Shown: positions 1 through 64,000 of the stretch, piece after piece
How positions within the stretch are numbered: position 1 is the first letter of the stretch
How the letters are laid out: each line of letters begins with the position of its first letter
Source of the DNA: a virus
Direction: 5' to 3' (one strand)
Length of the DNA: 64,000 nt
Virus record (IMG/VR): IMGVR_UViG_3300027782_000032
Span: 64,001 to 128,000 of that record
The notes under the pieces: model-generated
Databases searched by the model: none
Seen by the model: only the letters and a program-made list of their open reading frames with translations
What the model was told of the DNA's origin: nothing
Translations under genes and position numbers: made by a program

Positions 1-1
1 G

Positions 2-3000
2 ACCAACCATGTCTACGTTTGACGCAAGAAGCTTTCTCTGAAGAACGCCATACTTTGGATTGTCACCAAAGACTTGCTTTAGTATTCCCTTAACATTCTT
101 CTGTTCTAGCTTTGGATTGGCGGAGTCTCCAAGTCCAGTAACTGCTTTAAATGAGTCGTATAAAGCTAGCCTGTGGTCTGACAGATTTGAAAAGCTCTTA
201 GAAGCTTCTTTCATTTCATTGTTAGAGTCGATTAACTCCTTGTAAAGATAGTTAGCGTCTCCAACCATAGGCAACCCACTTTGTTGCATAACGCTTACAG
301 GCCTGAACAAAGGAGGAAGCACTGGAACCTTGCTCATCATCCAGTCAGAAGGATGCATCTTAAGGCTCTGAGCTGTTTTAAGATAACCAAGCTTGCGCAC
401 AGCTGTGTCACGATACGACTTCTTACCTGAGGCTATCTGAGCCCTAGCTTTTATAAGCTCTTGGTCAACGTTTATCTTTTTAAGGGCTGAGCTGATTGCT
501 TCAGGTCCTTTAACACCGTTAAGCTCTTCCTTTCCAGAAAGAACGTCTCTAAACTTGTTCTCAGTAAGCCCTAGAATTCTTCTAATAGGCTCTTCCATGA
601 CTGGGTTAGGCATAGATTCGTGCAGCTTAACGTGGCTCCACATAGTGCCGCCATGACCTCCTGTTAGCCTGTTATCAAAAAGGCCATCACCAGCAGGCTT
701 CATTCCGTTTTCCCAGTCTACTGTATCTGATCTCTTAATTTCTCTATCACCGGACAGAGCGTCAACGTCTTTGTCGGTCATAGCCATAAGCTGTGTCTTA
801 GATCCATTTCTAACTGGGTTGATTCCAGCTCCTTGAAGCTGAGCCATAAACTTTCGGTAGGTCAGCGGGACCCTTGGTATAGGTAAAGACTTTCCAGTCA
901 TAAACGCTGCCCAGTAGTCGTCATTCTTCTGTCCCCTAATCGACCCAGCGTCCCTTAGAACCTCATGAGCACCATGAGATAGAAGTGCATTAACATCCAT
1001 AAGAGCCATGCGCTTGCTGCCTTCTTCTCCACCTTTTGCTGGAGTTTCCTCTGCAGTGTATCCGCTAGCTATACCGCGGCCTTGTCCTTTAGACTCTGAG
1101 GTATGGTGAAGCTTCATAAAGAACCTGTTACCAGTGAAGATGTTCTTTATCTTCTTACCTGATTCTGGGTCTTCGATGTCTTCCATGTCGCTAAGGTTGT
1201 TTTGCTTAAGCTCATTTATTGCAAACTCTGTAAGGTCATTAATGTTATCAAAGTCTTTTATAGCGTAGCGCTTTCCTGTCTTCTCAGCAACTTTTCCAAG
1301 AGCTGCCTCTACCATCTGGCTTGGATTGGTTCTAGTTATAACCCCTAGTGGATTAAGAAGTATTTCAAAAGGTCTACCTTGCGCGTCTCTAGGCATTTTA
1401 TCTTCTGGTATAACTGCAGCTATAACACCCTTATCTCCATACCTTCCAGAGAGCTTGTCACCTTCTTTCATCGGGTTAAGACTTTTAACAGTTACCGAAT
1501 ACCCCTTTTTAGTTTGAGCTATGTCAGTTACTATTCCTTCGTTCTCGTGATCCCATGTAGTTGTTGCGTTTGTAAACCCGTTACGTGATCTTCCAACCTG
1601 CTGATTATGGGCTCTTGACAGTATGTTAGCTTGTAAGATAAGTGGGTCACCTTTTCTTACAACTGTGCCAGCCTTTATAACACCGTTGTCATCCATGCCA
1701 GACAGGGCTTCCTTAGAGTACTCAGAAGGAAACAGAGTTAAAAAAGGCTTCTTTCCATGCTTTGAATCGTCGCCAAGCTCAGCCTCATGCTGGTACATAT
1801 GCTCTGACGTTAATCTCTTTGCTGCGCCTTCAGATATGACAATCGCGTCTTCAAAGTTGTATCCTTTGTAAGGTATGTACGCCGACCTTAGATTTGTACC
1901 TAAAGCAGCTGTACCTTTATCGTCAGTATAGTTAGACCTAGCCAATAGGTCTCCATTTCCAACTACATCTCCTACTTTTACGGTAGGCGTATTGTGCAAA
2001 AACGTCTTACGATTGAATGGAAGATTGTTGTAAATCTCTTTCTTATGCAGCTGTCCGTCATCACCCCTAATGTGTATCTCGTCTCCATCCACTTTTATAA
2101 CCTGTCCTGCTACGGTAGACCTTACAGCACCCATGTGGCCGCCATAAGATTCTTCATAAGACTTATCGTCTTCGTCTGGCATTCCCGATTGCACATAAGG
2201 AGATTCTGGGTTTTGAAGGGGTAGCGCCTGCGTAAGCATTCTAGCGCCCATCATAACTCTCTGGCCTTTAGTTGCGCTCTTAAGAGGAATCATGTTTGCT
2301 AAGTGGTTAAAGGAGCTTTCCATTCTTGGAAGCTCGTAGTTAACGTCTTTCCTGTCTACGTACTTGATCTTTCCGTTGACCAGTGCAGCTATCTTATTAT
2401 TGGTTTTGTCTGCCATTTGATTTGGAAAAGCTATTGCAGATCCTGCAAGCTCTTGAGGAGTTTTCCATGCGTCTTCTCCTGTATTGACGTCTCTAAAGCT
2501 ACCATAAACCTTTCCGTCTATGCCCTTACGAGAGTTGATAGCTATTCTGCTATCCACTCCAACCTTAAGAGACTCAGGAGTTAATAAAGGGTCTACAAAC
2601 CCGAAGTGAGATGGCTGCACATTACGAGCTTCTTCTGGCACTGATTGAAGAGAAGGTATACCACCCTCTCCAAGTCTACTAACCCTAGTTATCTGATTAA
2701 GCAAGTCGGCTGGGTTGACCTCTTCAAGAGGCTGACCAAGTCCGCTAGTCATAATAGCGCCATTTATCTGAGAGTCTAGAAACCCAGGAGCAAAAGAGCT
2801 TAGGTTCTTTTTAAAGCTGGCTTTCCATAGCAGCGGCCTCATTACTCTATGGGCTACCTTTACCCTTTCTGAAAATAGGTCTTCTGGCCCTATCATAGAC
2901 TGGTACGACATAGCGTCACGGTCGTCTGGATCTTGTTCTTTCCTATGAACTGCAAGCAGTTTTTTTGTAGCTGCTATGATAGAGTCTGCTGAAACATTGG

Positions 3001-3865
3001 CAAACGGGCTACCAAGTGTCCGTGAGTTAACCTCTGGGTCCATCTCCATCTTTGACATAGCCTCAATCACCGACTTCTTCCTGCTCTCAGGAGTGACTAC
3101 GTCGCCTGGCTTTGATTTAGCTATTCTGTTGAATATTTTATCAAGATGGCTTGGGTCGTCTGTATCAGCGTTGGCTTGGTATATTTCATTACCCCAAGCT
3201 TCTCTCAGCTGCTTGTCGCTAGCGCCCAAAGCCTTAAGAAGTGGAGTTATAGGAACAGAAGACTGACCGAATCCTATAGAAAAAACTCCTTTAGCTGGGT
3301 CAAGCGAGTATCTATGCGATGCGCCTTTTCCAGGCATTATGTTTGCGTGACTCTCTACGTCACCGCTATTTGTAACTCTTGTGAACACTCCAGGCTTAAG
3401 TCGCATCTGATTTGCCAGCGTGTACTCTGTGCCTTTTACTATAAACGTTCCCCTGTCTGTAAGATAAGGAACCTTGGCTAGAGTTGTTCTCTTAGAATCT
3501 AAGACCTCGCCTGTCTCATTATCTGTAAGGTTAAGAGTACCCTTTAGGCTTCTGCTAAGAGTGTTACCTTTTAAGATAGCTTCTTTCTGTGACTTAATTG
3601 ACTTAGTTTCTTCTTCGTCATTCCAGCCAACTTCAGCAATGCTTAAAGTGTGCCTTTGATTTACTAAAGGCTGAATGCCAGCTGCAGACGCTTGAACTCC
3701 TCCGAATATAGCAGCTCTAGTAGCTGCTACATCATCAAACCGACGCATGGTTGGCGGTGGCGCTACTGGCTTTAAAGGAGCCTTAGAACTAACCAAGCCG
3801 ACTGGCTTGCTTAGCGTCGGCTCTGGTATTAGGTTGTCTTCATCGTCTGAGAATATTCCAGCCAT
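2..3865 (-). CDS. rpoBC: Multisubunit DNA-directed RNA polymerase, beta-beta' fusion (3' end runs off the window)
   Basis: Absent from the ORF track, consistent with an open frame running off the left edge. My translation from ATG 3865 gives beta motifs GDKLSGRYGDKGVI, GGEEGSKRMALMDVNALLSHGA and VPLTYRKFMAQLQGAGINP, then beta' motifs DGLFDNRLTG, WMMSKVPVLPPLFRP and KYGVLQRKLLASNVDMVG at the window edge. Confidence 0.92.
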   Translation of the reverse strand, partial: MAGIFSDDEDNLIPEPTLSKPVGLVSSKAPLKPVAPPPTMRRFDDVAATRAAIFGGVQASAAGIQPLVNQRHTLSIAEVGWNDEEETKSIKSQKEAILKGNTLSRSLKGTLNLTDNETGEVLDSKRTTLAKVPYLTDRGTFIVKGTEYTLANQMRLKPGVFTRVTNSGDVESHANIMPGKGASHRYSLDPAKGVFSIGFGQSSVPITPLLKALGASDKQLREAWGNEIYQANADTDDPSHLDKIFNRIAKSKPGDVVTPESRKKSVIEAMSKMEMDPEVNSRTLGSPFANVSADSIIAATKKLLAVHRKEQDPDDRDAMSYQSMIGPEDLFSERVKVAHRVMRPLLWKASFKKNLSSFAPGFLDSQINGAIMTSGLGQPLEEVNPADLLNQITRVSRLGEGGIPSLQSVPEEARNVQPSHFGFVDPLLTPESLKVGVDSRIAINSRKGIDGKVYGSFRDVNTGEDAWKTPQELAGSAIAFPNQMADKTNNKIAALVNGKIKYVDRKDVNYELPRMESSFNHLANMIPLKSATKGQRVMMGARMLTQALPLQNPESPYVQSGMPDEDDKSYEESYGGHMGAVRSTVAGQVIKVDGDEIHIRGDDGQLHKKEIYNNLPFNRKTFLHNTPTVKVGDVVGNGDLLARSNYTDDKGTAALGTNLRSAYIPYKGYNFEDAIVISEGAAKRLTSEHMYQHEAELGDDSKHGKKPFLTLFPSEYSKEALSGMDDNGVIKAGTVVRKGDPLILQANILSRAHNQQVGRSRNGFTNATTTWDHENEGIVTDIAQTKKGYSVTVKSLNPMKEGDKLSGRYGDKGVIAAVIPEDKMPRDAQGRPFEILLNPLGVITRTNPSQMVEAALGKVAEKTGKRYAIKDFDNINDLTEFAINELKQNNLSDMEDIEDPESGKKIKNIFTGNRFFMKLHHTSESKGQGRGIASGYTAEETPAKGGEEGSKRMALMDVNALLSHGAHEVLRDAGSIRGQKNDDYWAAFMTGKSLPIPRVPLTYRKFMAQLQGAGINPVRNGSKTQLMAMTDKDVDALSGDREIKRSDTVDWENGMKPAGDGLFDNRLTGGHGGTMWSHVKLHESMPNPVMEEPIRRILGLTENKFRDVLSGKEELNGVKGPEAISSALKKINVDQELIKARAQIASGKKSYRDTAVRKLGYLKTAQSLKMHPSDWMMSKVPVLPPLFRPVSVMQQSGLPMVGDANYLYKELIDSNNEMKEASKSFSNLSDHRLALYDSFKAVTGLGDSANPKLEQKNVKGILKQVFGDNPKYGVLQRKLLASNVDMVG

Positions 3866-3866
3866 T

Positions 3867-4934
3867 TTAGGCCTCTTCTGAAAGTTGTTCGTTAACGTCG
3901 CTTTTTGGAGTTAGAGTTTTTTTCTTTTTGTTTACTTTAACAGGAACAGGTACTGAGTAAATCGGCATGCCCTCAGATTGTCTTCTAGTTAAAAACTCAT
4001 TTAAATACCTCTGATGCTCAAGTTCCTCTGGATCGTTATTCTTAGCATGAGTGTACCCTGTGTTTGTGCCGATTGCTCCAGCTCCTAAAGCTAGAGCTCC
4101 TGCTAAACCTAAATACCCAGTTGCATAAGGTTTAACAGCTGTAAAAGCTTGACTTCCTAAGTTTTTAAGATCTTCAAGTGTAGGAAGCATATAGTTTCCT
4201 ACTGCTGAGGCTCCTTCCATAGCCTTATTACCGACATAGCTAAACGCGTTTTGTAATGGGCCTGGAGGAGCTTCTGCTTTCTTTTCTTTAGTAACATGCA
4301 AACATAAGCTAGCCAACTTTTCTAAATCTTGAGCTAGTGTAGTAGACTTAGCTTCTGCTTTTTTTTGACCAAAGAACCCAGGCTTACCGGTTGCTTTAAC
4401 AGGTTCAGGCAGCCTGTTTGAATGAGCTTCTACTAAAGCCTCTCCAAACTCACGCTTAGCATCTTCTAACTCTTGAGCAGCATCTCTTTTTCTTTTTTCT
4501 CTAAATAGGTGATTAATAACTCCGTATCCTGTTCCTAGGCCAGCACCTGTAGCTGCAACTAGAGCAGGGGCATAGGCCATATTAGCCAAGTCCTCTGTTT
4601 TCCACTCTGATTGCTTTTCATTTTCTGTGTCTTTTATAGATACACCACTCCCTGGGCTAAATGGCTTATACTTACTACCCTTACCCCTTGCCTTACGCGC
4701 TTGTCTTTTTTCAACATTGTAAGAGGCTCCAGGTAAGGCCTCCTGCCCAGGAACGGGCACTTCTATAGTGTTGTTTCCAGGAGTGCCTGTACTAAACGCT
4801 TTGTTGTCTAAGCCACTATTAAAAGAGTTAAGTAGATGTTTAGTTCCAGCAATACCGCCTCCAGCAAGTAAGCTGAATAGTCCTACTCTTTTTAGGTTGT
4901 CCCATTGATTGTCGTCAAAGTATTGATCTGGCAT
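3867..4934 (-). CDS. Hypothetical protein with Gly/Ala-rich hydrophobic segments (possible virion protein)
   Basis: 355-aa ORF; stop is 1 nt from the RNAP start; several GxxxG-rich hydrophobic stretches. Function is inference. Confidence 0.7.
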   Translation of the reverse strand: MPDQYFDDNQWDNLKRVGLFSLLAGGGIAGTKHLLNSFNSGLDNKAFSTGTPGNNTIEVPVPGQEALPGASYNVEKRQARKARGKGSKYKPFSPGSGVSIKDTENEKQSEWKTEDLANMAYAPALVAATGAGLGTGYGVINHLFREKRKRDAAQELEDAKREFGEALVEAHSNRLPEPVKATGKPGFFGQKKAEAKSTTLAQDLEKLASLCLHVTKEKKAEAPPGPLQNAFSYVGNKAMEGASAVGNYMLPTLEDLKNLGSQAFTAVKPYATGYLGLAGALALGAGAIGTNTGYTHAKNNDPEELEHQRYLNEFLTRRQSEGMPIYSVPVPVKVNKKKKTLTPKSDVNEQLSEEA

Positions 4935-5288
4935 TTAAGTTCTCCTGTTAGGTGCTAACTTTCCTTGAACGTCAGCCCACTCCATGTGAATACTAAGCTT
5001 CTTATCTTCTGAAATAATCTTAGTTCTGTCTATAATTACACAAGCCCTGTTAGCAGCTAAATCTCTAATTTTAGTATACTCTTTAAGTTCTTCAGGATCG
5101 CTAAGATCAAATATCTTAACTTTAACATCATACTGAAGCGGTATATTCTCATACTCTTCTTGAGTAGTGTTTGGAGCCATTGGGCCGCCTAGTATAGGAA
5201 AACCTTGAGAGGTAGTCCCAGACAGCTGTCTATATTTAACACCTACACCACCAAGCCCAAACTGATTTAAAATACTAGAATCTCTCAT
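4935..5288 (-). CDS. Hypothetical protein
   Basis: 117-aa ORF, AGGA upstream, abuts the next gene. Confidence 0.7.
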   Translation of the reverse strand: MRDSSILNQFGLGGVGVKYRQLSGTTSQGFPILGGPMAPNTTQEEYENIPLQYDVKVKIFDLSDPEELKEYTKIRDLAANRACVIIDRTKIISEDKKLSIHMEWADVQGKLAPNRRT

Positions 5289-5299
5289 ATTAGTCCTTT

Positions 5300-6187
5300 C
5301 TAATACCTAGTAACACCTGAAATTCCTCTGTCTCGTTCTCGTCTACGTTTAGCCATCTCCGTCTGTCGTTTAATAAGTGTTGCCTGCCTATCGTACTCGT
5401 TTGTAAGCTCCTCGTTTAACATCTCTTCTCTAGATGGAATAGGAGCCTTGGTTACGTTATGCAAACCTGGTCCAACTACTTGGTTTCCTAAGTAGTACCC
5501 GCCTGCACCCGCTGCTGTAAGGCCTGCCAAGCCTACAAGAGGAATAGAGCCTAGTTGTCCAAGAATACTAAGATCAAGAGCCCTCTTCTCTGCAAAGTAC
5601 AGAGCTTGTTTTACTCGTATCTTTATCTCATCAAGGTTGAGGCCTTCATCAATGCACTTGGCCAAGAAGGCTACTTTAAACATTTGCTTATCGTCCATCG
5701 CTGCTCCTTGCTTTCCTAGAGTAGGTTTGGTAGCTGCAGTAGGGGTTACAGTACCTTTGTTTAAATCTACAGAAGCCCCACCTTTAACTGGCTTTATAGT
5801 CTGACCAGACATTGCAGTCATAGGAAGTCCAGCTAATCCTGCACTGCTAGCGCCCATTAAAGACCCAGCAAACGAAGCTGCGTCAGCAGGAGCTACTCGA
5901 TTGGCTCCTAACTGGGCAGGAGGGGCGCTTGGCCCAACTATTGGAATAGACTTGTCTATAAGTTTATTGCTAAAAGAACTATCATTTAAAGGGTATCTAG
6001 CTACTGCTTCCCTAGTCTTAGCGTGAGCTGCTGAGTTAAATATTTCTTTTGTGTAATTTCTTTTAGAGGTTAAAAGATTCTGTGTGTTTACAGGTAGCTT
6101 ACCCCAGCCGTTGTAAGGCTCAGTAGGCTGCCTTCCTGGAGCTATAGCTTCTGCGTTAATCTGAGCTTGGGTCTTAACTGGAGGCAT
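5300..6187 (-). CDS. Hypothetical protein with a C-terminal Gly-rich hydrophobic segment
   Basis: 295-aa ORF in a tightly packed operon. Confidence 0.7.
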   Translation of the reverse strand: MPPVKTQAQINAEAIAPGRQPTEPYNGWGKLPVNTQNLLTSKRNYTKEIFNSAAHAKTREAVARYPLNDSSFSNKLIDKSIPIVGPSAPPAQLGANRVAPADAASFAGSLMGASSAGLAGLPMTAMSGQTIKPVKGGASVDLNKGTVTPTAATKPTLGKQGAAMDDKQMFKVAFLAKCIDEGLNLDEIKIRVKQALYFAEKRALDLSILGQLGSIPLVGLAGLTAAGAGGYYLGNQVVGPGLHNVTKAPIPSREEMLNEELTNEYDRQATLIKRQTEMAKRRRERDRGISGVTRY

Positions 6188-6191
6188 GGTG

Positions 6192-6560
6192 TTATCCTAG
6201 TATGATTCCTGAGTTGGTTACACCCTTTGGTACGCTAGCTCCAGTTGACCAGATCTTTCGGTTGTCGTGTGCTAGCTGAGCAGCTACCTTTGGGTCTGTA
6301 GGGTCGCCCTGCTCTTTAGCTTCTTGAATACATAGCATAATGTCTCTAGCCGCTGCAATAATCTGAGTCTTCTCGTCTTGATGCTGAACTCTGGTAGACT
6401 CTTCAAACAAGGCTTTTGCTCGCCTTCTCATTACCGAGGTAGGCTCGACCTTATCAGATCCGTCTCTATTATCATGAATGTTTATGAGGCCACCTTCAGC
6501 CCAGAACTCAATCTGGTTGTATTTATATGTCTTCTTAATGATTAAAGCCGGAACGTCCAT
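6192..6560 (-). CDS. Hypothetical protein
   Basis: 122-aa ORF with a purine-rich RBS-like sequence (AAAGGGA) upstream. Confidence 0.7.
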   Translation of the reverse strand: MDVPALIIKKTYKYNQIEFWAEGGLINIHDNRDGSDKVEPTSVMRRRAKALFEESTRVQHQDEKTQIIAAARDIMLCIQEAKEQGDPTDPKVAAQLAHDNRKIWSTGASVPKGVTNSGIILG

Positions 6561-6620
6561 TTATTATCCCTTTCAGTTAAAACACAATACTACACTAATT
6601 TAAGCTTGTTGTCACTTAGC

Positions 6621-7940
6621 TTATTGACCAAAGAACCCAGGAACCACAGCTTTAAGTGCACCAGCCACAACACCAGCTCCCTGCAAAGTTCTTTGAGCCT
6701 GTGGAGTCAAGCCTACCAAAGCTCCTAATACTTTTCCACCCAAAGTAGCCTGAACATATCCAGCTCCCATGCCTATGCCAACCCTAGCTATGTCCATAGG
6801 AGTAATAAAGCCAGTGCCTCCTCCCATGCTGTTAGCTGCACTGACAACGCCCATAGTAGCTGCCTGCATATAAGGAGGAGAGAAAGGATCATTAAGAACA
6901 AGCCTATTGAAAGCGTCTACAGGCACAGGGGCTAGGCTTATTCCGCCTCCACCAAAGAAGTTAGATGACTTCTGCATCTCTTCAGATATCTCTGGCTGAA
7001 TCTGAGATAACGCTTCAGAAGCCTTAGTTATAGTTGAGTTTCCAAATATTACGTTTGGTGATGTGAAAGCTTTTATAGAGTTAGAATCCCTATCAGGATT
7101 GCTTTTAGCGTCCCAAGTGTGCATGCCTATTCCACCCATTGCAGCACCTGGAAGAGCACCTACAAGACCGCCTAGCATAGCCATTCTCTTTCTTAGCTTG
7201 CCCTTTTCAAATACTCCAGGGGCTATGTTCTCAGCTATGGTACCTGCTCCGTAGCCTAAGCCAGCAGTTAAGGCGCCACCAGCGATCATGGAAGCTAAAG
7301 GAGTAGGTCCACCTATATGGTCTGAGAACTTTGAAGGCTTAAGCATGAAGGCCTGAGCAACTGGACCAAGCACGCTAGACACCAAGGTGTCACTAGCACA
7401 CTTAACTAATATCCAAGGAGAGTTAAGGTTTGGCTTTCCAACCTTGTTGCTAACTCCTGCCTTCTCAAGAGTAGTGGAGACGTCTCCACTCTCGACAAGT
7501 ACTTTGTCAGATGTTGGACTGATCCACGCGTGCGTACGTGGTAAAAGAGCCCTAGCAACTTTTTCATAAACTTCTTTTGACGCTAAAACATAAGTATTTA
7601 CTAGGTCTGGAACGTAACTCCAAGCCAAGTCTTCAGCAATTTTATCCATCCGTTCTTGCCTCGAAATTGAAGAGGGGATAATATCCCTAGGAGCATGGAC
7701 CTTGAATGAAGTTGGAACGTGCGTTATCCCTACAAACTTTTTGTTAAGATCGGAATCTATGACAAAGTCTTCTGGCTTATCAACTAAAAGATTCCTCAAT
7801 ATTTTGTTCTTTTCATGATAGTTACGCTGATCAGACATCTGCTTGGCTCTAAGCAGCAGGTGAAGATCAGTCTTGGGATTGCGTTCTTCTTGAACTGGCA
7901 TTAGAAGGTCCTCCATCACGATAGTACCAACTCTTGGCAT
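6621..7940 (-). CDS. Hypothetical protein with multiple Gly/Ala-rich hydrophobic segments (possible virion protein)
   Basis: 439-aa ORF; contains one copy of the 14-bp palindrome in frame (SGDVST). Confidence 0.72.
   Translation of the reverse strand: MPRVGTIVMEDLLMPVQEERNPKTDLHLLLRAKQMSDQRNYHEKNKILRNLLVDKPEDFVIDSDLNKKFVGITHVPTSFKVHAPRDIIPSSISRQERMDKIAEDLAWSYVPDLVNTYVLASKEVYEKVARALLPRTHAWISPTSDKVLVESGDVSTTLEKAGVSNKVGKPNLNSPWILVKCASDTLVSSVLGPVAQAFMLKPSKFSDHIGGPTPLASMIAGGALTAGLGYGAGTIAENIAPGVFEKGKLRKRMAMLGGLVGALPGAAMGGIGMHTWDAKSNPDRDSNSIKAFTSPNVIFGNSTITKASEALSQIQPEISEEMQKSSNFFGGGGISLAPVPVDAFNRLVLNDPFSPPYMQAATMGVVSAANSMGGGTGFITPMDIARVGIGMGAGYVQATLGGKVLGALVGLTPQAQRTLQGAGVVAGALKAVVPGFFGQ
7475..7488. 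repeat. Iterated palindrome TGGAGACGTCTCCA, copy 1 (in CDS; 18-bp perfect palindrome 7473-7490)
   Basis: Read directly from the sequence. Confidence 0.95.
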
Positions 7941-8019
7941 ACCAAGCCATAGTTGGATGCCGTTTGGATGAAATTATGTTTAAGGATGGACATATTAACA
8001 AACACGGAGGTTATAACCA

Positions 8020-10284
8020 ATGGTTACTGCTGGAGTTAAGAAGTCTTTAAGTTTAGAGTCTAGGAAAGTAAAGAAAAGGAACGGAAACGTAGTAGCGTTT
8101 GAAGCCACTAAGATTGCATCAGCCGTTGAGAGATGCTTTAAAAACGGACTACAAAGCACAGATGAAGAAGCTCAAGTTGCAGGAGTTAAAGTCTCTAAAG
8201 CCGTTGCTAACATCCTAAACAAGAAGGTTGACGAAGAACCTATAGAAGTTGAAGCACTTCAACATACGGTAATTCAACAGCTATGGGCTTTAGGGTACTT
8301 TGAAGGCGCTGAACACTACACCATATTTAAAGAAAAAAGAAAGCAAGAAAGAGTAAACCATCCAGTAGACCCAGAGCTGAGGCGTCTGGTGGATGAAGAT
8401 AACAACTACTTTCCATCTGCGCTTCAGTACTACCAGTTCATCAGCAAGTTCTCAAAGTGGAACGAAGAACTTGGAAGAAGAGAAACTTGGGGAGAATGCG
8501 TAAACCGAGTAATGAGTTTCTTTGCAAAGCAGGACTTTGCTGAAAAGGTTACCAAGCAAGAGTTCAAAGAACTTAAAGAGTATCTGCAGCGAATGGACGC
8601 CACTCCAGCAATGCGAGTTATTCAGATGGCTGGAAAGGCATTAGATAGGTGCCACGTTGGAGTATACAACTGTAGCTACATGCCAATCACTGACATCAGA
8701 TCGTTCAGTGAGTTACTTTATATTCTCATGCAAGGTACTGGCGCTGGCTTCTCAGTAGAGCGTCGGTATGTTGAGCAGCTGCCTGCTGTAAAAAGACAGA
8801 CTGGCAAGCCACCAGCAAAGATGGGAATCATCGATACAACCGAAGGATGGTGCGATGCCCTCTACGCAGGTATGGAAGCTTGGTTCAATGGTAAAGACAT
8901 TGAGTTTGACTTCAGCAAGATCAGACCAGCTGGAGCAAGACTCAGCATTAAAGGAGGTAGGGCTAGCGGTCCTGATCCTCTCAAAACACTGCTACAGTTT
9001 GCAAGGACGCTTATTCTATCTAGGCAGGGTCGGTCACTTAGCGATGTAGACTGTCATGACCTAGCCTGCATGACTGGAAAGATCGTGCAAGTAGGTGGAG
9101 TTAGAAGAGCTAGTGAGATCTCGCTTAGCGACCTTGACTCTAAAGACATGAGACTGGCTAAGAGCGGAAACTGGTGGGAGAGCAGTATACATCGAACTAT
9201 GGCTAATAACTCAGCCGTATACGATAGCAAGCCTACCTCTATAGAGTTTATGGAAGAGTGGCTATCTTTAGCTAAGAGCGGGTCAGGAGAGCGTGGCATC
9301 TTCAACAGGGATGGCGTGCTTAGGACTCTACCTGAAAGAAGGCAGCCAAGAGACTTCGGCACTAACCCTTGTGCTGAAATTATTCTTAGACCTTATCAGT
9401 TTTGTAACTTGTCTATCGTGGTCGCTAGACACGATGACACTGCTGAGACTCTTAAAAAGAAAGTACGCATAGCTACTATCTTTGGAACTATGCAAGCCTG
9501 CCTGACAGACTTCAAGTACATTCGAAGAGAGTGGAAAGATAACTGCCAAGAAGAAAGGCTACTAGGAGTAGACATCACTGGACAGATGGACTGCCCACTG
9601 CTAAGACCTGGCTCTGAAGGCAGAGATGATCTCCTTAAAAAGCTAAGGTCTGTGGTAGCTAAAACTAATACAGAGTTTGCTGAAAGGTTTGGAATTGGCC
9701 GAGCAGCTGCAGACACTTGTGTTAAGCCATCTGGAGACAGTGCAGTTTTATTTGGATGCTCTTCTGGCATTCATGCTAGGTTCTCTGAGTATTACATCAG
9801 ACGAGTTAGAGAAAGAGCTGATAGCCCTGTAGCTAACATGCTAAGAGACGCTGGAGTTCCTTGGATTCAAGCACCTGAAGATCAGTCGCTTGTATGCTTT
9901 GAGTTTCCATGTGCATCGCCAGAAGGAGCTATTACAAAGGATCAACAAACAGCACTAGAGCAGCTAGACAACTGGATGACTTGGAAGCTTAACTGGGCTG
10001 AGCACTCGGTATCAGCTACTGTGTATCTTGAGCCTAACGAGTGGCTAGATGCAGGACATTGGGTGTATCGTAACTTTGATGCTATCTCTGGCATTAGCTT
10101 CTTACCTAAGAACAATGGCACCTACACAGGAACGCCATACGAAGAGATAGATAAGAATGAGTACACAAGCAGGGTAAACACTTTTCCAAAGATCGACTGG
10201 GCTAAGCTCTCTAGGTACGAGAAGACTGACCATACAGAGTCGTCTCAAACCTACGCTTGCACCGGCGGCGCATGTGAACTGTAA
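8020..10284 (+). CDS. nrdJ: Class II (adenosylcobalamin-dependent) ribonucleotide reductase with N-terminal ATP cone
   Basis: ATP cone (VKKRNGNVVAFEATKI), YNCSY, GTGAGFS, GGVRRASEI, TNPCAEI, FCNLS, KPSG, C-terminal CTGGAC; GGAGG RBS; no nrdB partner nearby. Confidence 0.92.
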   Translation: MVTAGVKKSLSLESRKVKKRNGNVVAFEATKIASAVERCFKNGLQSTDEEAQVAGVKVSKAVANILNKKVDEEPIEVEALQHTVIQQLWALGYFEGAEHYTIFKEKRKQERVNHPVDPELRRLVDEDNNYFPSALQYYQFISKFSKWNEELGRRETWGECVNRVMSFFAKQDFAEKVTKQEFKELKEYLQRMDATPAMRVIQMAGKALDRCHVGVYNCSYMPITDIRSFSELLYILMQGTGAGFSVERRYVEQLPAVKRQTGKPPAKMGIIDTTEGWCDALYAGMEAWFNGKDIEFDFSKIRPAGARLSIKGGRASGPDPLKTLLQFARTLILSRQGRSLSDVDCHDLACMTGKIVQVGGVRRASEISLSDLDSKDMRLAKSGNWWESSIHRTMANNSAVYDSKPTSIEFMEEWLSLAKSGSGERGIFNRDGVLRTLPERRQPRDFGTNPCAEIILRPYQFCNLSIVVARHDDTAETLKKKVRIATIFGTMQACLTDFKYIRREWKDNCQEERLLGVDITGQMDCPLLRPGSEGRDDLLKKLRSVVAKTNTEFAERFGIGRAAADTCVKPSGDSAVLFGCSSGIHARFSEYYIRRVRERADSPVANMLRDAGVPWIQAPEDQSLVCFEFPCASPEGAITKDQQTALEQLDNWMTWKLNWAEHSVSATVYLEPNEWLDAGHWVYRNFDAISGISFLPKNNGTYTGTPYEEIDKNEYTSRVNTFPKIDWAKLSRYEKTDHTESSQTYACTGGACEL

Positions 10285-10288
10285 TGTC

Positions 10289-10337
10289 TGATAGCTAAAA
10301 AAAACACCTCCATGTTCCTAAGAACTGGAGGTGTTTT
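10289..10337. terminator. Bidirectional intrinsic terminator T1 with conserved AGCTATCA tail (minus sense)
   Basis: AAAACACCTCC...GGAGGTGTTTT stem with T-tracts on both sides, between convergent nrdJ and a small ORF. Confidence 0.85.
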
Positions 10338-10339
10338 GT

Positions 10340-10453
10340 TTATTTCACTAGCATTACCCAGGTCTGAGTTATCATAAGCACAGCTAGAAACGCTATAAGC
10401 GAAAATGGTAGAAACAAAAACACAATCTCATCTACCGTATAATTCTTCATCAT
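10340..10453 (-). CDS. 37-aa single-pass membrane peptide (MMKNYTVDEIVFLFLPFSLIAFLAVLMITQTWVMLVK)
   Basis: Below the ORF-track cutoff; GGAG RBS; sole ORF between promoter P1 and terminator T1. Confidence 0.65.
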   Translation of the reverse strand: MMKNYTVDEIVFLFLPFSLIAFLAVLMITQTWVMLVK

Positions 10454-10519
10454 AATCTCCAAGTTAGATATAAAATTAAGAACTCTTACTGAGCTCCTGA
10501 ACACTATTGTATTCAATTC

Positions 10520-10547
10520 ATTATGACACGTTTATGGCCTGAATTAA
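10520..10547 (-). promoter_or_regulatory. Cassette promoter P1 (TTAATTCA-N12-GTCATAAT)
   Basis: One of nine 28-bp copies upstream of small genes; promoter role inferred from -35/-10-like boxes and position. Confidence 0.75.
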
Positions 10548-10556
10548 GGGGGTGTC

Positions 10557-10605
10557 TAATAGCTAAAAAAAGCACCTTCAAACCCCTAAGGGCTGAAGGT
10601 GCTTT
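10557..10605 (-). terminator. Intrinsic terminator T2 with AGCTATTA tail
   Basis: AAAGCACCTTCA...TGAAGGTGCTTT stem plus T-tract after the 164-aa gene. Confidence 0.85.
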
Positions 10606-10613
10606 GGTTAGAT

Positions 10614-11108
10614 CTAGTTTGCAAAAACTTTTCCAGCTTTTGCGTACTTGATTGTAGCTGAGGCGTTTATAGCCTTAAGCGACAGCTGTAGATCCGGTGG
10701 CATCACCGCCAGCTTAGCCCACTGTGGGCTAGTGGATGAGAATGCCTTAGCTGCATCTTTACCAAAGTGGTAAAGTACAGTCTCATCAAAACTATCATTA
10801 GCTAGCTCTGCGGCTAACTCATCCGACGGAAGACGATGAGTCTTGTCGAAAAAGCTAGCCTTAAAACTATCGATGTACGCCACTACATACGCCTTCTTCA
10901 CGGCATCGTAAGCCGACTCCTGCGGAGCCACTTCAATCGCCACCTCAGGCTCTACTGCAGGAGTAGCCTCAGGCTCCTCAAGCAACCTTAAAGCCATTTC
11001 TGAAGCAGCTGCCGATGCCTTCCTATCTGTGTATACCTTACCAAAAACTAGAATTGAGCATACAGAGACCACAGAAATCACAGCCCAAAAAACCTTATTA
11101 GTATTCAT
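10614..11108 (-). CDS. Hypothetical membrane-anchored protein (cassette gene)
   Basis: 164 aa, N-terminal hydrophobic helix, AAAGGAG RBS. Confidence 0.75.
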   Translation of the reverse strand: MNTNKVFWAVISVVSVCSILVFGKVYTDRKASAAASEMALRLLEEPEATPAVEPEVAIEVAPQESAYDAVKKAYVVAYIDSFKASFFDKTHRLPSDELAAELANDSFDETVLYHFGKDAAKAFSSTSPQWAKLAVMPPDLQLSLKAINASATIKYAKAGKVFAN

Positions 11109-11204
11109 GGTTATTTCTCCTTTAATGAGATGGCCACCACAGCCAGTTAATTACAACAGTGCAAGAACTCTTACTGAGCTCCTGAACACTATTGTATTCA
11201 ACTC
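11109..11204 (-). ncRNA. Putative structured 5' leader RNA, copy A (near-identical copy at 45245-45337, partial copy at 10478-10519)
   Basis: About 19-bp interrupted stem (11152-11196) plus a small GGCU/GGCC hairpin before the RBS; most differences between copies keep pairing. Confidence 0.55.
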
Positions 11205-11232
11205 ATTATGACGCAGTTTTGGCCTGAATTAA
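11205..11232 (-). promoter_or_regulatory. Cassette promoter P2
   Basis: TTAATTCAGGCCAAAACTGCGTCATAAT. Confidence 0.75.
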
Positions 11233-11238
11233 GCCCTG

Positions 11239-12012
11239 CTAGTCTATAGGCTTATTTAGATAGGTATCGCATATAAACCCTATGGAGTAACCCTTGTTAA
11301 GTTTGGTAACTACGGTTGTACGGCTTATTCCAAGGTACTTAGCCCAATCCGTCACAGTCATGTCCTTGCCGTTGTACTCATAGGTCTTATGAGTACGTAC
11401 CATATAAGATACTGGGTTTAGGGCTATCTCATCTCCGCTGTATCCTTGATTGTAAAGAAACACGGCTCTGTCATAGTTTAAACCTAGTAGCTTTACCAGA
11501 GCACCAAGCTTCATCGGCTTTCCTAAATATACTAAATCTCTAGACTTGTGCTCTAAAAGCTCTGGGTTTAGGGCGTCCTCTAAGGAAAACCCTCTGGCAA
11601 GCCTAGTAGCTGCTGTGTCGTAGTTTATATTCAAGTCCTTGCAAACCACAGACAATGGAAGCTGCACGCCGTTGTGTTCAACCATATGATTGCTGGTCTT
11701 GTTAAGAGCTTGAAGTGGAATCTTTATCCACTCCATGTTGCCGCATACATACCCTTCGTTATTGTCTATTCTTTCTATGCTGTATTCAGTCTTGGGCTCT
11801 GGGCACACTCCAACCTCGTTAAGAAAGTTTAGAAAGCTATACCTATACAAGTCTCCTACTCCAATACCCCTGCCTCCGTAGTTAGCATACCTATGGTGGT
11901 TAGGATTGTAGCACTTGGCGTTTATTCTCTGCCATGTCCTATACTCCTTTACATACTTAGCTCCCTTGGTGCTAGAGCCTCTTACGTCTCTAGCTGTGAA
12001 TGTGCCCTTCAT
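11239..12012 (-). CDS. Free-standing HNH-family (homing-type) endonuclease with three C-terminal HTH-like repeats
   Basis: CYNPNHHRYANYGGRGI...SIERIDNNEGYVCGNMEW; three G...L/I....RL/KL..GxS repeats. Start moved to ATG 12012 because of AGGAGG at 12021-12026. Confidence 0.82.
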   Translation of the reverse strand: MKGTFTARDVRGSSTKGAKYVKEYRTWQRINAKCYNPNHHRYANYGGRGIGVGDLYRYSFLNFLNEVGVCPEPKTEYSIERIDNNEGYVCGNMEWIKIPLQALNKTSNHMVEHNGVQLPLSVVCKDLNINYDTAATRLARGFSLEDALNPELLEHKSRDLVYLGKPMKLGALVKLLGLNYDRAVFLYNQGYSGDEIALNPVSYMVRTHKTYEYNGKDMTVTDWAKYLGISRTTVVTKLNKGYSIGFICDTYLNKPID

Positions 12013-12025
12013 AAGAGTATCCTCC

Positions 12026-12064
12026 TGATAGCTAAAAAAAGGCCAGAGCATAATGCTCCGGCCT
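12026..12064 (-). terminator. Intrinsic terminator T3 with AGCTATCA tail
   Basis: AGGCCGGAGCA-TTA-TGCTCTGGCCT-TTTTTT-AGCTATCA. Confidence 0.85.
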
Positions 12065-12068
12065 AGGT

Positions 12069-12233
12069 TTACCAGCTCCTTCGAACTGTCACAGATAAGT
12101 GTACCTTATCTATGATCTTGTCGTCCCACGGGCATGCCGTGGTACTGTAGGTACTCTCAACCGAATGAGAAACCTTAGGCGCACATCTGCATCCAGCAGC
12201 TGACAACACCAATACCAAAATTAAAATCCTCAT
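12069..12233 (-). CDS. 54-aa putative lipoprotein (MRILILVLVLSAAGC...)
   Basis: Below the ORF-track cutoff; AAGGAG RBS; basic-hydrophobic-lipobox signal; sole ORF between P3 and T3. Confidence 0.7.
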   Translation of the reverse strand: MRILILVLVLSAAGCRCAPKVSHSVESTYSTTACPWDDKIIDKVHLSVTVRRSW

Positions 12234-12268
12234 CGTAGCACTCCTTTGTTAGATGTAGAATCCATGTA

Positions 12269-12296
12269 ATTATGACGCAAAGACGCTATGGATTAA
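12269..12296 (-). promoter_or_regulatory. Cassette promoter P3
   Basis: TTAATCCATAGCGTCTTTGCGTCATAAT. Confidence 0.72.
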
Positions 12297-12303
12297 GGGT
12301 CGT

Positions 12304-12894
12304 CTACTTCTTTACAAAAGCCCACGAACTGTCTTTAAAGTACCTTATGTTTTCTTTTTTAAATATTTCGTCTACTGCTCTGCCTACGTCAGGCATGCAA
12401 TAGTCATGGCCTGCTATTAAGCCTCCAACCTTTACTTTGTCAGACCAAGCTTGTATGTCAGCTTTAACACTGTCATATGAGTGGTCTGCATCAATGTAGA
12501 CCATATCAATAGTTTCTTTACCAAACTCTTTTGCTAAAACCTCAGACTTAACTTTATGTTCAATTATGTTGTGGTTTCTAGACTTTGTATCTAAAAATTC
12601 TTTGTATATTACAGGAGCCATACTAGGGCTAATATACTCCTCCCAAATGTCACAACATACAACAACCCCAGCGTACTGAGCCATTAGCTCTGCAGAAGCT
12701 CCAGCGTAGCTTCCTACCTCTACAATCTTCCATCCTCTAGTTACTCTATAGTAATCAAGTAAATCTTTTAATCCAAACAGCCTGTTTATTGAAGGCATCT
12801 CTTCGTTAAAATAGTGATCGCTAGGTAAGTTAATAATCCTATACCTGTGTACTACTTTGTCAGCTAAGTTTTTAGTGTCATTATGATACGGCAT
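12304..12894 (-). CDS. Class I SAM-dependent methyltransferase (Methyltransf_24-like)
   Basis: VEVGSYAGAS; DMVYIDADHSYDSVKADI; GGLIAGHDY. Confidence 0.85.
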   Translation of the reverse strand: MPYHNDTKNLADKVVHRYRIINLPSDHYFNEEMPSINRLFGLKDLLDYYRVTRGWKIVEVGSYAGASAELMAQYAGVVVCCDIWEEYISPSMAPVIYKEFLDTKSRNHNIIEHKVKSEVLAKEFGKETIDMVYIDADHSYDSVKADIQAWSDKVKVGGLIAGHDYCMPDVGRAVDEIFKKENIRYFKDSSWAFVKK

Positions 12895-12923
12895 TACTTG
12901 AGTCTCCTTATAGTCTGTTGTTA

Positions 12924-13487
12924 CTACCTAAAAGGCGGACCTTCGTACCAAGTAACCAAGCTGTATCTAGTGCCTTTAGTAACTGGAGTAACCCTATGTT
13001 TTAGAAATGAAGGAAACACTAAAGTGTTACCCCTAGCGCGCATGTGCTCTGGCTTAGGAGGTTGAGAAGTGTTTAGTTGAAACTCAAAGTCTCCACCTTC
13101 ATAGTCTGCTGGGTCTGACAACTGTAGCACAAATGACAGCTTTCTTTGAGTGTTTTGACCGTTCCTAGGTAGCCACACTATGTCTTCGTGCCATCCATAG
13201 TGTCCTTTGTTTTCAGCTTGGTACTCTGTAAACTGAACCTCATAGAAAAAGTTGAGGTCAAATCCAAAAGAAGTATTGGCTCTTTTGCATACGTTGTCTA
13301 TGTCTGTGTAAAGCCACTGCCAGTCTGCAGCGTTCCTGTCTAGCCATCTTACTTTAGACGTTCTAAGGTCAGGCACTTGGCCGTACGTAGTAGCCTCTAC
13401 TGGAGTAATAGTAAGCGCTTGAGTGATTATGTTGTTACACTTTTCTGGTGAAGCATAGTTGTGCCACAGCTGCCACATAGATTGCAT
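12924..13487 (-). CDS. 2OG-Fe(II) oxygenase (prolyl-hydroxylase-like)
   Basis: WHED (HxD), RKLSFVLQLSDPADYEGGDF, FPSFLKHRVTPVTKGTRYSLVTW. Confidence 0.9.
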   Translation of the reverse strand: MQSMWQLWHNYASPEKCNNIITQALTITPVEATTYGQVPDLRTSKVRWLDRNAADWQWLYTDIDNVCKRANTSFGFDLNFFYEVQFTEYQAENKGHYGWHEDIVWLPRNGQNTQRKLSFVLQLSDPADYEGGDFEFQLNTSQPPKPEHMRARGNTLVFPSFLKHRVTPVTKGTRYSLVTWYEGPPFR

Positions 13488-13629
13488 CGTATCTCCTTTT
13501 CGTTAGACCCCGCTATTTAAGCTTAACGGTAGTCCTAAGTCAATAACAAGGGTGATACTACTAGCCAATAAAATACACTATTGTTATTATGCCTACTTGC
13601 TTAGTAACTACAAACTAGTGGATTGTTTT

Positions 13630-14304
13630 ATGGAATATAACGAATACTTTATCAAACGAATTAATAGGTATCAGTACGCTATTAATACGTATCCTAACAC
13701 AATGAATGATGAGCGAGGTGAAGCCTTAAGTAAGCTAGACTTGTTCGAGGGATGTAAATCTTTAGATCTAGGCAACAGCGGCCTAATGAACTTTACCAGC
13801 ATAGACTTTGAATTTAAGAAGCTTCCATTTGAAGACAAGTCATTTGACAGAGTTGTGATCATGGCAGTGCTGCATCATATATCAGTAGAGAATCGTGAGA
13901 TCCTGTACAAAGAGTGTATGCGTATCCTTAAGCAAGGTGGAAAGCTTGTGGTATCTGATGTTATTAAAGATTCGAAACAAGCCTACTGGCTTAATAACAT
14001 AGTAGACAAGTACAACAGCATAGGTCACAAAGGATTATTCTTTGATAAGTCAGATGAAGAGCTATTTAGGAAAACCGGATTTGATGTAAGAAGTGAAGTT
14101 GCTTCTTACTTCTGGTACTTCAAAAATAAGTCTGAACTAGAAGACTTTATAACTAACCTGTTTGGAATGGATCTAGCTGATAGCGTGTACGACATAGTTA
14201 ATGAGCACCTTGGGCTGAGCCCACACGGAGAAGAAGGGTTTAAATTTGAATGGAAGCTCATCTACTTTATAGCCACTTGTCCCCTAACTCTTTTTCAAGA
14301 TTAA
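13630..14304 (+). CDS. Class I SAM-dependent methyltransferase (Methyltransf_11-like)
   Basis: LPFEDKSFDRVVIMAVLHHI...CMRILKQGGKLVVSD. Start uncertain (ORF track gives 13552). Confidence 0.8.
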   Translation: MEYNEYFIKRINRYQYAINTYPNTMNDERGEALSKLDLFEGCKSLDLGNSGLMNFTSIDFEFKKLPFEDKSFDRVVIMAVLHHISVENREILYKECMRILKQGGKLVVSDVIKDSKQAYWLNNIVDKYNSIGHKGLFFDKSDEELFRKTGFDVRSEVASYFWYFKNKSELEDFITNLFGMDLADSVYDIVNEHLGLSPHGEEGFKFEWKLIYFIATCPLTLFQD

Positions 14305-15028
14305 CATTTCCTGTAAATGAAATATAGCCACCAGATGGAGTAAAGGTGTACTCGCTAAAGTAGATCTTGTCAGGCGATAGGTAAAAATCAATACGGACAA
14401 ACTCAAAAGGAGCTGATAGCTTTGCTGCAAACTCAAGCATCTTGTCCAAATCAGGCGGCTTCTGAATAAAGATAGATAGTCTATACTTTGGTAAGTTAGG
14501 CGATTCAACCCACTTTAAGCTATAGTTATTTTGCTTATTTCCTAGCTTAACTCCTATGCTAATAGGCTCTCCGTTTACACATCTAATCATATATACTATG
14601 GCGTCGCCTGTCTTATCAAGCAGGCGGTCTTGAATCTTATCTTCTATAAAGAATCTAGGCTCTATGAATGAGTAGTGCTTCTCAATAGAGTATGACTTGT
14701 ACTTCTGATTCCAGTGTGTAAGTTTTTTATTTATTATTCTTAAAATAGACATGCGACTAAAGTCGTTATTCCACTTTGAACCATGAGTTGACTTCAAAAT
14801 ATGATTTGGATTTATATCTTCCTGCTTAAGATCTTTGTAATCAGAAAGCACTCGTACTACCCGTGGTATCTCAAGCTCTGGGCATTGAGCCTTCGCTAGC
14901 TCCTTTGCAACAAGCTTGTCTGCGTACTTTGCATGCTCAGAAGTAAGCTGCTCTCCATATAGCTTTATCTTTTCATAAAATAATAGTGAAGACCAGTTGT
15001 CTGGCTTTATCATTCTATCGATGCTCAT
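14267..15028 (-). CDS. TupA-like ATP-grasp protein
   Basis: ILKSTHGS, IEPRFFIED, FVRIDFY...IYFSEYTFTPSGG. Start ATG 15028 chosen because it abuts the upstream stop. Confidence 0.8.
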   Translation of the reverse strand: MSIDRMIKPDNWSSLLFYEKIKLYGEQLTSEHAKYADKLVAKELAKAQCPELEIPRVVRVLSDYKDLKQEDINPNHILKSTHGSKWNNDFSRMSILRIINKKLTHWNQKYKSYSIEKHYSFIEPRFFIEDKIQDRLLDKTGDAIVYMIRCVNGEPISIGVKLGNKQNNYSLKWVESPNLPKYRLSIFIQKPPDLDKMLEFAAKLSAPFEFVRIDFYLSPDKIYFSEYTFTPSGGYISFTGNVNLEKELGDKWL

Positions 15029-15030
15029 AG

Positions 15031-15486
15031 TTAAGCGCCCTTCCACCACTCTGCAATATTTATAACTGAATGGTTTTGAAGTTCAGTGGATACGCGATAG
15101 CTGTCGTAATCAAAGTGCTGTGTAGAAGTCTCAAATATAACAGAGTCCTCTAACGCAAAAAACTGATGAATATGCCCAGGCATGACGTGCCAAGCCTGGC
15201 CTGGGTGTAACAACTTAGAAAGTACAGGCACGTCAGAAGTAGAGCTTTCAGAAGCTAAAGTAGTAGCCTCAGGTCGATCAGAGTAAAGCATCAACACCTT
15301 ACCAGAAACTACGGTAAGGGTTTCTTCTTTAATCTTGTGATAGTGAAAGCTGCAGTACTTAGAGGCACTCACTCTAAGTATTTTTCCACAGTAGGCTTCG
15401 TTGTTTACAATCCAGACCTCGCTTCCCCAGCTCTTGGGAACATAGGTCATGTGTTCAACTAGGCCGCTGAGTCTATTCTCTTTCAT
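15031..15486 (-). CDS. Cupin (sugar isomerase-like)
   Basis: KSWGSEVWIVNNEAYCGK, SFHYHKIKEET, GHIHQF. Confidence 0.8.
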   Translation of the reverse strand: MKENRLSGLVEHMTYVPKSWGSEVWIVNNEAYCGKILRVSASKYCSFHYHKIKEETLTVVSGKVLMLYSDRPEATTLASESSTSDVPVLSKLLHPGQAWHVMPGHIHQFFALEDSVIFETSTQHFDYDSYRVSTELQNHSVINIAEWWKGA

Positions 15487-16133
15487 CTCTTAGCCTCTGC
15501 TTTTCTAATAGCCGTCATAATTGATTGAAGAGAAGGATGACGCACAATCATGCTCTCATCAAAACCTACATAACCTACACAGTCTAGATTTTCAAGAGCA
15601 TAAGCGAACTCAGCAAAGCAGTTCCTTATTCTAAGATCGCTCTGCTCAGGATCACCACAAATGATTAGCTTGCCGTTCTTACCTAGCCTAGAAGTGAATA
15701 GCTTGAGCTGCTCCCACGTGCAGTTCTGAGCTTCATCGAGAATGGCAACGCAGTCATCAAAAGTTCTTCCTCTCATAACTGCTAAAGGAATAATCTCCAT
15801 AGACTTCATAACTTCTTTAGGATTGATAGTGGTGATTCTACGTAATACGTCCTCAATAGGAGCAACCCAAGGAGCTAGCTTGTCATTTATGTCGCCAGGC
15901 AAGAATCCCATCTTCTCACCGCACTCAACCATAGGTCTTGAAAGTATCATACGGCGGACCTTACCGCCTAAAAAAGAAGTTAAGGCCATCTTTACTGCTT
16001 GGTGTGTCTTACCTGTCCCTGCAGGCCCTGTTAGGAACAGAATATCTTTTTTTGGAAAAAGCTTTTCTGCTAATTTTTGTGCCTCGTTAATGGGTAAAAG
16101 TACGGGGTTGAGATCCTTAGGCAACTTGGCCAT
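15483..16133 (-). CDS. phoH: PhoH-like ATPase
   Basis: GPAGTGKT, RPMVECGEKMGFLPGD, RGRTF, DEAQN, GDPEQSD. Confidence 0.93.
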   Translation of the reverse strand: MAKLPKDLNPVLLPINEAQKLAEKLFPKKDILFLTGPAGTGKTHQAVKMALTSFLGGKVRRMILSRPMVECGEKMGFLPGDINDKLAPWVAPIEDVLRRITTINPKEVMKSMEIIPLAVMRGRTFDDCVAILDEAQNCTWEQLKLFTSRLGKNGKLIICGDPEQSDLRIRNCFAEFAYALENLDCVGYVGFDESMIVRHPSLQSIMTAIRKAEAKR

Positions 16134-16187
16134 TGTTACTCCGACCGGGTATTAACCCGGTTATGGGTTACACCGAACTACCAACAT

Positions 16188-16201
16188 TGGAGACGTCTCC
16201 A
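16188..16201. repeat. Iterated palindrome copy 2 (intergenic, just after the stop of a KLKKNR-tail gene)
   Basis: Read directly from the sequence. Confidence 0.95.
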
Positions 16202-16204
16202 CTA

Positions 16205-17113
16205 CTACCTATTCTTCTTAAGCTTGGATACCCCAGGTCTTGCAGCCTTAGACTTTTTCTTATTATTAGCTAAAGGTTTTGTTACTTTAGATACTGAAGC
16301 CTTTTGTTTATCAACTATGTTAGATAAAACTTTACCTGCAGCGCCTGCTGCGGCGTATGCTTCTATTGTTTTGCGGTCCAAAGAGCTATCTTTAGAGTTA
16401 AGCTTTGCAAGTACGTCTGCTTTAATTATTTGCGATTCAGTACTAGGTCTAAGTCCAAAAGCAACTATTTGATCTGAGTTGGAAGCAGTTTTGTTGCTTT
16501 GGGCAGATACAATCTTACTTACTAGTCCTTCTGCCGCTCTAACAGGGGCTAAAAACTTGTCCTTATCCGCACCTTTGTAAGCAACAGCAAGCATGTTTAT
16601 ACGATTTATTGCATTATTGCCTTCCGAATCGAGTCCACCTGTTGTGGCACGAGCCAAGGATTTTGAGTATGTTGCAATAAGCTGAGGCATCTCGTTCTGG
16701 TAGTTTCTGTCTCTAGTAGCTCGGTACTCGGCTTCAGCCTTTTGTGTTAGCATATCAAACTCCTTTTTTTGAGCAGCTATCCTTGCTGCTTCTGCTGGAG
16801 TAGGGCCGCCTCCGAATCCGAATGTGCGTCCTGGTGGAATACCGCCATTTCTAATCATAGCATCATTATACTCTGCTGCGCTTCGCTCCTGCTGACGTAA
16901 TCTATCAGCTTGCTCTACCTCAGCCATGTGCTTACCGTATGGAATGTCGTTTGCTCTCTTAAGCTTTTCATTGTCAGAAGCAACTGCTGCTGCAGATCTT
17001 GCAGCAAAATCACGATCCCACTGCCGCGAGTTCCTTTCTCTAAGCGCTTGGTCTTGGTACTCCATATATTGCTTCTGCTCAGCCGCAGTTGTCGGCGTAG
17101 GCCATCCTGCCAT
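16205..17113 (-). CDS. Orphan protein with basic C-terminal tail (VSKLKKNR)
   Basis: 302 aa, AAGGAG RBS; member of the tail array. Confidence 0.75.
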   Translation of the reverse strand: MAGWPTPTTAAEQKQYMEYQDQALRERNSRQWDRDFAARSAAAVASDNEKLKRANDIPYGKHMAEVEQADRLRQQERSAAEYNDAMIRNGGIPPGRTFGFGGGPTPAEAARIAAQKKEFDMLTQKAEAEYRATRDRNYQNEMPQLIATYSKSLARATTGGLDSEGNNAINRINMLAVAYKGADKDKFLAPVRAAEGLVSKIVSAQSNKTASNSDQIVAFGLRPSTESQIIKADVLAKLNSKDSSLDRKTIEAYAAAGAAGKVLSNIVDKQKASVSKVTKPLANNKKKSKAARPGVSKLKKNR

Positions 17114-17161
17114 AGTAACCTCCTTACTTTTATCTAGTCACCTAAAACTTAGTAAAGTAAT

Positions 17162-17944
17162 TTACCTTCTTCTATTTTGCTTTTTAATCTTGGCTATGCC
17201 CTTAGCAAAAGCCTTCTTAGCCTTTTCCTTTGCCTTTAGCTTGGCTGGTGGCTTCTTTACTTTTTCTGCAGCGGTCTTCTTATTAGTTAAAGCGTCAGCA
17301 AGCTTTTTTGAAGCTTCATCAGCTGCCTTTTTATTAACGGCTATTATGTCTGCTTTATTTTTATCGGTCTGAATACCTCTGTAGCTTCTACACTGTGCAG
17401 ATTGAAAGATAGCAGTGTTGACTAAGTTAGGTGAGTCGCACTTACCAGTGGCAACAGCGTTTGCTATGAGGTTAGGTAAAGAATTAGCAGCAGCCTTCTG
17501 TACTTCAGCCGCCGCTGCAGCGGCGGCGGCGTCTGCTGCTTCTTTAAGCTTTTGGTTGCGCGGTTTGTTCCTTTCAAAATTAGCAGCTATTTTATCGGCT
17601 ACTGATTTGTCATAAGCCAGCCTGTCGGCAACAGTGGCCTTAGCAATAGCCTCTCTAGCAATGCCTTCTGTGTCACCGCAATAGCCGCCGTTCTTTTGGC
17701 ATGATTCTACTGCAAGACCACCAAGCCTTGGATCAAAAACAGGAGGAGTGTATGGGACAATAGCTCCGATGCCAGGATTGGTGGAGTTAGCGCTAGGCTG
17801 CCTATTAATGGCTCCAGACAATTGAGTAACTGCTTCCCTTGCGTCTGAAGCAGCTCGAGATGCGTCTTCGTTAGCCTTCATGTTAGCTTGTACAGCTTGT
17901 TGTTGTTGCCAGTAAGGTAAATTTCGATTCAACATAAATGCCAT
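17162..17944 (-). CDS. Orphan Ala-rich protein with Cys pairs and basic tail (IAKIKKQNRRR)
   Basis: 260 aa; the RBS overlaps the upstream stop (TAAGGAG). Confidence 0.75.
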   Translation of the reverse strand: MAFMLNRNLPYWQQQQAVQANMKANEDASRAASDAREAVTQLSGAINRQPSANSTNPGIGAIVPYTPPVFDPRLGGLAVESCQKNGGYCGDTEGIAREAIAKATVADRLAYDKSVADKIAANFERNKPRNQKLKEAADAAAAAAAAEVQKAAANSLPNLIANAVATGKCDSPNLVNTAIFQSAQCRSYRGIQTDKNKADIIAVNKKAADEASKKLADALTNKKTAAEKVKKPPAKLKAKEKAKKAFAKGIAKIKKQNRRR

Positions 17945-17954
17945 TTTATTCTCC

Positions 17955-18845
17955 TTATTTTCTTTTCTTGGGTTTAGCTAACACCTTGTTCTTTGATTTT
18001 GCTTTAGACTTAGCTATAGCAGCTTCAACTGTATCCAAAAGCTTTTTAGTTTGAGCTTTATTTAAGTTAGCCTTCTTAGCAGCGCTTCTAGCGTCCTCTC
18101 TAAAAGCAGTAGCTCCAGCTACATTAGCTGCTGCGCTAGTACCTGCTACAAAGTTAGCAGAGGCTACAAACTTACCTATGTCAAATGGATCAGGCCGTGG
18201 CTCTTTAGGCGGCACTACGTTAGGCTTGCTATTGCATCTACAATGCCTAGTTGGCTTAGGATTAGCTGTAGGTAAAGGATTAGCTGTAGGTAAGGGATTA
18301 GCAGTAGGTAGGGGAGCTACTTGAGGCTGCTCTATTTCATACTGTGTAAACTGATCTGTACCTTGTACAGGTTGCTTTATAGCAGGCTGTCCTACTACTG
18401 GCTGAATAGCAGTTGGTGCAGGGCTGCCAGGGTCAGAACTGGTAAACGCATGAACCCACCAATCTGTTCCAGCTCCATAATCGCCTACGTTGTAACCTCT
18501 AGCGTTTTCTATAGAGGCTCCACCGCTAGACCTAACAGCAGAGTAAGGAGGCTTAGAGCCCATGGCATAATTAGGCATATTAGTAAGGGCAGCAGGAGGT
18601 ACAGCGAATGGCTGATTGATTGAGCCATCTCCCCACTTAGCTGTGGATCCGCCTGTTACAACTAAACCTTTAGAGGTTACAGCCTCTACACGGTAAACGC
18701 CGTCTAGGCTTTCATTCCAACCTGATATACCTGCTCTTTCAAATTGTCCAAGAGATATAACATCTCCTTGTTTAAATGGAACTCCGTTAGAACCTGTTGT
18801 AGTACCACTGCCTTTATTTGAAAATGTAATAATATTATATGACAT
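17955..18845 (-). CDS. Orphan protein with (PLPTAN)x3 repeat and basic tail (LAKPKKRK)
   Basis: 296 aa; TAGGAG stop/RBS overlap. Confidence 0.75.
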   Translation of the reverse strand: MSYNIITFSNKGSGTTTGSNGVPFKQGDVISLGQFERAGISGWNESLDGVYRVEAVTSKGLVVTGGSTAKWGDGSINQPFAVPPAALTNMPNYAMGSKPPYSAVRSSGGASIENARGYNVGDYGAGTDWWVHAFTSSDPGSPAPTAIQPVVGQPAIKQPVQGTDQFTQYEIEQPQVAPLPTANPLPTANPLPTANPKPTRHCRCNSKPNVVPPKEPRPDPFDIGKFVASANFVAGTSAAANVAGATAFREDARSAAKKANLNKAQTKKLLDTVEAAIAKSKAKSKNKVLAKPKKRK

Positions 18846-18856
18846 AGTCTTATCTC

Positions 18857-19753
18857 CTATCGGTTTTTCTTTTTAAGTTTAGAAACAGGAGCAGGCTTTT
18901 TATTTACTGGAGGCTTAGGGGCAGCCAATGCATTAGACTTAGCTGGCTGAGCATTCTTAATAGCCTTAGAAACTTTTGACTTAGCTTTTTTTGAACCTTT
19001 ATTAACTATAGGAACAAAGCTAGCGGTGTCTCCTTCTTCAAGGCTTTGAAGGTCCTCTGCCTCTACAGTTGGAATCGGCGCAGGATTAAATCCCAAGGTT
19101 TTATTTTTTTTAGCTGAACCCACACGGTTTAAAGAAGCTGAAGCTTTTGAGCCGCCTTGGTATGCAGCTTCAGCAGCTGGGTGCATGCCAGGAGCTTTAT
19201 AATCAGGCTCAACCTTGAAACCTAAATTCTTAATCTTTATCTCTAATCCAGCTATTCCTCCAGCTAGGTTGCTAGACTGTTGTCGAACAGCGGACCTAGC
19301 TGCCAGTAGTTTTCTTAAGTTTTCGGCTATGTACGCTTTAGCCTGTTCTTGTGGAGTTGTACCTTTTACTCTAGCCTCGTCTATGGTAGTTACACTGTTG
19401 CCGTAGTCTCCGTCCTGTCCTACGGTAAACGTCTCAGTAATTTCTTGTTTGGTCAGTCGGTCCACTCCAAGGACGTCGTAAGAGTCTTTAATTTGCACTG
19501 GTATGCCAGCCTCTAGTAGTCTATAAAGCCGGTCTAGCCTATCAAGCGCAGGCCTGAATCGGCTCATCTTTTGACGCGCAACAGCCAACTGACTGTTTAA
19601 GTCTGAAACTTGATTAATGGCCGTAGGTGAGGATCTGTTTAGCCCCTGCCTTAGCCTAAGCACGTATAGAGCCTGTGAAGCTTCATTAATAGCATCTTGA
19701 TCTCTTGCGTATGGGTCATTTACGATAGCTTGTAGCCTCATTTCTTCGTCCAT
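18857..19753 (-). CDS. Orphan protein with basic tail (PVSKLKKKNR)
   Basis: 298 aa; TAGGAG stop/RBS overlap. Confidence 0.75.
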   Translation of the reverse strand: MDEEMRLQAIVNDPYARDQDAINEASQALYVLRLRQGLNRSSPTAINQVSDLNSQLAVARQKMSRFRPALDRLDRLYRLLEAGIPVQIKDSYDVLGVDRLTKQEITETFTVGQDGDYGNSVTTIDEARVKGTTPQEQAKAYIAENLRKLLAARSAVRQQSSNLAGGIAGLEIKIKNLGFKVEPDYKAPGMHPAAEAAYQGGSKASASLNRVGSAKKNKTLGFNPAPIPTVEAEDLQSLEEGDTASFVPIVNKGSKKAKSKVSKAIKNAQPAKSNALAAPKPPVNKKPAPVSKLKKKNR

Positions 19754-19764
19754 ATTATTATCTC

Positions 19765-20706
19765 CTATCGGTTTTTCTTTTTAAGTTTAGAAACAGGAGG
19801 CCTAGCTACTTTTTTATTTTTCTTTTTTGATACTACAGGAGTTTTACCAGCTGGTCCCCTTGCTGAGCCTGATTGAGAGACTACAGCGTTAGCTAGTGCA
19901 TCGTATACTGGGAAAGCCTCTTTACGCTGGGCCGTAATAATAGGCTTAGCGACTGCGTCTATCGCTGCGGCTTGATTGTCTCTATTGGTCTGATCGTCAA
20001 GCTTGGCGTTGTTAGCTAAAGCCCTACGTGCTATCGCCGCCGCTCGCATATCTGCAGGTTCATACGACACAGTCCTAGTATCTTTACCTACTTGCGCTAA
20101 GTTAGCAGCTGCCTGCGCAGCAAAACCTTCAGAAGAACCAAGAGTTGAAGGACCGCTGTAATAATTAGTAAGCTGGACTTCGGCACTTGAGTTCCACGTA
20201 GTTTCAAGAGGATGAAGAAGGCCCTTTTTAATCATGTCCCTTCGTATTGCTTCTTTCATCTCTGGAGTGGCTGTACTAACTATTTCTGCAGCGTAAGCTG
20301 CAGCAGGTTTTGCAGCAATTTGATTTGCATTATTAATTAAAGCTTTAGCTTTATTGTCTCTATACCGTTGAGCTACTACAGCATTTGAATTACCCCTTTC
20401 ATAAAGTTTTATAGCATCCCTTTGAGCTCCTGTGCATTTAGTAACACCAATAGGCGCATTGAGGTTGGTATCACAACTAAACCCAAGCTGACGAGTTCTT
20501 ACATCTAGGAAATAATTAGAGTTTAAAGGGCCACTATATCGCAGCCTAGTTTCAGCAGCACTAACAGCATTAGCGTTTGCTATAGCCAGCTCAAATGGAG
20601 TTAGCCCTCTACCTGTAAAACCATTGGCCGGTTTAGAGTTAGCGTAGCGTAGTCGTTGTTCTTCTGCTGTTCCAAATATCCGCTCTCCAAGTGTAGGCTC
20701 AGCCAT
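19765..20706 (-). CDS. Orphan protein with basic tail (PVSKLKKKNR)
   Basis: 313 aa; starts 1 nt after the C39 peptidase stop. Confidence 0.75.
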   Translation of the reverse strand: MAEPTLGERIFGTAEEQRLRYANSKPANGFTGRGLTPFELAIANANAVSAAETRLRYSGPLNSNYFLDVRTRQLGFSCDTNLNAPIGVTKCTGAQRDAIKLYERGNSNAVVAQRYRDNKAKALINNANQIAAKPAAAYAAEIVSTATPEMKEAIRRDMIKKGLLHPLETTWNSSAEVQLTNYYSGPSTLGSSEGFAAQAAANLAQVGKDTRTVSYEPADMRAAAIARRALANNAKLDDQTNRDNQAAAIDAVAKPIITAQRKEAFPVYDALANAVVSQSGSARGPAGKTPVVSKKKNKKVARPPVSKLKKKNR

Positions 20707-20707
20707 G

Positions 20708-21292
20708 TTATCCTCCTACTTTTGTTGGTTTGTCTTCAAATAGGATCATAGAGATAGACTCTACAAACGCCTCTGTAACGGGCCTCTCATTCTTCCATAT
20801 CGCTAAGCCAAACCGCCTGTAAGGTCTTCCAGTCTTATCCTTATCATGCCACCTGTCTTCAAAGTCTTTCCAAGGTATATAGCCCCTAGCGTCATCTAAG
20901 GCTGGGTCTTCGAAGTAAACGTTATTAGCGTCGTAGTCTATTGCTATAACGTAGTGGCCGCTGTCTCCAGCTAGCTCAGCAGGCGTAGAAGCCCAAGCCT
21001 GCACAGCTATGATTACTGGATGGCCTTCTTCTAAATAATACTTAAGTTCTTGGTTGGTCATTCGCTCGTGCCATACCGTGCTGTAACCTCTTGCCTTGGC
21101 AGCCTTGCTAAGGGCCATAGGAGTGGTTCCGTCAACAGGATCGGACTTAAGCTCTGCAGCTAAAATAGACTCCTCGATGAACTCGCCCCAGTAGCCAAAG
21201 ATAGCGCTAAGGGCCGCGGGTCCGCACGTATAACAGGACTTCTGACGAGCGTCAGGTAAAGGTATTCGATTTCCTCGCAGGGTCCTGTCCAT
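20708..21292 (-). CDS. C39-family (papain-like) cysteine peptidase
   Basis: QKSCYTCGPAAL (Gln/Cys), GHYVIA (His), EDPA (Asp); AAGGAG RBS. Confidence 0.85.
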   Translation of the reverse strand: MDRTLRGNRIPLPDARQKSCYTCGPAALSAIFGYWGEFIEESILAAELKSDPVDGTTPMALSKAAKARGYSTVWHERMTNQELKYYLEEGHPVIIAVQAWASTPAELAGDSGHYVIAIDYDANNVYFEDPALDDARGYIPWKDFEDRWHDKDKTGRPYRRFGLAIWKNERPVTEAFVESISMILFEDKPTKVGG

Positions 21293-21408
21293 GTATGGCT
21301 CCTTGCGTGAGGGGTTAAGATGTAAAGCAGCTAAATGCCACTAATATATAATAACCCAGCTATCTCACGGTAGGAACCTATAAAAACTAATTAAACGTAA
21401 GTCCTTAT

Positions 21409-21654
21409 CTAGTCTTGCTTTAAAAGCATATTAAGGAACTGCTTGTTAGCAGATACAACTGGTTCAGGCCTGCCTAGGGTGGCATTACCTTGACCTCTTA
21501 CATCAGCGTTACGCCAAGTCCAGCACTCGCCTGTGTCATCTTGAAACACAACCCACATAAGATCGTGATCTTGGCTGTAGTCTATTATGACATGAGCCAT
21601 GCCCTTGCCTTTGATGGTTATAACTGGAATAGGAGGATCTAGCTGCAGCATCAT
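21409..21654 (-). CDS. Small hypothetical protein (MMLQLDPPIPV...)
   Basis: Start moved to ATG 21654 because of AAGGAG at 21661-21666. Confidence 0.7.
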   Translation of the reverse strand: MMLQLDPPIPVITIKGKGMAHVIIDYSQDHDLMWVVFQDDTGECWTWRNADVRGQGNATLGRPEPVVSANKQFLNMLLKQD

Positions 21655-21666
21655 AACTAACTCCTT

Positions 21667-21680
21667 TGGAGACGTCTCCA
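21667..21680. repeat. Iterated palindrome copy 3 (between a stop codon and the next RBS)
   Basis: Minus strand reads TAG-TGGAGACGTCTCCA-AAGGAG. Confidence 0.95.
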
Positions 21681-22292
21681 CTATCTGTTTTTCTTTTTAA
21701 GTTTTGCCACTGAACCTCTTTTACCAGTAGATTTTTTCTTAAGGCTAGATGGCTTGGTTCCAGCAGCTGGGGTGGAGGCTGGAGTGGAAGCTGAGCTACT
21801 TCCCCTTTGTACAGTAAAAGAAGCCTCAAGCTTTTGCCTTAAGTTTTTAAGACGTCCAACGTCTGCAGTGAGCTTTGACTTTATACCATCATACCCAGCT
21901 GGCATGGGGTAGCTCCTTTTATAATCACTAATAAATTGATTAAGCTCCTTAAACATGGCTTCACTTTTAATTTTACCAAAGTTAATTGTGCTAGTGGGCA
22001 AGCGACCACCATTTTTAAGGGCTGCCGCCTTCTGTTCTATGGTCACAGGAGGAGCATAGCCAAACTTGAGAGCTTCTAATCTAGATATAGTGTGCAATCT
22101 TGACTCATAGTCATAAACTATAGCATTGCCTGCTTTTATACTGCTAACTAGAGCTTGACCCTCAACAACGTGTGCAGGCGCTGCACCCTTAATTGCATGA
22201 CTAAACTCAAGAAGAAGACCGGCTATAGCTCTCGTTTCGTTTTCAGCAGCACTACTACCGCCGCCTGATGCCATTTGCATAAAATTAGTCAT
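21681..22292 (-). CDS. Orphan protein with basic tail (VAKLKKKNR)
   Basis: 203 aa, GGAG RBS. Confidence 0.75.
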   Translation of the reverse strand: MTNFMQMASGGGSSAAENETRAIAGLLLEFSHAIKGAAPAHVVEGQALVSSIKAGNAIVYDYESRLHTISRLEALKFGYAPPVTIEQKAAALKNGGRLPTSTINFGKIKSEAMFKELNQFISDYKRSYPMPAGYDGIKSKLTADVGRLKNLRQKLEASFTVQRGSSSASTPASTPAAGTKPSSLKKKSTGKRGSVAKLKKKNR

Positions 22293-22305
22293 AGTATAGT
22301 CTCCA

Positions 22306-22932
22306 CTATCGGTTTTTCTTTTTAAGTTTAGCTGCAGCTTTTGCTTTAGCTTTAGCCTTTGCTTTTAACTTAGCAGGCTTCTTTCCACTGGCTTTGGATG
22401 TGCCTAGCTCCCTTGCAACTTCATCGAAAGTAACATTAGATCTTGCAGTACCGAAGTTATCGGTGGCAATACGCTTTTTTTCTAATTCAAGACAGGTCTT
22501 ATCAACTGATCTATTTTGTGCATCACGAGCACCTGCGCTGCAAGCCCTACTGTAAGCATCACTAAGGGATTTATCAGCATCTCTACGGCGCGCTAGTATA
22601 GCTTGCTCTGCAGCTAATTCAGCTGCTTTCTTATCTTTATCTGCTTTAGCCTTAGCCGTATCCTTCAGGTACTTTTGAAGTTCGGCGTTGTTTTCTGCTT
22701 TAGCTTTGACGTTACGGTTGTAATCTTGGCAGTCGGTTACTGTTGTGTTTCCAAGACATCTTGAATAACCGAGGCGCTCCCTTTTCTTGTCATCGGTACC
22801 GCATATATCAACAAGTCCAGCAATCTGACCCGTACCCTTACCCTCTATGCATGGCCTAGATGTAATAAGGTTAAGCATCTGTGATCGTTCCCATAGCTGT
22901 TGCGCTCTTGGGTCATTACTAAATACTGCCAT
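22306..22932 (-). CDS. Orphan Cys-containing protein with basic tail (AAKLKKKNR)
   Basis: 208 aa, 6 Cys, AGGAG RBS. Confidence 0.75.
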   Translation of the reverse strand: MAVFSNDPRAQQLWERSQMLNLITSRPCIEGKGTGQIAGLVDICGTDDKKRERLGYSRCLGNTTVTDCQDYNRNVKAKAENNAELQKYLKDTAKAKADKDKKAAELAAEQAILARRRDADKSLSDAYSRACSAGARDAQNRSVDKTCLELEKKRIATDNFGTARSNVTFDEVARELGTSKASGKKPAKLKAKAKAKAKAAAKLKKKNR

Positions 22933-22955
22933 AGTGTGTTCTCCTATGCGTTAAG

Positions 22956-25214
22956 TTAAGCCCCTTTCAACCCTTGGTTATAACTGTTTTGTAATACACC
23001 TTCTGCTTGCCCGTTCTGCTGCTTCTGCTGGCCACCAAACATGCTGTGAAGCCCGTAGCCTGCTACGCCTGTGCCTAGAGCGCCTAAAAGGTACTTGGCC
23101 CAGGGGTTGTTCTGCATGAAGTTAACTACTGGAAGAGCGTATCCAGCGGTGCGCCTCTCAGCTTCGTACTGACCTGCAGAGTCGTACATGCCTTGCTGCA
23201 TGCCTCTACCTACATCTTTAACAGTGTCAATAGCTGGCGCAACGCCTGGAACTTTCCTAACTGTGTTGCCAATGTTAGTAGCCATAGTACCTAGACCTTG
23301 AGCTACTCCGCCTGCGTAGTTAGATGCGTTGTCCTTCATAGACCTTAGTTTACTTTTAGCAATAACACCCTTGGCCATAGTAAATGGGTTTAAAGATTTA
23401 CCTAAGTAACTATCAACCCCGTAGTCAATTGCTTTGTCTGCCCATCCATTAATCGTACTAGAGACGTCTCCAGTTCCTTTAAAGTAATTGCTTACGTTGT
23501 TAGCCATAGCAGGAAGGTCTGGTCGATTACTCATAGCCTGAAGGCGCTCAAAAGCCTCTGGGCTGTACATTGACTGCAAAGCTGTAGACCCTGCGTTCAT
23601 TACTCCTGACCCTATAGACTTTAAAGAAGGAGAAGGACTAGAAGCTGCAGGCGCTGCAGCCTTAGGAGCTGGAGCTGATCCTGCACTTGGTGCAGCAACG
23701 TCAGACTGCTTGCCCATACCCATGAGCGTTCCGCCTGCTGATAAGAAGTTTTTTCCAAGCCTTTGAGCTCCAGAAATAACCTTACCTGCGCTATCAGTGG
23801 CTTGTCCCATAGCCTTCTCAGCACCTTTAGCTTGATTGTATCGCCTAGTTACTTCCCCTGGGCTGGTCCAGCCTGGAGCCCTGACCCATTTTTCTACCTC
23901 TGAAGTTGCGGCTGCTCCAACCTGCCTGCCAGTGTTCTGCAACGACTTTTTCATGTTAGCAAAGTCAAAGCCTCTAGCTGGTGCAGTACCTAGTATGGAA
24001 GGATCTAGCTTAGCTTTTGAGCTTATACTAGAGAAGTCAAAGTTACGTGCAGGAGCTGTACCTGACGCAGAAGGAGCTGCATTAGCCCTTCCTAGCTGAG
24101 ACCGTTGCCTATAAGCCATTTCTCTTGATTTGTTACTATCGTCTATATTGTTAGCTATGCTGTGGAATGCACTTCCAAACTCTCCTACTGACTTTACAGG
24201 GTTAGCAAAGTTTTGATAGACCTGTTGCATGTAAGATGGCCCTTCAGCTTGCTTAGTTGATTGGCCCCTATCATTGTTATCTAGAACCAAGCCGCCAGCG
24301 TAAAGGCTTTCTGGAGAGCCATGGAAATGCTCTTTTACCATGCGCTTTAGCACTCGCTGCTCTGCCTGCCTGTATAGGTCTTGAAAGTTCAGCTTCTTAA
24401 GCTCTGGGTACTCTTCAGCGAAGTCTGAAAGCTCCCAGTCCTTCTTAGGGCGCTGCGCTCTAGGAATCGCAGGCTTATTACCAAACATAGACCTGTACAT
24501 GGATCCAGGTATGTTTTTCCATAACTTGACCATGCTCTGTGCTTGCTTAACCCCGCCAGCTGGATCAAAGCCTAGATTCTTCTCTGTTACTCTTCTTAAC
24601 GCATTACGCGCAGTACCAAGCGGAGCAACTGGCTTTAAACCTTTTTGATTAAAACTCATCTTTCCAGGGACTGGCTTAATTGGCTTAGTTACCTGCATAC
24701 CCTCTGAGGAGTCAGAGTTGATGGCGGTTTCTTCTTCATCACCAGATCCTCTGCCAGGACTGGTAATAACAGAAGACAGCTTAGACAGTAGCGTACGCTC
24801 TGCAGCAGCTTTCAAAGGAGACGAGCCTGCCCATATAGAGTACAAATATTTTACTGCAGCAAGGCTACTGCTCTTCTCAACCTTCTTAAGCTTAGTGTAA
24901 TACTCAGGATCTTGAGTTAAGTGATCCATGGCTATCTCTTTAGCCATGCCAGTGTCGTTAGTGTGCTCTTTTTCTTCGTCAATGCCTTCATCGAGTACTC
25001 CTTTAGAGAAGTCTGAAGGCTTCTTGTCATCGCCTACTCCACCCTTAAGCTTGTTAGTTTCTAAAGCCTTCTTCTCTGCTTGATCTTCTACATGCTCTGG
25101 TAGGTCTTTCTTACCTGTAGCGGTAGACCACTCATCGCAATCCCATGAGCCAGCTTGGCCTTTACCCTTGAGGAGGTAACATAATTTACGTTGTGAATCA
25201 GATTTGAACGGCAT
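22956..25214 (-). CDS. Large multi-module protein with an N-terminal EHT...AxEIAxDHL...YY module (DUF5661-like from recall) and low-complexity C-terminus
   Basis: EEKEHTNDTGMAKEIAMDHLTQDPEYYTKL. Start moved to MPFKS (25214) with GGAG RBS. Confidence 0.7.
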   Translation of the reverse strand: MPFKSDSQRKLCYLLKGKGQAGSWDCDEWSTATGKKDLPEHVEDQAEKKALETNKLKGGVGDDKKPSDFSKGVLDEGIDEEKEHTNDTGMAKEIAMDHLTQDPEYYTKLKKVEKSSSLAAVKYLYSIWAGSSPLKAAAERTLLSKLSSVITSPGRGSGDEEETAINSDSSEGMQVTKPIKPVPGKMSFNQKGLKPVAPLGTARNALRRVTEKNLGFDPAGGVKQAQSMVKLWKNIPGSMYRSMFGNKPAIPRAQRPKKDWELSDFAEEYPELKKLNFQDLYRQAEQRVLKRMVKEHFHGSPESLYAGGLVLDNNDRGQSTKQAEGPSYMQQVYQNFANPVKSVGEFGSAFHSIANNIDDSNKSREMAYRQRSQLGRANAAPSASGTAPARNFDFSSISSKAKLDPSILGTAPARGFDFANMKKSLQNTGRQVGAAATSEVEKWVRAPGWTSPGEVTRRYNQAKGAEKAMGQATDSAGKVISGAQRLGKNFLSAGGTLMGMGKQSDVAAPSAGSAPAPKAAAPAASSPSPSLKSIGSGVMNAGSTALQSMYSPEAFERLQAMSNRPDLPAMANNVSNYFKGTGDVSSTINGWADKAIDYGVDSYLGKSLNPFTMAKGVIAKSKLRSMKDNASNYAGGVAQGLGTMATNIGNTVRKVPGVAPAIDTVKDVGRGMQQGMYDSAGQYEAERRTAGYALPVVNFMQNNPWAKYLLGALGTGVAGYGLHSMFGGQQKQQNGQAEGVLQNSYNQGLKGA

Positions 25215-25300
25215 ATCTAGGCTCCTGATGGTGACGTATAGCGTCATCCATTATATCAAGAGCCTTCTACGGAAGCTATATATTCATATAAAGCCTTGAA

Positions 25301-26503
25301 CTAGTCTATCAATTCCCTTATGTACTCACCCATACCTTTGTTAGACATCTCAGTGGTTGTGAATTCAGTATAAGACATCTCCTTGTACCATTCAAGGACC
25401 TCATCTGGGCTGGCGTAATAAGGCTCTTCTATTAGAGAAAGATTAGTGTTTCTTAGAGGATAAGCAAAGCTACTAGAAGTGCAAAAACAAGGAATACCTA
25501 AGTTTATTAACTCAAATACACTAGTGCTATTGTCAATAACTGCGCAGTAAGTCTTTGGAGCTGCTTGTACTAGCGTAGGAGAACCTCTAAATACCTCTAT
25601 GCCTAGTTTTAAAAGTAAGTCAGTAAGTTTTAGGGTGCTGAAAGGGTGCGGTCTAAAAACTATCTTACGTTTGCTTACTTCTCTTATCTTTGTGTAAGAC
25701 TCTATTATAAAATCTTCAACGCTTAAATAACTATGGCTTGGGTCTCCCTCTAAGCCTCCCATGATTAAAATAAAGCCGTCTTTGTCGTTCTTCCACTTAT
25801 GATCGTATATGTTAGTTATTGGACTGTAGTCTTTAGTTTTGGCACACTGAGCTATTAGCGCATCTACCTTTTCAAGACCTCTAGGTTTGCACCACGTAGC
25901 CTTACCATATACCCAACTGTCTAAACCAATTCTTTCATACTTAGGGTTATGACCTAGGTAGTTTACTCCTGCAATCTTACATGTGCTGGCTCTAAGCCTA
26001 CTAAGTGTTCCAGTCTCAAGAACTATTAGCTTCTTGTTGTAGAACTTTGCCATGTCAGCAACTGTTGTGTTTACCATCTCCTTGACTATAGTTTTAGTGT
26101 TAAAGTTATTAGGCATGTCTGGGCTAAACACTCTATCCGGAGCTGTAGCTCCAAACGCAGTATGTATGCAATATGCGTCAGCCTTTTTTAACCAGTACAT
26201 GTCTTCAATAGTAAACAGCGTTCCAGATGCAAGTGACGACTTAATCTCTGCAAACTCTTCAGGGTCTCTAGAAGCTGACATCTCATGAGGATCGTATAGG
26301 CACGCAGGATTACATGACACTTTCTCTGCAACTATTCGAACATCTATGTTGTACTCAGACCCAAACTTCTTAAGACCTTTGTACAAACAAATAGGGCCGT
26401 GAGTGTTAGCTGTTCTATATTTTTTAAGTAAAAGAGGCGTACCTACAAACACTATAAGTTTATTGTCGTAACTTGGCACTGTTAGGCCTTTCTTTGTATT
26501 CAA
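25301..26503 (-). CDS. Capsule polysaccharide modification/export-like protein (KpsS/LipB-type GT-B fold)
   Basis: RKIVFRPHP and NSTSVFELINLGIPCF motifs. Confidence 0.6.
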   Translation of the reverse strand: MNTKKGLTVPSYDNKLIVFVGTPLLLKKYRTANTHGPICLYKGLKKFGSEYNIDVRIVAEKVSCNPACLYDPHEMSASRDPEEFAEIKSSLASGTLFTIEDMYWLKKADAYCIHTAFGATAPDRVFSPDMPNNFNTKTIVKEMVNTTVADMAKFYNKKLIVLETGTLSRLRASTCKIAGVNYLGHNPKYERIGLDSWVYGKATWCKPRGLEKVDALIAQCAKTKDYSPITNIYDHKWKNDKDGFILIMGGLEGDPSHSYLSVEDFIIESYTKIREVSKRKIVFRPHPFSTLKLTDLLLKLGIEVFRGSPTLVQAAPKTYCAVIDNSTSVFELINLGIPCFCTSSSFAYPLRNTNLSLIEEPYYASPDEVLEWYKEMSYTEFTTTEMSNKGMGEYIRELID

Positions 26504-27171
26504 CTTGGAGAAAGAATAAAGTCTCCAGCCATCTCTTTTATAAGTTTATAGCCTAGACCTTTTAAATATGAAACAGCTTCTTTCTCTCCTAGACCATAAT
26601 GCTGCGCATTGTCTGGCTTCTGCTCAACTATAATTACAGGCCTGCATTCTCTTATAGTTTTAACACCTCCCATCAAAACAAATAGTTCATAACCTTCGCA
26701 ATCAATCTTGATAAGGTCTACTTCTTTTAGCTTGAAGCTATCCAGAGTTTTTAGAGGTATGTCTCCTAAGCCTGACACTCTGCTATCTCCAGAGCTTTCA
26801 ATTGGAGTATCTATAGAAACAGACCCCTCTTTAGACCCTAGGGCGCAGGCGTGCAAAGTAACGTTGCCTCTATGCTCTAATACGTTTTTAGTAAAACAAT
26901 CCCTATGATTTTTAACAGGTTCAAAGGCGTGCACTGAGTTGAAAGAATGAGACAGGTTATAAGACCACAGACCAACGTGACCTCCAATATCTAGAGCTGT
27001 TCTAGACTTCTTACACATAGCTATTACTTCTGATTGCTTCTTACCTTGGTATGACTCTCTACCGTTAAGAGTAAGCTTGTTTTTCGGGTTGGATATCCAC
27101 TCAGTAAGATGGGTCTCGCCATCTGGAAGCCACCAATCTGATATCTTTTGCATAACTAGTACCTTGAGCAA
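26500..27171 (-). CDS. FkbM-family methyltransferase
   Basis: LDIGGHVGLWS, AFEP, LIKIDCEGYELFVLMG. Confidence 0.9.
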   Translation of the reverse strand: MLKVLVMQKISDWWLPDGETHLTEWISNPKNKLTLNGRESYQGKKQSEVIAMCKKSRTALDIGGHVGLWSYNLSHSFNSVHAFEPVKNHRDCFTKNVLEHRGNVTLHACALGSKEGSVSIDTPIESSGDSRVSGLGDIPLKTLDSFKLKEVDLIKIDCEGYELFVLMGGVKTIRECRPVIIVEQKPDNAQHYGLGEKEAVSYLKGLGYKLIKEMAGDFILSPS

Positions 27172-27248
27172 ATGGTCTACATTACTGAATTAGCATACAT
27201 GTATAGCATAAATAGAAGCTATAAGTTAAGTGCATAATCAAATTAGGG

Positions 27249-27815
27249 CTACTTTGCAAGTCCTTTGACAATACAGGCTTGATAGTTGATCTTCCACACT
27301 GGGACTTCTGGCTTGTCCTTGAGAAACTCATCTATTGCTATAGTTGCACCTTTGCAAGTTGGCCTTTCATAGTCATCTAAAACTATAATTCCATTGTCTA
27401 CCATTCTTGGATAAAAGAAGTTTAGGCAATCTACGTGGCTCTTATATATGTCTACGTCTATGTGAACTAAGGCGAACTTTTGATTTTTTATCAAGTCTAC
27501 GTGAACGCCAGGGAATACTCCCTTGTACACAAAAACGTTCTTATAGCTGGCAACGCCTGCACATATAGCTTCATAAGATGTGTCGTTGAAGTCGTTCTTT
27601 CTATGATGGTTATCAAACGCTGTATCAACATCTGGCATACCTTCGAACGTGTCGAAAAGGTATAGTGGCTTCTCCTCATTTTTATTTTTAGCTATTATCT
27701 CAGCGCTACCGCCTTTGTACACGCCTACTTCAACAAAAATACCATCTAGCTTGTTGGCTAGTTGTGTGTAGTGTTTCAATTTTTCCTTACGAGCTTCGCT
27801 AAGTAACGACTGCAT
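27249..27815 (-). CDS. TylF/MycF-family sugar O-methyltransferase
   Basis: VEVGVYKGGS, LFDTFEGMP, VHIDVDIY, IIVLDDY. Confidence 0.88.
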   Translation of the reverse strand: MQSLLSEARKEKLKHYTQLANKLDGIFVEVGVYKGGSAEIIAKNKNEEKPLYLFDTFEGMPDVDTAFDNHHRKNDFNDTSYEAICAGVASYKNVFVYKGVFPGVHVDLIKNQKFALVHIDVDIYKSHVDCLNFFYPRMVDNGIIVLDDYERPTCKGATIAIDEFLKDKPEVPVWKINYQACIVKGLAK

Positions 27816-27841
27816 ATGAATACTCCTATTATTTACAAATA

Positions 27842-28615
27842 CTAAGTATGCTTTGCAAAGCTAAGAGCTTTAATAAGCTCTATAGAAACCATTTCAGGTG
27901 AAATGGACTCCATAGCAATCTTGCAATGATTACAAGCCTTTATGCTACCACATCCTAAGTTTGAAGGTACAAATAAATGGTTATGAATATCATAACCGCT
28001 TACCATAGGTGAGGTAAATCCTCCGTAAATAACTACACCTTTAAGCCCTACGGCTGCGGCCATATGGTGCATACCGCCTTCATGGCTTACAAACGCTTTA
28101 GCTTTAGTAAGCGCAGCTGCAGCCATTCTTGGAGATGAGACTTTTATAAGCTTTACATTTGGAAGTACTTTTGTTGAATCTGGGCCTATCTGAACCCAGT
28201 TTACATTAGGAAACATCTTGATAAGAGATATGAAGTTGTTCCAGCCCCAGTTCCTATTAACGCTCTCAGCTTTGACCTTGAGGTTAGGTTCTATGACTAC
28301 AAAGCCTTCGCCTATACTATTTGCAAATTGCTTTTCATTGTCTGAGAAGAAAAGCTTAGGTGATATTGGCTTATATCTACGCCACAGCCACCTATCACTA
28401 TTAAATGATTCTATGTAACCCCTACGACCTGGGCCGTTAACTATAGACTTGGTAAACTTATCACCAAGCTTGGCTATATGTGGGTCGTTATCCCAAATCT
28501 CATGCCACCTCTGCTTTACACCTGACTTGTCTAGAATAGCAACCTTGCAGTTACCGCAGGCTTTTGACAATGCCTGAGCTTCCCCTGCAGCCATAAGCTC
28601 ATCGCCTAGTCCCAT
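27842..28615 (-). CDS. GT9-family (heptosyltransferase-like) glycosyltransferase
   Basis: MGLGDELMA; EGGMHHMAAAVGLKGVVIYG. Confidence 0.85.
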   Translation of the reverse strand: MGLGDELMAAGEAQALSKACGNCKVAILDKSGVKQRWHEIWDNDPHIAKLGDKFTKSIVNGPGRRGYIESFNSDRWLWRRYKPISPKLFFSDNEKQFANSIGEGFVVIEPNLKVKAESVNRNWGWNNFISLIKMFPNVNWVQIGPDSTKVLPNVKLIKVSSPRMAAAALTKAKAFVSHEGGMHHMAAAVGLKGVVIYGGFTSPMVSGYDIHNHLFVPSNLGCGSIKACNHCKIAMESISPEMVSIELIKALSFAKHT

Positions 28616-28678
28616 GCTTACCTCTTATTATAGTCTGGCGCACATACTAACTATAAACATAGCCATATGCAAGGCTGG

Positions 28679-29236
28679 CTACACTACTGACAGCTTACTC
28701 ACCTCATTATCCTCAGTAACTCTCTTCTTCTTACACCCTACTGGAATGTAGAACCCCAGTTGTGGAGACGTCTCCAATCCGTAGCTTCGTCGGATGGACT
28801 CTAGGTCATCGCTCTTAATAGAAATAGCCCACAGCTTTTCATACTCACCTGTTGCAGGCAGCTCAACTATAGGGCCAAGAGTGTAGTGATAAGAGTGACC
28901 GCGCTCAGTGATATGGCTAGTTCCGCCTAGCTTATCTACCTCTTCTTTGGTCATTACCTTGATAGCGCACTCAGTTCTATTGTTACGCACAACGAATTCA
29001 GCCCCTGGCTCATCTAGAGCGTCAAAGACACCTTTGATAAGCGAAGAGGGGACTGTTAGTTCTAGGTTACCGCTGGGACCTGCTTGAAGCCTGCCAGCAA
29101 GAGCGTGCACTGAAGCGTGATCCGCACTCTTGTTCATATGGCCATGCGCCTGCCCAAACGAGAACATCTCAGCGTTGAGAGCCTTGAGCCACTCAGCGCC
29201 TTTGATAAGTCCTAATGATATCGGAGGTATGGTCAT
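28679..29236 (-). CDS. Hypothetical protein
   Basis: 185 aa; ATGA-coupled to the upstream gene; contains the palindrome (LETSPQ). Confidence 0.7.
   Translation of the reverse strand: MTIPPISLGLIKGAEWLKALNAEMFSFGQAHGHMNKSADHASVHALAGRLQAGPSGNLELTVPSSLIKGVFDALDEPGAEFVVRNNRTECAIKVMTKEEVDKLGGTSHITERGHSYHYTLGPIVELPATGEYEKLWAISIKSDDLESIRRSYGLETSPQLGFYIPVGCKKKRVTEDNEVSKLSVV
28763..28776. repeat. Iterated palindrome copy 4 (in CDS)
   Basis: Read directly from the sequence. Confidence 0.95.
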
Positions 29237-30411
29237 TTAGATGTCTCCAGTATTCTACGCAGCCACAGCTGACCGGCTGGGCTGTTTAAATCGGAGGGCT
29301 TATACTTCTTTGCCAGTTCGCCTAGCTCTCTGTTGGACATACTGACCTCCGGTGAGAAATTATAGTCCCCGCCCATGTGCTTTCCGGTAACGTCTTTAAA
29401 AGCCCTGGCTGATTGTCCAAGTTCATTAAATACAGCCCCTGCCTCAATAGCAGCTGTCCTTCCTTTAGCGGCTAAAGAATCCGAAAGTTTGGAAGGGCTA
29501 AAAGGGTCTGCATAAGTATTATCGGATATCTTATTAGAGTTATTGCCTGTATTGTACCATCTTAATGCTCTAGGGCCTTTTGCATATGTACTAACCGCAT
29601 TAGTATGATTTTTTCCAAGGGCATCCTTGTCGTAATAGTCACCAATCGCATCATGTCTCGTTGACCTGTTGTTTATGGGCAGCCCTTTATGGTCTGTTGT
29701 TTGTGTATAGTATGTGCGGCCTCCCATCCCCAGATCCTGCCAACCAGCGTGAGTGTTTTCGTGTACTCTAGTGGCGTTTATGTTGTCTAGGCTTCTAGGC
29801 TCGTCAGTTGTTTTTTGAGCCCCTCCAGCATAACGAGGTCGGCCTAGATCTGGGTGAAGCCTAGGCACCAATGAGTACTGCACACTTGGACTGCCCGGGT
29901 ATGACCACTCGGCTGCATGAGGCGCTTGCCCAAGAGCATCGAACGGGTGCTTAGACCAAGCCATATGTGGTATTGGAGCGTTATCACTCATATCCGAAGC
30001 TATTTGACCCATCCTTGCATTCCACTTGTTCCATGCCCCGTCTTGACCTAGCAGTGAAGACCGACTCGGCATTGTCGGAGAGGTTTTAGGGTTTAGCTCA
30101 TTTAACTGTCCGGTAAGACTTTCGTGGAACTTAAGTCTACTTGTCCCTAACCCTCCTTCAGGTGGAGAATAGTTAGTGGATATAAAGGCGTTATATGGCT
30201 CCTCAGATTTAAGACTCCATTTGCCGTCTGGTGACTTAACAGATAAATCAGGAACCCTAGGTGTAGTAGAGGCTGAAGGAAGAGTTCCAACTCTATTATG
30301 TAGTCCTCCGTAGACGTTTTTTGGAGGGCCTACCTTAAAATCGTGGTCTTCGTTAGCAGCTCTCTTCCCCATCATGCGCCCAAACGCTGCTGCTTTTTCT
30401 AGTCTGTTCAT
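29233..30411 (-). CDS. MNRLEK-leader protein with an HExxH motif (possible zincin metallopeptidase cargo)
   Basis: N-terminal MNRLEKAAAFGRMMGK; RVHENTHAG with a later AIEAG. Confidence 0.65.
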   Translation of the reverse strand: MNRLEKAAAFGRMMGKRAANEDHDFKVGPPKNVYGGLHNRVGTLPSASTTPRVPDLSVKSPDGKWSLKSEEPYNAFISTNYSPPEGGLGTSRLKFHESLTGQLNELNPKTSPTMPSRSSLLGQDGAWNKWNARMGQIASDMSDNAPIPHMAWSKHPFDALGQAPHAAEWSYPGSPSVQYSLVPRLHPDLGRPRYAGGAQKTTDEPRSLDNINATRVHENTHAGWQDLGMGGRTYYTQTTDHKGLPINNRSTRHDAIGDYYDKDALGKNHTNAVSTYAKGPRALRWYNTGNNSNKISDNTYADPFSPSKLSDSLAAKGRTAAIEAGAVFNELGQSARAFKDVTGKHMGGDYNFSPEVSMSNRELGELAKKYKPSDLNSPAGQLWLRRILETSK

Positions 30412-31058
30412 TGGTTTGTCTCGTCTGAGTTAACCTTAAAAAGTTCGTTTAAGTCTTTTGGATTCTTTGTATCATACTCGACTGTGCCAGGCGTGCTACC
30501 ATATCTGTTTACAAGCCTGTAGTTGCTGTCATATAGTTTCTTGCCAGTATCGTACTTACGTGCCTCTATCTCTTCGTCCCAAGGCTTTCCCTTTGCTATG
30601 TTCTTTCTTTTAACTCTCTCTATCCGCTGCTTTAGTAGGTCTTGCAAAGGTGTGGTAACCAGTACTCTGTTAGGATACCTTGCAAGCTGACCTCTACCTA
30701 GCAAAGACAACTGAGTCCCCTCAACAACTGCACCGTCCTTAGCGGAATCAAGCATCTCTGTAGCCATTCCCCTAGCCGCATTTAGAAATCTTCTTCTCTC
30801 CGGAGATCCTGCTATAGTATGTCGGATGTCTGGGTCACTTTCTAACATAGGGCGCCATCTAGGATGATCATCGATAGATAATACAGGAAGCTTTAAAGCC
30901 TCTCCAAGGCTTTTAGCTACCGTAGACTTACCTGCTCCGCTATGACCGCTAACAAGAAACACTCTACGTCCTGCATCGTTTACAGAGTCCAAGCCTAGAT
31001 CAGCAGCAAGCTTCCCCATCATGCGCCCAAACGCTGCTGCTTTTTCTAGTCTGTTCAT
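30408..31058 (-). CDS. MNRLEK-leader protein with a P-loop kinase-like domain
   Basis: VSGHSGAGKST Walker A. Start moved to 31058, 2 nt after the upstream stop. Confidence 0.75.
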   Translation of the reverse strand: MNRLEKAAAFGRMMGKLAADLGLDSVNDAGRRVFLVSGHSGAGKSTVAKSLGEALKLPVLSIDDHPRWRPMLESDPDIRHTIAGSPERRRFLNAARGMATEMLDSAKDGAVVEGTQLSLLGRGQLARYPNRVLVTTPLQDLLKQRIERVKRKNIAKGKPWDEEIEARKYDTGKKLYDSNYRLVNRYGSTPGTVEYDTKNPKDLNELFKVNSDETNQ

Positions 31059-31060
31059 GA

Positions 31061-32779
31061 TTAACAGTTCCATTTACGTAGTGCTTTGTTAATTCGGCTA
31101 TCTGGATCATTTGCTGTTTCTTCAGAGGTAAGCTTAGACTTCATGCCACCCATTCGAGCGCAGAAGCTGTCTTTACGAGCTCCGCCTTCTGGCTGAGGTC
31201 TTTTTATGTCCTGACCCTTAGCTTTTAAGCTAGCCCTTCCTTTCTCGTTTAGGCCTCCGTCTGGGTTCTTGCCTTCTGAAGTCTGCCAAGCTTCTGAGGC
31301 CTTCTTCTCTGATTCTTTCTTCTTCTTACCTACAGGACGGCAAGAGCCTTCAGTTAACGCCGCTGTGCCAGGTACACGCTCGTAGCCTGTCCAGCACGCC
31401 GCAGACTTTAGAGTGTCTGCTGCTTTTTTGGCAGTCATAGGAGTGGTCGGCGCAGCCTTAATCTGAGACGAGAATGCGGGGTACACAGAGTCTTCAAATA
31501 CGTCCTCATTTCCGATAGGGCTGTCGCCTTCTTGTTTGTACCTATCTGGATACCACTTTGGTAGTAAGTGTGAGGCAAGCATAGCCCTACCCATTGCCGT
31601 GGACGTAAGCTCGCTTTCTTCGTTCTCTGCCATATCTTTCATTACAGAAAACAAATGATCATAGTCTTTTTCTGGTGATGAGAATAACCTAGTTAAAAGC
31701 CTAGGCTCCATCGTTCTCTCGGCATCTAGCCTCATCTCAGTGACGCCGTTGTGAGGACCCCATTGAGACTTAATACCTACAGGCTGATCTAGTTTCTTCC
31801 AGAATATGCCTGCCTGCTTACCCATGGCCGAACCAAACTCTGCTGCTTTTTCTAATTTATTCGTATCAATCGCTCCTGTGTTAGGTTTAATGTTTTGAGG
31901 TTCATCGTTACCGTACTCTTCGTCAAATTCTTTTTGAAGCTTAGCTGCCTGTACAGCTCCATACGCTCTGCCAGCAATAATACCAGCAAGAGGATTAGCT
32001 GCTAGAGCTCCTACATAAGATCCGTAGCCTGCAGGTAACACTCTAGTTCTCTCAATAGCATTCTGCTTATACTCTTTAGAATCTGCTCCTAAAGCTTTTT
32101 TTAAAGCATCGTCGCTTAAACTGTTGGCTCTTGCTTCATGAACAAGGTTAGCCCCAGGAACCATAAAATAGGATGCATGATAAAGGTCGCCGGCTAAGCC
32201 TTTTAAAGGCTTAGAAGCTATATTGCCTTTGCCAGGTTTTATACCATACAGGCCGTTAAAGTCTAGTGCGTGACCTAATTCGTGCTGTGTCACTGCAGGC
32301 TCGTGCATGTATTCGCCTATAGTGTCTGACATCCTATTATAGTGGGATGCTCTTAAAAGAGGAGTAATAGCATTAGTAACAAGGGTCTGAGGCATACCTA
32401 TCAAGCGCATAGGAAGCGAAACCTTTTGGTTATGTAATACTCTTCCTCCTAACCGTCTGTACCAAGGTAAGTTGTCTCCCCTGTCTTTTTTCCATATAAT
32501 ATCGTCTATTGTGTTTGTACCGCCTAGCCTCAATACAGTGTCTTTAAGGGCTTCTCTATTATCGTCAGAAGAATTAGCTATTAGCTCTGCATCGTGTTTG
32601 TGCTCTTCAAACCTATCTGGAAGATACTTATGAAACAATGACCTAGACGGGTCTTTAAGGGCGTTACCAGTTAACATTAGATTTTGAAAGCCGCCTATAC
32701 GTCCTAGCGTGCTGGCAGCTATTCTTGATATTGGGCCACCTTCTTCAACATGTATTGAAGTTTTTTCTAATCTGTTCAT
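31061..32779 (-). CDS. MNRLEK-leader multidomain protein: HExxH metallopeptidase-like domain, internal second leader, C-terminal CWxGY and GGLNxKG...SFCARM...RKWNC modules (DUF6321-like from recall)
   Basis: QHELGHALD; internal NKLEKAAEFGSAMGKQA; C-terminal SRINKALRKWNC. Confidence 0.72.
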   Translation of the reverse strand: MNRLEKTSIHVEEGGPISRIAASTLGRIGGFQNLMLTGNALKDPSRSLFHKYLPDRFEEHKHDAELIANSSDDNREALKDTVLRLGGTNTIDDIIWKKDRGDNLPWYRRLGGRVLHNQKVSLPMRLIGMPQTLVTNAITPLLRASHYNRMSDTIGEYMHEPAVTQHELGHALDFNGLYGIKPGKGNIASKPLKGLAGDLYHASYFMVPGANLVHEARANSLSDDALKKALGADSKEYKQNAIERTRVLPAGYGSYVGALAANPLAGIIAGRAYGAVQAAKLQKEFDEEYGNDEPQNIKPNTGAIDTNKLEKAAEFGSAMGKQAGIFWKKLDQPVGIKSQWGPHNGVTEMRLDAERTMEPRLLTRLFSSPEKDYDHLFSVMKDMAENEESELTSTAMGRAMLASHLLPKWYPDRYKQEGDSPIGNEDVFEDSVYPAFSSQIKAAPTTPMTAKKAADTLKSAACWTGYERVPGTAALTEGSCRPVGKKKKESEKKASEAWQTSEGKNPDGGLNEKGRASLKAKGQDIKRPQPEGGARKDSFCARMGGMKSKLTSEETANDPDSRINKALRKWNC

Positions 32780-32796
32780 GGCGCTCCTCTGTAGGT

Positions 32797-33399
32797 TTAC
32801 TTATTAGACCTCAAACCTAAGTATTTAGCAGCGGTTTCGCCTGCACTACTTAAATCATTAAGAAGGTTATTGCCTCCTGCTCCACTACCTGTACCTGTAA
32901 GGTATCCAACACCCTCGTTAACAGCTTCATTCATTTTTTTAGTGTTTAGTAAGCCGCCAGTGTAAGGTACTTCCCCTAGCATGACGTTGCTTCCTATAAG
33001 ATCTTTTTGTGACTTCTCAGTAGCGTCTGGTGATGTGTTATTTACAGCGTGCATGCGATCTTTGTGCAACTGCTTTAACATCGTAAGTGGGTTATACATT
33101 TGATAAGCGGCTGTACCTGCACCTCCTAACATACCAGCGCCTGCACCAAGAAGACCGCCTCTTGTAGCCCCGTACAAAGCTCTGCTAAGTGCGCCCCGTC
33201 TAGGTTTGCCTGAACCGTCCTCATCTTCTTCGTTACCTACCATTCCGGTTAAGCCTGCAAGGCCGCCCAAGGCTGCACCTCCAAGTCCGCCTAAACCGCC
33301 AAAGCCAGCAGCATTAGTTAGAACTCCGTTGTATCCTTCGCCGGCTGCAGCTTTGCCCATCATTGCTCCGAAAGCTGCTGCTTTTTCTAATCTGTTCAT
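32797..33399 (-). CDS. MNRLEK-leader protein with Gly-rich hydrophobic segments
   Basis: MNRLEKAAAFGAMMGKAAA; AGGAG RBS. Confidence 0.75.
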   Translation of the reverse strand: MNRLEKAAAFGAMMGKAAAGEGYNGVLTNAAGFGGLGGLGGAALGGLAGLTGMVGNEEDEDGSGKPRRGALSRALYGATRGGLLGAGAGMLGGAGTAAYQMYNPLTMLKQLHKDRMHAVNNTSPDATEKSQKDLIGSNVMLGEVPYTGGLLNTKKMNEAVNEGVGYLTGTGSGAGGNNLLNDLSSAGETAAKYLGLRSNK

Positions 33400-33426
33400 A
33401 TCAATCGCTCCTGTGTTACGGCTTAA

Positions 33427-33849
33427 TTAGGCCGCGTCTTGGTTAGAAAGTATACTAAGTCCACCGTTGTCTAATCTACGCCTTAAAGATCTAAGCTCAT
33501 CCTCTAGTTGAATGACCTTAATTCTCAATTCGTCGTTCTCTTTACGGCAGTTACGTCTGTCGTTGTAGAGTTCTTCTATGTCCTTCTTAAGGTTCTTCAT
33601 CTCTTCCCTTAGAAAACTCTGCATGTCTTTAGATGACTCTACTATAAGCCTGTATTCGCTGAACAACGTATCATTCTCATGGTGCTCTAAGCGCTGCTTT
33701 TTTAAGATGATCTCTTTGGTCTTTATGTCAGCTTCTTTTGCAGCCTTTAGCCTACTGACGTAGATAAAGGAAATGGCTCCCGCAAGGGAGCCAGCGGCAC
33801 CAAATAGAATGCTTATCGCTGAGAGTATGATGTCTAGCTTAAAGTCCAT
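33427..33849 (-). CDS. Membrane-anchored coiled-coil protein (holin-like topology possible)
   Basis: One N-terminal TM helix followed by a heptad-rich charged region. Confidence 0.6.
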   Translation of the reverse strand: MDFKLDIILSAISILFGAAGSLAGAISFIYVSRLKAAKEADIKTKEIILKKQRLEHHENDTLFSEYRLIVESSKDMQSFLREEMKNLKKDIEELYNDRRNCRKENDELRIKVIQLEDELRSLRRRLDNGGLSILSNQDAA

Positions 33850-33878
33850 GACGGTTACATCCTTGTAAGTAATTAAGA

Positions 33879-34325
33879 CTAATACTTTCTAGGTTGAACG
33901 TTCTTTACGTCATTAAACTCGTCTGGTCCGCCGTAGTTTACTTTAGGATTGTTTCTACCTGCGTAGTCTTGTATTAGGCCGGGTACTGCTCTAGACATGC
34001 CTGGAATGTCTTTCTTAAATGAAGCAGCAGCTCCCATAAGATGTGGAGTAGCAGCCATAAGACCACTAGGTATACCACTACCTCTAGCAACATTGTTTAC
34101 CAGCTTACTAGCGGCAAGGCCTCCCTGAGCTATACCTTGCTGCCTGCGTACTTGGTCTTGGGTGTACTCTGATGGTATACCCATCGCTCCAGCGAATGGA
34201 GTTAAAGGGCCCTTACGATACTTGTCAGCAGCTGGAACTGCCTGAGTAGGATCTGCAGCCTTCTTAAAGAACACCCTATGAAGATTAGCCAACTTGTTGA
34301 AACTGCTCATAGTCTTTACATCCAT
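33879..34325 (-). CDS. Hypothetical protein with a leader-like N-terminus (FNKLA...FKKAAD)
   Basis: 148-aa ORF. Confidence 0.6.
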   Translation of the reverse strand: MDVKTMSSFNKLANLHRVFFKKAADPTQAVPAADKYRKGPLTPFAGAMGIPSEYTQDQVRRQQGIAQGGLAASKLVNNVARGSGIPSGLMAATPHLMGAAASFKKDIPGMSRAVPGLIQDYAGRNNPKVNYGGPDEFNDVKNVQPRKY

Positions 34326-34714
34326 GTAAGAGAAAGTTATAAAGTCCAGTTTAAAGCCTCTCCAGATCCCCTGCCCTGGAGTCCTAGCTAAGCGTTAGCT
34401 CAGCAGCAAGCCAGTAAATTGAGCGTTATACTGCCCGCCCCTCCTGCCATACCTGATCGGCTTTCGCCATGGTATGGGTTCCTAGTTCCGTAGAGCAAGC
34501 TTCCATGCATTAGTCTATCAGTACCTAACCAGTTGACGCCCTCAACTAAGCTCTAAGCTGGACGTCATATTATGCCAAAAGACTTTTGTATAGTCTACAA
34601 TGAAGATTATTAATTTAAAAAGCTTAGTAAGTATAGAGCCTATTTAATCTTGTGGTTTATCTATAAAACTAAAATAATAAGCTAATAAGTTTACATCAAC
34701 CACTGGGACTGACA

Positions 34715-35887
34715 ATGCTGTACATACTGACTCCGTGCTCTAGGCCTTATAACCTAAAAGAAATGCATGCAACCATTCCGCCTCAAGCACAATGGGTAAT
34801 ATGCCACGACTTTGATGATGCGTATATTCCTGAGCTGAGCAACGCAATTATAATGAAGGTTGATAAGACAAGCCCGTACGGCGTTAATGCAAGAAATCAT
34901 ATGTTGAACACAATACCTTTTAAAGACGAAGACTGGATATACTTTCTAGATGACGACAACATCATTCATGAAGACTTTTATAAATACATAGAATTTGCTC
35001 TTAAGCTTGATATGTACGCTATGGTCACTTGGGCTCAGGTAGACAACAGAGGTAGGCATAGACTAAAAGCCTTGGTAGAGCCTGTAGTGGCAGCTATAGA
35101 CACGGCTAGCTATATGGTTAACTACAGGTTTGTTAAAGACTTAAGACTAGTACAGATTAATATTCAAGATGGAATATACGCTGAAGCATGTGCAAAGAGA
35201 GGTCCAGTTCTGGCAATAGGTAAAGTGCTATGCCACTACAATAAGCTTGAGATTAGTAAAAAAAAAGTAACCATACTCATCGTAAACTTCAAAACCCTGG
35301 GCTTAATAAAAAGGGCCGTAGAGGCAATAAGAAGCCTGACCAATAAAGACGATTACGAAATCATAGTGTTTGATAACGGGTCTAACGATGAGTCTTTAGA
35401 GTACTTAAGAAGCTGCGTTGGAGATGACTTACAACTAGTTGAAAACAGTACTAACATAGGACACGGAAGAGCTCTAGACAAAATAGTAAAACTTGTAAGA
35501 ACGCCATACATATTCACTATGGATTCTGACGCTTATCCTATTAGAGCAGATTGGATTAGTCACTATTTGAGTAAAATGACTGACAAAGTTAAATGCGTAG
35601 GTGCTAAGTTTAACTCTAATCCTGGAAGAGATCATATTCATGTAAGCGCACTTATGGTCGAGACTGAAGCATTTAAAAAAGTAAACGCATCGTTCGTCGG
35701 TAAGGGTGGGTATGAAAACTATGGAAATCCAGACCGGCAATCCTATGACGTTGGAGAAAAGCTTACTTGGGACTTAAGAGAGAACTGGTTTGAAGTGTGT
35801 TCTGACGGTGACTTTCGTCAGTTTGTTACTCATGACTGGGCTGGTACTCAAAATTTAGCTCCAAGAGATCTTCTAGTATTTCGGTAA
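34715..35887 (+). CDS. Two-domain GT2-family glycosyltransferase
   Basis: Domain 1 ILTPCSR...FLDDDN; domain 2 ILIVNFKT...FDNGSND...NIGHG...MDSDA. Confidence 0.85.
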   Translation: MLYILTPCSRPYNLKEMHATIPPQAQWVICHDFDDAYIPELSNAIIMKVDKTSPYGVNARNHMLNTIPFKDEDWIYFLDDDNIIHEDFYKYIEFALKLDMYAMVTWAQVDNRGRHRLKALVEPVVAAIDTASYMVNYRFVKDLRLVQINIQDGIYAEACAKRGPVLAIGKVLCHYNKLEISKKKVTILIVNFKTLGLIKRAVEAIRSLTNKDDYEIIVFDNGSNDESLEYLRSCVGDDLQLVENSTNIGHGRALDKIVKLVRTPYIFTMDSDAYPIRADWISHYLSKMTDKVKCVGAKFNSNPGRDHIHVSALMVETEAFKKVNASFVGKGGYENYGNPDRQSYDVGEKLTWDLRENWFEVCSDGDFRQFVTHDWAGTQNLAPRDLLVFR

Positions 35888-35888
35888 G

Positions 35889-36806
35889 CTAGTCGTCTTC
35901 TTGTCTGTTTTTAAAGAACAGTTCAATTTCAGATTTAAACTTAACGCTGTCTCCAACGTACTTATACAAGCCTTCTGACTCTTTAAGATCATCGATCACA
36001 TTTAGATGACTAAGCACAGTATAGCGTGAAGAGTACTGTCGATTAAACATGCTTCCATGGTTTATGTGCATTACGTCCTGATCAATACCTAAAACTTGTC
36101 TATACCCCATCCATCTAGAATAAGTAGCTTCAAGCGCGGTCAACTCTTGTAATAGATGCTTGTTTATTACTTTAGCTCTTCCAAATGAAATACCTAAAAA
36201 CATATAAGACTGAAAAGTGTCTCCTCCTCCTATTATTGACAGATCATATATTGGGTGCTTCCTTATGTCTTCAAGCCGCATAGCCCAAACACCTCCAGGA
36301 GCTGAATGTTTAAGCACAGTAGTGATGAACGCAGCTGTATACGAGTCATTACCTCCTAGGTCTCTTACCTGCTTTGACAAAGACGGAGTAGTAGCTAAGC
36401 TTACTCCATGGTATCTAGTGTGTCCTTTAGGTAAGTAGTGTACCTTAGAAAATGGTTGAACTACTGAGTTAGGCTGCTGAAGCAGCCGCTTTGTCTTGTC
36501 TATCCAGTCAGGATCAGTAAATATTAGATCTGAATCTACGTAAGCTATGTACTTGTATTCGTCAGTAAGATTTTGCGCTACATGATTTACGACACGTTCT
36601 TTTTGCCAGAGGCATTGATCAGAAGTAAGCCTTATTACGCCTGGCATATTCAGATGAAAACAGCCTTTCTTAGCAACTTCAACTACCTTTACGTGAGGAG
36701 TAACCTCCTTATAACAGTTGTAGGCTATATGAAAGTTTTTTAAAGGGGTTTTACGATTAAAGTAATTCCAATAAAACATTACTAAGCAAAAGTCATCGTG
36801 CTTCAT
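35889..36806 (-). CDS. GT-A fold glycosyltransferase-like protein
   Basis: YIAYVDSDLIF DxD motif; GG...IGGGD. Confidence 0.65.
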   Translation of the reverse strand: MKHDDFCLVMFYWNYFNRKTPLKNFHIAYNCYKEVTPHVKVVEVAKKGCFHLNMPGVIRLTSDQCLWQKERVVNHVAQNLTDEYKYIAYVDSDLIFTDPDWIDKTKRLLQQPNSVVQPFSKVHYLPKGHTRYHGVSLATTPSLSKQVRDLGGNDSYTAAFITTVLKHSAPGGVWAMRLEDIRKHPIYDLSIIGGGDTFQSYMFLGISFGRAKVINKHLLQELTALEATYSRWMGYRQVLGIDQDVMHINHGSMFNRQYSSRYTVLSHLNVIDDLKESEGLYKYVGDSVKFKSEIELFFKNRQEDD

Positions 36807-37911
36807 TTAAGAACACCTGTATGTTTCCTGAGTTGCTAACATTTGTCATTTTTAAGGTAGCTACAGCAGCCAAAGCCTTAGGGCTATCTGAAACTATGAC
36901 TGTAACGTGCAAAGGTATTAAAACTAAACTTACATCCTCTGACCATTCTGAAAAGAATACAACTTCACTAGTAGGTAAGCCGCTGGGTACGCATGAGTAA
37001 AACCTTACTCTATGCCTTAGTCCAAACCTATCTAGCCAAATAATCAAGTCAAGGCTATCTATGTAGCCTTGAGGAGCGAACACGTTAACGACTCTGCACG
37101 CCTGAGCCAGGGTGATGATGTCTGCAGTAGACTTTCCGTAATAAGATACGCTATTAAATACTCTACATATTGAGAAGATTCTTTCATACCTGCGCCTATC
37201 TTTATATGAAGAAACGCCATCAGGATAGACTAAAGGCCCTAGCTCTTGAGACCACTCTAAAAGAATGTCACCAGACAATAGGTTCTGGTTTGCATAAAAG
37301 TATTTAAGATTATTATTTTTAGTGTACGTGTCTATTGAGCCTGCTGCGCATATGCCTGCTACTGATCTTTGGCTAATGATAATTGGAGCAGTACCGTCAG
37401 ACACTATAGCGTCACTAAGTACGTAATCATGACCTTCTGTTTTTATCGCTGAACTGTCTGAACACGTAGTTGGTGAGCCAACCATAACTTGATATCTAAC
37501 TAGAGGTCGCCAATTGGAGAGGTTTGAATAAAAGCACATTGAAAGCTGAACAGACTTAGGAAGGTAAAGAAAGTACTCGTATTGATCCATCTCAGTCGCT
37601 GCTGTTACAAGACCAGCTACTGGATTGCTGCTATACTTAGAATCTATAACAACTGTTTTTCCAAAGAAGTCGCTCTCATCTAGTAGATTATTATTGTCTT
37701 CGTGCTGTACAACTACGAGATTAGTAAGCGGCTTTGTGCCTACCCTGTAGCATATGTTATCGATGTGTGTTTCAACCAAGGCCTTTGGCTCAGCCTTAGC
37801 TATTAACTTAGGAGCCTGTATTGGTTGAAGACTACCATCCTCGCCTTCAACAAAACCTTTAGTTATCTTATCAACAATGCGTCGCAGCTTAACGAGGTCT
37901 GATGACAGCAT
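36793..37911 (-). CDS. Hypothetical protein
   Basis: 372-aa ORF overlapping the next start. Confidence 0.65.
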   Translation of the reverse strand: MLSSDLVKLRRIVDKITKGFVEGEDGSLQPIQAPKLIAKAEPKALVETHIDNICYRVGTKPLTNLVVVQHEDNNNLLDESDFFGKTVVIDSKYSSNPVAGLVTAATEMDQYEYFLYLPKSVQLSMCFYSNLSNWRPLVRYQVMVGSPTTCSDSSAIKTEGHDYVLSDAIVSDGTAPIIISQRSVAGICAAGSIDTYTKNNNLKYFYANQNLLSGDILLEWSQELGPLVYPDGVSSYKDRRRYERIFSICRVFNSVSYYGKSTADIITLAQACRVVNVFAPQGYIDSLDLIIWLDRFGLRHRVRFYSCVPSGLPTSEVVFFSEWSEDVSLVLIPLHVTVIVSDSPKALAAVATLKMTNVSNSGNIQVFLNEAR

Positions 37912-37927
37912 GATTTAAAGCCATAAG

Positions 37928-38755
37928 TTAGAGTGACCCTGGGGGCATGTATGGAAAGTCGGAGTCTGAATCATCATCTTCATCGCCAAACTCTTCGTCT
38001 TCTTCCAACTCCTCGTCAGTAGGGGCTCTGAACACGAAGTTTGCTTCCGATATCAACTCAAGCCTTGGCAGCTTTGGAAATATAATCCTCATAGCTTGCC
38101 TTATCTTTTCAACATCGTTGCATATCTCACAATCATCGGGGTCATTGACTCCTATGTCAACAGTTATCTCCATATAAGAGTCGGATGGATCGGAATCATA
38201 GCCTGAATCCTCCATATCCTGATCTTCATTAAAGGAGTAATCGCTGTCACTGTCTGAGTCACTATCGCTGTCTGAATCGCTATCGTATCCTGGCTCGCCT
38301 TCTCTACCCTTATGATCACCTAGGTCGTAGTCAACATGCCATTCTGAACTCTCAGAATCAGAGTCGCTATCTGAATCGCTGTCTGAGTCAACCTTGTCAT
38401 TACCAAGAATGCCAAGAGCCTCTTCCATCTGGTCGTCTGACATGTAAGGCTTAGTGGAGACGTCTCCACTGGATGGTATAATAGCTGAGCACTGCATAAA
38501 CAGAGGACCTACTGCTCCCTTAGTCTGGGAGTCCTTTACTGTCTTCTCAAAGTACTCTGATAGCTTGTACTTAGACTTGAAGCCTTTCTCATATAGTATC
38601 TTGATGATCTCCATGGAGTCATACACGGCTATAGTTCCGCTAGCTGGAGCTGGCACTACACCAACAAAAGCTCTGTCAAACCCTTTCATGAGCTTGATGT
38701 TAGGGTATAGCTTAGTTATTGCCTCTGCTGTCATGTGGTTTCGCTTATGCTTCAT
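37928..38755 (-). CDS. Highly acidic protein with (DS)n repeats
   Basis: Globular N-terminus (KGFDRAFVGV...AVYD), then two DSDSDS tracts and an E/D-rich tail. Confidence 0.7.
   Translation of the reverse strand: MKHKRNHMTAEAITKLYPNIKLMKGFDRAFVGVVPAPASGTIAVYDSMEIIKILYEKGFKSKYKLSEYFEKTVKDSQTKGAVGPLFMQCSAIIPSSGDVSTKPYMSDDQMEEALGILGNDKVDSDSDSDSDSDSESSEWHVDYDLGDHKGREGEPGYDSDSDSDSDSDSDSDYSFNEDQDMEDSGYDSDPSDSYMEITVDIGVNDPDDCEICNDVEKIRQAMRIIFPKLPRLELISEANFVFRAPTDEELEEDEEFGDEDDDSDSDFPYMPPGSL
38455..38468. repeat. Iterated palindrome copy 5 (in CDS; 18-bp perfect palindrome)
   Basis: Read directly from the sequence (SGDVST). Confidence 0.95.
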
Positions 38756-41090
38756 CGCTATCCTCCTCAGATTCTTCGCTACCTTTAAGCACTTGGGTCA
38801 GAGCTAACACCGCTGGCACAGTCATACCACCAGCTATTAAAGCTTTTTGCAATGACGATAGCCCAGCAGGCGTTATCTTTTCTTTGATTTCTTTTACTAT
38901 CTCTTTAGCTGGGGGTTGAGCTTCCCCTTTTTGAGGTTGAGCTACCCCTTTTTGAGGTTGAGCTACCCCTTTTTGAGGTTGAGCTTCCCCTTTTGCTGGC
39001 TTATTAGTAGGTGGGAAGTAAGCGTCTGGATTGGTAGCGTCGACGTTCTTCCTAGTTATAGCCTTTAATATCTCTGGGCCCTCGTTTGCAGCTATTAAAC
39101 CTGGCGTAGATACTGCAGTTCTTGCTGCAGCCATGGGAGCAGCCTTTACAGCTTTAGTTGCGTTAAAGTTCTTAAGAGCCTTTAAAACAGCTGCTGGGCT
39201 ATCTTTTATATTTTTAAGCAGCTCTGGAATAGACTTTAACGATCTAGGACTTGCCAAACCACCTATGCCAGCTACTAAGTCTGCGTTAGGAATGTCTGCT
39301 GAATGAGCTCCAAATCCAAGAATTCCTTGCCCAAGAGCAATTGCTCTTCCGACAGGGGTTAAAGCTAAAGTATCAAAGAGTGTTTCTGTGCCTTTTTCTA
39401 ACGTACTTTTAGATGGGTTAAACAAAGGTAACGGGTCTACGCTTCCCACCGTAGAGTTGTTAGCTAAATCTTTTTGATTTTTATTGTTTAGATCTACAAG
39501 TGCTTTAAGCCTTTGCTTGTCTTCGTTTCTAGATACAGGGTCTGGATTTCGAAGTATTCGAGTGTCTAGTTCTTTAATTGCCTTGGCAGTATCTTGAATT
39601 CTTGTGTCGCTATCAATTACTTCCCTTGAGCTGTCTACTCCTTGTATAACCTTATTACCATTAAAAGGAGTGTTGTTAGATGTCGGTGGAGGAAGATTAG
39701 GTATAGGAACTTCAGGATCGATTCCAGGTACCAAACTTCCTAACGTCTTTGCAATATTAGTTAAAGAGTTGCCTATACCGCCTGCATAAAGAACGCCTTT
39801 ATCTACACCTTTAGAGCCAAATACAGGCTCGTAAGCTGGTCCACTGTCAAGGCTAGCTTTGTTAGTAGCATTGATTACCATTCGTTTGAGTATTGCGTCC
39901 TTATGCTCTTTTGGTAATCCCTCAAACGCACTTCTTATCTCAGGTGGAAGGTCAGTTAAATCGCCTGTCCTGTACTTATGAGAATGGTTGACTATGGCCT
40001 GAGCTAGGTCGCTTCTTCCTGCATCGCTAGCGCTTAGCCCAGACTTAGCAGCTCTAGCTCTAACATCGGCAAGCCTATTTGCGTTTATTAACTCTTCATT
40101 TGTCTTGTACTTTATAACAGGCTTCGCATCAGGAGGAGGAACAGGAAGAGCAGGAACATTTGAAGATAACGAAGCGCCAACTGGAACACTGTTCTGTGGA
40201 GTAGTTGTCTTTCCTCCAGAGGCTAAGAACTCTTCATACTTTTTATTAATGTCATCGCTGCCTGATTGAGCTGCTGCTGTGTTACTTATTCTATTAAGAG
40301 TCTCGCTTAGGTTCTTGTTAGCTACAGCAGCCTGCTCTGCTGTTTGAAACGTCCTTGGAGGAGGCGTAGGTGCAACTGTAGGAAGGTTTCTTACAGCGTC
40401 TTGAGCTTGAGCCCTTGATGTAGCGTTGCTAATACTGTCGCTAAGGTTCCTATTAGCTTCTCCAGCTTGAGTGCTATTAGGTATAAAAGGTGAAGGAGTG
40501 GGAGATGGCGTAGGTGTAAGGAAAGATGACACGCCATTCGCTAAGCTAGAGGCCAGACGGCCCTTACCTTCAGCTGCTAAGTTCTCTCCAAAGCTGCTTA
40601 ACAGCTTACCAAACCCTGATTCAGCGAAAGGTTTGGACGCGCTGTACTGTTTGTATGAGTTTACTAAGTTTTTAGAGTAATCAGCAGCAGCTGGGAATGC
40701 TTCCATAACCTTGGGAAGCGCTGCAGATGTCAAAGCTGACAGCAATTTGAACGATGCAGCCTTTATAACCTCAGATCTTTGACTAGTGTAATTTTGATCA
40801 GTGTACGCCTGGGCACGCAAACCTCCTAAATTATCATAAGCAATGATTTTATAAGGAGTTACGTCGGATTGGGTGGCTGTTTTATTAAGATTACCACCTA
40901 CGAGAGGCTGTGACAACTGTTTTTTCTTTAAAAAAGGATTAGTTGTCTTATCTCCTAGCTGGGTCTGCTCTTTCGGTTTGTTAGATAACCTAGAAGCACC
41001 TATGCCCATAGGCTTTAAGCCCCTAAAACTGCCACCTAAAGCCCCAGAAAGGGATATACCAGCCTGCTTATCACCTTGATTCAATGACAT
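38745..41090 (-). CDS. Large low-complexity protein (possible virion protein)
   Basis: 781 aa, P/S/T/A-rich, C-terminal hydrophobic segment. Confidence 0.72.
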   Translation of the reverse strand: MSLNQGDKQAGISLSGALGGSFRGLKPMGIGASRLSNKPKEQTQLGDKTTNPFLKKKQLSQPLVGGNLNKTATQSDVTPYKIIAYDNLGGLRAQAYTDQNYTSQRSEVIKAASFKLLSALTSAALPKVMEAFPAAADYSKNLVNSYKQYSASKPFAESGFGKLLSSFGENLAAEGKGRLASSLANGVSSFLTPTPSPTPSPFIPNSTQAGEANRNLSDSISNATSRAQAQDAVRNLPTVAPTPPPRTFQTAEQAAVANKNLSETLNRISNTAAAQSGSDDINKKYEEFLASGGKTTTPQNSVPVGASLSSNVPALPVPPPDAKPVIKYKTNEELINANRLADVRARAAKSGLSASDAGRSDLAQAIVNHSHKYRTGDLTDLPPEIRSAFEGLPKEHKDAILKRMVINATNKASLDSGPAYEPVFGSKGVDKGVLYAGGIGNSLTNIAKTLGSLVPGIDPEVPIPNLPPPTSNNTPFNGNKVIQGVDSSREVIDSDTRIQDTAKAIKELDTRILRNPDPVSRNEDKQRLKALVDLNNKNQKDLANNSTVGSVDPLPLFNPSKSTLEKGTETLFDTLALTPVGRAIALGQGILGFGAHSADIPNADLVAGIGGLASPRSLKSIPELLKNIKDSPAAVLKALKNFNATKAVKAAPMAAARTAVSTPGLIAANEGPEILKAITRKNVDATNPDAYFPPTNKPAKGEAQPQKGVAQPQKGVAQPQKGEAQPPAKEIVKEIKEKITPAGLSSLQKALIAGGMTVPAVLALTQVLKGSEESEEDSDEA
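38914..38994 (-). repeat. 21-bp tandem repeat, about 4 units, encoding QKG(E/V)AQP
   Basis: GGTTGAGCT(T/A)CCCCTTTT repeated at a 21-bp period. Confidence 0.9.
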
Positions 41091-41103
41091 TAAAAGCTCC
41101 TTA

Positions 41104-41361
41104 TCAGCTAGTCGACACCAATGGCACCAGCTTTCCGTCCAACATTACCACTTTACCAGAAGAAACCTCTCTGCAGTGGTGTATGAACTCATCAAAGCAA
41201 GCTATTACAGCAAGCCTACTAGCGTTATTACCGTACTTTGACACAGGCTTGAGCTTACTTTGCAAGAAATCATCGACTAAACCGTCTAAAAGAGCTTCTT
41301 GCTCTTCTCCAGTGAATAGCTTTAGCTCTGGTCTGTCTTTAAATGTTATTTTTTTAGCCAT
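41104..41361 (-). CDS. Hypothetical protein
   Basis: 85-aa ORF in the operon. Confidence 0.65.
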   Translation of the reverse strand: MAKKITFKDRPELKLFTGEEQEALLDGLVDDFLQSKLKPVSKYGNNASRLAVIACFDEFIHHCREVSSGKVVMLDGKLVPLVSTS

Positions 41362-41364
41362 TGG

Positions 41365-41742
41365 TTAAGCTCTCCCTGTGATACTAGCTGAAGTGTCCAT
41401 CTGACGTATTGAATTATTCTGAATATCAGCATAAGAACCCGTAATAGATACTGATGCAGTGGGTTCAGTTATGGTTAATGACTTGTTAAAGGGAAGTCTC
41501 TCTCCAGTAGATAGCAGAATACCTATACCTTGGTCTAAGTACTCCATTCCAATCACTGGATGCTTAGTCATATGAGCCTGACCAAACTTAAGGAAGCCCT
41601 TAACAGACTCTACCTGAACCTCGTTAGGAGAATCAGACTTAATCCAATTCTCAAGTATCCAGTTTAATAGGTCTGGCTCTGATGAAGTAGTAACATTAAA
41701 ACCAAAGCCTTCTTTCCAAGTGTCAATAGATACTGCAGCCAT
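41365..41742 (-). CDS. Hypothetical protein
   Basis: 125-aa ORF in the operon. Confidence 0.65.
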   Translation of the reverse strand: MAAVSIDTWKEGFGFNVTTSSEPDLLNWILENWIKSDSPNEVQVESVKGFLKFGQAHMTKHPVIGMEYLDQGIGILLSTGERLPFNKSLTITEPTASVSITGSYADIQNNSIRQMDTSASITGRA

Positions 41743-41756
41743 TGTGGTACACCTTT

Positions 41757-42095
41757 CTAGTGTTGTTGTCCCATGTTGAGTTTCATAAGCGTCAACCCAG
41801 CCGCTACTAATAACGAACCTAGGACAACATACTTATTAACATTAAGCCCATAAAATACAAGTGGAACTATGTAATCAATAGATATTACCGAGAACTCCCA
41901 GCAAAGGCTAAACAAAAAGATGCGCTCTTTGTTGTCTACAAACCTGACACCAAGTACCCACAATGTGGATACGAGTAACCCTACCCCTATAGATAGAATA
42001 GGATAATACCAAGCGTTTCTGATTAGGTCGGTGTAGCAGAAGATTAGGGAAGAGGTATAAAGCACCATAACTGCAAGAATGATTAACCATTCCAT
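41757..42095 (-). CDS. Small four-TM membrane protein (SMR/DMT-like)
   Basis: 112 aa, four hydrophobic helices, last one LGSLLVAAGLTLM. Confidence 0.6.
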   Translation of the reverse strand: MEWLIILAVMVLYTSSLIFCYTDLIRNAWYYPILSIGVGLLVSTLWVLGVRFVDNKERIFLFSLCWEFSVISIDYIVPLVFYGLNVNKYVVLGSLLVAAGLTLMKLNMGQQH

Positions 42096-42153
42096 AGTCT
42101 AAGCACCTCAATAAAAGAGTTAACTATAATGGTACCCTATAACTGGCTATGGC

Positions 42154-42189
42154 TGATAGCTAAAAAAAGAGCAGTTTAACGTCCTGCTC
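42154..42189 (-). terminator. Terminator T4 with AGCTATCA tail (near-identical to T8)
   Basis: GAGCAG-9nt-CTGCTC followed by a T-tract and AGCTATCA. Confidence 0.75.
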
Positions 42190-42200
42190 AGGACGGGTGG

Positions 42201-42590
42201 TTAGTAAGAAGGAGATTGAACTCTTCTCTCTATTCGTTCCCAAGCACCATCGTGCAAATCAACGTCGTAAGCTGATACAGCGTTGATAATTGCCTTAGAC
42301 AGAGACTTAGAGTCTCTACCGAAGTTGATGTTTATACGATGCTTTGTGACAGCTATTATAACATTCCCTGGTGTTATGACCATTACCTCCCATGGAGCTA
42401 GGTCAACCACCTGTGCCCAAGTATCCGAAAACAGCTTCCATTCTTCCGTCACTACTCTGAGACGTCCTTTGAAGTCGTCAAAGTCATGACTTGGGTTATA
42501 TTCCCCTGCAATTGAAGCCATGTGATTTGCCACCGACTGGAACACGTCGTTTATGTTCGCTTCGTTTAATCCAATGTTCAATATGTACAT
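42201..42590 (-). CDS. Hypothetical protein (cassette gene)
   Basis: 129 aa, AAGGAG RBS, between P4 and T4. Confidence 0.75.
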   Translation of the reverse strand: MYILNIGLNEANINDVFQSVANHMASIAGEYNPSHDFDDFKGRLRVVTEEWKLFSDTWAQVVDLAPWEVMVITPGNVIIAVTKHRININFGRDSKSLSKAIINAVSAYDVDLHDGAWERIERRVQSPSY

Positions 42591-42682
42591 AACTCTATCT
42601 CCTTAAAATATAAACATGCAAACACAGCCAACGAAAAGTTCGTAGGACTGCTCACGTTTTTACAGGTACGTGTAACCACTAT

Positions 42683-42710
42683 ATTATGACGCACTTATGG
42701 GTTGGATTAA
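42683..42710 (-). promoter_or_regulatory. Cassette promoter P4
   Basis: TTAATCCAACCCATAAGTGCGTCATAAT. Confidence 0.78.
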
Positions 42711-42711
42711 G

Positions 42712-42725
42712 TGGAGACGTCTCCA
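42712..42725. repeat. Iterated palindrome copy 6 (directly upstream of the P4 -35-like box)
   Basis: Read directly from the sequence. Confidence 0.95.
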
Positions 42726-42730
42726 TTGGC

Positions 42731-42762
42731 TGATAGCTAAAAAAAAGCAGGATGATCCTGCT
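42731..42762 (-). terminator. Terminator T5 with AGCTATCA tail
   Basis: AGCAGGA-TCA-TCCTGCT followed by a T-tract and AGCTATCA. Confidence 0.85.
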
Positions 42763-42768
42763 CTCGGG

Positions 42769-43146
42769 TTACCCCTCTTGACCAACGACTCCCCACAGAC
42801 TGAAAGGAGAAATCTCCTTCCACTCGGTAATGTCGTTTGACCGCATGGGCTTCCACCCATTTGCACGGTCCAAGCACATGGTAATGTGCTTGCGGACGTT
42901 CCGACTAGGAACGTCCGTATCGACTTCAACGGCCATTACGCCGTCGAGTCGACCGACACGAACTACTTTTAGTTCGTGTCGTTGACCATTGAGATCCTGT
43001 GCCATACTGTTACATATGGGAAGAAGGTCAACGGTCATATGGTGGCATATGACCTCGAAGTGTTTGGGCACTTCGAGGTTTGCGTGCATCCACGCCACCA
43101 AGATGGATACACTGTCCTTTTCAAGGACGCAAGCCGTGTAGGCCAT
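42769..43146 (-). CDS. 2H-phosphoesterase-like protein (cassette gene)
   Basis: Two HxT motifs (CHHMTV, KHITM) about 50 aa apart; C-terminal KPMRSNDITEW. Start moved to 43146 with AGGAG RBS. Confidence 0.7.
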   Translation of the reverse strand: MAYTACVLEKDSVSILVAWMHANLEVPKHFEVICHHMTVDLLPICNSMAQDLNGQRHELKVVRVGRLDGVMAVEVDTDVPSRNVRKHITMCLDRANGWKPMRSNDITEWKEISPFSLWGVVGQEG

Positions 43147-43212
43147 TTTTAGTCTCCTAAAAATAAGACGAGGCGCCATCTATTTGATGACTGGTACCTA
43201 TACTTGCACCTT

Positions 43213-43240
43213 ATTATGACACACTTATGGGTTGGATTAA
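43213..43240 (-). promoter_or_regulatory. Cassette promoter P5
   Basis: TTAATCCAACCCATAAGTGTGTCATAAT. Confidence 0.78.
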
Positions 43241-43241
43241 G

Positions 43242-43255
43242 TGGAGACGTCTCCA
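43242..43255. repeat. Iterated palindrome copy 7 (directly upstream of P5)
   Basis: Read directly from the sequence. Confidence 0.95.
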
Positions 43256-43260
43256 CTATG

Positions 43261-43305
43261 TGATAGCTAAAAAAAGACCAACAGCATAAAGCTGATGGTC
43301 TTTTT
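43261..43305 (-). terminator. Terminator T6 with AGCTATCA tail
   Basis: AAAAAGACCA...TGGTCTTTTT stem with T-tracts. Confidence 0.85.
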
Positions 43306-43320
43306 AGTTTGGTTAAATGA

Positions 43321-44118
43321 CTACTTGCAGGTTCTGCACACTCTGAAGCAAAGTCGTGTACGGTCATCTCTGCCGAACCAGCCTTCTGATTCGGTTGGAA
43401 ACATAGATTTGTCATATCCGCCTGATAGAACTACCACTCTTTTCCATTCTATAGCATCAAGATTAGGCACCTTGATCGTAGTTTCCTTATATTTAGTTAC
43501 TTTATACCTTTTATAACCAAGCTTCTTTCCTGCTCCACCTGCAATACATTTAATCTCCTCTCCTGGCTGAGGGCCCTTAGGGTTATATTTAGGTATTTCA
43601 ATACCAGTAGGTGCTCCAGGGTACTCTTCGCTTACCTCTAAGTTCTCTAGGCCTGGGATCCCTGTAGTGTAGTTGCAGCTGTTAAACCGAGACCACGATT
43701 TACCATTCCAGTGGTGGTAACAATAGCTAGAGTACCCTTCATAGCTATAATCCTGACACCACTCGCCTATGGGGTGACTTCTTCGGGCAGTACCTAAAAC
43801 AGAACGTACCCAGGTAAGCTCCAACTCAGCCTGAGTTGGTAGCCTAAATACTGACTTGTTTATCCTACTTTTATTTAGCCGGGTTATGAACTCCTGGCAA
43901 TCATACCAAGACACGCTGGTTATAGGGTCGTCATGGTTTGCGTTCCAAGGGATAGTCTCAGTAGACCACCACTTTCCAGATTTAGTCCTGTTCATACCCA
44001 GCTCATACCACCTCTTTATAGTTATCATAGGTGATATAGCAAACTCTGATACTATTACTGGGTGTCTATACCATCTATCTATAAAACTTCCTTTAAATCT
44101 AACTAGAGTAGACATCAT
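43321..44118 (-). CDS. Divergent FGE-sulfatase (SUMF1/C-type-lectin fold) domain protein (cassette gene)
   Basis: PITSVSWYDCQEF, FRLPTQAELE, GEWCQD, C-terminal CFRVCR; AGGAGG RBS. Confidence 0.72.
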   Translation of the reverse strand: MMSTLVRFKGSFIDRWYRHPVIVSEFAISPMITIKRWYELGMNRTKSGKWWSTETIPWNANHDDPITSVSWYDCQEFITRLNKSRINKSVFRLPTQAELELTWVRSVLGTARRSHPIGEWCQDYSYEGYSSYCYHHWNGKSWSRFNSCNYTTGIPGLENLEVSEEYPGAPTGIEIPKYNPKGPQPGEEIKCIAGGAGKKLGYKRYKVTKYKETTIKVPNLDAIEWKRVVVLSGGYDKSMFPTESEGWFGRDDRTRLCFRVCRTCK

Positions 44119-44191
44119 ACCTCCTGCTTAACAGCGTCAAAGAATAGCTCTCTGACCAGCCCCCGTTTTTACAGGTACGGGTAACCATTAT

Positions 44192-44219
44192 ATTATGACG
44201 CGTTTATAAGACCAATTAA
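44192..44219 (-). promoter_or_regulatory. Cassette promoter P6
   Basis: TTAATTGGTCTTATAAACGCGTCATAAT. Confidence 0.72.
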
Positions 44220-44238
44220 CATAACGAGATATGATGTG

Positions 44239-44283
44239 TGATAGCTAAAAAAGAAACACACCATGCCCGAAGGCATGATGTGA
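44239..44283 (-). terminator. Terminator T7 with AGCTATCA tail
   Basis: CATGCC-TTCG-GGCATG stem followed by a T-rich tract and AGCTATCA. Confidence 0.75.
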
Positions 44284-44291
44284 TCCTTGAA

Positions 44292-44609
44292 TTACGCAAT
44301 CCTTCTTGGGGATTGCTTGATCCACTGCACGACCTCATCCCAGCTCTCGCTGGAGAATTGGTCTTGCTGTGAGTTTGACGACATGTACATACAGCATGAG
44401 TCATCCCAGTCGTTAAGCAACACACAGCTGAACTGCTGCGACTCGGTGTCACAGTCAACCATAACACCGCAGAGTCGCTTAGTACTCTTAATCTGGGCAG
44501 AGCTGCTGCCGTATCCAACCACACGTTTGAACCCTGCTCTACGCAGGGAGTCAGACAGTTTAACGCAGGGCAATAAAGATCTTACTAAAGTAGTCACGAG
44601 AACCTCCAT
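44292..44609 (-). CDS. Hypothetical protein (cassette gene)
   Basis: 105 aa between P7 and T7; exact start uncertain. Confidence 0.6.
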   Translation of the reverse strand: MEVLVTTLVRSLLPCVKLSDSLRRAGFKRVVGYGSSSAQIKSTKRLCGVMVDCDTESQQFSCVLLNDWDDSCCMYMSSNSQQDQFSSESWDEVVQWIKQSPRRIA

Positions 44610-44674
44610 GTAGCTAATAATAACGCAGGCGATGAACTTTAGAGCTCATCTACTAATACCTACGTATACACCTC

Positions 44675-44702
44675 ATTATGACGCACTTATTGGTTGAATT
44701 AA
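44675..44702 (-). promoter_or_regulatory. Cassette promoter P7
   Basis: TTAATTCAACCAATAAGTGCGTCATAAT. Confidence 0.78.
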
Positions 44703-44828
44703 GTTAAGCTAGGTAAGATGGTTCTTAGCTACAAGTCTTGTAGCCAGGCTACAAAAGCACGTCGCTGGCGACGAAAACGTAACATAAGGTAACGGTCACA
44801 TTATGTTACTTGACAATGAGCTGGTTAC

Positions 44829-44864
44829 TGATAGCTAAAAAAAGAGCAGTTTAACGTCCTGCTC
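44829..44864 (-). terminator. Terminator T8 (near-identical to T4)
   Basis: About 50-bp duplication of 42154-42203. Confidence 0.75.
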
Positions 44865-44875
44865 AGGACAGGTGG

Positions 44876-45244
44876 CTAAGCGACTATGTCGGACCAGCCT
44901 CTCAAGTCTGAACGATGTGAAGAAGACTTAGTGGCTATTGCACACAGTTCTTCTACGTCGTTACCGTTAAGGAAAGCTGAGACAAACTTCACCACTCCCG
45001 TCCATGAGTACAACCTGTACTCATAGTCGGCTGGAACACCGCTCAAACCCAAGCTGTCGACTAGTCTTGGACCGCATAGAAACGTAGTGACTAAATATCT
45101 CCCGTCGTCATCCGCCTCAGCCACCAACGCAGATCTATTGGACTCTACGCTAGGAGCAATTAAAGCAGACGAGTAGCTCCTTGACTTTCTAATCTGGTCT
45201 TTAAAGCCTGGTAAATTAGCGTGTAGTTTCTCAATAATAGTCAT
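44876..45244 (-). CDS. Hypothetical protein (cassette gene, MTIIEKLHAN...)
   Basis: Start moved to 45244: AAAGGAGAAATAACCATG, identical to the 11108 start context. The ORF-track extension runs through the leader and into the promoter. Confidence 0.75.
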   Translation of the reverse strand: MTIIEKLHANLPGFKDQIRKSRSYSSALIAPSVESNRSALVAEADDDGRYLVTTFLCGPRLVDSLGLSGVPADYEYRLYSWTGVVKFVSAFLNGNDVEELCAIATKSSSHRSDLRGWSDIVA

Positions 45245-45337
45245 GGTTATTTCTCCTTTAATGAGGGCTACCACAGCCGGTAAGTACAACAGTGCAAGCG
45301 CTCTTACTGAGCTCCTGAACACTATCGTATTCAACTC
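45245..45337 (-). ncRNA. Putative structured 5' leader RNA, copy B
   Basis: Near-identical to 11109-11204; long stem at 45285-45329. Confidence 0.55.
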
Positions 45338-45365
45338 ATTATGACGCACTTATGGGTTGGATTAA
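45338..45365 (-). promoter_or_regulatory. Cassette promoter P8
   Basis: TTAATCCAACCCATAAGTGCGTCATAAT (identical to P4). Confidence 0.78.
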
Positions 45366-45366
45366 G

Positions 45367-45380
45367 TGGAGACGTCTCCA
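45367..45380. repeat. Iterated palindrome copy 8 (directly upstream of P8)
   Basis: Read directly from the sequence. Confidence 0.95.
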
Positions 45381-45386
45381 CTAGCC

Positions 45387-45432
45387 GTCCTATAAAATAA
45401 TAGGACAGTAGGACGATAGGACAGTAGGACAA
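45387..45432. repeat. Four tandem 8-bp TAGGAC(A/G)(G/A) units plus one inverted copy
   Basis: TAGGACAG TAGGACGA TAGGACAG TAGGACAA at 45401-45432; GTCCTAT at 45387. Confidence 0.85.
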
Positions 45433-45448
45433 TTACTGTTGATTAGGA

Positions 45449-45814
45449 TTAAGCCTTGATGCCGCCTATGTCTGTACGCACAATGTCGTGCTCAGATAGC
45501 TCAGACCAATAGATCTCCAAAGCTTCAGTCTCTTCTATAGCTTCGAACTTATGGTTCAAGCCAGGCGGTATCTTAATGCACTCGGTAGGTCTAAGAATGA
45601 TGGTGCTTTTTATAGTACCGTCTGGGTTGTAGCAGCTGACCATCAGCTTACCCGAGACTATATAGAATTGATTCCACTTGTGCTGGTGAAAGTGATTAGA
45701 GCAGTATCCACCTTTGAGAATATGTATGTGGCAGATTTGAAAGGAGTTGTCTAAATGAATGATATGGTTTCGGCCCCATAACTTCTCCTCTTGTCTTACA
45801 GCTAGAACATCCAT
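45449..45814 (-). CDS. Cupin (sugar isomerase-like)
   Basis: KLWG, CSNHFHQHKWNQF, HKFEA. Confidence 0.8.
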   Translation of the reverse strand: MDVLAVRQEEKLWGRNHIIHLDNSFQICHIHILKGGYCSNHFHQHKWNQFYIVSGKLMVSCYNPDGTIKSTIILRPTECIKIPPGLNHKFEAIEETEALEIYWSELSEHDIVRTDIGGIKA

Positions 45815-45817
45815 GAG

Positions 45818-46858
45818 TTAACCCTCTATGATCTTCTTCCAAGATGCATTGAATTTGTTACGCTTAATCTTACGTCCAATCTTAGTGTTCTTGTTAAGGT
45901 CTGCTAAGCCATGATTAATAATATCTGCAGCTAAATTAAAGAACCTATTCGCATCAGGCTTAGCAAACACTATACCATTGGTCGATCCGCCCTGATCACA
46001 TGGTACTAATATTCCGTTAGAGCCATCAACTATTATATTTGATATTGGAGGTATGTTATAAGCTATAACAGGAGTACCCATGTACAAAGACTCTATGCCA
46101 ACTAAACCAAACCCTTCAATCTCAGCAGGCCATATGACTAGATCGTGGTTTCCGTACAGCAGCAAGGAGCTTACACATGTGGTTGTGTCTATAATCGGAT
46201 TTATCTGATGGTTCTTTTTAAAGAAGTGCCTTAGTTCTCTAACCACCTCCCAAGACATACACCTAGGGCTGTACGATATAGACAGCTCAGCATGAGGGCA
46301 CAGCTTGTTTACACCAATGGCTACATCAAACAATGCATCCATGTCACATCTAAGGCCTTGGCTAGAGTGCAGAGGTATGAGTACCTTAGGCTTAGAAGTG
46401 TCTACTCCTCCAATGTCTTTCCTGGTAACAGGTATCAAACTGTCCCACTCAACAGTGGATACATTCTTAAGATCAAAGTCCTTCTTTAGAGTCTCTGCAT
46501 TACTAGGGCTTGGAGCTACAGTATGCGCACATAGCTTAAATGACTTCCTACTATAAGCTGGAAGGCAGTCCCAAGGGGCTAGAGCTATTGTTACTATGTT
46601 CTTACCGACCTTGTGTATTAGATCCTTGTCAGGTGGCACAGGCCATATGATGTGAGTAATACCTTTGAGCCACTGCTCGTAGCTCATGACGTCAGGCGTA
46701 ACTACAACCGAATCCCAATCACAGCCGTATGTGTGTCCTCGTTTGAGCTTACTAAACAAAGTAGTCTCATACCCTATAGAACGCAATGAATCAGACAAAC
46801 GCATTGCCGCATATACGGCATCGTGAGGCTTGTACTGAATATCGAATCCTATTCTCAT
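45818..46858 (-). CDS. GT4-like (GT-B) glycosyltransferase
   Basis: WPAEIEGFGLVGIESLYMGTPVIAY...DGSNGILV. Confidence 0.88.
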   Translation of the reverse strand: MRIGFDIQYKPHDAVYAAMRLSDSLRSIGYETTLFSKLKRGHTYGCDWDSVVVTPDVMSYEQWLKGITHIIWPVPPDKDLIHKVGKNIVTIALAPWDCLPAYSRKSFKLCAHTVAPSPSNAETLKKDFDLKNVSTVEWDSLIPVTRKDIGGVDTSKPKVLIPLHSSQGLRCDMDALFDVAIGVNKLCPHAELSISYSPRCMSWEVVRELRHFFKKNHQINPIIDTTTCVSSLLLYGNHDLVIWPAEIEGFGLVGIESLYMGTPVIAYNIPPISNIIVDGSNGILVPCDQGGSTNGIVFAKPDANRFFNLAADIINHGLADLNKNTKIGRKIKRNKFNASWKKIIEG

Positions 46859-46868
46859 ACTGGGCCTA

Positions 46869-47495
46869 TCAATTATGCGTGAACAGGTAGCCTTCTACCT
46901 TGGCAGGTTTGAACTCTGGTAAATTTGAAAGGTTCTTTACAAAAAACCAGTCAGCAGCAAAGTCATCGCTGTCCCATTTAACCTTACTGCACAAGCAAGA
47001 GCTTGCTATCCAAGCGCCTCCGTCAATCAAACCTCTCTTTAAAGAAGTATTAACTGGAGACCACAACTTGTGACTATGTACCATGTTGCAGTAAACGAAG
47101 CTAGCCTTATCGGAGTAAGCTTTAGACAGCATCCATTCAAAGTATACAGGAACATACCAGCAGTCTGCATTCATAGTGCATAGCCAGTCGCATCCGTCAT
47201 TGACTGCCTTGTCTAATCCAGGCTGTCTCATGCTATGACCGTGCTTTCCAACCCTAGAAGAAGTACATGATAAGTCAAACCTTGCGTCTTCTCCTATTGC
47301 TAGCTTGCAGTTAGCTAAAGCCTTGGTGTCTAGCCAAGGACCATCGTGTGATATATAAGCTTTGAAGTTGTGATAGGTCTGAGCCTTTAACGCGTATATG
47401 AGGGAAGACAGTGAGTTGGCTTGATTGTACGTAACTAATGATATGCCTATCTTAGCGCTGGCTGGTATGTTTGACTTAGGCTTCCAGTACCTCAT
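46869..47495 (-). CDS. GT2-like glycosyltransferase
   Basis: ISLVTYNQ, SHDGP, MNADCWY. Confidence 0.8.
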   Translation of the reverse strand: MRYWKPKSNIPASAKIGISLVTYNQANSLSSLIYALKAQTYHNFKAYISHDGPWLDTKALANCKLAIGEDARFDLSCTSSRVGKHGHSMRQPGLDKAVNDGCDWLCTMNADCWYVPVYFEWMLSKAYSDKASFVYCNMVHSHKLWSPVNTSLKRGLIDGGAWIASSCLCSKVKWDSDDFAADWFFVKNLSNLPEFKPAKVEGYLFTHN

Positions 47496-48241
47496 GAGTC
47501 TCTCCTCAAATGTCCTTTTCCTGCTCCTTTACCACTAGGCTTTCTAGTAACGCCACGGTAATGAAACACGAAGCTTGAGCAAGCTACTGCACTTGTTATA
47601 CCTAGCTTCTTCCACCTTCCCATTAACTCGTCTTCATTACGAGTCATCTTGTACTTTGGATTGAAGAACAAGCCTGGGCTCATAGCTCCCATCAGCCAAG
47701 TGGTTGCTTTAGCAGCTATGCAGAAACCGTTTAGAGGTGAACTTACAGTTTTGCCTGAATGAAGACGAAGCAACTCAGACGACACCTTTGATATGTAGAC
47801 GTCTGAGTCGCTAACTTTAAACTCTGGGTAGTACTTAATGACGTTTTGGCTAGCTCTGTGGCCCGGCGCATTCGTCGTCGGACCCACTACGCCTGCGCCG
47901 CCTTCTAGAGCCTCTTCGATTCCCAGCATCCAGTTCGGTGGAAACTTCAGGTCTGAGTTCCCCGCTACTATTATCTTGGGGTTTTGGGTCAACGCTAGCT
48001 GTATTCCCTTGTTCCACGACCTTGTCAGGTTCTTGTCGTTCTTCTCGAACCTGTACAGGAGCAGCCGGTGCTTCGGATACTTCTCCCATATGGCAGGATT
48101 CCACAACGGGCTCCCGTCGTCCACAAGTACCGCCAAGCTGTTCGCAGAGCTCGCCAGCAGGCTTTCCACAGCTATCTTCGCATAATCGAACTGATTGTAC
48201 GTCGGTATTACAACAGCCACCAGAGGCTGGAAACGTCTCAA
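47492..48241 (-). CDS. GT2-family glycosyltransferase (TTG start)
   Basis: VVIPTYNQ, LVDDGS, GNSDLKF. Confidence 0.85.
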   Translation of the reverse strand: MRRFQPLVAVVIPTYNQFDYAKIAVESLLASSANSLAVLVDDGSPLWNPAIWEKYPKHRLLLYRFEKNDKNLTRSWNKGIQLALTQNPKIIVAGNSDLKFPPNWMLGIEEALEGGAGVVGPTTNAPGHRASQNVIKYYPEFKVSDSDVYISKVSSELLRLHSGKTVSSPLNGFCIAAKATTWLMGAMSPGLFFNPKYKMTRNEDELMGRWKKLGITSAVACSSFVFHYRGVTRKPSGKGAGKGHLRRDS

Positions 48242-49763
48242 CAGCTACTGGGCTGGCCTCCTCCTCTTTAGCTGACTTAGTTTCAATAGCTTCATCAATT
48301 GAAGGCACATTGTCGATGAAAGTGTCGATTGGATTAAACTCTTGAGGCTCAGGATCAGGTAGTGGAGACGCCTCCAATAGGAGCAGCTCTTTAAGTCCTT
48401 CAAGCTTTGTTGGAGTCAGCTGGTAATCACAAGATGCTAGAATGCACCTTACGTGCCCTCCTTCAACTTCGTCAGAAGGTAAAACTTCTTCTAAAGTAAC
48501 TCCGTAGTTGTCCTTTAGGATACTGTAAGACTTGCTAAGGAAAGCTGAACCTATTGAGTAGTTAGATTGAATGCAGTTGTTTATTACTATCTTAGTTCCT
48601 GGCACGCACAGCCTAAGTATGTGTGCAAAATCAGACGCTATAGTCTCTGGTGACCTGCCGCCATCAATGCTTACTATGGTAACGTTAGGCATGTCAGCGG
48701 TTGCGGTTGGTAGGGTTTCTCTAGTATCACCTTTGATAAGCTGAACTAAGCTAGCACCTGCAGCTGTAATCTTCTGTCTAGCTAAATCCCTGCTTGCTGG
48801 ATCATGCTGGCCCTTTAGGTGCTCCCTTTCTTTAATCTGTTCCGTAGCTTTTTCAAACATGTCAAAACCGTAGAACTCAATGTTAGTCCTACCAAGCCTC
48901 TTAGCTAAAGCTACTAAGGTAGCTGACCTGTCTGCGTTATGTACGCCAATATCGAGTATGCGGTAAGGCTTATTCTTCTTACTTTCGTTAATAGTGGAAT
49001 TAACTGCTAAAGTAAGGTGATCGTATCTGCTCATCTCTGACTCCTTGTTAAAAGGTAACTCTATTCCAGACCTATAATACTTAGATATGTCTTTAGGCTT
49101 TGGAAGCTTAGACAAACCAAGCTCTTTTCTAAACTGTGCATAATCCTCTTGATGCACGTCTCCGCCACATCCCAACAATGGATATAGCGACAATACAGCT
49201 ACGCCTGCCTTCTCTCTAGCTAGCCTCCTAGCTTTATAAGTCCATAGTCTATACTCTCTATAGACTTCTGAAGCAGATAAACCATGAAACTGAATATGCT
49301 GGTCATGCCCGTGATGGTCACCAGCTATATCGCCTAGGTCTACTCCGACTAGAATAACAGATCTAGCACCCATGCGACAGGCTAAATCAATAGCTGTTAG
49401 CTGTATTCCTTTTCCAAGGAACAAAGTATCAGACTTACCACCTATGAACTCCTTCCATTCATAAGAGGTATAAAACACATATATTGACGGGTCATTAAGC
49501 CGTAAAAACGTTGGAGCTTTATGCTTCACTAGCCACTTAGTTGGCTTTACCTTTTTAGCTTTAACAAGCTCTCTATATTCAACCTCAAGCTCTGGATGCA
49601 CAGTTATGCTGTACATAGGTTCAATAAGCTTATAGGCTTGATTAAGACCTATCGTTACTCTTCCTTTAAAGAAATTCTTTGGAAACAACCTAGCTGTAGG
49701 CCCTGTTCCAACCACATATATGTCTGCACCAACGTGCTTCTTAATTAAAGTATTTATTCTCAT
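47850..49763 (-). CDS. DUF115/MptE-like domain joined in frame to a class I methyltransferase-like domain
   Basis: YVVGTGPT...IGLNQ...ILVGVDL; then ILDIGVH...GFDMF...IKGDT...SIDGG. Internal AAGGAG+ATG at 49034; the C-terminal 130 aa overlap the GT2 gene. Confidence 0.7.
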   Translation of the reverse strand: MRINTLIKKHVGADIYVVGTGPTARLFPKNFFKGRVTIGLNQAYKLIEPMYSITVHPELEVEYRELVKAKKVKPTKWLVKHKAPTFLRLNDPSIYVFYTSYEWKEFIGGKSDTLFLGKGIQLTAIDLACRMGARSVILVGVDLGDIAGDHHGHDQHIQFHGLSASEVYREYRLWTYKARRLAREKAGVAVLSLYPLLGCGGDVHQEDYAQFRKELGLSKLPKPKDISKYYRSGIELPFNKESEMSRYDHLTLAVNSTINESKKNKPYRILDIGVHNADRSATLVALAKRLGRTNIEFYGFDMFEKATEQIKEREHLKGQHDPASRDLARQKITAAGASLVQLIKGDTRETLPTATADMPNVTIVSIDGGRSPETIASDFAHILRLCVPGTKIVINNCIQSNYSIGSAFLSKSYSILKDNYGVTLEEVLPSDEVEGGHVRCILASCDYQLTPTKLEGLKELLLLEASPLPDPEPQEFNPIDTFIDNVPSIDEAIETKSAKEEEASPVAVETFPASGGCCNTDVQSVRLCEDSCGKPAGELCEQLGGTCGRREPVVESCHMGEVSEAPAAPVQVREERQEPDKVVEQGNTASVDPKPQDNSSGELRPEVSTELDAGNRRGSRRRRRRSGSDDECAGPQS

Positions 49764-49772
49764 TGATCACCG

Positions 49773-50537
49773 TTAGTCAATAAAGCTTTTTAGATACTTC
49801 TCATAGTATGGATGTAAGCCCTGTTTTGGTCTACTGTCTATTCTAGGAGCTGACCACAGCCTAAGCGCATGTATGAAGTCTCCCCTAAGCACGTCCTTAC
49901 TAGCTATAGCCTTAGCTAGTTCAGACTCCCACATTGCAGCTAAAGAGTGGTCTGGCTTATACCAAGGCTGCTCAGGCTCTTTTGTGTAATGAATAAGTCT
50001 AGTAGTTGACTCTTCATAAGTATTAAGATGGTTCCAATAGTTAGGGATGCTCATTGGCATCTCTTTCATAAAAGTAAGATGCATAAAGTTAGGGTAAGAG
50101 TACCCGTTCTTTAACATATTCCAAAGTTCCTCTGGAATCCAACCACAGGTTTCGCAGTTTATAACCATTACAGATGTGTTAGGCCAAGGGTTCTTAGGGC
50201 TAAACTTGTCAACTTGATAAGTACACGCTACCGACTGAGCACCGGTCATAAGCTTTGAATAGTTCCATAACTCAGCAATATCGCCCAGCACCAGCTGATC
50301 TGCGTCAAGGTATATGGCATGTCCTTCAAATCCGCACGCTGCTGGAATCATAAACCTTCTTAGGCTAAACCCAGTCCCTTGGTGCAAGCCTCTTGGAACT
50401 TGCCAAGAAGGTCCAACCATGGCAGTAATCTCTACAGGCATAGAGCAATGCCTTCGTATAGAATGACCGAGCACGTCAAGCGGTACCTTGGTCTTCTCTT
50501 CAGTGCCTACAAATATACGTATCGTTTCTTCTGTCAT
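49773..50537 (-). CDS. GT8-like glycosyltransferase
   Basis: FSLRRFMIP, AIYLDADQLVLGDIAELW, LIHYT...PW. Confidence 0.82.
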   Translation of the reverse strand: MTEETIRIFVGTEEKTKVPLDVLGHSIRRHCSMPVEITAMVGPSWQVPRGLHQGTGFSLRRFMIPAACGFEGHAIYLDADQLVLGDIAELWNYSKLMTGAQSVACTYQVDKFSPKNPWPNTSVMVINCETCGWIPEELWNMLKNGYSYPNFMHLTFMKEMPMSIPNYWNHLNTYEESTTRLIHYTKEPEQPWYKPDHSLAAMWESELAKAIASKDVLRGDFIHALRLWSAPRIDSRPKQGLHPYYEKYLKSFID

Positions 50538-50606
50538 AGCTTGTTCCTTAGTCCAGCAAAGTTAACTTAGCGAGCTCCTTAGTTAACGCAAACGCGTTTC
50601 CGTGAA

Positions 50607-51221
50607 CTAAGGAACTTTGAATAAAGGTTTTACACTAACTCCAAAGGTTTTGGAAGCCAACTTAAACTCATTGTACTGTCCTTTAAATGAAGTCCTTCCG
50701 TTGGCAAGCCTAGACTCCTCATTAAATGCCTTAGAGTATTCAGTACCCTCGTCTACTCCAAGCGTAAATATTTCTTTTACTCCTGAGCTGGCTAACAGGT
50801 TTACAGCGGCGACAGCGCTAAACAGCTTTACCCTAACCACTGGACCTGACTGTATCATAAGCTTGCTAGATCTAGAGCTGTTGTACCACAACACCGGAAC
50901 ATTTACGCTCAAACTCTTATCAGAGAACAAGTTTAGAGCTGTTTTACCACAAGGCACAAAGTTAACGTGAGGCTCCCAAGGTGTTACAATATGTTGGCAA
51001 AGGTTATCGCTTACCGACGTTTTGATTACGTCAAAATCAATAACATGACCTAGCAGGCATGGTATCTTAAACATGACATGGTTTAAACCAACCACGTGGT
51101 AAGAGTCTAAATCTATATCTGCAACCCTATCAAATGATGGGCCTTTGCCTACTATCAACCAAGGCTTGTAAAACAGATTAGACTTAAACCAATCAAAGAA
51201 ACTGATTAGGTTTAAGGTCAC
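50607..51221 (-). CDS. DUF115/MptE-like (sialyltransferase-like Rossmann) protein
   Basis: LIVGKGPS, VGLNH, IFTLGVD. Confidence 0.65.
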   Translation of the reverse strand: MTLNLISFFDWFKSNLFYKPWLIVGKGPSFDRVADIDLDSYHVVGLNHVMFKIPCLLGHVIDFDVIKTSVSDNLCQHIVTPWEPHVNFVPCGKTALNLFSDKSLSVNVPVLWYNSSRSSKLMIQSGPVVRVKLFSAVAAVNLLASSGVKEIFTLGVDEGTEYSKAFNEESRLANGRTSFKGQYNEFKLASKTFGVSVKPLFKVP

Positions 51222-51985
51222 AGATTGTTACCATTAACTAAAACATCTAAATAGGTACCAGGGCTCTCTACAAGCTTCTTAAGCATCTTGGCTTCTGAAG
51301 CCTCATGGTCTTCTATACGAATGTAATGATCGCACATACCTGATACTGCTAGTCTTGTTAACTTAGGAAACCTGCTACCTGCTCCGTGGTGGTAAAACAT
51401 ATGGCCGTATACAGCACCCAGCAGCGGGTGGTAGTTAACCTTGTTTGTCCTTATCAAAGGTACAATCTTATTCATGAAAGGAACTAGTCCTGTACCAACG
51501 TCGCTTACTTCCTTACCAAGCATATTAAACGTAGACTTTGGATCGAAGCTTGCATCAGAATCAAAGAACTCTTTACTAGCAAAGAAAACGCAAGGGTGAG
51601 GAAACACGTCAAAGTTCTCAAACCTTACTACTGCAGCAGCTATCCTATTCTTCATCTCTAGCATTCTCTTGCATATAGGGAACCAGTCAGCCCTAAATGG
51701 AAAGGCATCGCTGTCTAGTAACAGCAGCCACTTATAGTCGCTCTCTTTAAACGCTTTTACTATTGGCTTGAGGCCGTCAGCATGTCCCTTGTTATTTTTA
51801 AATGAAGCTATTACTTTGTAACCCTTTTCAACCCATGGCTCTTCCATGGCAGCGTTTAGCACTACGTGCTTATCCATCTTAACGCCTATAGACCTGTTTA
51901 AAAAGAATGACTGTAGGTTTGACCAAGCTTCGTTCCTGTTAGAAGTAGAGGCAACGGTCGCCATCATAACGCTATCTTCGTTCAT
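51218..51985 (-). CDS. GT-A fold glycosyltransferase-like protein
   Basis: WLLLLDSDAFP DxD motif. Confidence 0.6.
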   Translation of the reverse strand: MNEDSVMMATVASTSNRNEAWSNLQSFFLNRSIGVKMDKHVVLNAAMEEPWVEKGYKVIASFKNNKGHADGLKPIVKAFKESDYKWLLLLDSDAFPFRADWFPICKRMLEMKNRIAAAVVRFENFDVFPHPCVFFASKEFFDSDASFDPKSTFNMLGKEVSDVGTGLVPFMNKIVPLIRTNKVNYHPLLGAVYGHMFYHHGAGSRFPKLTRLAVSGMCDHYIRIEDHEASEAKMLKKLVESPGTYLDVLVNGNNL

Positions 51986-52008
51986 GCTATACCTTTCTTT
52001 TTAAAAGT

Positions 52009-52536
52009 TTAATCTACATCTACTAAGCTATCAGACATTGCTAACTTAGGTGCATCGCTAGTTCTTACTCCGTCTATATATACAGCACACCAAAAGTTAT
52101 AGCCATCCTTACTACAAGACCTACCCATTCCAAATTGAGTATAGTCGCCTAGAATGATGGGTCTATGAGTTAAAGAGTTGAACCAAGTCTTCATAACTGC
52201 TGATGGGTCATCAGTCATGGAGAATGATATGCACTCTCCTATGTTGGAAGGCTCTTCTCCAACTATAGTTAGCCTCTGAGAAGGCCCAAAGAAGCTAAAG
52301 CCTAAATGAGAAACAGATTGTGTATTAGCCATCCACACAGCATGAGCCTGAGCGACTGTGCAGCAGCTCTCACTAATGACTAACGGAGCTAGGTCGTACA
52401 CGCTCCTAGTCTTGTTGTGTAGGTCCAACATTGTATTGCACTCTTTGCTAGTTGGCATGTCTGCATCCCTGCCTTGCTTGCGCCTCGATGATACATCGAA
52501 GAGCATGCTTAAGAAGCTACTGATCACATTCATCAC
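52009..52536 (-). CDS. CAP (SCP/Tpx/PR-1) domain protein
   Basis: LHNKTR...LAPL...AQAHAVWM...SH...WFNSLTHRPII. Confidence 0.85.
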   Translation of the reverse strand: MMNVISSFLSMLFDVSSRRKQGRDADMPTSKECNTMLDLHNKTRSVYDLAPLVISESCCTVAQAHAVWMANTQSVSHLGFSFFGPSQRLTIVGEEPSNIGECISFSMTDDPSAVMKTWFNSLTHRPIILGDYTQFGMGRSCSKDGYNFWCAVYIDGVRTSDAPKLAMSDSLVDVD

Positions 52537-54440
52537 ATAACCCCATATTGCTGCTGTAGTATAGATCTAGCACCTGCTGTCTGAGCCTGTTGTCTGATGT
52601 TGCCTATAGTCTGCTTAACCAAGCTGTGAATAACTGGGTCTTGAGACTTGAGCTTAGTCATCTCAGATTGCCTCTGAGACTCAGGCATGGACATCAGCTG
52701 GTCTGCAAGTGTTTGAGCCTTTGACTGCAAATCTTGAGGCGTTACTTTCTGGTTAGGAGATGTAGGCGTAGCTAACGACATACCTTGAGCTGCTGCTCCA
52801 GCTGCTCCAGCCGGAGGAGCCTGCCCTGGAGCAGGAGGAGCTCCATAGCCTGGAGGCTGCTGGCCTTCTTGTCCTTGCTGTCCTTGCTGTATCTGATCTA
52901 TAACAGGAGGAGCCATTTGCTCCATTAGTGCAGACTGATCCATATCCTCTTGCATCTTAGCCTGCTCTTCTTGTTTAAACCTTTCTTCTTCCATCATCTG
53001 ACGCTGCTCATCCTTGAAGTTGAGCCCAAGGCTTCTGAGAACGCCTGTCTGACTTACCTGCTGTGACTGCATCAACTGCATCTTGGACATGATAAGCTGT
53101 ACATCGTCTAGAATGCTTGGCCTAATCAGTTTGCATACTGCAGGCTCCCATCCAAACGCGTCGCCTATGTCCTTAGTTAACTGCCTCAGGAATGCGTTTA
53201 GGCAATGCACTAGATAGTACCAGCTAGACTCAAACAGCCTAATAGCTGGAAGAGCAGCTTGAAGATTCAATGTGCCACGATATAACTCTGCAGGCATACC
53301 AAACCCGTTGAGCAACATGTTGATGCCTGACTCTAATAGATCGTTAGGTGCTAGGTTCTTAGCCTCTCCACCTAGCGATTGATACTGAATAGGAGTGCTA
53401 AGGAAGTGCCACGCTGCTGGGTCTTTCCTTCTCTTCCTAAGCATGGCTTGGACCTGTCCTCTAAGACCTCCTAAGTCCATGTTCATTAAAGGGTCTCCAC
53501 CTTCTGGCAGGGAGCTAGACTGCGGCTGAGGGCTTAGAACCCTAAACGGAATAACGTAGTCCAATGCTATAGCTTCATTGTATCTGTGAAGAACTTGGCA
53601 ATACCAAGCGTGTCTGAAGTTAACCAGAGTTCTAGAGATGCCCCAACCTCTAGACCTTACGCCTGAAAGGGTTGGTTCGTACATATGGTGAATAGCGCCT
53701 TTATCAAACAATAAGAAGCCATTAGCTGCTACTGCCTCTACAATCTCCCATGGTACAGTTTCAAGTACCTGTGGATCTCCTCTTCTTACCTGCATTCTAT
53801 AGTCCTCTGGTATACGCCAGAGGTAGTCTCGGTTATCGCGTACAGGGTCGTGCCTGATCTCCATCTCTACTGCAGGCCATCTTCTTACTCTTACTTCGTC
53901 TATCTCGTTGGTTCTTCTGTCTGTTCTTTTCCAAATGCCTGTGTACTTACACTTAGGGCAGTTAGCGCTAAAGTCTGGCATCTTCCACTTAAATGCGAAG
54001 TTAGAGTTATTGATAACTTCCTTAAGTGGAACATCAAGGAAGCATTGAGGACAGGCAAGATAACGCCTGAACGGTACAACAAGCGTAGTAAAGCTATTAC
54101 CATAACATAAGAAGTCCAAGCCTACAGAGTGGAGAATAGTTCTTATGTCTAAGGTCTCGTTCAAGAAAGTCTCGTACTTTTCTCTCTCGTCGTCGCCTAT
54201 GTTCTTGTTGCCTACGCCCTTGATCTCTATCTCGGTTATAAAATAGCTGAGAATACGCCTAGCGGCTTCTCTGATCATTGAGTTGGAATTGAATATGAAC
54301 TCGCAATAGCGTAGAGCGTCGCGTATGTTCTCTGGCATTACGGTGCTAGCGTAATCCATGAATGGGTCTGGAAACGGCTCATCACCCCTATTGTTAAGGG
54401 CCCATCCTCTACCTAACGCACCTTCAGAGTAATCAGACAT
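52533..54440 (-). CDS. Probable portal protein with an inserted zinc ribbon and a Gln/Pro-rich tail
   Basis: 635 aa; DFLCYGNSF resembles the portal D-x3-x-GN motif; CPQC...CPKC insert. Call is by pattern recall. Confidence 0.55.
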   Translation of the reverse strand: MSDYSEGALGRGWALNNRGDEPFPDPFMDYASTVMPENIRDALRYCEFIFNSNSMIREAARRILSYFITEIEIKGVGNKNIGDDEREKYETFLNETLDIRTILHSVGLDFLCYGNSFTTLVVPFRRYLACPQCFLDVPLKEVINNSNFAFKWKMPDFSANCPKCKYTGIWKRTDRRTNEIDEVRVRRWPAVEMEIRHDPVRDNRDYLWRIPEDYRMQVRRGDPQVLETVPWEIVEAVAANGFLLFDKGAIHHMYEPTLSGVRSRGWGISRTLVNFRHAWYCQVLHRYNEAIALDYVIPFRVLSPQPQSSSLPEGGDPLMNMDLGGLRGQVQAMLRKRRKDPAAWHFLSTPIQYQSLGGEAKNLAPNDLLESGINMLLNGFGMPAELYRGTLNLQAALPAIRLFESSWYYLVHCLNAFLRQLTKDIGDAFGWEPAVCKLIRPSILDDVQLIMSKMQLMQSQQVSQTGVLRSLGLNFKDEQRQMMEEERFKQEEQAKMQEDMDQSALMEQMAPPVIDQIQQGQQGQEGQQPPGYGAPPAPGQAPPAGAAGAAAQGMSLATPTSPNQKVTPQDLQSKAQTLADQLMSMPESQRQSEMTKLKSQDPVIHSLVKQTIGNIRQQAQTAGARSILQQQYGVM

Positions 54441-54479
54441 TGTAAGATAGGCCTCCTGCCTCGTTACTATATTTAAGTA

Positions 54480-55241
54480 TTAAAGGACGCCTTCTTCTAT
54501 AACCTTTGCAGGGTCGACGTCTCTTTTGCTAGCTCTATCATCATACTCTTTTTGTGGAGACGTCTCCACTGGCTTATCTTCAACAAGCTCTTGTATTAGT
54601 TCAGCCGGCATAGACTTCTCTTGAGAGATTGGAACCAAGCAATGCTCGTAAGGTCCAAACTTGTGCTGAAGAATAGGAGGTTTAACTATAAACAAGCTGT
54701 CTATACCTTCTACCATCACCCCTATGTAAGCGTCAGCCTCGTTAGCTAGTTTGCTGGTAAACGGATAAAACTCTCCAGGCCCTGCATACCTCATATCAGT
54801 TGTAAGCACTAGATACCCTGGGGTTATTGTAGCACCGTGATACTTGTAGTTTAAAGTTGCTAAGCTTGGCATGTCAAAGTACACCCTTACCATAGGAGGT
54901 GTAACTGATGCCTCTGGCAGCTGTGCTGCAGGATGAACATGATTAGCACCATCAATCGTAGATGCTACCGTGCCTAGACTAGGAGGAGTAGTAGCAGATG
55001 CAGTAGTAGAGAATCGCCTTAAGTTATCAGATATCATCTTGGACCTTTCTGCTTGAGCAAGTTTTCTAAGGTCCTGACTATTGTCATCTTTGACCTTGTA
55101 AGGATTGGCTGTTGGCTTAATAGTATTTAAATCAATAACAAAGGAGTCACTCTCGTGCGGGTCTACTATCATCTTGGTAACTGATCTGCTGTGGTCTATA
55201 GTAGACCCTCCTGTTACTGGTGCTAGTCTTGAATCTGACAT
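54480..55241 (-). CDS. Hypothetical protein
   Basis: Start moved to 55241 (AAGGA RBS); contains the palindrome (VETSPQ). Confidence 0.7.
   Translation of the reverse strand: MSDSRLAPVTGGSTIDHSRSVTKMIVDPHESDSFVIDLNTIKPTANPYKVKDDNSQDLRKLAQAERSKMISDNLRRFSTTASATTPPSLGTVASTIDGANHVHPAAQLPEASVTPPMVRVYFDMPSLATLNYKYHGATITPGYLVLTTDMRYAGPGEFYPFTSKLANEADAYIGVMVEGIDSLFIVKPPILQHKFGPYEHCLVPISQEKSMPAELIQELVEDKPVETSPQKEYDDRASKRDVDPAKVIEEGVL
54555..54568. repeat. Iterated palindrome copy 9 (in CDS)
   Basis: Read directly from the sequence. Confidence 0.95.
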
Positions 55242-55316
55242 TAGTGAATCCTTCCTAAGTTTAACTCTACTGTAACCTAACACAGCGTTTTACTGTTTAT
55301 AAGGATAATAAGCAAC

Positions 55317-55454
55317 ATGATATCTTACGAAGAAGTAGATATATATAAGTTTTTTAGCCTACTGCTTATCGTAGCGGCTGTCTACCTATTAGCTCTAGGT
55401 ATACCTATTATACTTGATATCTTATTGTCAGATCCTTTTGACGACCATAGCTGA
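55317..55454 (+). CDS. 45-aa single-pass membrane peptide (MISYEEVDIYKFFSLLLIVAAVYLLALGIPIILDILLSDPFDDHS)
   Basis: Below the ORF-track cutoff; AAGGA upstream; its TGA stop is part of the T9 tail. Confidence 0.5.
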   Translation: MISYEEVDIYKFFSLLLIVAAVYLLALGIPIILDILLSDPFDDHS

Positions 55455-55503
55455 TAGCTAAAAAAAACAATCCGACGCCCTCCTAAGAGGGAATCGGATT
55501 GTG
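55452..55503 (-). terminator. Terminator T9 with AGCTATCA tail
   Basis: ACAATCCGA...TCGGATTGT long stem followed by a T-tract and AGCTATCA. Confidence 0.85.
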
Positions 55504-55507
55504 AGTT

Positions 55508-56158
55508 TTACTTGGTGACAGACTGCCGTGGCAGCCTTACCCTATTAGGCTGGAAGAACTTGTACAGCTCCTCCAGACCAAGTCCGGCAGCCTCCAAGGA
55601 GGACCTGGTAACCACCTGAGGCTTTGGTAAGCCGTCTTGATCTACGAGTCCGTCTACGCACTCGTATATTCTAGCTGGCTCAGCTAAAACCGAATCCTCC
55701 AAAATGGCGCATGGCGCCATTCTGTATGGCGCCATCAACTTGATGGAGCCAAGAAGCGCAGCCTCTAGGGCCTCTGGAGCTTCCGCACCAGAAGCTATAG
55801 AAAGAGACTCAAGACTGACGTCGTCCGAAGACGACATCATTCCGTAACCAATTGGAAGTGCAACTGCCTGAGGGATTAGATCGCCCGTATCGAACCGGTC
55901 CAAAGCCCGGTCGAACGCCCTCCTGTTGGAGGGGGATCTTTTGCAGAAAGGCCTAAAGGCCTTTCCCAGAGGATCGATTGCTTGCCTAGCCACGTACCCG
56001 TAAGGGTACGCCTTAGCCCTGGAAAACACGCCAACTACCCCGTTAGGGTAGCCGACAATAACGCCTGTTTGCCCTACAGGCAAAAAGGATTCTTTAAACC
56101 CCTCCTCCCATGCCGATGGAGTTATGGTGATTAGAGCCAAGTCCTTTAGCTGAGACAT
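55508..56158 (-). CDS. Hypothetical protein (cassette gene)
   Basis: 216 aa, AGGAG RBS. Confidence 0.72.
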   Translation of the reverse strand: MSQLKDLALITITPSAWEEGFKESFLPVGQTGVIVGYPNGVVGVFSRAKAYPYGYVARQAIDPLGKAFRPFCKRSPSNRRAFDRALDRFDTGDLIPQAVALPIGYGMMSSSDDVSLESLSIASGAEAPEALEAALLGSIKLMAPYRMAPCAILEDSVLAEPARIYECVDGLVDQDGLPKPQVVTRSSLEAAGLGLEELYKFFQPNRVRLPRQSVTK

Positions 56159-56176
56159 GCAGATACTCCTTGAAAA

Positions 56177-56458
56177 TTACTTCTTCTTTACCCATAGAAT
56201 ACTGTCCTTCGGGACAGTAAGCTGGGGCCTTGGGGCCCCTTTAGTATCGGGTCTCAGTGTGCAGGCCACTTGGCCATCACTCTGAGCCCTTCGTCGGACC
56301 ACTTCTCTGAGTGATCCTCCGTATTGGACATGTGGCCTGTAACCAGGGCCAGCACCGTCCTGGGATACCTTCCCATTTTTACCCTTTGAAAAGTTGACCC
56401 ATAAAAGGGCCACTACAAAGGAGGTCAACACAAGGCCTGCCACCGTGTTTTCAAACAT
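56177..56458 (-). CDS. Small membrane-anchored protein (cassette gene)
   Basis: N-terminal TM helix; start taken at MFENTV (56458). Confidence 0.6.
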   Translation of the reverse strand: MFENTVAGLVLTSFVVALLWVNFSKGKNGKVSQDGAGPGYRPHVQYGGSLREVVRRRAQSDGQVACTLRPDTKGAPRPQLTVPKDSILWVKKK

Positions 56459-56494
56459 GGCCGCCCCTTTCTGCCACCCATAAGGTAGCACTAT

Positions 56495-56522
56495 ATTATG
56501 ACGCGTTTAAGAGCTGGATTTA
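56495..56522 (-). promoter_or_regulatory. Cassette promoter P9
   Basis: TAAATCCAGCTCTTAAACGCGTCATAAT (variant upstream box). Confidence 0.68.
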
Positions 56523-56523
56523 G

Positions 56524-56880
56524 CTAAGATTTGAAGTACTCATCATCGTCGTCAAACACCTCCATGTCGTCAAACATGGAGCCGTTAGGGTCTAATTCTG
56601 TACTCTTAGGCTCGTAAGAAAGGTCAGCCTCTACCTGTCCATCTGAATTGATTAACTTGCGTGGAGGAAGGGATATGTGCATCCTCTCTCCATAAAAGAC
56701 GTGGCAGCTCACCCGCTTGCCGTTGTAAGAACGGAGCTTCTCTACAAAGTCTTCCTTGCTACTGAAAGATAAACACTCAGGATAACCATGAGAGGGTACA
56801 ACAACGATGTGATATAAATCCTTCGCTGTCTGGCCCGAATCACTTTCGTTCAGGCCATTGTCCATTTTGGTTACCTTCAT
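56524..56880 (-). CDS. Hypothetical protein
   Basis: 118-aa ORF with an acidic tail. Confidence 0.65.
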   Translation of the reverse strand: MKVTKMDNGLNESDSGQTAKDLYHIVVVPSHGYPECLSFSSKEDFVEKLRSYNGKRVSCHVFYGERMHISLPPRKLINSDGQVEADLSYEPKSTELDPNGSMFDDMEVFDDDDEYFKS

Positions 56881-57136
56881 AAATAGCAGTTATGGCTACC
56901 AGAACTGACCTTCTGGTCATCTCCTTGTCCAACCATCTGCTGTCCATTCCAGGTGCAGACGTTGCAACAATGGTGAACTGGTTATTGAACAGCCACTCGT
57001 TAATAGTGTCGTCCAATGGCTCGTTTATGCGTACAAGCCTCCAATCGTCTGGAGCTGCTCCAGCCGGTCGTTCGTAAACTCTCTCCTCTACGAACGTTTT
57101 TGTTTTGCGATATATGAAATCAGTTGGGTGGTTCAT
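56840..57136 (-). CDS. Hypothetical protein
   Basis: 98-aa ORF overlapping both neighbours. Confidence 0.6.
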   Translation of the reverse strand: MNHPTDFIYRKTKTFVEERVYERPAGAAPDDWRLVRINEPLDDTINEWLFNNQFTIVATSAPGMDSRWLDKEMTRRSVLVAITAIYEGNQNGQWPERK

Positions 57137-57782
57137 TGTTTACTACTTTCATTAAATACTTAGCTTCATAGCTAGCTGGACACTTAATTAGTTTAGGAAC
57201 TGGAAAGCCTTTGTACCCCCAGCTATGGGTTGAGCCGTCCATCTTCCACAGATAAGGCTCTATAGTCAAGCTCGGATCCTTAGGGTCTGGTATCCTAACC
57301 TTGACCATTTCACAAAGAAACATGTGACCTTTTGCACGATTAAGTATCGTAAACTTACCTATCGCCTTCTGTATAACGTGCCAGTGCTCTATCGGAACAA
57401 AGGATAGCATACGGTCATGTCCGCCGCTGTTATCAGGGTAATCAAGACCGTCGAATATGCGTCTGTTGAAGATAACATAGCTAACCAAGTTCTGATTATC
57501 AGACCATATCTGGTACTCTTTAAGAGGGTCAAAGTCCAAACCTCCCTTTGAGAAAAGAGCTGTATGGTTAAAGAATACAAAGTCATTAGAAAGGCTATGA
57601 AGTGAATCTGAAAGCTCAACCCTCTTCAAAGGAGGGAGCTTCTTAAGCTCTTCTAATGTTGGGTTCTCTATACCACCATCAACTACACCTTCGGCTACAG
57701 GGACCCTTCCCTCTAGCGTAGTTTCTGGTACGTCTTTAAGCCTAGCCTCTATCTCTTCTTGGCTTAGTCTCTTATCACTCAT
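57120..57782 (-). CDS. Hypothetical protein
   Basis: Start at MSDKRL overlaps the upstream stop region. Confidence 0.68.
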   Translation of the reverse strand: MSDKRLSQEEIEARLKDVPETTLEGRVPVAEGVVDGGIENPTLEELKKLPPLKRVELSDSLHSLSNDFVFFNHTALFSKGGLDFDPLKEYQIWSDNQNLVSYVIFNRRIFDGLDYPDNSGGHDRMLSFVPIEHWHVIQKAIGKFTILNRAKGHMFLCEMVKVRIPDPKDPSLTIEPYLWKMDGSTHSWGYKGFPVPKLIKCPASYEAKYLMKVVNNEPPN

Positions 57783-58770
57783 GGTTAGCCTTTGCAATAG
57801 TTAGGGTTACGTTGCCTAAACGATCCACCAACCATACTGATTTCTTATCTGATAAACAGTCAAACGGAGAACCTAAGTCATAAAAAGATTTTGTTACTTC
57901 TTGGTTCTGATCACCAATGTTGCTGTCAGTAGAGTGGAATGCTATTGTACAAATACCTTTTCCTGAGGTGTTAGTTCTGCATTTTTTGAAGCAGCATAAG
58001 GCTTCTTTGTACCTACCCCTTCTACCTATCTTGGAGCCTACCCTTCGCTCTGCTGCTGTTGCTTTTGGGTTGAACCCATGGCACAACTCATCCACTAGCA
58101 GCAAGTTTAGGGGAGTTAACTTACTTGATTCTTTAATTAAAGAGAACAAGCCATCCTTTGATCTTAGCTTGTCAGTCCAGTCATCTGGATGGATCTTCCT
58201 ATAGTACTTGTTAAACTTCTTGTTGTAGGACCTCATGCTAAGGTGGAGACAGTTCTGCAAGTTGTTCTCAGCGCAATCTAGGATGTGAGATATTACACAA
58301 TCTAGATCCTTTCTCTTTCCAAATACAACCATAGGAATAGACGAAGATACAGACTCAGTCATTCCTGCATCAAACCTGTAAGTCTGGTTACGCTTGTTGT
58401 CTACCTCTGCTATTACATTTTTAAGGGCAGCAGTCTTCTTACTTAAGTTAGTCGTCATGTCCCTCTTGTGGCTAGGAATAAACTTTGCCAAATAGCCAGC
58501 TACTCTCATGCAAGTCTTTGGCAGCAGGCACCTATCAATAGGAGTAGTTCTAGCAAGCGATAGAACATCCTTCTTAAGTCTTGCTATAGCTTCTTCTGAT
58601 GCCCCTGCAGCCTTTGCTTGAGATTCTAGGTCTTCTATAGCTCTCCACTGAAGCATCTGAGAAAGCCTTAAAGCGTCCATAAAATAAGCTGTAGTTGATG
58701 CTGCGCTAGGAGCTGACAATATTGTTTCTGCAGCTTTTACTTGACTTTCACTATCAAATGGCTTCTTCAT
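57775..58770 (-). CDS. Hypothetical protein, possibly a degenerate P-loop NTPase
   Basis: LLLVDEL is Walker-B-like but there is no clear Walker A; AAAGGA RBS at 58770. Confidence 0.5.
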   Translation of the reverse strand: MKKPFDSESQVKAAETILSAPSAASTTAYFMDALRLSQMLQWRAIEDLESQAKAAGASEEAIARLKKDVLSLARTTPIDRCLLPKTCMRVAGYLAKFIPSHKRDMTTNLSKKTAALKNVIAEVDNKRNQTYRFDAGMTESVSSSIPMVVFGKRKDLDCVISHILDCAENNLQNCLHLSMRSYNKKFNKYYRKIHPDDWTDKLRSKDGLFSLIKESSKLTPLNLLLVDELCHGFNPKATAAERRVGSKIGRRGRYKEALCCFKKCRTNTSGKGICTIAFHSTDSNIGDQNQEVTKSFYDLGSPFDCLSDKKSVWLVDRLGNVTLTIAKANHE

Positions 58771-58787
58771 ATAATCCTTTCTTATAA

Positions 58788-59399
58788 TTAAAACTGTAAG
58801 CCTGAACCATACTGCTCTATAAGAACAGAGCAAACATAAACTGCATCGGCTATGTTATCCACACCAGTGCTTTCATAGCCTTCTACTTCAAAGTTAAAAC
58901 CAAACTCTTTATTGCAAGCAGCGATAATATCGCTCTTGTTGGCGTTGCCCTTTCCAGTAGCTCTCTTTTTAATAGTACCGATAGGAATACCTGTAATAGG
59001 TATTCCCTGCGCCTCACACCAAGTAGCCGCAGTAGCTTTAAGCGCACCAAACCACTCGCAAGCAGGGGCGGCCCTAGCCAACAAAGCACCAACGCTTTGA
59101 AAGCCTGTATTAGGAGGAGTGTACCTAACGTCTTCAAATGCTACAAGGTCTGGCTTGATAGCAGCTAGAAAGTGTCTTAACCTTATAAACCTTATAGCTC
59201 CTGAGTCATAAGGCCCAGCTGATAAGTCCAGCTGACCAGCGTGCATTCTTCTCTCAGAAGAACCCTTAGTTAAAAAACAATAAGAGTATCCACAGGATGT
59301 TCCTAAATCTAATCCAAGAACTGTCATAGTACCTTCAGGTCTTACTGAAGATACTTTTTCTTTTAAAACTTCTGGGCATCTTTCCATGTCATGCTTCAT
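58788..59399 (-). CDS. ruvC: RuvC-like Holliday junction resolvase
   Basis: VLGLDLGT, VAFED, IKKRATGKGNANKSDI, DNIADA. Confidence 0.85.
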   Translation of the reverse strand: MKHDMERCPEVLKEKVSSVRPEGTMTVLGLDLGTSCGYSYCFLTKGSSERRMHAGQLDLSAGPYDSGAIRFIRLRHFLAAIKPDLVAFEDVRYTPPNTGFQSVGALLARAAPACEWFGALKATAATWCEAQGIPITGIPIGTIKKRATGKGNANKSDIIAACNKEFGFNFEVEGYESTGVDNIADAVYVCSVLIEQYGSGLQF

Positions 59400-59411
59400 T
59401 TAAACCCCTTA

Positions 59412-60194
59412 TTAGTTTACCTTCTTAAATCCTCGTTCAGACATCTCTCTAAACTCCTCAAAAAGATGATGAGTAAGTTTACAGTCAAAGTCAGCTTCGT
59501 GAGCGCTGCCTTGAAGGCTGTGCTTATTAACTAAGTCATATTTCTTAGAACAGTGCTTGTCTAAAGAACTGTAAAGCCTTCCACCTTCTTTTATAAGCCT
59601 TACATTGAAGCTAAACCAATCGTCACCAGGGTTAGGAGTCAGCTTACACTGACTTCCACGCTCTAGACCCATAGTATCAAAGTAGCTCATGCCTGAGCCT
59701 TCAAGGCTGAAGCTCTCGTTGTCGCCTCTAAGTTGCTTTACGCACCTATCTATCATTGGCTGGTCAAACCTAAGCCCGTTATGTGCTATAAAACTGAACT
59801 TATTAGCCTTACATAGTTTAACTATGTCCATAAAGTGAGTAAAAGCATCGTAGGCAGGTATGCCATGCTGCTTCATTCTTGAAATGCTGTGCTTATACAC
59901 AGAAGTGCCAGGCTCTCCAGGGTTCTTAGAGTCCATAGCGTTTTTGGTAAAAGCCATGCGGTTATCAAGCCAAGCACAAAAGTCTGGGCTGCTGTTATGA
60001 GTCCAGTCCACTATGAAGCTGCCGCAATCAACTAGTGAGCGATTGTGTACTAGAACATACCCCAACTGCACCACTAAGTCGTTTGATAAATCCAAGCCTG
60101 TTGACTCAACATCAAACACTATGTAGTTGGAAGGTAGCGGTCCAAGTTTAGATACTACCTTAGCCATCCACACGTCAGACTCTTCATCTATCAT
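59412..60194 (-). CDS. DEDDh 3'-5' exonuclease (DnaQ-like)
   Basis: ExoI FDVESTG, ExoII AHNGLRFD, ExoIII AHEADFD. Confidence 0.88.
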   Translation of the reverse strand: MIDEESDVWMAKVVSKLGPLPSNYIVFDVESTGLDLSNDLVVQLGYVLVHNRSLVDCGSFIVDWTHNSSPDFCAWLDNRMAFTKNAMDSKNPGEPGTSVYKHSISRMKQHGIPAYDAFTHFMDIVKLCKANKFSFIAHNGLRFDQPMIDRCVKQLRGDNESFSLEGSGMSYFDTMGLERGSQCKLTPNPGDDWFSFNVRLIKEGGRLYSSLDKHCSKKYDLVNKHSLQGSAHEADFDCKLTHHLFEEFREMSERGFKKVN

Positions 60195-60206
60195 AAGTCT
60201 TCCTAA

Positions 60207-60710
60207 CTATTTTTTAAAAAACGAAACAACCCTGTCGTATGCTCTTCCAAGTATAGACCTTCGTTTATAGAAGATACCGTCCATGGAAGACCCAACCAGT
60301 TCAACAAACCTCTTGTCGTTTAATGGTGACGGCTCGTCCTCAACTAAAACATCTCGTATAGAAGAATAGAACGCAGCCATCATCGTCTCACCAAGAGCGG
60401 CGTAGATTAACATCTTTGCTGAGTCATTACATTCAAATAATCCTGATTTTTCCATAGTGTCCTTAACATTATTAGGGCATTCATCAGGCCGTCCGCACAT
60501 TGCCATGTAGTTAGCCATAGCCTTAGCAGCCTTTGAAAGAGCTTCGTCAGTTACATGATGATGCTTAACTAGATCCATAAACCATGGAAGTCCTGTGCCT
60601 TTGCTAACCCTATCCATAGCAGACTGCATGATTTGAGGCCAGCAGTACGCTATGTCTCTTGAAGGGTTATATCTCCTACGATCTACGTGTCCTAAAATAT
60701 TGGTTGTCAA
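60207..60710 (-). CDS. Hypothetical protein
   Basis: 167-aa ORF. Confidence 0.68.
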   Translation of the reverse strand: MTTNILGHVDRRRYNPSRDIAYCWPQIMQSAMDRVSKGTGLPWFMDLVKHHHVTDEALSKAAKAMANYMAMCGRPDECPNNVKDTMEKSGLFECNDSAKMLIYAALGETMMAAFYSSIRDVLVEDEPSPLNDKRFVELVGSSMDGIFYKRRSILGRAYDRVVSFFKK

Positions 60711-60721
60711 CTTAATCTCCT

Positions 60722-61630
60722 TTAATCTACTAGATTTAAACTTGTATTAATTACGCAATCGACACACTTACCTGGTTTTCCTGGGTCTATCCAAGATACT
60801 TTGTTACATACATCACAGTGCTTTTCTTGATAGGTATTCAAATGAGTAGCGGCTTCGCATTCGCTTAGACCTGCTGGGCACCTATGACAATTAACTGTTA
60901 CAGGGTACTCACGTGGGCACCTAAACTCTTCATTCCTATGTATAGACCTATACCTCTTTCTGAGCAATTCCCTGTTCTTTGACACTACATAGTCATTACA
61001 TAGAAACTCTGTGTAGTCAGGCTTATCCCTTACAGCTAGGTGATCAAAGTAACCTAGGAAGTATAGACTTGTAAAGTTAGATTCATCTAGATATGGATAT
61101 TTATTATTATCTTCGCTTCTGCTGAAACCTATTCTGTACTTTGCGTAGTTGCACATGTCGGATGACCAAAACCTTCTATATAACATAGAGCTGGCTGGTC
61201 CGCTCATAACGTCAAGGTCTACCCATATACCTCGCTGCTTGTTACCGTCTTTAAAAGACCTTACAGCCTTCTCTATACTTACTATCTTTATAAGGCCCCA
61301 GTCAGACCTTATTCTCCAGTCAGTGTCCTTGACCTGCTCGCCTTGCATTAGAAGAGGCATATTACCAGCTATCTTTGCAGCTATAGATTCTACGTCTCTA
61401 GCTGTAATAGGCTGCCTTAAATATTTAAGAAGCATATCTTGAGAGAAGGCAAAGTCTATACATGCCTTTGGAATACAAAATGATAAAGCAGCTGAAGCAG
61501 AACTAATAGAATCGCTTGTAAGAATGCTGCCACAAAAAGGAATGAGAGCATCAACAACCCGCTTGCGAGTGTTGAGTATTTTCGACGAAGACACCTTAAC
61601 CTTCTCATCACTAAGCCTCCTGCTAAACAT
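60722..61630 (-). CDS. Hypothetical protein with C-terminal Cys clusters (probable Zn-binding)
   Basis: CHRCP...C...H...CDVC...CVDC. Confidence 0.68.
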   Translation of the reverse strand: MFSRRLSDEKVKVSSSKILNTRKRVVDALIPFCGSILTSDSISSASAALSFCIPKACIDFAFSQDMLLKYLRQPITARDVESIAAKIAGNMPLLMQGEQVKDTDWRIRSDWGLIKIVSIEKAVRSFKDGNKQRGIWVDLDVMSGPASSMLYRRFWSSDMCNYAKYRIGFSRSEDNNKYPYLDESNFTSLYFLGYFDHLAVRDKPDYTEFLCNDYVVSKNRELLRKRYRSIHRNEEFRCPREYPVTVNCHRCPAGLSECEAATHLNTYQEKHCDVCNKVSWIDPGKPGKCVDCVINTSLNLVD

Positions 61631-61633
61631 TAA

Positions 61634-62383
61634 TCACCCTTCTTTCTTAAATCTGTCGTTCCATACTTCAAGTTGAGTCTTTTTAGAGCCAAGTGGCGGC
61701 TCGTTATAACCTCGTCTATCAGATGCAGATTCTTTTCCGTTATCGTCTGCGTTTACAGCGACGCCAGCCTTATAGCTTGAAAGTTTAAGGCCTTGATGCC
61801 TTATTAGCTCTCCTAAAAGGACATCTCCTCCGCAATGCTTAAGCATTGGATGAGGCCACTTATACTTGTTTATCACACTTGTCTTAATAATCCACCACCC
61901 TCCTGTAGCAAACTTTGTCATCTCTGGTCTTCCAGGAAGAGGTCCACTTACAAACCAGTCACAGTGGAGACGTCTCCAATCGGTCTGTCCTGGTAATATG
62001 GGTATGTGATATATAGCGCCTGCCATGTCTGATTCGCTATCGTTCATAAACTTCTCAGTAGCTGATAGCCAAGCCAATGGATTAGAGTCTTTTATGAAGC
62101 TATCGTCATCAAACCACATGACGTAGTCAGTGGTAATAGGCTTTGCTTTGAAAAGCCTATCCATCATAGGGTATTTGAATATCTGTGGGTTAAAGCTAAG
62201 GTTGACTAACCTGTCGCTATGAATGAATAGGTCTGAGACTACCTTATTGGTAGCCTCAGACGTCTCGTTTAATCCTATTCTAACTTCGACTCCGCTTTTA
62301 TAAAGCTGGCTTACAGGGCTTAAACACCTTGAAGCCAGCTTAGGGTAGTCTCCGTACATCAGACAGCATACTGTAGTGCTCAA
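61634..62383 (-). CDS. GT2-like glycosyltransferase
   Basis: YVMWFDDDS, GGWW, GGDVLLG. Confidence 0.75.
   Translation of the reverse strand: MSTTVCCLMYGDYPKLASRCLSPVSQLYKSGVEVRIGLNETSEATNKVVSDLFIHSDRLVNLSFNPQIFKYPMMDRLFKAKPITTDYVMWFDDDSFIKDSNPLAWLSATEKFMNDSESDMAGAIYHIPILPGQTDWRRLHCDWFVSGPLPGRPEMTKFATGGWWIIKTSVINKYKWPHPMLKHCGGDVLLGELIRHQGLKLSSYKAGVAVNADDNGKESASDRRGYNEPPLGSKKTQLEVWNDRFKKEG
61965..61978. repeat. Iterated palindrome copy 10 (in CDS, third reading frame: WRRLH)
   Basis: Read directly from the sequence. Confidence 0.95.
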
Positions 62384-62390
62384 TATAACC

Positions 62391-63299
62391 TCAGCTACTT
62401 AGCTTAGAGTCTATAGACGCTGGCCTCCTTGACTTAGTCTTGGATAGCGCTTCAGACTTGTCAGCGTCGGTTAACGCCTTCTTGGCAGTGGCCCTTTCTT
62501 CTATGGCCTTCTTGGTAACAGATGGAAGGTTTTCAGTAAATACTAAAATCCTAGCCAACATGGTACTAAGAGTAGCTACAGTCTCGTGCATCTCCTCTAC
62601 TTTTGATAGAAACTCATCAGGCTTTTCTATCTGGTTTACAACCTCAGTAAAGTCAGCTAGCACGTTCTCAACCTGAGCTTTAATCTTTGCCTGATATCTT
62701 TCAGTACCACTAATAACTTGCTTAATTGTAGAAGACACTTCTGAGCCCCTGTTAGCAACCCTCTTAGCTGTAGTGCCCCCAAACTCAGACTTAATCTCAG
62801 ACATAAGATCCCTAACCGACAACTTACCAGATATAGCCTTATCTATCATCTTTCTTCTATTATCGTGTGGATCCGTTTCTGAAGAGCTTGGAAGATGCAT
62901 AACGCTAGCAAAGTGAGACCAAGTTAAAACAAACCCAGAGTCTTTAGCTCGCTGGACTACCTTGTTAAGCTCTGACTTAGTAGCGTACATAGAGCTGAAA
63001 GTAATCGTCTTATAAACTGTTGACTTATCAACTGAAAGAGCTTTAGATAGCTGCTCTACAGCCTTGTCTCCTAGCTTAGGGTTACCCCTAACTGTTCTAG
63101 CTACACTACCCCTGTCGTAGTTAAAGCTGATCATGTCGTCTCTAAACTCTTGATAAGCCTTCTTTTCCTTCTCGTAAATTTCAAACAGCTCGTCGCTCAT
63201 TGAGTCAGTTATATCTGGCTTGTTAGGCTCACTTGATTTGACATGCTGATTTGCAGCCAACTCAGTATCCTTTTCAATTGCTTCTAATTTGTCTTTCAT
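62391..63299 (-). CDS. Putative DNA-binding helical protein (YhcG/DUF1016 N-terminal-like)
   Basis: GDKAVEQLSKALS...TVYKTITF...LTWSHF...LSVRDL resembles that family's pattern as I recall it. Confidence 0.4.
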   Translation of the reverse strand: MKDKLEAIEKDTELAANQHVKSSEPNKPDITDSMSDELFEIYEKEKKAYQEFRDDMISFNYDRGSVARTVRGNPKLGDKAVEQLSKALSVDKSTVYKTITFSSMYATKSELNKVVQRAKDSGFVLTWSHFASVMHLPSSSETDPHDNRRKMIDKAISGKLSVRDLMSEIKSEFGGTTAKRVANRGSEVSSTIKQVISGTERYQAKIKAQVENVLADFTEVVNQIEKPDEFLSKVEEMHETVATLSTMLARILVFTENLPSVTKKAIEERATAKKALTDADKSEALSKTKSRRPASIDSKLSS

Positions 63300-63326
63300 G
63301 AATCACCTCAGTTGTAAAAGAAAAGA

Positions 63327-63941
63327 CTATTCACCGGAAACACTATCCGGCAAAACCAACCTGTTAAAAAACAAATTCCAAGCTACTCGCTCGTACTTGT
63401 CCGTGTTGGAGAAGTTGAGAGATCTCTGCTCAAAACTCTCCATAGTTATAGAACGCACCAAGTCCATAGCAGATCTACTTGGCCAGTTCTTAGATCTATC
63501 TAGCATGAGGAAATTGTTTGAAGCAGGCTCGTCACCAGTCAGAACCATAGACAGGCATCGCCTAGACATAAAGTAAGTTAGACCACCCCTGTCAGTTAAG
63601 AACTCAACTAATGAACTGAACCTAGCTTCATCCTTCTCTTCACCTGTAAAGCCTAGAAGCCTACCCTGAGCATCTGACTCTTTCTTAGCCAGAGACTCTT
63701 TAGAAAATGTCTTGTTTTCAAGCTTAGATACTACACCAACAATGAGTTGAGATAACTTACCAAGAAGGTCTCTTCCTGAATGAGCTACTCTTCCCATTCT
63801 TCCATAAGAAGACTGCATAGTGGCTCCCTTACTATCAATAAGAACTACAGCCGCTTTTATGGCTGAGTCTCCTATCTCGCTGTTAACAAGCCTTATGCCT
63901 GGTGTAAGCCCTGTCTCATCGTAGCCATCCATAGAGTACAC
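63327..63941 (-). CDS. Hypothetical protein
   Basis: 204-aa ORF, GTG start. Confidence 0.6.
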   Translation of the reverse strand: MYSMDGYDETGLTPGIRLVNSEIGDSAIKAAVVLIDSKGATMQSSYGRMGRVAHSGRDLLGKLSQLIVGVVSKLENKTFSKESLAKKESDAQGRLLGFTGEEKDEARFSSLVEFLTDRGGLTYFMSRRCLSMVLTGDEPASNNFLMLDRSKNWPSRSAMDLVRSITMESFEQRSLNFSNTDKYERVAWNLFFNRLVLPDSVSGE

Positions 63942-64000
63942 TAGGGATACGCGTCTTCCGGACAGCTCAGCAGAGAAGAAAGAAAGGCTTACGCTACAAG

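Follow-up and report, generated by a model that had tools for sequence, protein, structure and literature searches.

Seven tailed genes and their neighbours

The locus lies in the 190,371-bp genome of an uncultured freshwater phage, within an analysed window of 64,000 nucleotides whose coordinates are used throughout. It is defined by seven minus-strand genes, A to G, at positions 16205–22932, whose products (203–313 aa, pI 9.8–10.2) have dissimilar N-termini and share only their C-terminal part. All the other genes described below as belonging to or bordering the locus are likewise on the minus strand. The first gene of the locus in all relatives (22956–25214), preceded by a sigma-70-like extended −10 sequence (TGATATAAT), encodes a DUF5661 protein (Pfam PF18905, 7.6e-9), for which M12 of the listed ORF (MPFKSDSQRKLC..) is the probable true start. 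Its N-terminal 50 aa are 96% identical in relatives and its remainder 38–60% identical, and its C-terminus carries a hydrophobic Gly/Ala-rich segment. Next come gene G (22306–22932; 208 aa, ..AKAKAKAKAAAKLKKKNR, ending in AAKLKKKNR) and gene F (21681–22292; 203 aa, ..GSVAKLKKKNR), the latter a presence/absence cassette. The product of gene G has six conserved cysteines, all of which (6/6) align in a homologue from relative L005 that is 48% identical and bears a different tail.

The array is then split by two genes. One, at 21409–21654, encodes an 81-aa acidic protein that is 73–93% identical in relatives, has no family match, and in the Atlas matches unnamed viral clusters only. Directly downstream, at 20708–21292, lies the gene for a C39-like papain-fold cysteine peptidase (Pfam PF13529, 2e-14; PF03412, 8.5e-10), with the Q-x3-C and GHY motifs of the catalytic Cys and His. 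The peptidase lacks a basic tail, is 93–99% conserved in close relatives and sits within the array in every relative.

The second sub-array begins with gene E (19765–20706; 313 aa, ..VSKKKNKKVARPPVSKLKKKNR) and gene D (18857–19753; 298 aa, ..PAPVSKLKKKNR), both ending in PVSKLKKKNR. The family E alignment has invariant C78 and C91, while a gene D homologue in L006, 51% identical across the N-terminal 190 aa, has the tail ..RRKLARLKAGR. Gene C (17955–18845; 296 aa, ..VLAKPKKRK), laid out as a beta domain followed by a Pro-rich linker, a helical hairpin and the tail, belongs to a family that numbers just 10 clusters in a search of 5.8 billion proteins. Gene B (17162–17944; 260 aa, ..FAKGIAKIKKQNRRR, ending in IAKIKKQNRRR) has four cysteines and a charge of +14 over its last 35 aa, and its body had no match in six relatives examined. 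Gene A (16205–17113; 302 aa, ..ARPGVSKLKKNR, ending in VSKLKKNR), the final gene, has no cysteine and a charge of +12 over the same span; an exhaustive phmmer search found only five relatives of it. Downstream, the conserved border is a PhoH-like ATPase gene (15483–16133; 82–99% identical), identified through the Pfam PhoH match in relatives. The array lies amid methyltransferase, oxygenase, PhoH and ribonucleotide reductase genes and outside the head module.

The seven ORFs and their C-termini agree in full with an earlier note on this DNA. That note also saw no similarity among the bodies and held that homologous bodies would make the tail a mark of shared ancestry. Its observation stands: all-against-all BLASTP and family HMMs detected no mutual similarity, and profile–profile comparison with hhalign for families A, C and E aligned only the last 15–41 columns, leaving the bodies unaligned. 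AF2 models were poor (pLDDT 44.6 and 59.9, the latter for gene C) and gave no informative or significant fold match.

A polybasic C-terminal module

The shared part is an exchangeable polybasic module of ~20–40 aa with a net charge of +10 to +14, which ends in aliphatic-small-K-[L/P]-K-[K/G]-[K/R] followed by 0–5 residues and the C-terminus. When the 158 ORFs of at least 150 aa in the whole genome were ranked by net charge over the last 35 residues, the array genes took the top seven places, with +10 to +14 against at most +6 for all others. A basic-tail scan of the entire 190,371 bp recovered six of the seven, gene A falling one residue short of the cut-off, together with three unrelated ORFs, at least two of which overlap and are probably spurious. 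The motif [LVI][SAPT]K[LPIM]K[KG] was observed seven times against 0.5 expected, and six of these occurrences sit 2–5 residues from the C-terminus of an array gene. Together, the charge ranking, the scan and the motif counts exclude chance as the origin of the array tails. Neither the basic-tail scan nor the motif search found such tails in the other tightly packed operons of the genome.

The motif persists from tail to tail. Among 44 non-redundant tails, an aliphatic residue occupies position −2 in 40, lysine position 0 in 38 and lysine position +2 in 42, and tails that are only 29–38% identical still keep all three features. The shared basic part, equivalent to 60–120 nt of DNA, is longer than 7–10 residues; families A and E align over 41 columns at 44% identity. 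The module is probably disordered: in the AF2 models the tails score low pLDDT and form no secondary structure. With at least four clustered basic residues in a Lys/Arg/Ala/Pro-rich segment, the tails have the sequence features of histone-H1-like or molecular-sled DNA-binding tails, on the criteria of PMC4797294, and by composition they very likely would bind DNA.

Recombination joints, cassette turnover and tail dialects

The tail recurs as DNA as well as peptide. A 41-bp identity noticed earlier, between 18851–18891 and 19759–19799, proved to be part of a 49-nt repeat, 96% identical, whose minus-strand copies at 18843–18891 and 19751–19799 are the tail–stop–RBS blocks of genes D and E, respectively. 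Genes D, E and G share an identical 24-nt codon string that includes the rare CGA and the TAG stop (P=2e-4 per tail, given the peptide), and repeated blocks of this kind also occur in relatives L016 and L007. Genes A and F each close a sub-array, and their stops are followed not by a ribosome-binding site but by a palindrome, TGGAGACGTCTCCA. Directly past gene A it occupies 16188–16201, a position retained in L016 and L007; past gene F it follows TAG in a minus-strand tail–stop–palindrome block at 21667–21715. This block is the right-hand direct repeat of an indel whose left-hand repeat, 625 nt away, is the tail–stop–half-palindrome block of gene G (22292–22340, minus strand). Gene F is missing exactly between the two tail–stop–TGGAGAC repeats in one contig of run X6 (joint 21673→22299, skipping 625) and in L026.

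The repeated DNA, together with an indel bounded by it, supports the earlier proposal of a portable tail–stop–RBS module that lets genes join and leave the operon, as do the shared codons and the tail swaps described below. The end of the tail, the stop and the next ribosome-binding site (or the palindrome at sub-array ends), repeated from gene to gene, thus constitute a recombination joint at which cassettes are gained, lost and re-tailed. Whatever its function, a joint that combines protein tag, stop codon and ribosome site is an unusual genome architecture. The terminal two or three tail residues are partly dictated by the overlapping Shine–Dalgarno sequence of the next gene: in L016 this AGGAGA reads Arg-Arg, and the tail ends NNRR-stop rather than NR-stop as here.

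A precedent is found in T4-type phages, whose promoter-early stem-loops (PeSLs) are mobile regulatory cassettes (Arbiol et al. 2010, PMC2839356). There too, short conserved border sequences are the joints at which small accessory genes come, go or are replaced, and the array shows the corresponding events in the gene F indel and in the swaps at G[KR]TPV in family E. The PeSL joint consists of a non-coding promoter and terminator, whereas the array joint runs from the coding tail through the stop to the following ribosome site. Because it spans coding sequence, it gives each incoming gene a protein tag as well.

Across relatives, the order of the locus is kept (DUF5661, tailed genes, 81-aa protein, C39-like peptidase, tailed genes, PhoH), with one to eight tailed genes per locus drawn from at least 14 body families. 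The flanks are 82–99% identical and the array bodies 27–86% identical, a contrast that implies rapid turnover of the array. The tails fall into three dialects, KLKKKNR (dialect 1), KPKGRR (dialect 2) and TKLKGKK (dialect 3), and each genome keeps a single one; dialect tracks the genome, not the body. In family E, bodies are 64–87% identical up to G[KR]TPV, after which the 22-aa tail is of dialect 1 or 2. Two proteins, P0016 and P0018, form a 100/100 clade with bodies 87% identical and tails 38% identical, in different dialects. Homologous bodies have also swapped tails in families A and C, and the five relatives of gene A carry tails of dialect 1, 2 or 3. The locus is therefore a hypervariable cassette array in which lineage-specific, fast-evolving bodies are joined to exchangeable tails.

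Possible functions of the tail

What such a tail accomplishes can be framed only tentatively: as in the earlier note, it might be a handle on DNA, a signal for the capsid or for ejection, or one for secretion. The reading we favour, at somewhat short of an even chance, is that the tail would be a DNA-binding handle, or address, on accessory proteins that travel in the head and are injected, the C-terminal analogue of the T4 internal-protein tag. The tail would bind DNA non-specifically, like molecular-sled peptides and histone-H1-like tails, and/or dock on an acidic component of the head, of which the putative scaffold (net −32) is an example. By this means the bodies would get into the prohead, sit on the packaged DNA and accompany it into the host, there to act as fast-evolving accessory proteins, possibly against host defences; the C39-like peptidase and the 81-aa acidic protein would be candidate processing or chaperone partners. 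Entry through the portal aboard the DNA is mechanically improbable as a means of co-packaging, which would leave the prohead as the stage of loading. Several points weigh against the favoured reading: the array lies outside the head module, gene conversion by itself could make the tails of a genome uniform with no dedicated receptor, the end residues are partly set by the next Shine–Dalgarno, and the AF2 models offered no informative fold match.

In T4, the internal proteins IPI, IPII, IPIII and Alt carry a capsid targeting sequence, their lysines contact packaged DNA, and their loci are polymorphic between related phages (PMC3012670). They resemble the array proteins as diverse, fast-evolving basic accessory proteins with only a short address in common, and the array is likewise a hypervariable locus of basic proteins. 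The T4 tag is a non-basic stretch of ~10 residues at the N-terminus, which the prohead protease takes off (PMC3012670), whereas the array tag is C-terminal, polybasic and 20–40 aa long, on proteins whose virion location is putative. In this phage, neither the S77 nor the S78 Pfam prohead protease family matched anywhere in the genome, the S77 control itself matching nowhere, and the array proteins showed no common cleavage motif. Four other genes of the phage, at 29233–33399, encode a candidate T4-like N-terminal leader in a family separate from the array; given this candidate leader, a second head address is not required.

Cysteine content bears on where the proteins may travel. Cysteine is absent from 16/33 array proteins against 15/118 controls (P=3e-5), and its count is zero or even in 32/33 against 61/118 (P=4e-7); by family, the count is even in 9/10 (P=0.004). 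Such a pattern is unusual for purely cytoplasmic proteins. Together with the conserved pairs (C78/C91 in E, six cysteines in G), it suggests exposure to an oxidising environment and is compatible with virion carriage; inspection by eye found no N-terminal hydrophobic signal peptide on the array proteins. The RNA polymerase, sigma factor and helicase of the same phage have no cysteine, and their homologues in Arash are among its most detected virion proteins (PMC10585845). Arash, the only cultured relative whose virion proteome is available, has no homologue of any array protein, which counts against the favoured reading. It does pack the adjacent basic, Ala/Gly/Lys-rich gp95–97, at 406–1060 spectra, in a proteome of 116 of 272 proteins that lists metabolic enzymes and so may include contaminants (PMC10585845).

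A narrower version, possible if doubtful, is that the tail would be a true C-terminal head-loading code, a polybasic short linear motif whose genome-specific dialects are matched by a head component that evolves along with them. Whatever gene recombines into the joint would then become injected cargo, a natural plug-and-play delivery system and the phage counterpart of encapsulin cargo-loading peptides. Those peptides are not known to be polybasic. They too are short C-terminal tags that take unrelated cargo into an HK97-fold shell, by binding a defined pocket of the shell protein with no DNA inside (PMC8346489). The dialects would offer an experimental route to the putative receptor. If the tail does load heads or ride DNA, the phage would tag each newly acquired gene at recombination; a class of phage 'dark matter' genes would be marked as injected accessory proteins, the tailed genes would be prime anti-defence candidates, and a short transferable peptide would be at hand with which to stock large phage heads with foreign proteins.

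Less likely than the favoured reading, the proteins would be intracellular nucleic-acid binders that are never packaged, their H1-like tails tethering the bodies to DNA, or to RNA, of host or phage, for example in nucleoid remodelling, phage DNA protection or host shut-off. Lys/Ala/Pro-rich DNA-binding tails are found in the histone H1 C-terminal domain, mycobacterial HupB, Chlamydia Hc1 and Pseudomonas AlgP, which the array tails resemble in make-up, in strong positive charge and in being probably disordered. Each of those is a lone housekeeping nucleoid protein, whereas the array has a swappable tag with a fixed terminal motif on unrelated bodies. The Lys/Ala/Pro-rich composition of the array tails at +10 to +14 is indeed that of non-specific DNA binders (PMC4797294), and both the metabolic and DNA-modification neighbours and the sigma-70-like element upstream fit intracellular action. 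Against it stand the cysteine pattern, and the strict 2–5-residue placement and the aliphatic residue, which would be superfluous for binding by charge.

A motif at the extreme C-terminus with a retained aliphatic residue also has the look of a short linear motif with a protein as its reader, and the tail might accordingly address another machine or compartment, as a cleavable substrate of the C39-like peptidase, a polybasic membrane anchor, or an export signal akin to those that type IV secretion substrates carry, positively charged, at their C-termini. The conserved peptidase and small acidic protein inside every array, and the coupling of the peptidase gene to the next tailed gene, lend this some appeal. 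It is nonetheless distinctly unlikely: the peptidase does not vary with dialect, and the 33 array proteins have no shared site before the tail and no C39 double-glycine site (Gly-Gly, or Gly-Ala/Ser, next to the shared peptide), GG occurring in the last 70 residues of five of them at no fixed position. There is also no hydrophobic segment in the tailed proteins and no secretion gene nearby.

Still less probable is conservation at the nucleotide level, with an A-rich tail–stop–RBS block kept as initiation region and joint and the peptide a by-product. Identical codons do indicate spread as DNA, and the block includes the next Shine–Dalgarno, with whose frame the end residues shift. But dialect 2 is basic without being A-rich, the basic region far exceeds a ribosome site, A and F keep the tail ahead of a palindrome, the other tightly packed operons lack such tails, and the three conserved positions persist in tails of only 29–38% identity.

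Highly improbable, finally, is that the seven genes are diverged paralogues with the tail as the last trace of common ancestry: true paralogues do occur in some relatives' arrays (L005 11536/12824/13659; L020 10810/12378) and a helical, Ala/Lys/Gln-rich character is common to the proteins, but BLAST, HMMs and hhalign leave the bodies unmatched, gene C has a beta domain where gene E is predicted to be all-helical, and tails are exchanged on otherwise conserved bodies.

For the favoured reading, a DNA-binding handle on injected proteins, adenovirus provides a further parallel, albeit in a virus of eukaryotes whose protease belongs to clan CE and is not C39-like. Its peptide pVIc is freed by cleavage and acts as a cofactor. 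Yet pVIc (GVQSLKRRRCF, core KRRR) is a short basic C-terminal peptide that binds DNA and slides on it with its cargo, and a cysteine protease there, too, works among DNA-bound basic proteins inside a capsid (PMC4740752, PMC4797294, PMC4246237).

The tailed genes and their bodies

The array comprises seven minus-strand genes of 203-313 aa, A (window 16205-17113), B (17162-17944), C (17955-18845), D (18857-19753), E (19765-20706), F (21681-22292) and G (22306-22932), and an ORF listing confirmed that they carry the basic C-termini first read from the sequence. It is split by an 81-aa gene (21409-21654) and a C39-like cysteine peptidase (20708-21292; PF13529, 2e-14), and is flanked by a 763-aa DUF5661 protein (22956-25214) before it and PhoH (15483-16133) after it. 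All seven proteins have a pI of 9.8-10.2. Ranked by net charge of the last 35 residues, they fill the top seven places among 158 ORFs of at least 150 aa, at +10 to +14, with every other ORF at or below +6. Scanning 590 ORFs genome-wide for basic C-termini returned six of the seven, gene A lying one residue below the cut-off, plus three unrelated, probably spurious ORFs. The genome-wide search for the tail motif that the earlier note had proposed, run with [LVI][SAPT]K[LPIM]K[KG], gave seven occurrences vs 0.5 expected, six of them 2-5 residues from the ends of array genes. The shared tail is confirmed, and chance cannot account for it. In a literature search, no account was found of phage gene arrays whose members share a basic C-terminal tag.

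Could the tail simply be the common ancestry of seven paralogues, the outcome that the earlier note had named as refuting its reading? All-against-all BLASTP of the array proteins matched tails only; HMMs of nine families gave no cross-match to other array bodies; and hhalign aligned the last columns alone (15 for C/E, 41 for A/E, 17 for A/C). Paralogy is thus rejected, and the bodies are as dissimilar as they had appeared. Weak HMM matches of 11-17 bits on other tailed members probably reflect the shared tails, and a search with a tail alone (E residues 270-313) returned family E only. PHROGs and Pfam, run on all array proteins, matched only the peptidase and the DUF5661 protein, on which no paper was found. 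In deep searches of billions of proteins, families C, E and A (10, 8 and 5 clusters) had no named relative and were confined to this phage lineage. The structural comparison proposed earlier took in C and E: AF2 gave low-confidence models, a beta domain, Pro-rich linker and helical hairpin for C (pLDDT 59.9) and an all-helical fold for E (pLDDT 44.6), from which Foldseek against PDB and BFVD, together with VIA-align, recovered only generic helical hairpins, nothing significant or specific. The ESM Atlas offered nothing useful for D or the 81-aa protein. Internal duplication of array bodies is ongoing, as seen in a related locus where one tailed gene holds two tandem 189-nt copies, 95% identical (L006:11659-12036).

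Anatomy of the locus and exchange of cassettes

The window covers bases 64001-128000 of the phage genome, an IMG/VR record of 190,371 bp that is ~92% complete by estimate. Through its bacterial-type RNA polymerase the phage is distantly linked, at ~31% identity, to some Vibrio phages and to Salmonella phage Arash. By BLAST only ~14 proteins are common to it and Arash, which lacks homologues of every array family, the DUF5661 protein and PhoH. The comparison took in eight more loci, drawn from collections of viruses and metagenomes (L005-L007, L016, L020, L022, L026 and L029). Their gene order is constant: DUF5661 protein, 0-2 tailed genes, 81-aa gene, peptidase, 1-6 tailed genes, PhoH. Among relatives the 81-aa protein is 73-93% identical, PhoH 82-99% and the peptidase, whose conservation no other gene of the locus equals and which lies inside the array in every case, 93-99%; these last two are islands of extreme conservation in genomes whose neighbouring genes reach only 38-60%. 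For array bodies, identity is 27-86% where a counterpart exists at all, and clustering of 48 ORFs from the loci yielded at least 14 body families, with a basic tail ending ~90% of array genes.

The type of tail goes with the genome: KLKKKNR-like in the window, L016 and L026, KPKGRR-like in L007 and L020, and T[KP]LKGKK-like in L005 and L006. Homologous bodies bear different dialects in families A, C and E, as well as in four more. Bodies of family E can be aligned as far as G[KR]TPV and then continue into either VSKKKNKKVARPPVSKLKKKNR or APPKPPKKxPKKPLPKPKGRR; two of its members (P0016 and P0018), which form a 100/100 clade, have bodies 87% and tails 38% identical. Across 44 non-redundant tails, the core positions are kept, being aliphatic at -2 (40/44), small at -1 (38/44), K at 0 (38/44), L or P at +1 (39/44), K at +2 (42/44) and K or G at +3 (42/44). 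A dialect-matched receptor was sought and none found among these few genomes, in which dialect is confounded with phylogeny.

At the DNA level, D, E and G use one codon string, AAACTTAAAAAGAAAAACCGATAG, from which F is off by one Arg codon. Since the probability of this string for one tail is 2e-4 given genome codon usage, the tails share a common DNA ancestry. The 41-bp identity reported earlier (18851-18891 and 19759-19799) is present as part of a 49-nt repeat, 96% identical. The module, as we call this DNA block of tail, stop and RBS, continues into the ribosome site of the next gene (TAG-GAGATAA) or, after A, F and G, into TGGAGAC(GTCTCCA), a palindrome found genome-wide in the phage. Full copies, TGGAGACGTCTCCA, lie directly after the stop of the tailed gene that closes each sub-array (window 16188-16201 and 21667-21680), and in the same place at approximately L016:7149-7162 and 13689-13702 and L007:9621-9634 and 12751-12764, so that in three genomes they precede the 81-aa gene and PhoH; a half copy follows gene G. 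Module-type repeats of 42 nt (100%) and 70 nt (87%) occur in L016, and a 37-nt repeat of tail, TAG and palindrome (92%) in L007. In a contig from metagenome run X6, position 21673 is joined to 22299, and the 625 missing bases are exactly gene F and exactly the spacing of the two repeats. The same F-less junction is present in L026, where the alignment fuses the tail of G to the palindrome of F. With both junctions lying at the repeats, gain or loss of a cassette at the module is observed, beyond inference. Comparative and population data accordingly support the portable module suggested in the earlier note: the shared codon string, the repeats in L016 and L007, the F-less junctions and the tail swaps on homologous bodies.

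Neighbouring genes and candidate expression signals

The peptidase may be a processing enzyme, cargo or unrelated. It is constant across dialects, and neither Gly-Gly nor any other common site was found before the tails. Its homologues in huge phages LR756511 and LR756501 have no flanking basic-tail arrays. In the latter, a 735-kb phage, at least nine different small ORFs close to a peptidase homologue of 33% identity end in D-P-Y-G-E-E-[ND]-W (L024, LR756501.1 533523-557996; 4749-5471 minus, 10973-11725 plus and 18887-22251 minus). This acidic end makes a further type of C-terminal tag shared between proteins; among the papers searched, none ties the motif to phages.

The tails contain a slippery run, A-AAA-AAG, at window 19775-19795 and 18867-18887, where a -1 shift would read stop-free from E into D and from D into C. 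Frame relations differ at G to F, C to B and B to A, so programmed frameshifting was rejected as a general rule. The motif TATAG[CG]TTC[CT] lies on the minus strand at 21374-21383, 25272-25281 and 27215-27224, 44-82 nt upstream of three operon starts near the array (those of the peptidase, the DUF5661 gene and the 26500 gene). With only these 3 of its 15 genomic sites intergenic, TATAG[CG]TTC was discarded as a genome-wide promoter for early/late classing; as the sole intergenic copies, they may mark a local promoter class. A simple scan for sigma-70 promoters and terminators gave nothing of use. RNA run X24 contains five contigs that match the phage at 100% identity over the DUF5661 gene, G, D and PhoH; coming from one library, they are no proof of transcription.

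Possible roles: head cargo or intracellular DNA binding

The most likely function of the tail, put forward tentatively, would be a DNA-binding address for accessory proteins carried in the head. [quoted passage not shown] The main rival, an intracellular DNA-binding role, we consider rather unlikely. In favour of head cargo, array proteins avoid unpaired cysteines: among 33, 16 have none, 16 an even and one an odd number, against 15/46/57 in controls (P=4e-7), and 9/10 families are even (P=0.004). Paired cysteines are conserved, C78/C91 being invariant in E and six aligning in G. The RNA polymerase, sigma factor and helicase of the phage are Cys-free, and the homologues of these three in Arash rank with the most abundant proteins of its virion (PMC10585845). 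By eye, no array protein has a signal peptide. The putative scaffold (net charge -32) adjoins the capsid gene.

For diverse basic proteins with only an address in common, the recognised precedent is the T4 internal proteins (PMC3012670), and the like is proposed here for the array. Arash gp95-97 are likewise adjacent, basic, Ala/Gly/Lys-rich, packed and encoded outside the structural module, a likeness to the array that is compositional only. The Arash genes (gp95c-gp97c; L025, 54867-57243) lie among tRNA genes, and their products are abundant in the virion proteome, with 406, 816 and 1060 spectra; all three finish with a hydrophobic Gly/Ala-rich segment and a basic end.

Several findings weigh against head cargo. 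The neighbourhood of the array is non-structural, the tails can become uniform through gene conversion alone, the next ribosome site overlaps part of the tail end, and an N-terminal leader family, MNRLEKAAAFG.., is already present on four genes (29233-33399). This leader, MNRLEK(A/T).., opens four consecutive genes with different bodies, three of which go on ..AAAFG.MMGK.AA and 3/4 of which are Cys-free; it is a candidate N-terminal head-targeting sequence, distinct from the C-terminal tail family. Elsewhere in the window, a 275-aa protein more acidic than any other in the genome (37928-38755; pI 4.1, net -43) lies beside a basic 781-aa protein (+16).

Follow-up and report, generated by a model that had tools for sequence, protein, structure and literature searches.

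A short helical tag on many unrelated proteins of a clade of large uncultured phages, and its possible role in loading the phage head

Why do four neighbouring phage genes with quite different contents begin with the same peptide, and what might that peptide do? The question arises in the 190-kb genome of an uncultured phage from a lake, within a stretch of 64,000 nucleotides that was analysed as a whole (the window). A preliminary description had noticed four adjacent genes starting MNRLEK, three of them continuing AAAFGxMMGKxA, and both observations held. The four minus-strand open reading frames lie at 29233–30411, 30408–31073, 31061–32779 and 32797–33399, and the exception is the 572-aa protein, whose N-terminus has MNRLEK alone. 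The 18-nt start ATGAACAGAYTAGAAAAA occurs four times in the window, against 0.00 expected (100 shuffles). Judging by its orthologues, the 221-aa frame at 30408–31073 most likely starts at codon 6 (31058), giving a 216-aa protein that begins MNRLEK as they do. We call the shared peptide tag A and a second type tag B. The features are as follows.

The tagged genes and their neighbours

28679–29236, minus strand: 2H-phosphoesterase gene (PF22547, E 5.7e-5, under Pfam's cut-off)
29233–30411, minus strand: gene for a 392-aa protein; tag A (coded 30355–30411), disordered linker, zincin-like cargo with HENTH and a distal Glu; no Cys
30408–31058, minus strand: gene for a 216-aa protein; tag A (coded 31002–31058) and P-loop kinase-like cargo; no Cys
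31061–32779, minus strand: gene for the 572-aa fusion protein (open reading frame; Pfam, PHROG and homologue searches; AF2 model)
31070–31273, minus strand: DUF6321 module, residues 503–570 of the 572-aa protein; basic; PF19846, E 2e-15, 57.6 bits against a gathering cut-off of 28.5
31808–31864, minus strand: internal tag A copy TNKLEKAAEFGSAMGKQAG, residues 306–324 of the 572-aa protein; a fifth, full copy
31865–31883, minus strand: fossil ribosome-binding region taacacaggagcgattgat, now translated within the 572-aa fusion protein
31895–32755, minus strand: HELGH zincin-like domain, residues 9–295 of the 572-aa protein; no Cys
32797–33399, minus strand: gene for a 200-aa protein; tag A MNRLEKAAAFGAMMGKAAA (coded 33343–33399) and Gly-rich glycine-zipper cargo; no Cys
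33427–33849, minus strand: gene for a 140-aa protein; N-terminal transmembrane helix (FGAAGSLAGA glycine zipper) and long coiled coil
33879–34325, minus strand: gene for a 148-aa protein with tag B, MSSFNKLANLHRVFFKKA; no Cys; its real start is probably codon 6, at 34310

The 2H-phosphoesterase gene is the conserved downstream anchor of a variable block, and relatives have a version of it fused to more domains. The 140-aa gene is a conserved anchor separating the tag-B block from the tag-A block; it is at this place in all five tag-bearing genomes, its protein was not found at E≤1 in five relatives without the tag, and it is a possible partner of the tags. Promoter-like and terminator-like sites were no commoner in this region of the window than expected by chance.

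The cargos proved to be of the kinds first described – two HExxH proteins, a P-loop protein and a Gly-rich protein. The two HExxH cargos are unrelated to one another, and both carry a zincin signature, that is, HExxH plus a downstream third zinc ligand conserved within the family. In the HELGH domain H166, E167, H170 and E215 are nearly invariant (53 homologues found), and in the 392-aa cargo H217, E218, H221 and E323 are invariant (24 homologues). The AF2 model of the HELGH domain has pLDDT above 90 across residues 10–290, and its fold matches in the PDB are weak: thermolysin (Z 5.5, 170 residues aligned, rmsd 5.2), ERAP1 (Z 5.1) and LasB (Z 5.0). Those of the 392-aa cargo, to ACE, M32 and ArdC (Z 3.5–3.9), are also weak. 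Foldseek with the 572-aa model returned nothing from the PDB at E≤0.001; with VIA-align run on both models, and with BFVD searched as well, no match was strong enough for naming the fold, and the only significant matches in the fold searches were DUF6321 proteins. The 216-aa cargo has a borderline match to AAA_33 (PF13671, E 6e-6, 27 bits against a gathering cut-off of 27), the Walker A motif GHSGAGKST and weak PHROG matches to polynucleotide and other kinases. Pfam and PHROGs were uninformative on the cargos, their neighbours and the head genes.

The 572-aa protein is arranged as the truncated tag (MNRLEK only), the HELGH domain with a helical glycine-zipper hairpin, the internal full tag A, and a variable region ending in DUF6321; all four of its Cys are in the C-terminal part. 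There is evidence that this arrangement arose by fusion. The internal copy has ACG where ATG stood, it is preceded by the same 19 nt that lie directly upstream of the 200-aa gene start at 33399, and it is orthologous to the N-terminal tag of a stand-alone gene, L063:1175–2074. On this comparison the window gene is a fusion whose 3' half exists as a separate gene in a relative. The orthologue of the 200-aa protein, 76% identical, is at L063:529–1146. Beyond these five copies, a search for more tag A in the phage genome found none.

A movable tag on many cargos

The consensus of tag A has about 19 residues, M-N-R-L-E-K-A-A-A-F-G-x-M-M-G-K-x-A-(A/G). Within 36 tags M1, A7, F10 and G15 were invariant and G11, M14, K16 and A18 almost so, while E5 was unconserved (Q, N, D, K and T also occur). 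In AF2 models the tag is a helix (residues 3–21) followed by a disordered linker, and the internal copy of the 572-aa protein is likewise modelled as a helix (306–330). The models indicate an amphipathic helix with a conserved face of A7, F10, G11, M14, G15 and A18 plus L4 – an AxxxGxxxG "small" face with bulky residues alongside, and K6 and K16 opposite.

A profile search of 1.84 billion protein clusters found 99 cluster representatives with the tag at E≤1e-3. Because single linkage merged all of their cargos into a single mosaic component, clustering was done with thresholds on reciprocal coverage, which gave 33–63 cargo clusters, or roughly 30–60 architectures. Any Pfam match was seen in just 12 of 94 tagged proteins. 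The absence of the leader from diverse cargos elsewhere had been set beforehand as a refuting result; its presence on so many supports the view that the tag is a reusable module on unrelated cargos. The same preliminary description had called the peptide a leader, but it is not strictly N-terminal: 72 of the 99 copies are N-terminal and 27 internal, 15 of the latter without Met, a few are C-terminal (e.g. in P0114 and P0135), and some proteins hold 2–4 copies. To judge from these placements, the tag is position-independent. A18 is kept in 96 of the 99 copies, and R is most frequent at position 17.

Tag B, MRSFNKLANLHRVFFKRA, aligns with tag A column by column. The two have in common their length, K6, K16, A18 and the hydrophobic register, with K16 and A18 invariant in both, and they differ in that bulky residues form the face in B that is small in A. 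Both types are present in every tag-bearing genome (4–5 of A and 1–2 of B in this one), and A has been replaced by B, or B by A, on homologous cargo in three clusters. A tag-B-like protein is located in the head/RNA polymerase module, and in the relative G001 that module has three adjacent Cys-free paralogues sharing another N-terminal helix.

Tag A is restricted to genomes whose capsid proteins are at least 95% identical. A tblastn search with both tags and the 392-aa protein against 50,697 phage records gave no match, so no cultured phage among them has the tag. DUF6321 was the sole basis of the matches of the 572-aa protein to phage records; the domain occurs in 512 of them, chiefly cyanophages.

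The nucleotide diversity of the tag core at codon positions 1, 2 and 3 is 0.13, 0.14 and 0.43, a pattern indicating that selection targets the peptide and not the DNA. A role as a DNA or RNA signal was rejected because variation clusters at third codon positions. A 48-nt perfect repeat noted earlier (30364–30411 = 31011–31058) was confirmed and codes two of the leaders. These two window leaders are alike at 48/48 nt and match their orthologue at 43/48, and two adjacent leaders of L017 match at 47/48, which points to gene conversion homogenising neighbouring copies (concerted evolution). The proposed likeness to the T4 internal-protein locus was upheld as well: conserved anchors flank a hypervariable block, in which recombination takes place at the leader. 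The tag-coding DNA may double as a short homology patch at which adjoining cassettes exchange, convert, fuse and split, so that the cargo set stays hypervariable.

Head loading and other readings

We tentatively favour, at a little short of an even chance, the reading that by analogy with the capsid-targeting sequence (CTS) of T4 the tag is a docking helix that acts wherever it stands in a protein and brings variable cargo into the prohead. The helix would bind a conserved part of the assembling head (scaffold or core, inner capsid surface, or portal region), and tagged proteins would thereby be enclosed and would exit with the DNA at infection. After the helix would come a flexible linker and then nearly any cargo; because binding would need the helix alone, the tag could work at either terminus or between domains. 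The load would range from the two zincin-like enzymes and the P-loop kinase to glycine-zipper and DUF6321 proteins, along with many proteins of unknown kind.

Loading and injection, as first proposed, gained indirect support. Cys makes up 0.13% of the 28,795 residues in tagged proteins and 1.37% genome-wide, roughly a tenfold difference, and 85 of the 99 tagged proteins are Cys-free. The Cys-free class in this genome also holds the RNA polymerase, a helicase and a 1730-aa protein that we provisionally take to be the tape measure. In Arash, a distant cultured relative (capsid protein 31% identical), RNA polymerase beta, beta' and sigma and the helicase were found in virions by mass spectrometry. 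DUF6321 occurs in a virion protein of cyanophage S-SCSM1 detected by mass spectrometry, and in G001 in a head-module protein. The tag-B-like protein and the G001 paralogues of the head/RNA polymerase module count on the same side, as does the restriction of tag A to genomes with near-identical capsid proteins. Several points argue against loading: the tag block is about 30 kb away from the head module; Cys depletion equally fits extracytoplasmic or other fates, and this phage's own capsid, portal-like and tail proteins do have Cys; many cargos have glycine-zipper, membrane-like segments; and the actual partner could be the membrane-anchored coiled-coil 140-aa protein, which occurs in the same genomes as the tags. 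The joint restriction of tag and capsid is weak as evidence of co-evolution, because one clade is a single evolutionary event.

The K16-x-A18 end of the tag is a candidate cleavage site. K-x-A near N-termini was rejected as a genome-wide cleavage mark, its enrichment in the first 32 residues being only mild in head-region genes (9/25 vs 19/133). K-x-A in the capsid protein is invariant, but does not discriminate, since the sequence around it is invariant too. A 478-aa gene beside the scaffold gene is a weak lead as the head protease: its nearest named Atlas clusters are S78/S77 prohead proteases (score 0.89–0.90), its only Pfam match is to RTX, far under the cut-off, its only PHROG is unannotated, and it has no notable sequence relative in the PDB. 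Coverage values for the Arash proteome are too coarse for revealing N-terminal processing.

Known systems resemble the tag in part. In T4, according to PMC3012670 and to Mullaney and Black 1996 as cited in PMC9024508, the CTS stands on internal proteins IPI, IPII, IPIII and Alt and is removed by the gp21 prohead protease. There too one short conserved peptide heads unrelated, fast-evolving accessory proteins coded side by side in a variable locus, and a conserved coding stretch accompanies the shuffling of cargo. However, the tag has no similarity to MKTYQEFIAE, its consensus MNRLEKAAAFGAMMGKxA lacks the terminal L/I-x-E cut site of gp21, it is about twice as long with a glycine-zipper face, it also occurs internally, repeated and C-terminally in two interchangeable types, and it is found on about 100 cargo clusters in one narrow clade, where its packaging and cleavage are putative. 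The first 30 residues of P1 DarB are enough to direct a reporter to the capsid (PMC9024508), and this is an N-terminal peptide of comparable length by which a large enzyme enters the head of a myovirus and is delivered together with the DNA. The P1 signal, whose function is experimental, is known on one protein and not on a swappable cargo family, and has no sequence similarity to the tag. SPN3US and phiKZ are large phages whose heads hold many proteins, RNA polymerase subunits among them. Their ejection and head proteins have propeptides that the phage's own prohead protease cuts; some are short N-terminal ones of 20–24 residues (gp45, gp225), and long SPN3US propeptides are cut at several sites (PMC10052503, PMC7411985). 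These propeptides are not one sequence common to many cargos, and the protease cuts after Glu, whereas the candidate boundary here is K-x-A.

In encapsulins, short terminal cargo-loading peptides dock enzymes inside an HK97-fold shell, on its inner face. They share with the tag a short docking peptide with a flexible linker, at either terminus, bringing diverse enzymes into an HK97-fold container; the tag, a longer helix, does not match the GSL-type consensus, and its container would be a DNA-filled phage head. A full encapsulin-like scheme may be imagined, in which a position-independent helix in two interchangeable flavours (small-faced A, bulky-faced B), N-terminal, between domains or C-terminal, recruits about 100 cargo families, new zincins and RNA-repair-like enzymes among them, into the prohead; fused cassettes would be cut at K-x-A ends, fusion and fission would then be neutral, the arsenal would be reshuffled by recombination at the tag, and a Cys-free make-up would mark the whole protein set that travels through the tail. 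Taken as a whole, we regard this scheme as doubtful. Polyvalent proteins, reportedly described in 2017 by Iyer, Burroughs, Anand, de Souza and Aravind, are mosaic multi-domain proteins of phages and conjugative elements with zincin-like peptidases and counter-defence-type enzymes; they probably accompany the DNA and are then split into their parts. Here similar kinds of domain are mostly in separate genes, each with its own tag, and Pfam searches gave no match to MuF or other polyvalent hallmark domains or to Pfam polyvalent-protein peptidases.

Other functions would account for some of these observations. The motif might mainly be a recognition and cleavage site at which polyproteins and pre-proteins are split into separate domains, whether by the head protease or, as has been suggested for polyvalent proteins, by the phage zincin-like proteins, with no function in head delivery. 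Internal copies fall exactly at domain borders, some proteins have 2–4 of them, the core is conserved despite loss of Met, and a tag commonly comes after the HELGH domain, at whose N-terminal boundary K-x-A/S is present in most of the 53 homologues; K16 and A18 are invariant in both tags, and if the products were cut apart, it would be neutral for cassettes to fuse and split as often as they do. This reading is nevertheless unlikely: a conserved 15-residue amphipathic helix far exceeds what known head proteases or zincins need, C-terminal copies (P0135, P0114) have nothing downstream to release, and an N-terminal copy on a single-domain protein frees just the tag. G006 (88% complete) has five tagged proteins and neither zincin family, which weakens the idea of zincins as obligatory processing enzymes and makes them cargo. 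It is less likely still that the tag acts at the host inner membrane and not in the capsid. Its small-residue face would pair with the 140-aa protein's glycine-zipper transmembrane helix, or the tag would enter the membrane surface, and the variable proteins gathered there would serve to remodel the envelope, in exclusion or in controlling lysis. The position of the 140-aa gene in the five tag-bearing genomes and its absence from the five others, the resemblance of FGAAGSLAGA to the tag's FGAMMGKAA, and the glycine-zipper segments of several cargos fit this arrangement, but the co-distribution comes from one clade, the tag is weakly hydrophobic (mean Kyte-Doolittle about 1.4 across its nine best residues, our own estimate), the cargos also include enzymes of soluble type and proteins that are strongly basic or disordered, and the Cys avoidance common to RNA polymerase and helicase is left unexplained.

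Very unlikely, in our judgement, is a role as oligomerisation helices, for example small-faced A on bulky-faced B, that bundle variable proteins into a hetero-complex or plug them onto an outer virion structure like the conserved N-terminal anchors of tail fibres or spikes. The same register and basic residues, the complementary faces and the presence of both types in every tag-bearing genome would suit it; the unmatched numbers of A and B (as in this genome), the acceptance of either tag by the same cargo, and kinase, zincin and disordered basic cargos unlike receptor-binding proteins would not. An export function, as a Sec-type signal peptide or a double-glycine leader cut by the phage C39 peptidase (window 20708–21292), was rejected on motif, hydrophobicity and internal copies, and we give it next to no credence. 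The tag does recall such signals in being a short peptide at the N-terminus that starts basic, is rich in Ala in the middle and closes on an A-x-A-like end, and the rare, paired Cys and a C39 peptidase gene 8 kb off fit as well. Yet no Gly-Gly or Gly-Ala/Ser cut motif stands at a conserved position (F precedes G11, M precedes G15), R is commonest at –3 in an A-x-A reading, the hydrophobic stretch is nine weakly hydrophobic Ala/Gly/Met-rich residues including two Gly where Sec needs about ten or more, 27 of the 99 copies are internal and some C-terminal, and a P-loop kinase outside the cytoplasm would have no ATP.

What a head-loading tag would mean

If the tag does load the head, metagenome sequences on their own would suffice to identify, by rule, which proteins are injected along with the DNA across a whole clade of large uncultured phages. 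The roughly 100 families, most of them unknown, would become leading candidates for functions in counter-defence and host takeover, the 19 residues would offer a handle for packing foreign proteins into such phages, and targeting peptides would need to be neither N-terminal nor single. Should the Cys rule hold generally, ejected proteins could be predicted cheaply. And if the tag's partner turns out to be something other than the capsid, the locus still shows clearly how one short linear motif can organise a rapidly evolving block of phage genes while also serving as its recombination site.

The four-gene block in the window

Four neighbouring minus-strand ORFs in the window begin with MNRLEK, as the preliminary description had reported; the 18-nt sequence that encodes this start is found at four places in the window, where chance predicts zero. 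In three of the four, the start continues as AAAFGxMMGKxA, which gives a peptide of about 19 residues (tag A), and the perfect 48-nt repeat is real. The cargos (the rest of each tagged protein) are as first described: two unrelated HExxH proteins, both with conserved zinc-ligand residues; a P-loop kinase-like protein with a borderline AAA_33 match; and a Gly-rich protein. The observation as a whole is confirmed. The kinase-like ORF, first read as 221 aa, most likely starts at 31058, which makes it 216 aa.

The fourth ORF encodes a 572-aa protein that keeps only MNRLEK at its N-terminus, with the catalytic domain (HELGH) directly after it. A fifth, full copy of the tag lies within this protein. 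The 19 nt before the internal copy are identical to the ribosome-binding region of the 200-aa Gly-rich gene, with the one-time ATG now ACG. Residues 307–572, which end in a DUF6321 domain, correspond to a stand-alone, tag-initiated gene in a relative (L063:1175–2074, 50% identity), and the 572-aa gene is therefore two cassettes fused.

Features of the window, its genome and relatives (window positions unless stated)
2–3865, fused RNA polymerase beta/beta'
12069–12233 (minus strand), 54-aa ORF
22956–25247, 763-aa protein
30364–30411 = 31011–31058, 48-nt perfect repeat
31808–31864, internal tag A copy in the 572-aa protein
33427–33849 (minus strand), 140-aa membrane/coiled-coil protein
33879–34325 (minus strand), gene starting with tag B
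38745–41090, 781-aa cysteine-free protein
Genome 27959–33151, 1730-aa cysteine-free protein, presumably the tape measure
Genome 61142–61792 (L005:16143–16793, minus strand), 216-aa gene headed by a tag B variant
L006:10436–11488 and proteins P0015, P0019, P0024, domain starting ...FRTFYHGTYPDRIDSILRTGLDP
P0125, P0126, P0144, P0145, P0150, P0152, distant HELGH homologues with short recurrent terminal motifs

The source is a single contig of 190,371 bp (42.6% G+C) with nearly all genes on one strand and a head module that directly precedes the window; it also codes for ribonucleotide reductase and many glycosyltransferases. More than 100 relatives of its capsid protein are found in IMG/VR contigs of 150–235 kb, and the closest cultured phage, Salmonella phage Arash, has a capsid protein of only 31% identity. 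At the left contig end, outside the window (genome 100–5300), the ORF listing is highly repetitive (LKG.../LDLL.../KTVRT... repeats), which suggests long tandem DNA repeats rather than genes. The 54-aa ORF has a start of the lipoprotein type (MRILILVLVLSAAGC...) and could possibly encode an outer-membrane spanin-like lipoprotein.

Conservation, position and spread of tag A

A degenerate DNA pattern for the tag matched only four IMG/VR contigs and several dozen metagenome contigs. The profile search proposed in the preliminary description bore out a wider distribution: profile A1 (32 columns from 36 tags), searched against 1.84 billion cluster representatives, found 99 proteins at E ≤ 1e-3. With the tag masked, their cargos formed 33 clusters at a reciprocal coverage of at least 30%, or 63 at 50% or more, and clusters have sub-modules in common in a mosaic fashion. 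Only 12 of 94 had a Pfam match of any kind (DUF6321 in eight, glycine zippers in three, a kinase in one). Across five long tag-bearing contigs the tag block is hypervariable in content and order, flanked by two conserved anchors, the 140-aa membrane/coiled-coil protein and a 2H phosphoesterase. A modular, reusable tag is strongly supported.

One sub-module, G-G-G-G-T-A-[IL]-Y-D-[YW]-L-x-G-T-x-E-x-K-L-R-R, recurs in several otherwise different tagged proteins and links cargo clusters (for example L007:8320–8784, L062:306–938 and L009:15343–16185). A domain of about 140 residues starting ...FRTFYHGTYPDRIDSILRTGLDP stands in frame upstream of tag A and cargo in several relatives. It had no match in Pfam, and its YHGT motif is reminiscent of ADP-ribosyltransferase or Tpt1-type enzymes.

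In 48 distinct tag-coding sequences, the 13-codon core has a pairwise diversity of 0.13 at the first codon position, 0.14 at the second and 0.43 at the third, and all four codons are in use for the invariant Gly and Ala. The conserved thing is therefore the peptide, and an RNA or DNA signal is ruled out by this pattern. Among the 36 tags, M1, A7, F10 and G15 never vary, and G11, M14, K16 and A18 hardly vary. Of the 99 copies, 96 have Ala at position 18 and 82 have Ala or Gly at position 19, with divergence beyond. Our helical wheel places L4, A7, A8, F10, G11, M14, G15 and A18 on one face, an AxxxGxxxG small-residue stripe with bulky residues at its flanks, and K6, K16 and residue 17 on the other side. 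AF2 predicts a helix (residues 3–21) followed by a disordered linker, and for the internal copy a helix at 306–330.

The description of the tag as a leader holds for 72 of the 99 copies, which lie in the first 20 residues, and fails for the 27 that are internal. Fifteen of these 27 lack the Met of tag position 1, as in KGTIAKAAAFGAMMGK, and several single proteins carry two to four copies. Others are C-terminal: P0135 ends directly after the motif and P0114 seven residues past it. The tag follows the HELGH domain in the window, in two relatives' contigs (L006 and L008) and in several database homologues, with a different sequence after it in each case, and the tag core is still conserved in old fusions.

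The leaders of one genome resemble one another closely. Compared with the leader of an 87%-identical orthologue in contig L017, the two identical window leaders show 5 mismatches in 48 nt; the two adjacent leaders of L017 are identical to one another at 47 of 48. Private residues are common to the leaders of one genome (R12 in the window genome, F4/E9 in L042). Leaders within a genome thus evolve in concert, and this, taken with the fusion and fission events, shows tag-coding DNA to be a recombination patch.

Tag B and other recurrent modules

A sister peptide, tag B (MRSFNKLANLHRVFFKRA), starts other genes in the block. Tags A and B have equal length and a common hydrophobic register; tag B has Leu, His and Phe at the places of Ala, Gly and Gly in tag A. 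In three cargo clusters, some members bear tag A and others tag B. One case is the 392-aa protein, the HExxH cargo unrelated to the HELGH domain: its L008 homologue bears tag B, and in the alignment of this family both tags line up column for column, and neither K16 nor A18 varies. A tag B variant (MSLQGLHNLFFKSAA) heads the 216-aa gene at genome 61142–61792, which lies in the head/RNA polymerase module, next to the genes for helicase and RNA polymerase. A PGLWANV motif follows this variant and also follows tag A in relatives.

Other short modules recur. S-[LV]-N-K-L-A-[NR]-L-L, at the extreme C-terminus of more distant HELGH homologues, resembles the first half of tag B. Other distant HELGH homologues start with MPFxSxAQxR..., a module also present near the start of the 763-aa window protein. 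In relatives, the homologue of the 781-aa protein has a basic C-terminal tail, ...RKLRARNANR or ...RRRLRARNAYR (L007:1071–3638, L008:3603–6818), whereas the window protein finishes in an acidic stretch; gain or loss of the neighbouring block's C-terminal basic tag has thus affected this protein too. G001, a relative genome without tag A, encodes three paralogues without cysteine side by side in its head module (L163:16883–18715). They have a common N-terminal helix, M[AP]FNYKAIxxVKEAxxK, which differs from tags A and B. On this evidence, related phages without tag A seem to have a tag type of their own.

Destination and identity of the tagged proteins

Cysteine makes up 0.13% of the 99 tagged representatives (28,795 residues) versus a genome average of 1.37%, and is lacking altogether in 85 of the 99. 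Where cysteines remain, most are paired inside the DUF6321-type module. The 392-, 216-, 200- and 148-aa tagged proteins of the window and the HELGH domain have zero cysteine, as do all 13 members of the 392-aa family. Other long cysteine-free proteins of the genome are RNA polymerase pieces, the helicase, the 1730-aa and 781-aa proteins and three of the basic-tail proteins, a distinct class that also takes in the tag-A and tag-B proteins; this phage's capsid, portal-like and tail proteins contain cysteine. RNA polymerase beta and beta', sigma factor and helicase are among the most abundant proteins of the Arash virion proteome, a generous list of 116 proteins. DUF6321 forms the C-terminal end of a cyanophage S-SCSM1 protein detected in virions by MS, and the N-terminal end of an 836-aa protein encoded in G001's head module (L163:10497–13007), where the three tag-like paralogues also lie. 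Tag A itself is confined to genomes with a capsid protein of 95% identity or more; seven relatives with 58–83% capsid identity (five at least 91% complete) lack it, and a positive control worked. On this evidence, all of it indirect, loading of tagged cargo into the head is the best explanation, at a little short of an even chance.

Among known systems, the T4 capsid-targeting sequence and the variable internal-protein genes that go with it (PMC3012670) come nearest; the packaging signal of P1 DarB (PMC9024508) and the short propeptides on SPN3US head proteins (PMC10052503) are next. Tags A and B are unlike all three in sequence, length, positional freedom, their two interchangeable forms and number of cargos. 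The tag does not qualify as a T4-type capsid-targeting sequence, because it lacks the sequence and cut motif that define one. K-[RK/x]-A closes both tags. Most HELGH homologues have K-x-A/S at the N-terminal border of the domain, and K-x-A stands close to the N-terminus of capsid, scaffold, helicase and several proteins of the head module; the capsid case is uninformative on cleavage because the entire N-terminus is conserved. Enrichment of K-x-A in the first 32 residues is modest (9 of 25 head-region genes versus 19 of 133 others). As the gene of a prohead protease, the 478-aa gene adjoining the scaffold gene is no more than a lead, and cleavage of the tag is possible but less likely than not. 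The zincins are not obligatory processing enzymes: both families are missing from relative genome G006 (88% complete), which has five tagged proteins, and they are therefore cargo.

A rival to head loading is favoured by the 140-aa protein, a candidate partner of the tags. Its N-terminal transmembrane helix contains a glycine zipper, FGAAGSLAGA, and it also has a long coiled coil. In all five tag-bearing genomes it occupies the same place, with the tag-B block on one side and the tag-A block on the other. It is absent from five tag-less relatives and is therefore a possible receptor or organiser, though the co-occurrence carries low weight because it comes from one clade only.

The HELGH domain is modelled with pLDDT above 90 and has a weak structural match to thermolysin-type peptidases; the 392-aa protein has weak matches to scattered zincins, including ACE, M32 carboxypeptidases and ArdC. 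A Nudix-type motif was read by eye in relatives' fusions. Together with the kinase and the neighbouring 2H phosphoesterase, it may hint, as a conjecture, at a role of these proteins in RNA or nucleotide repair.
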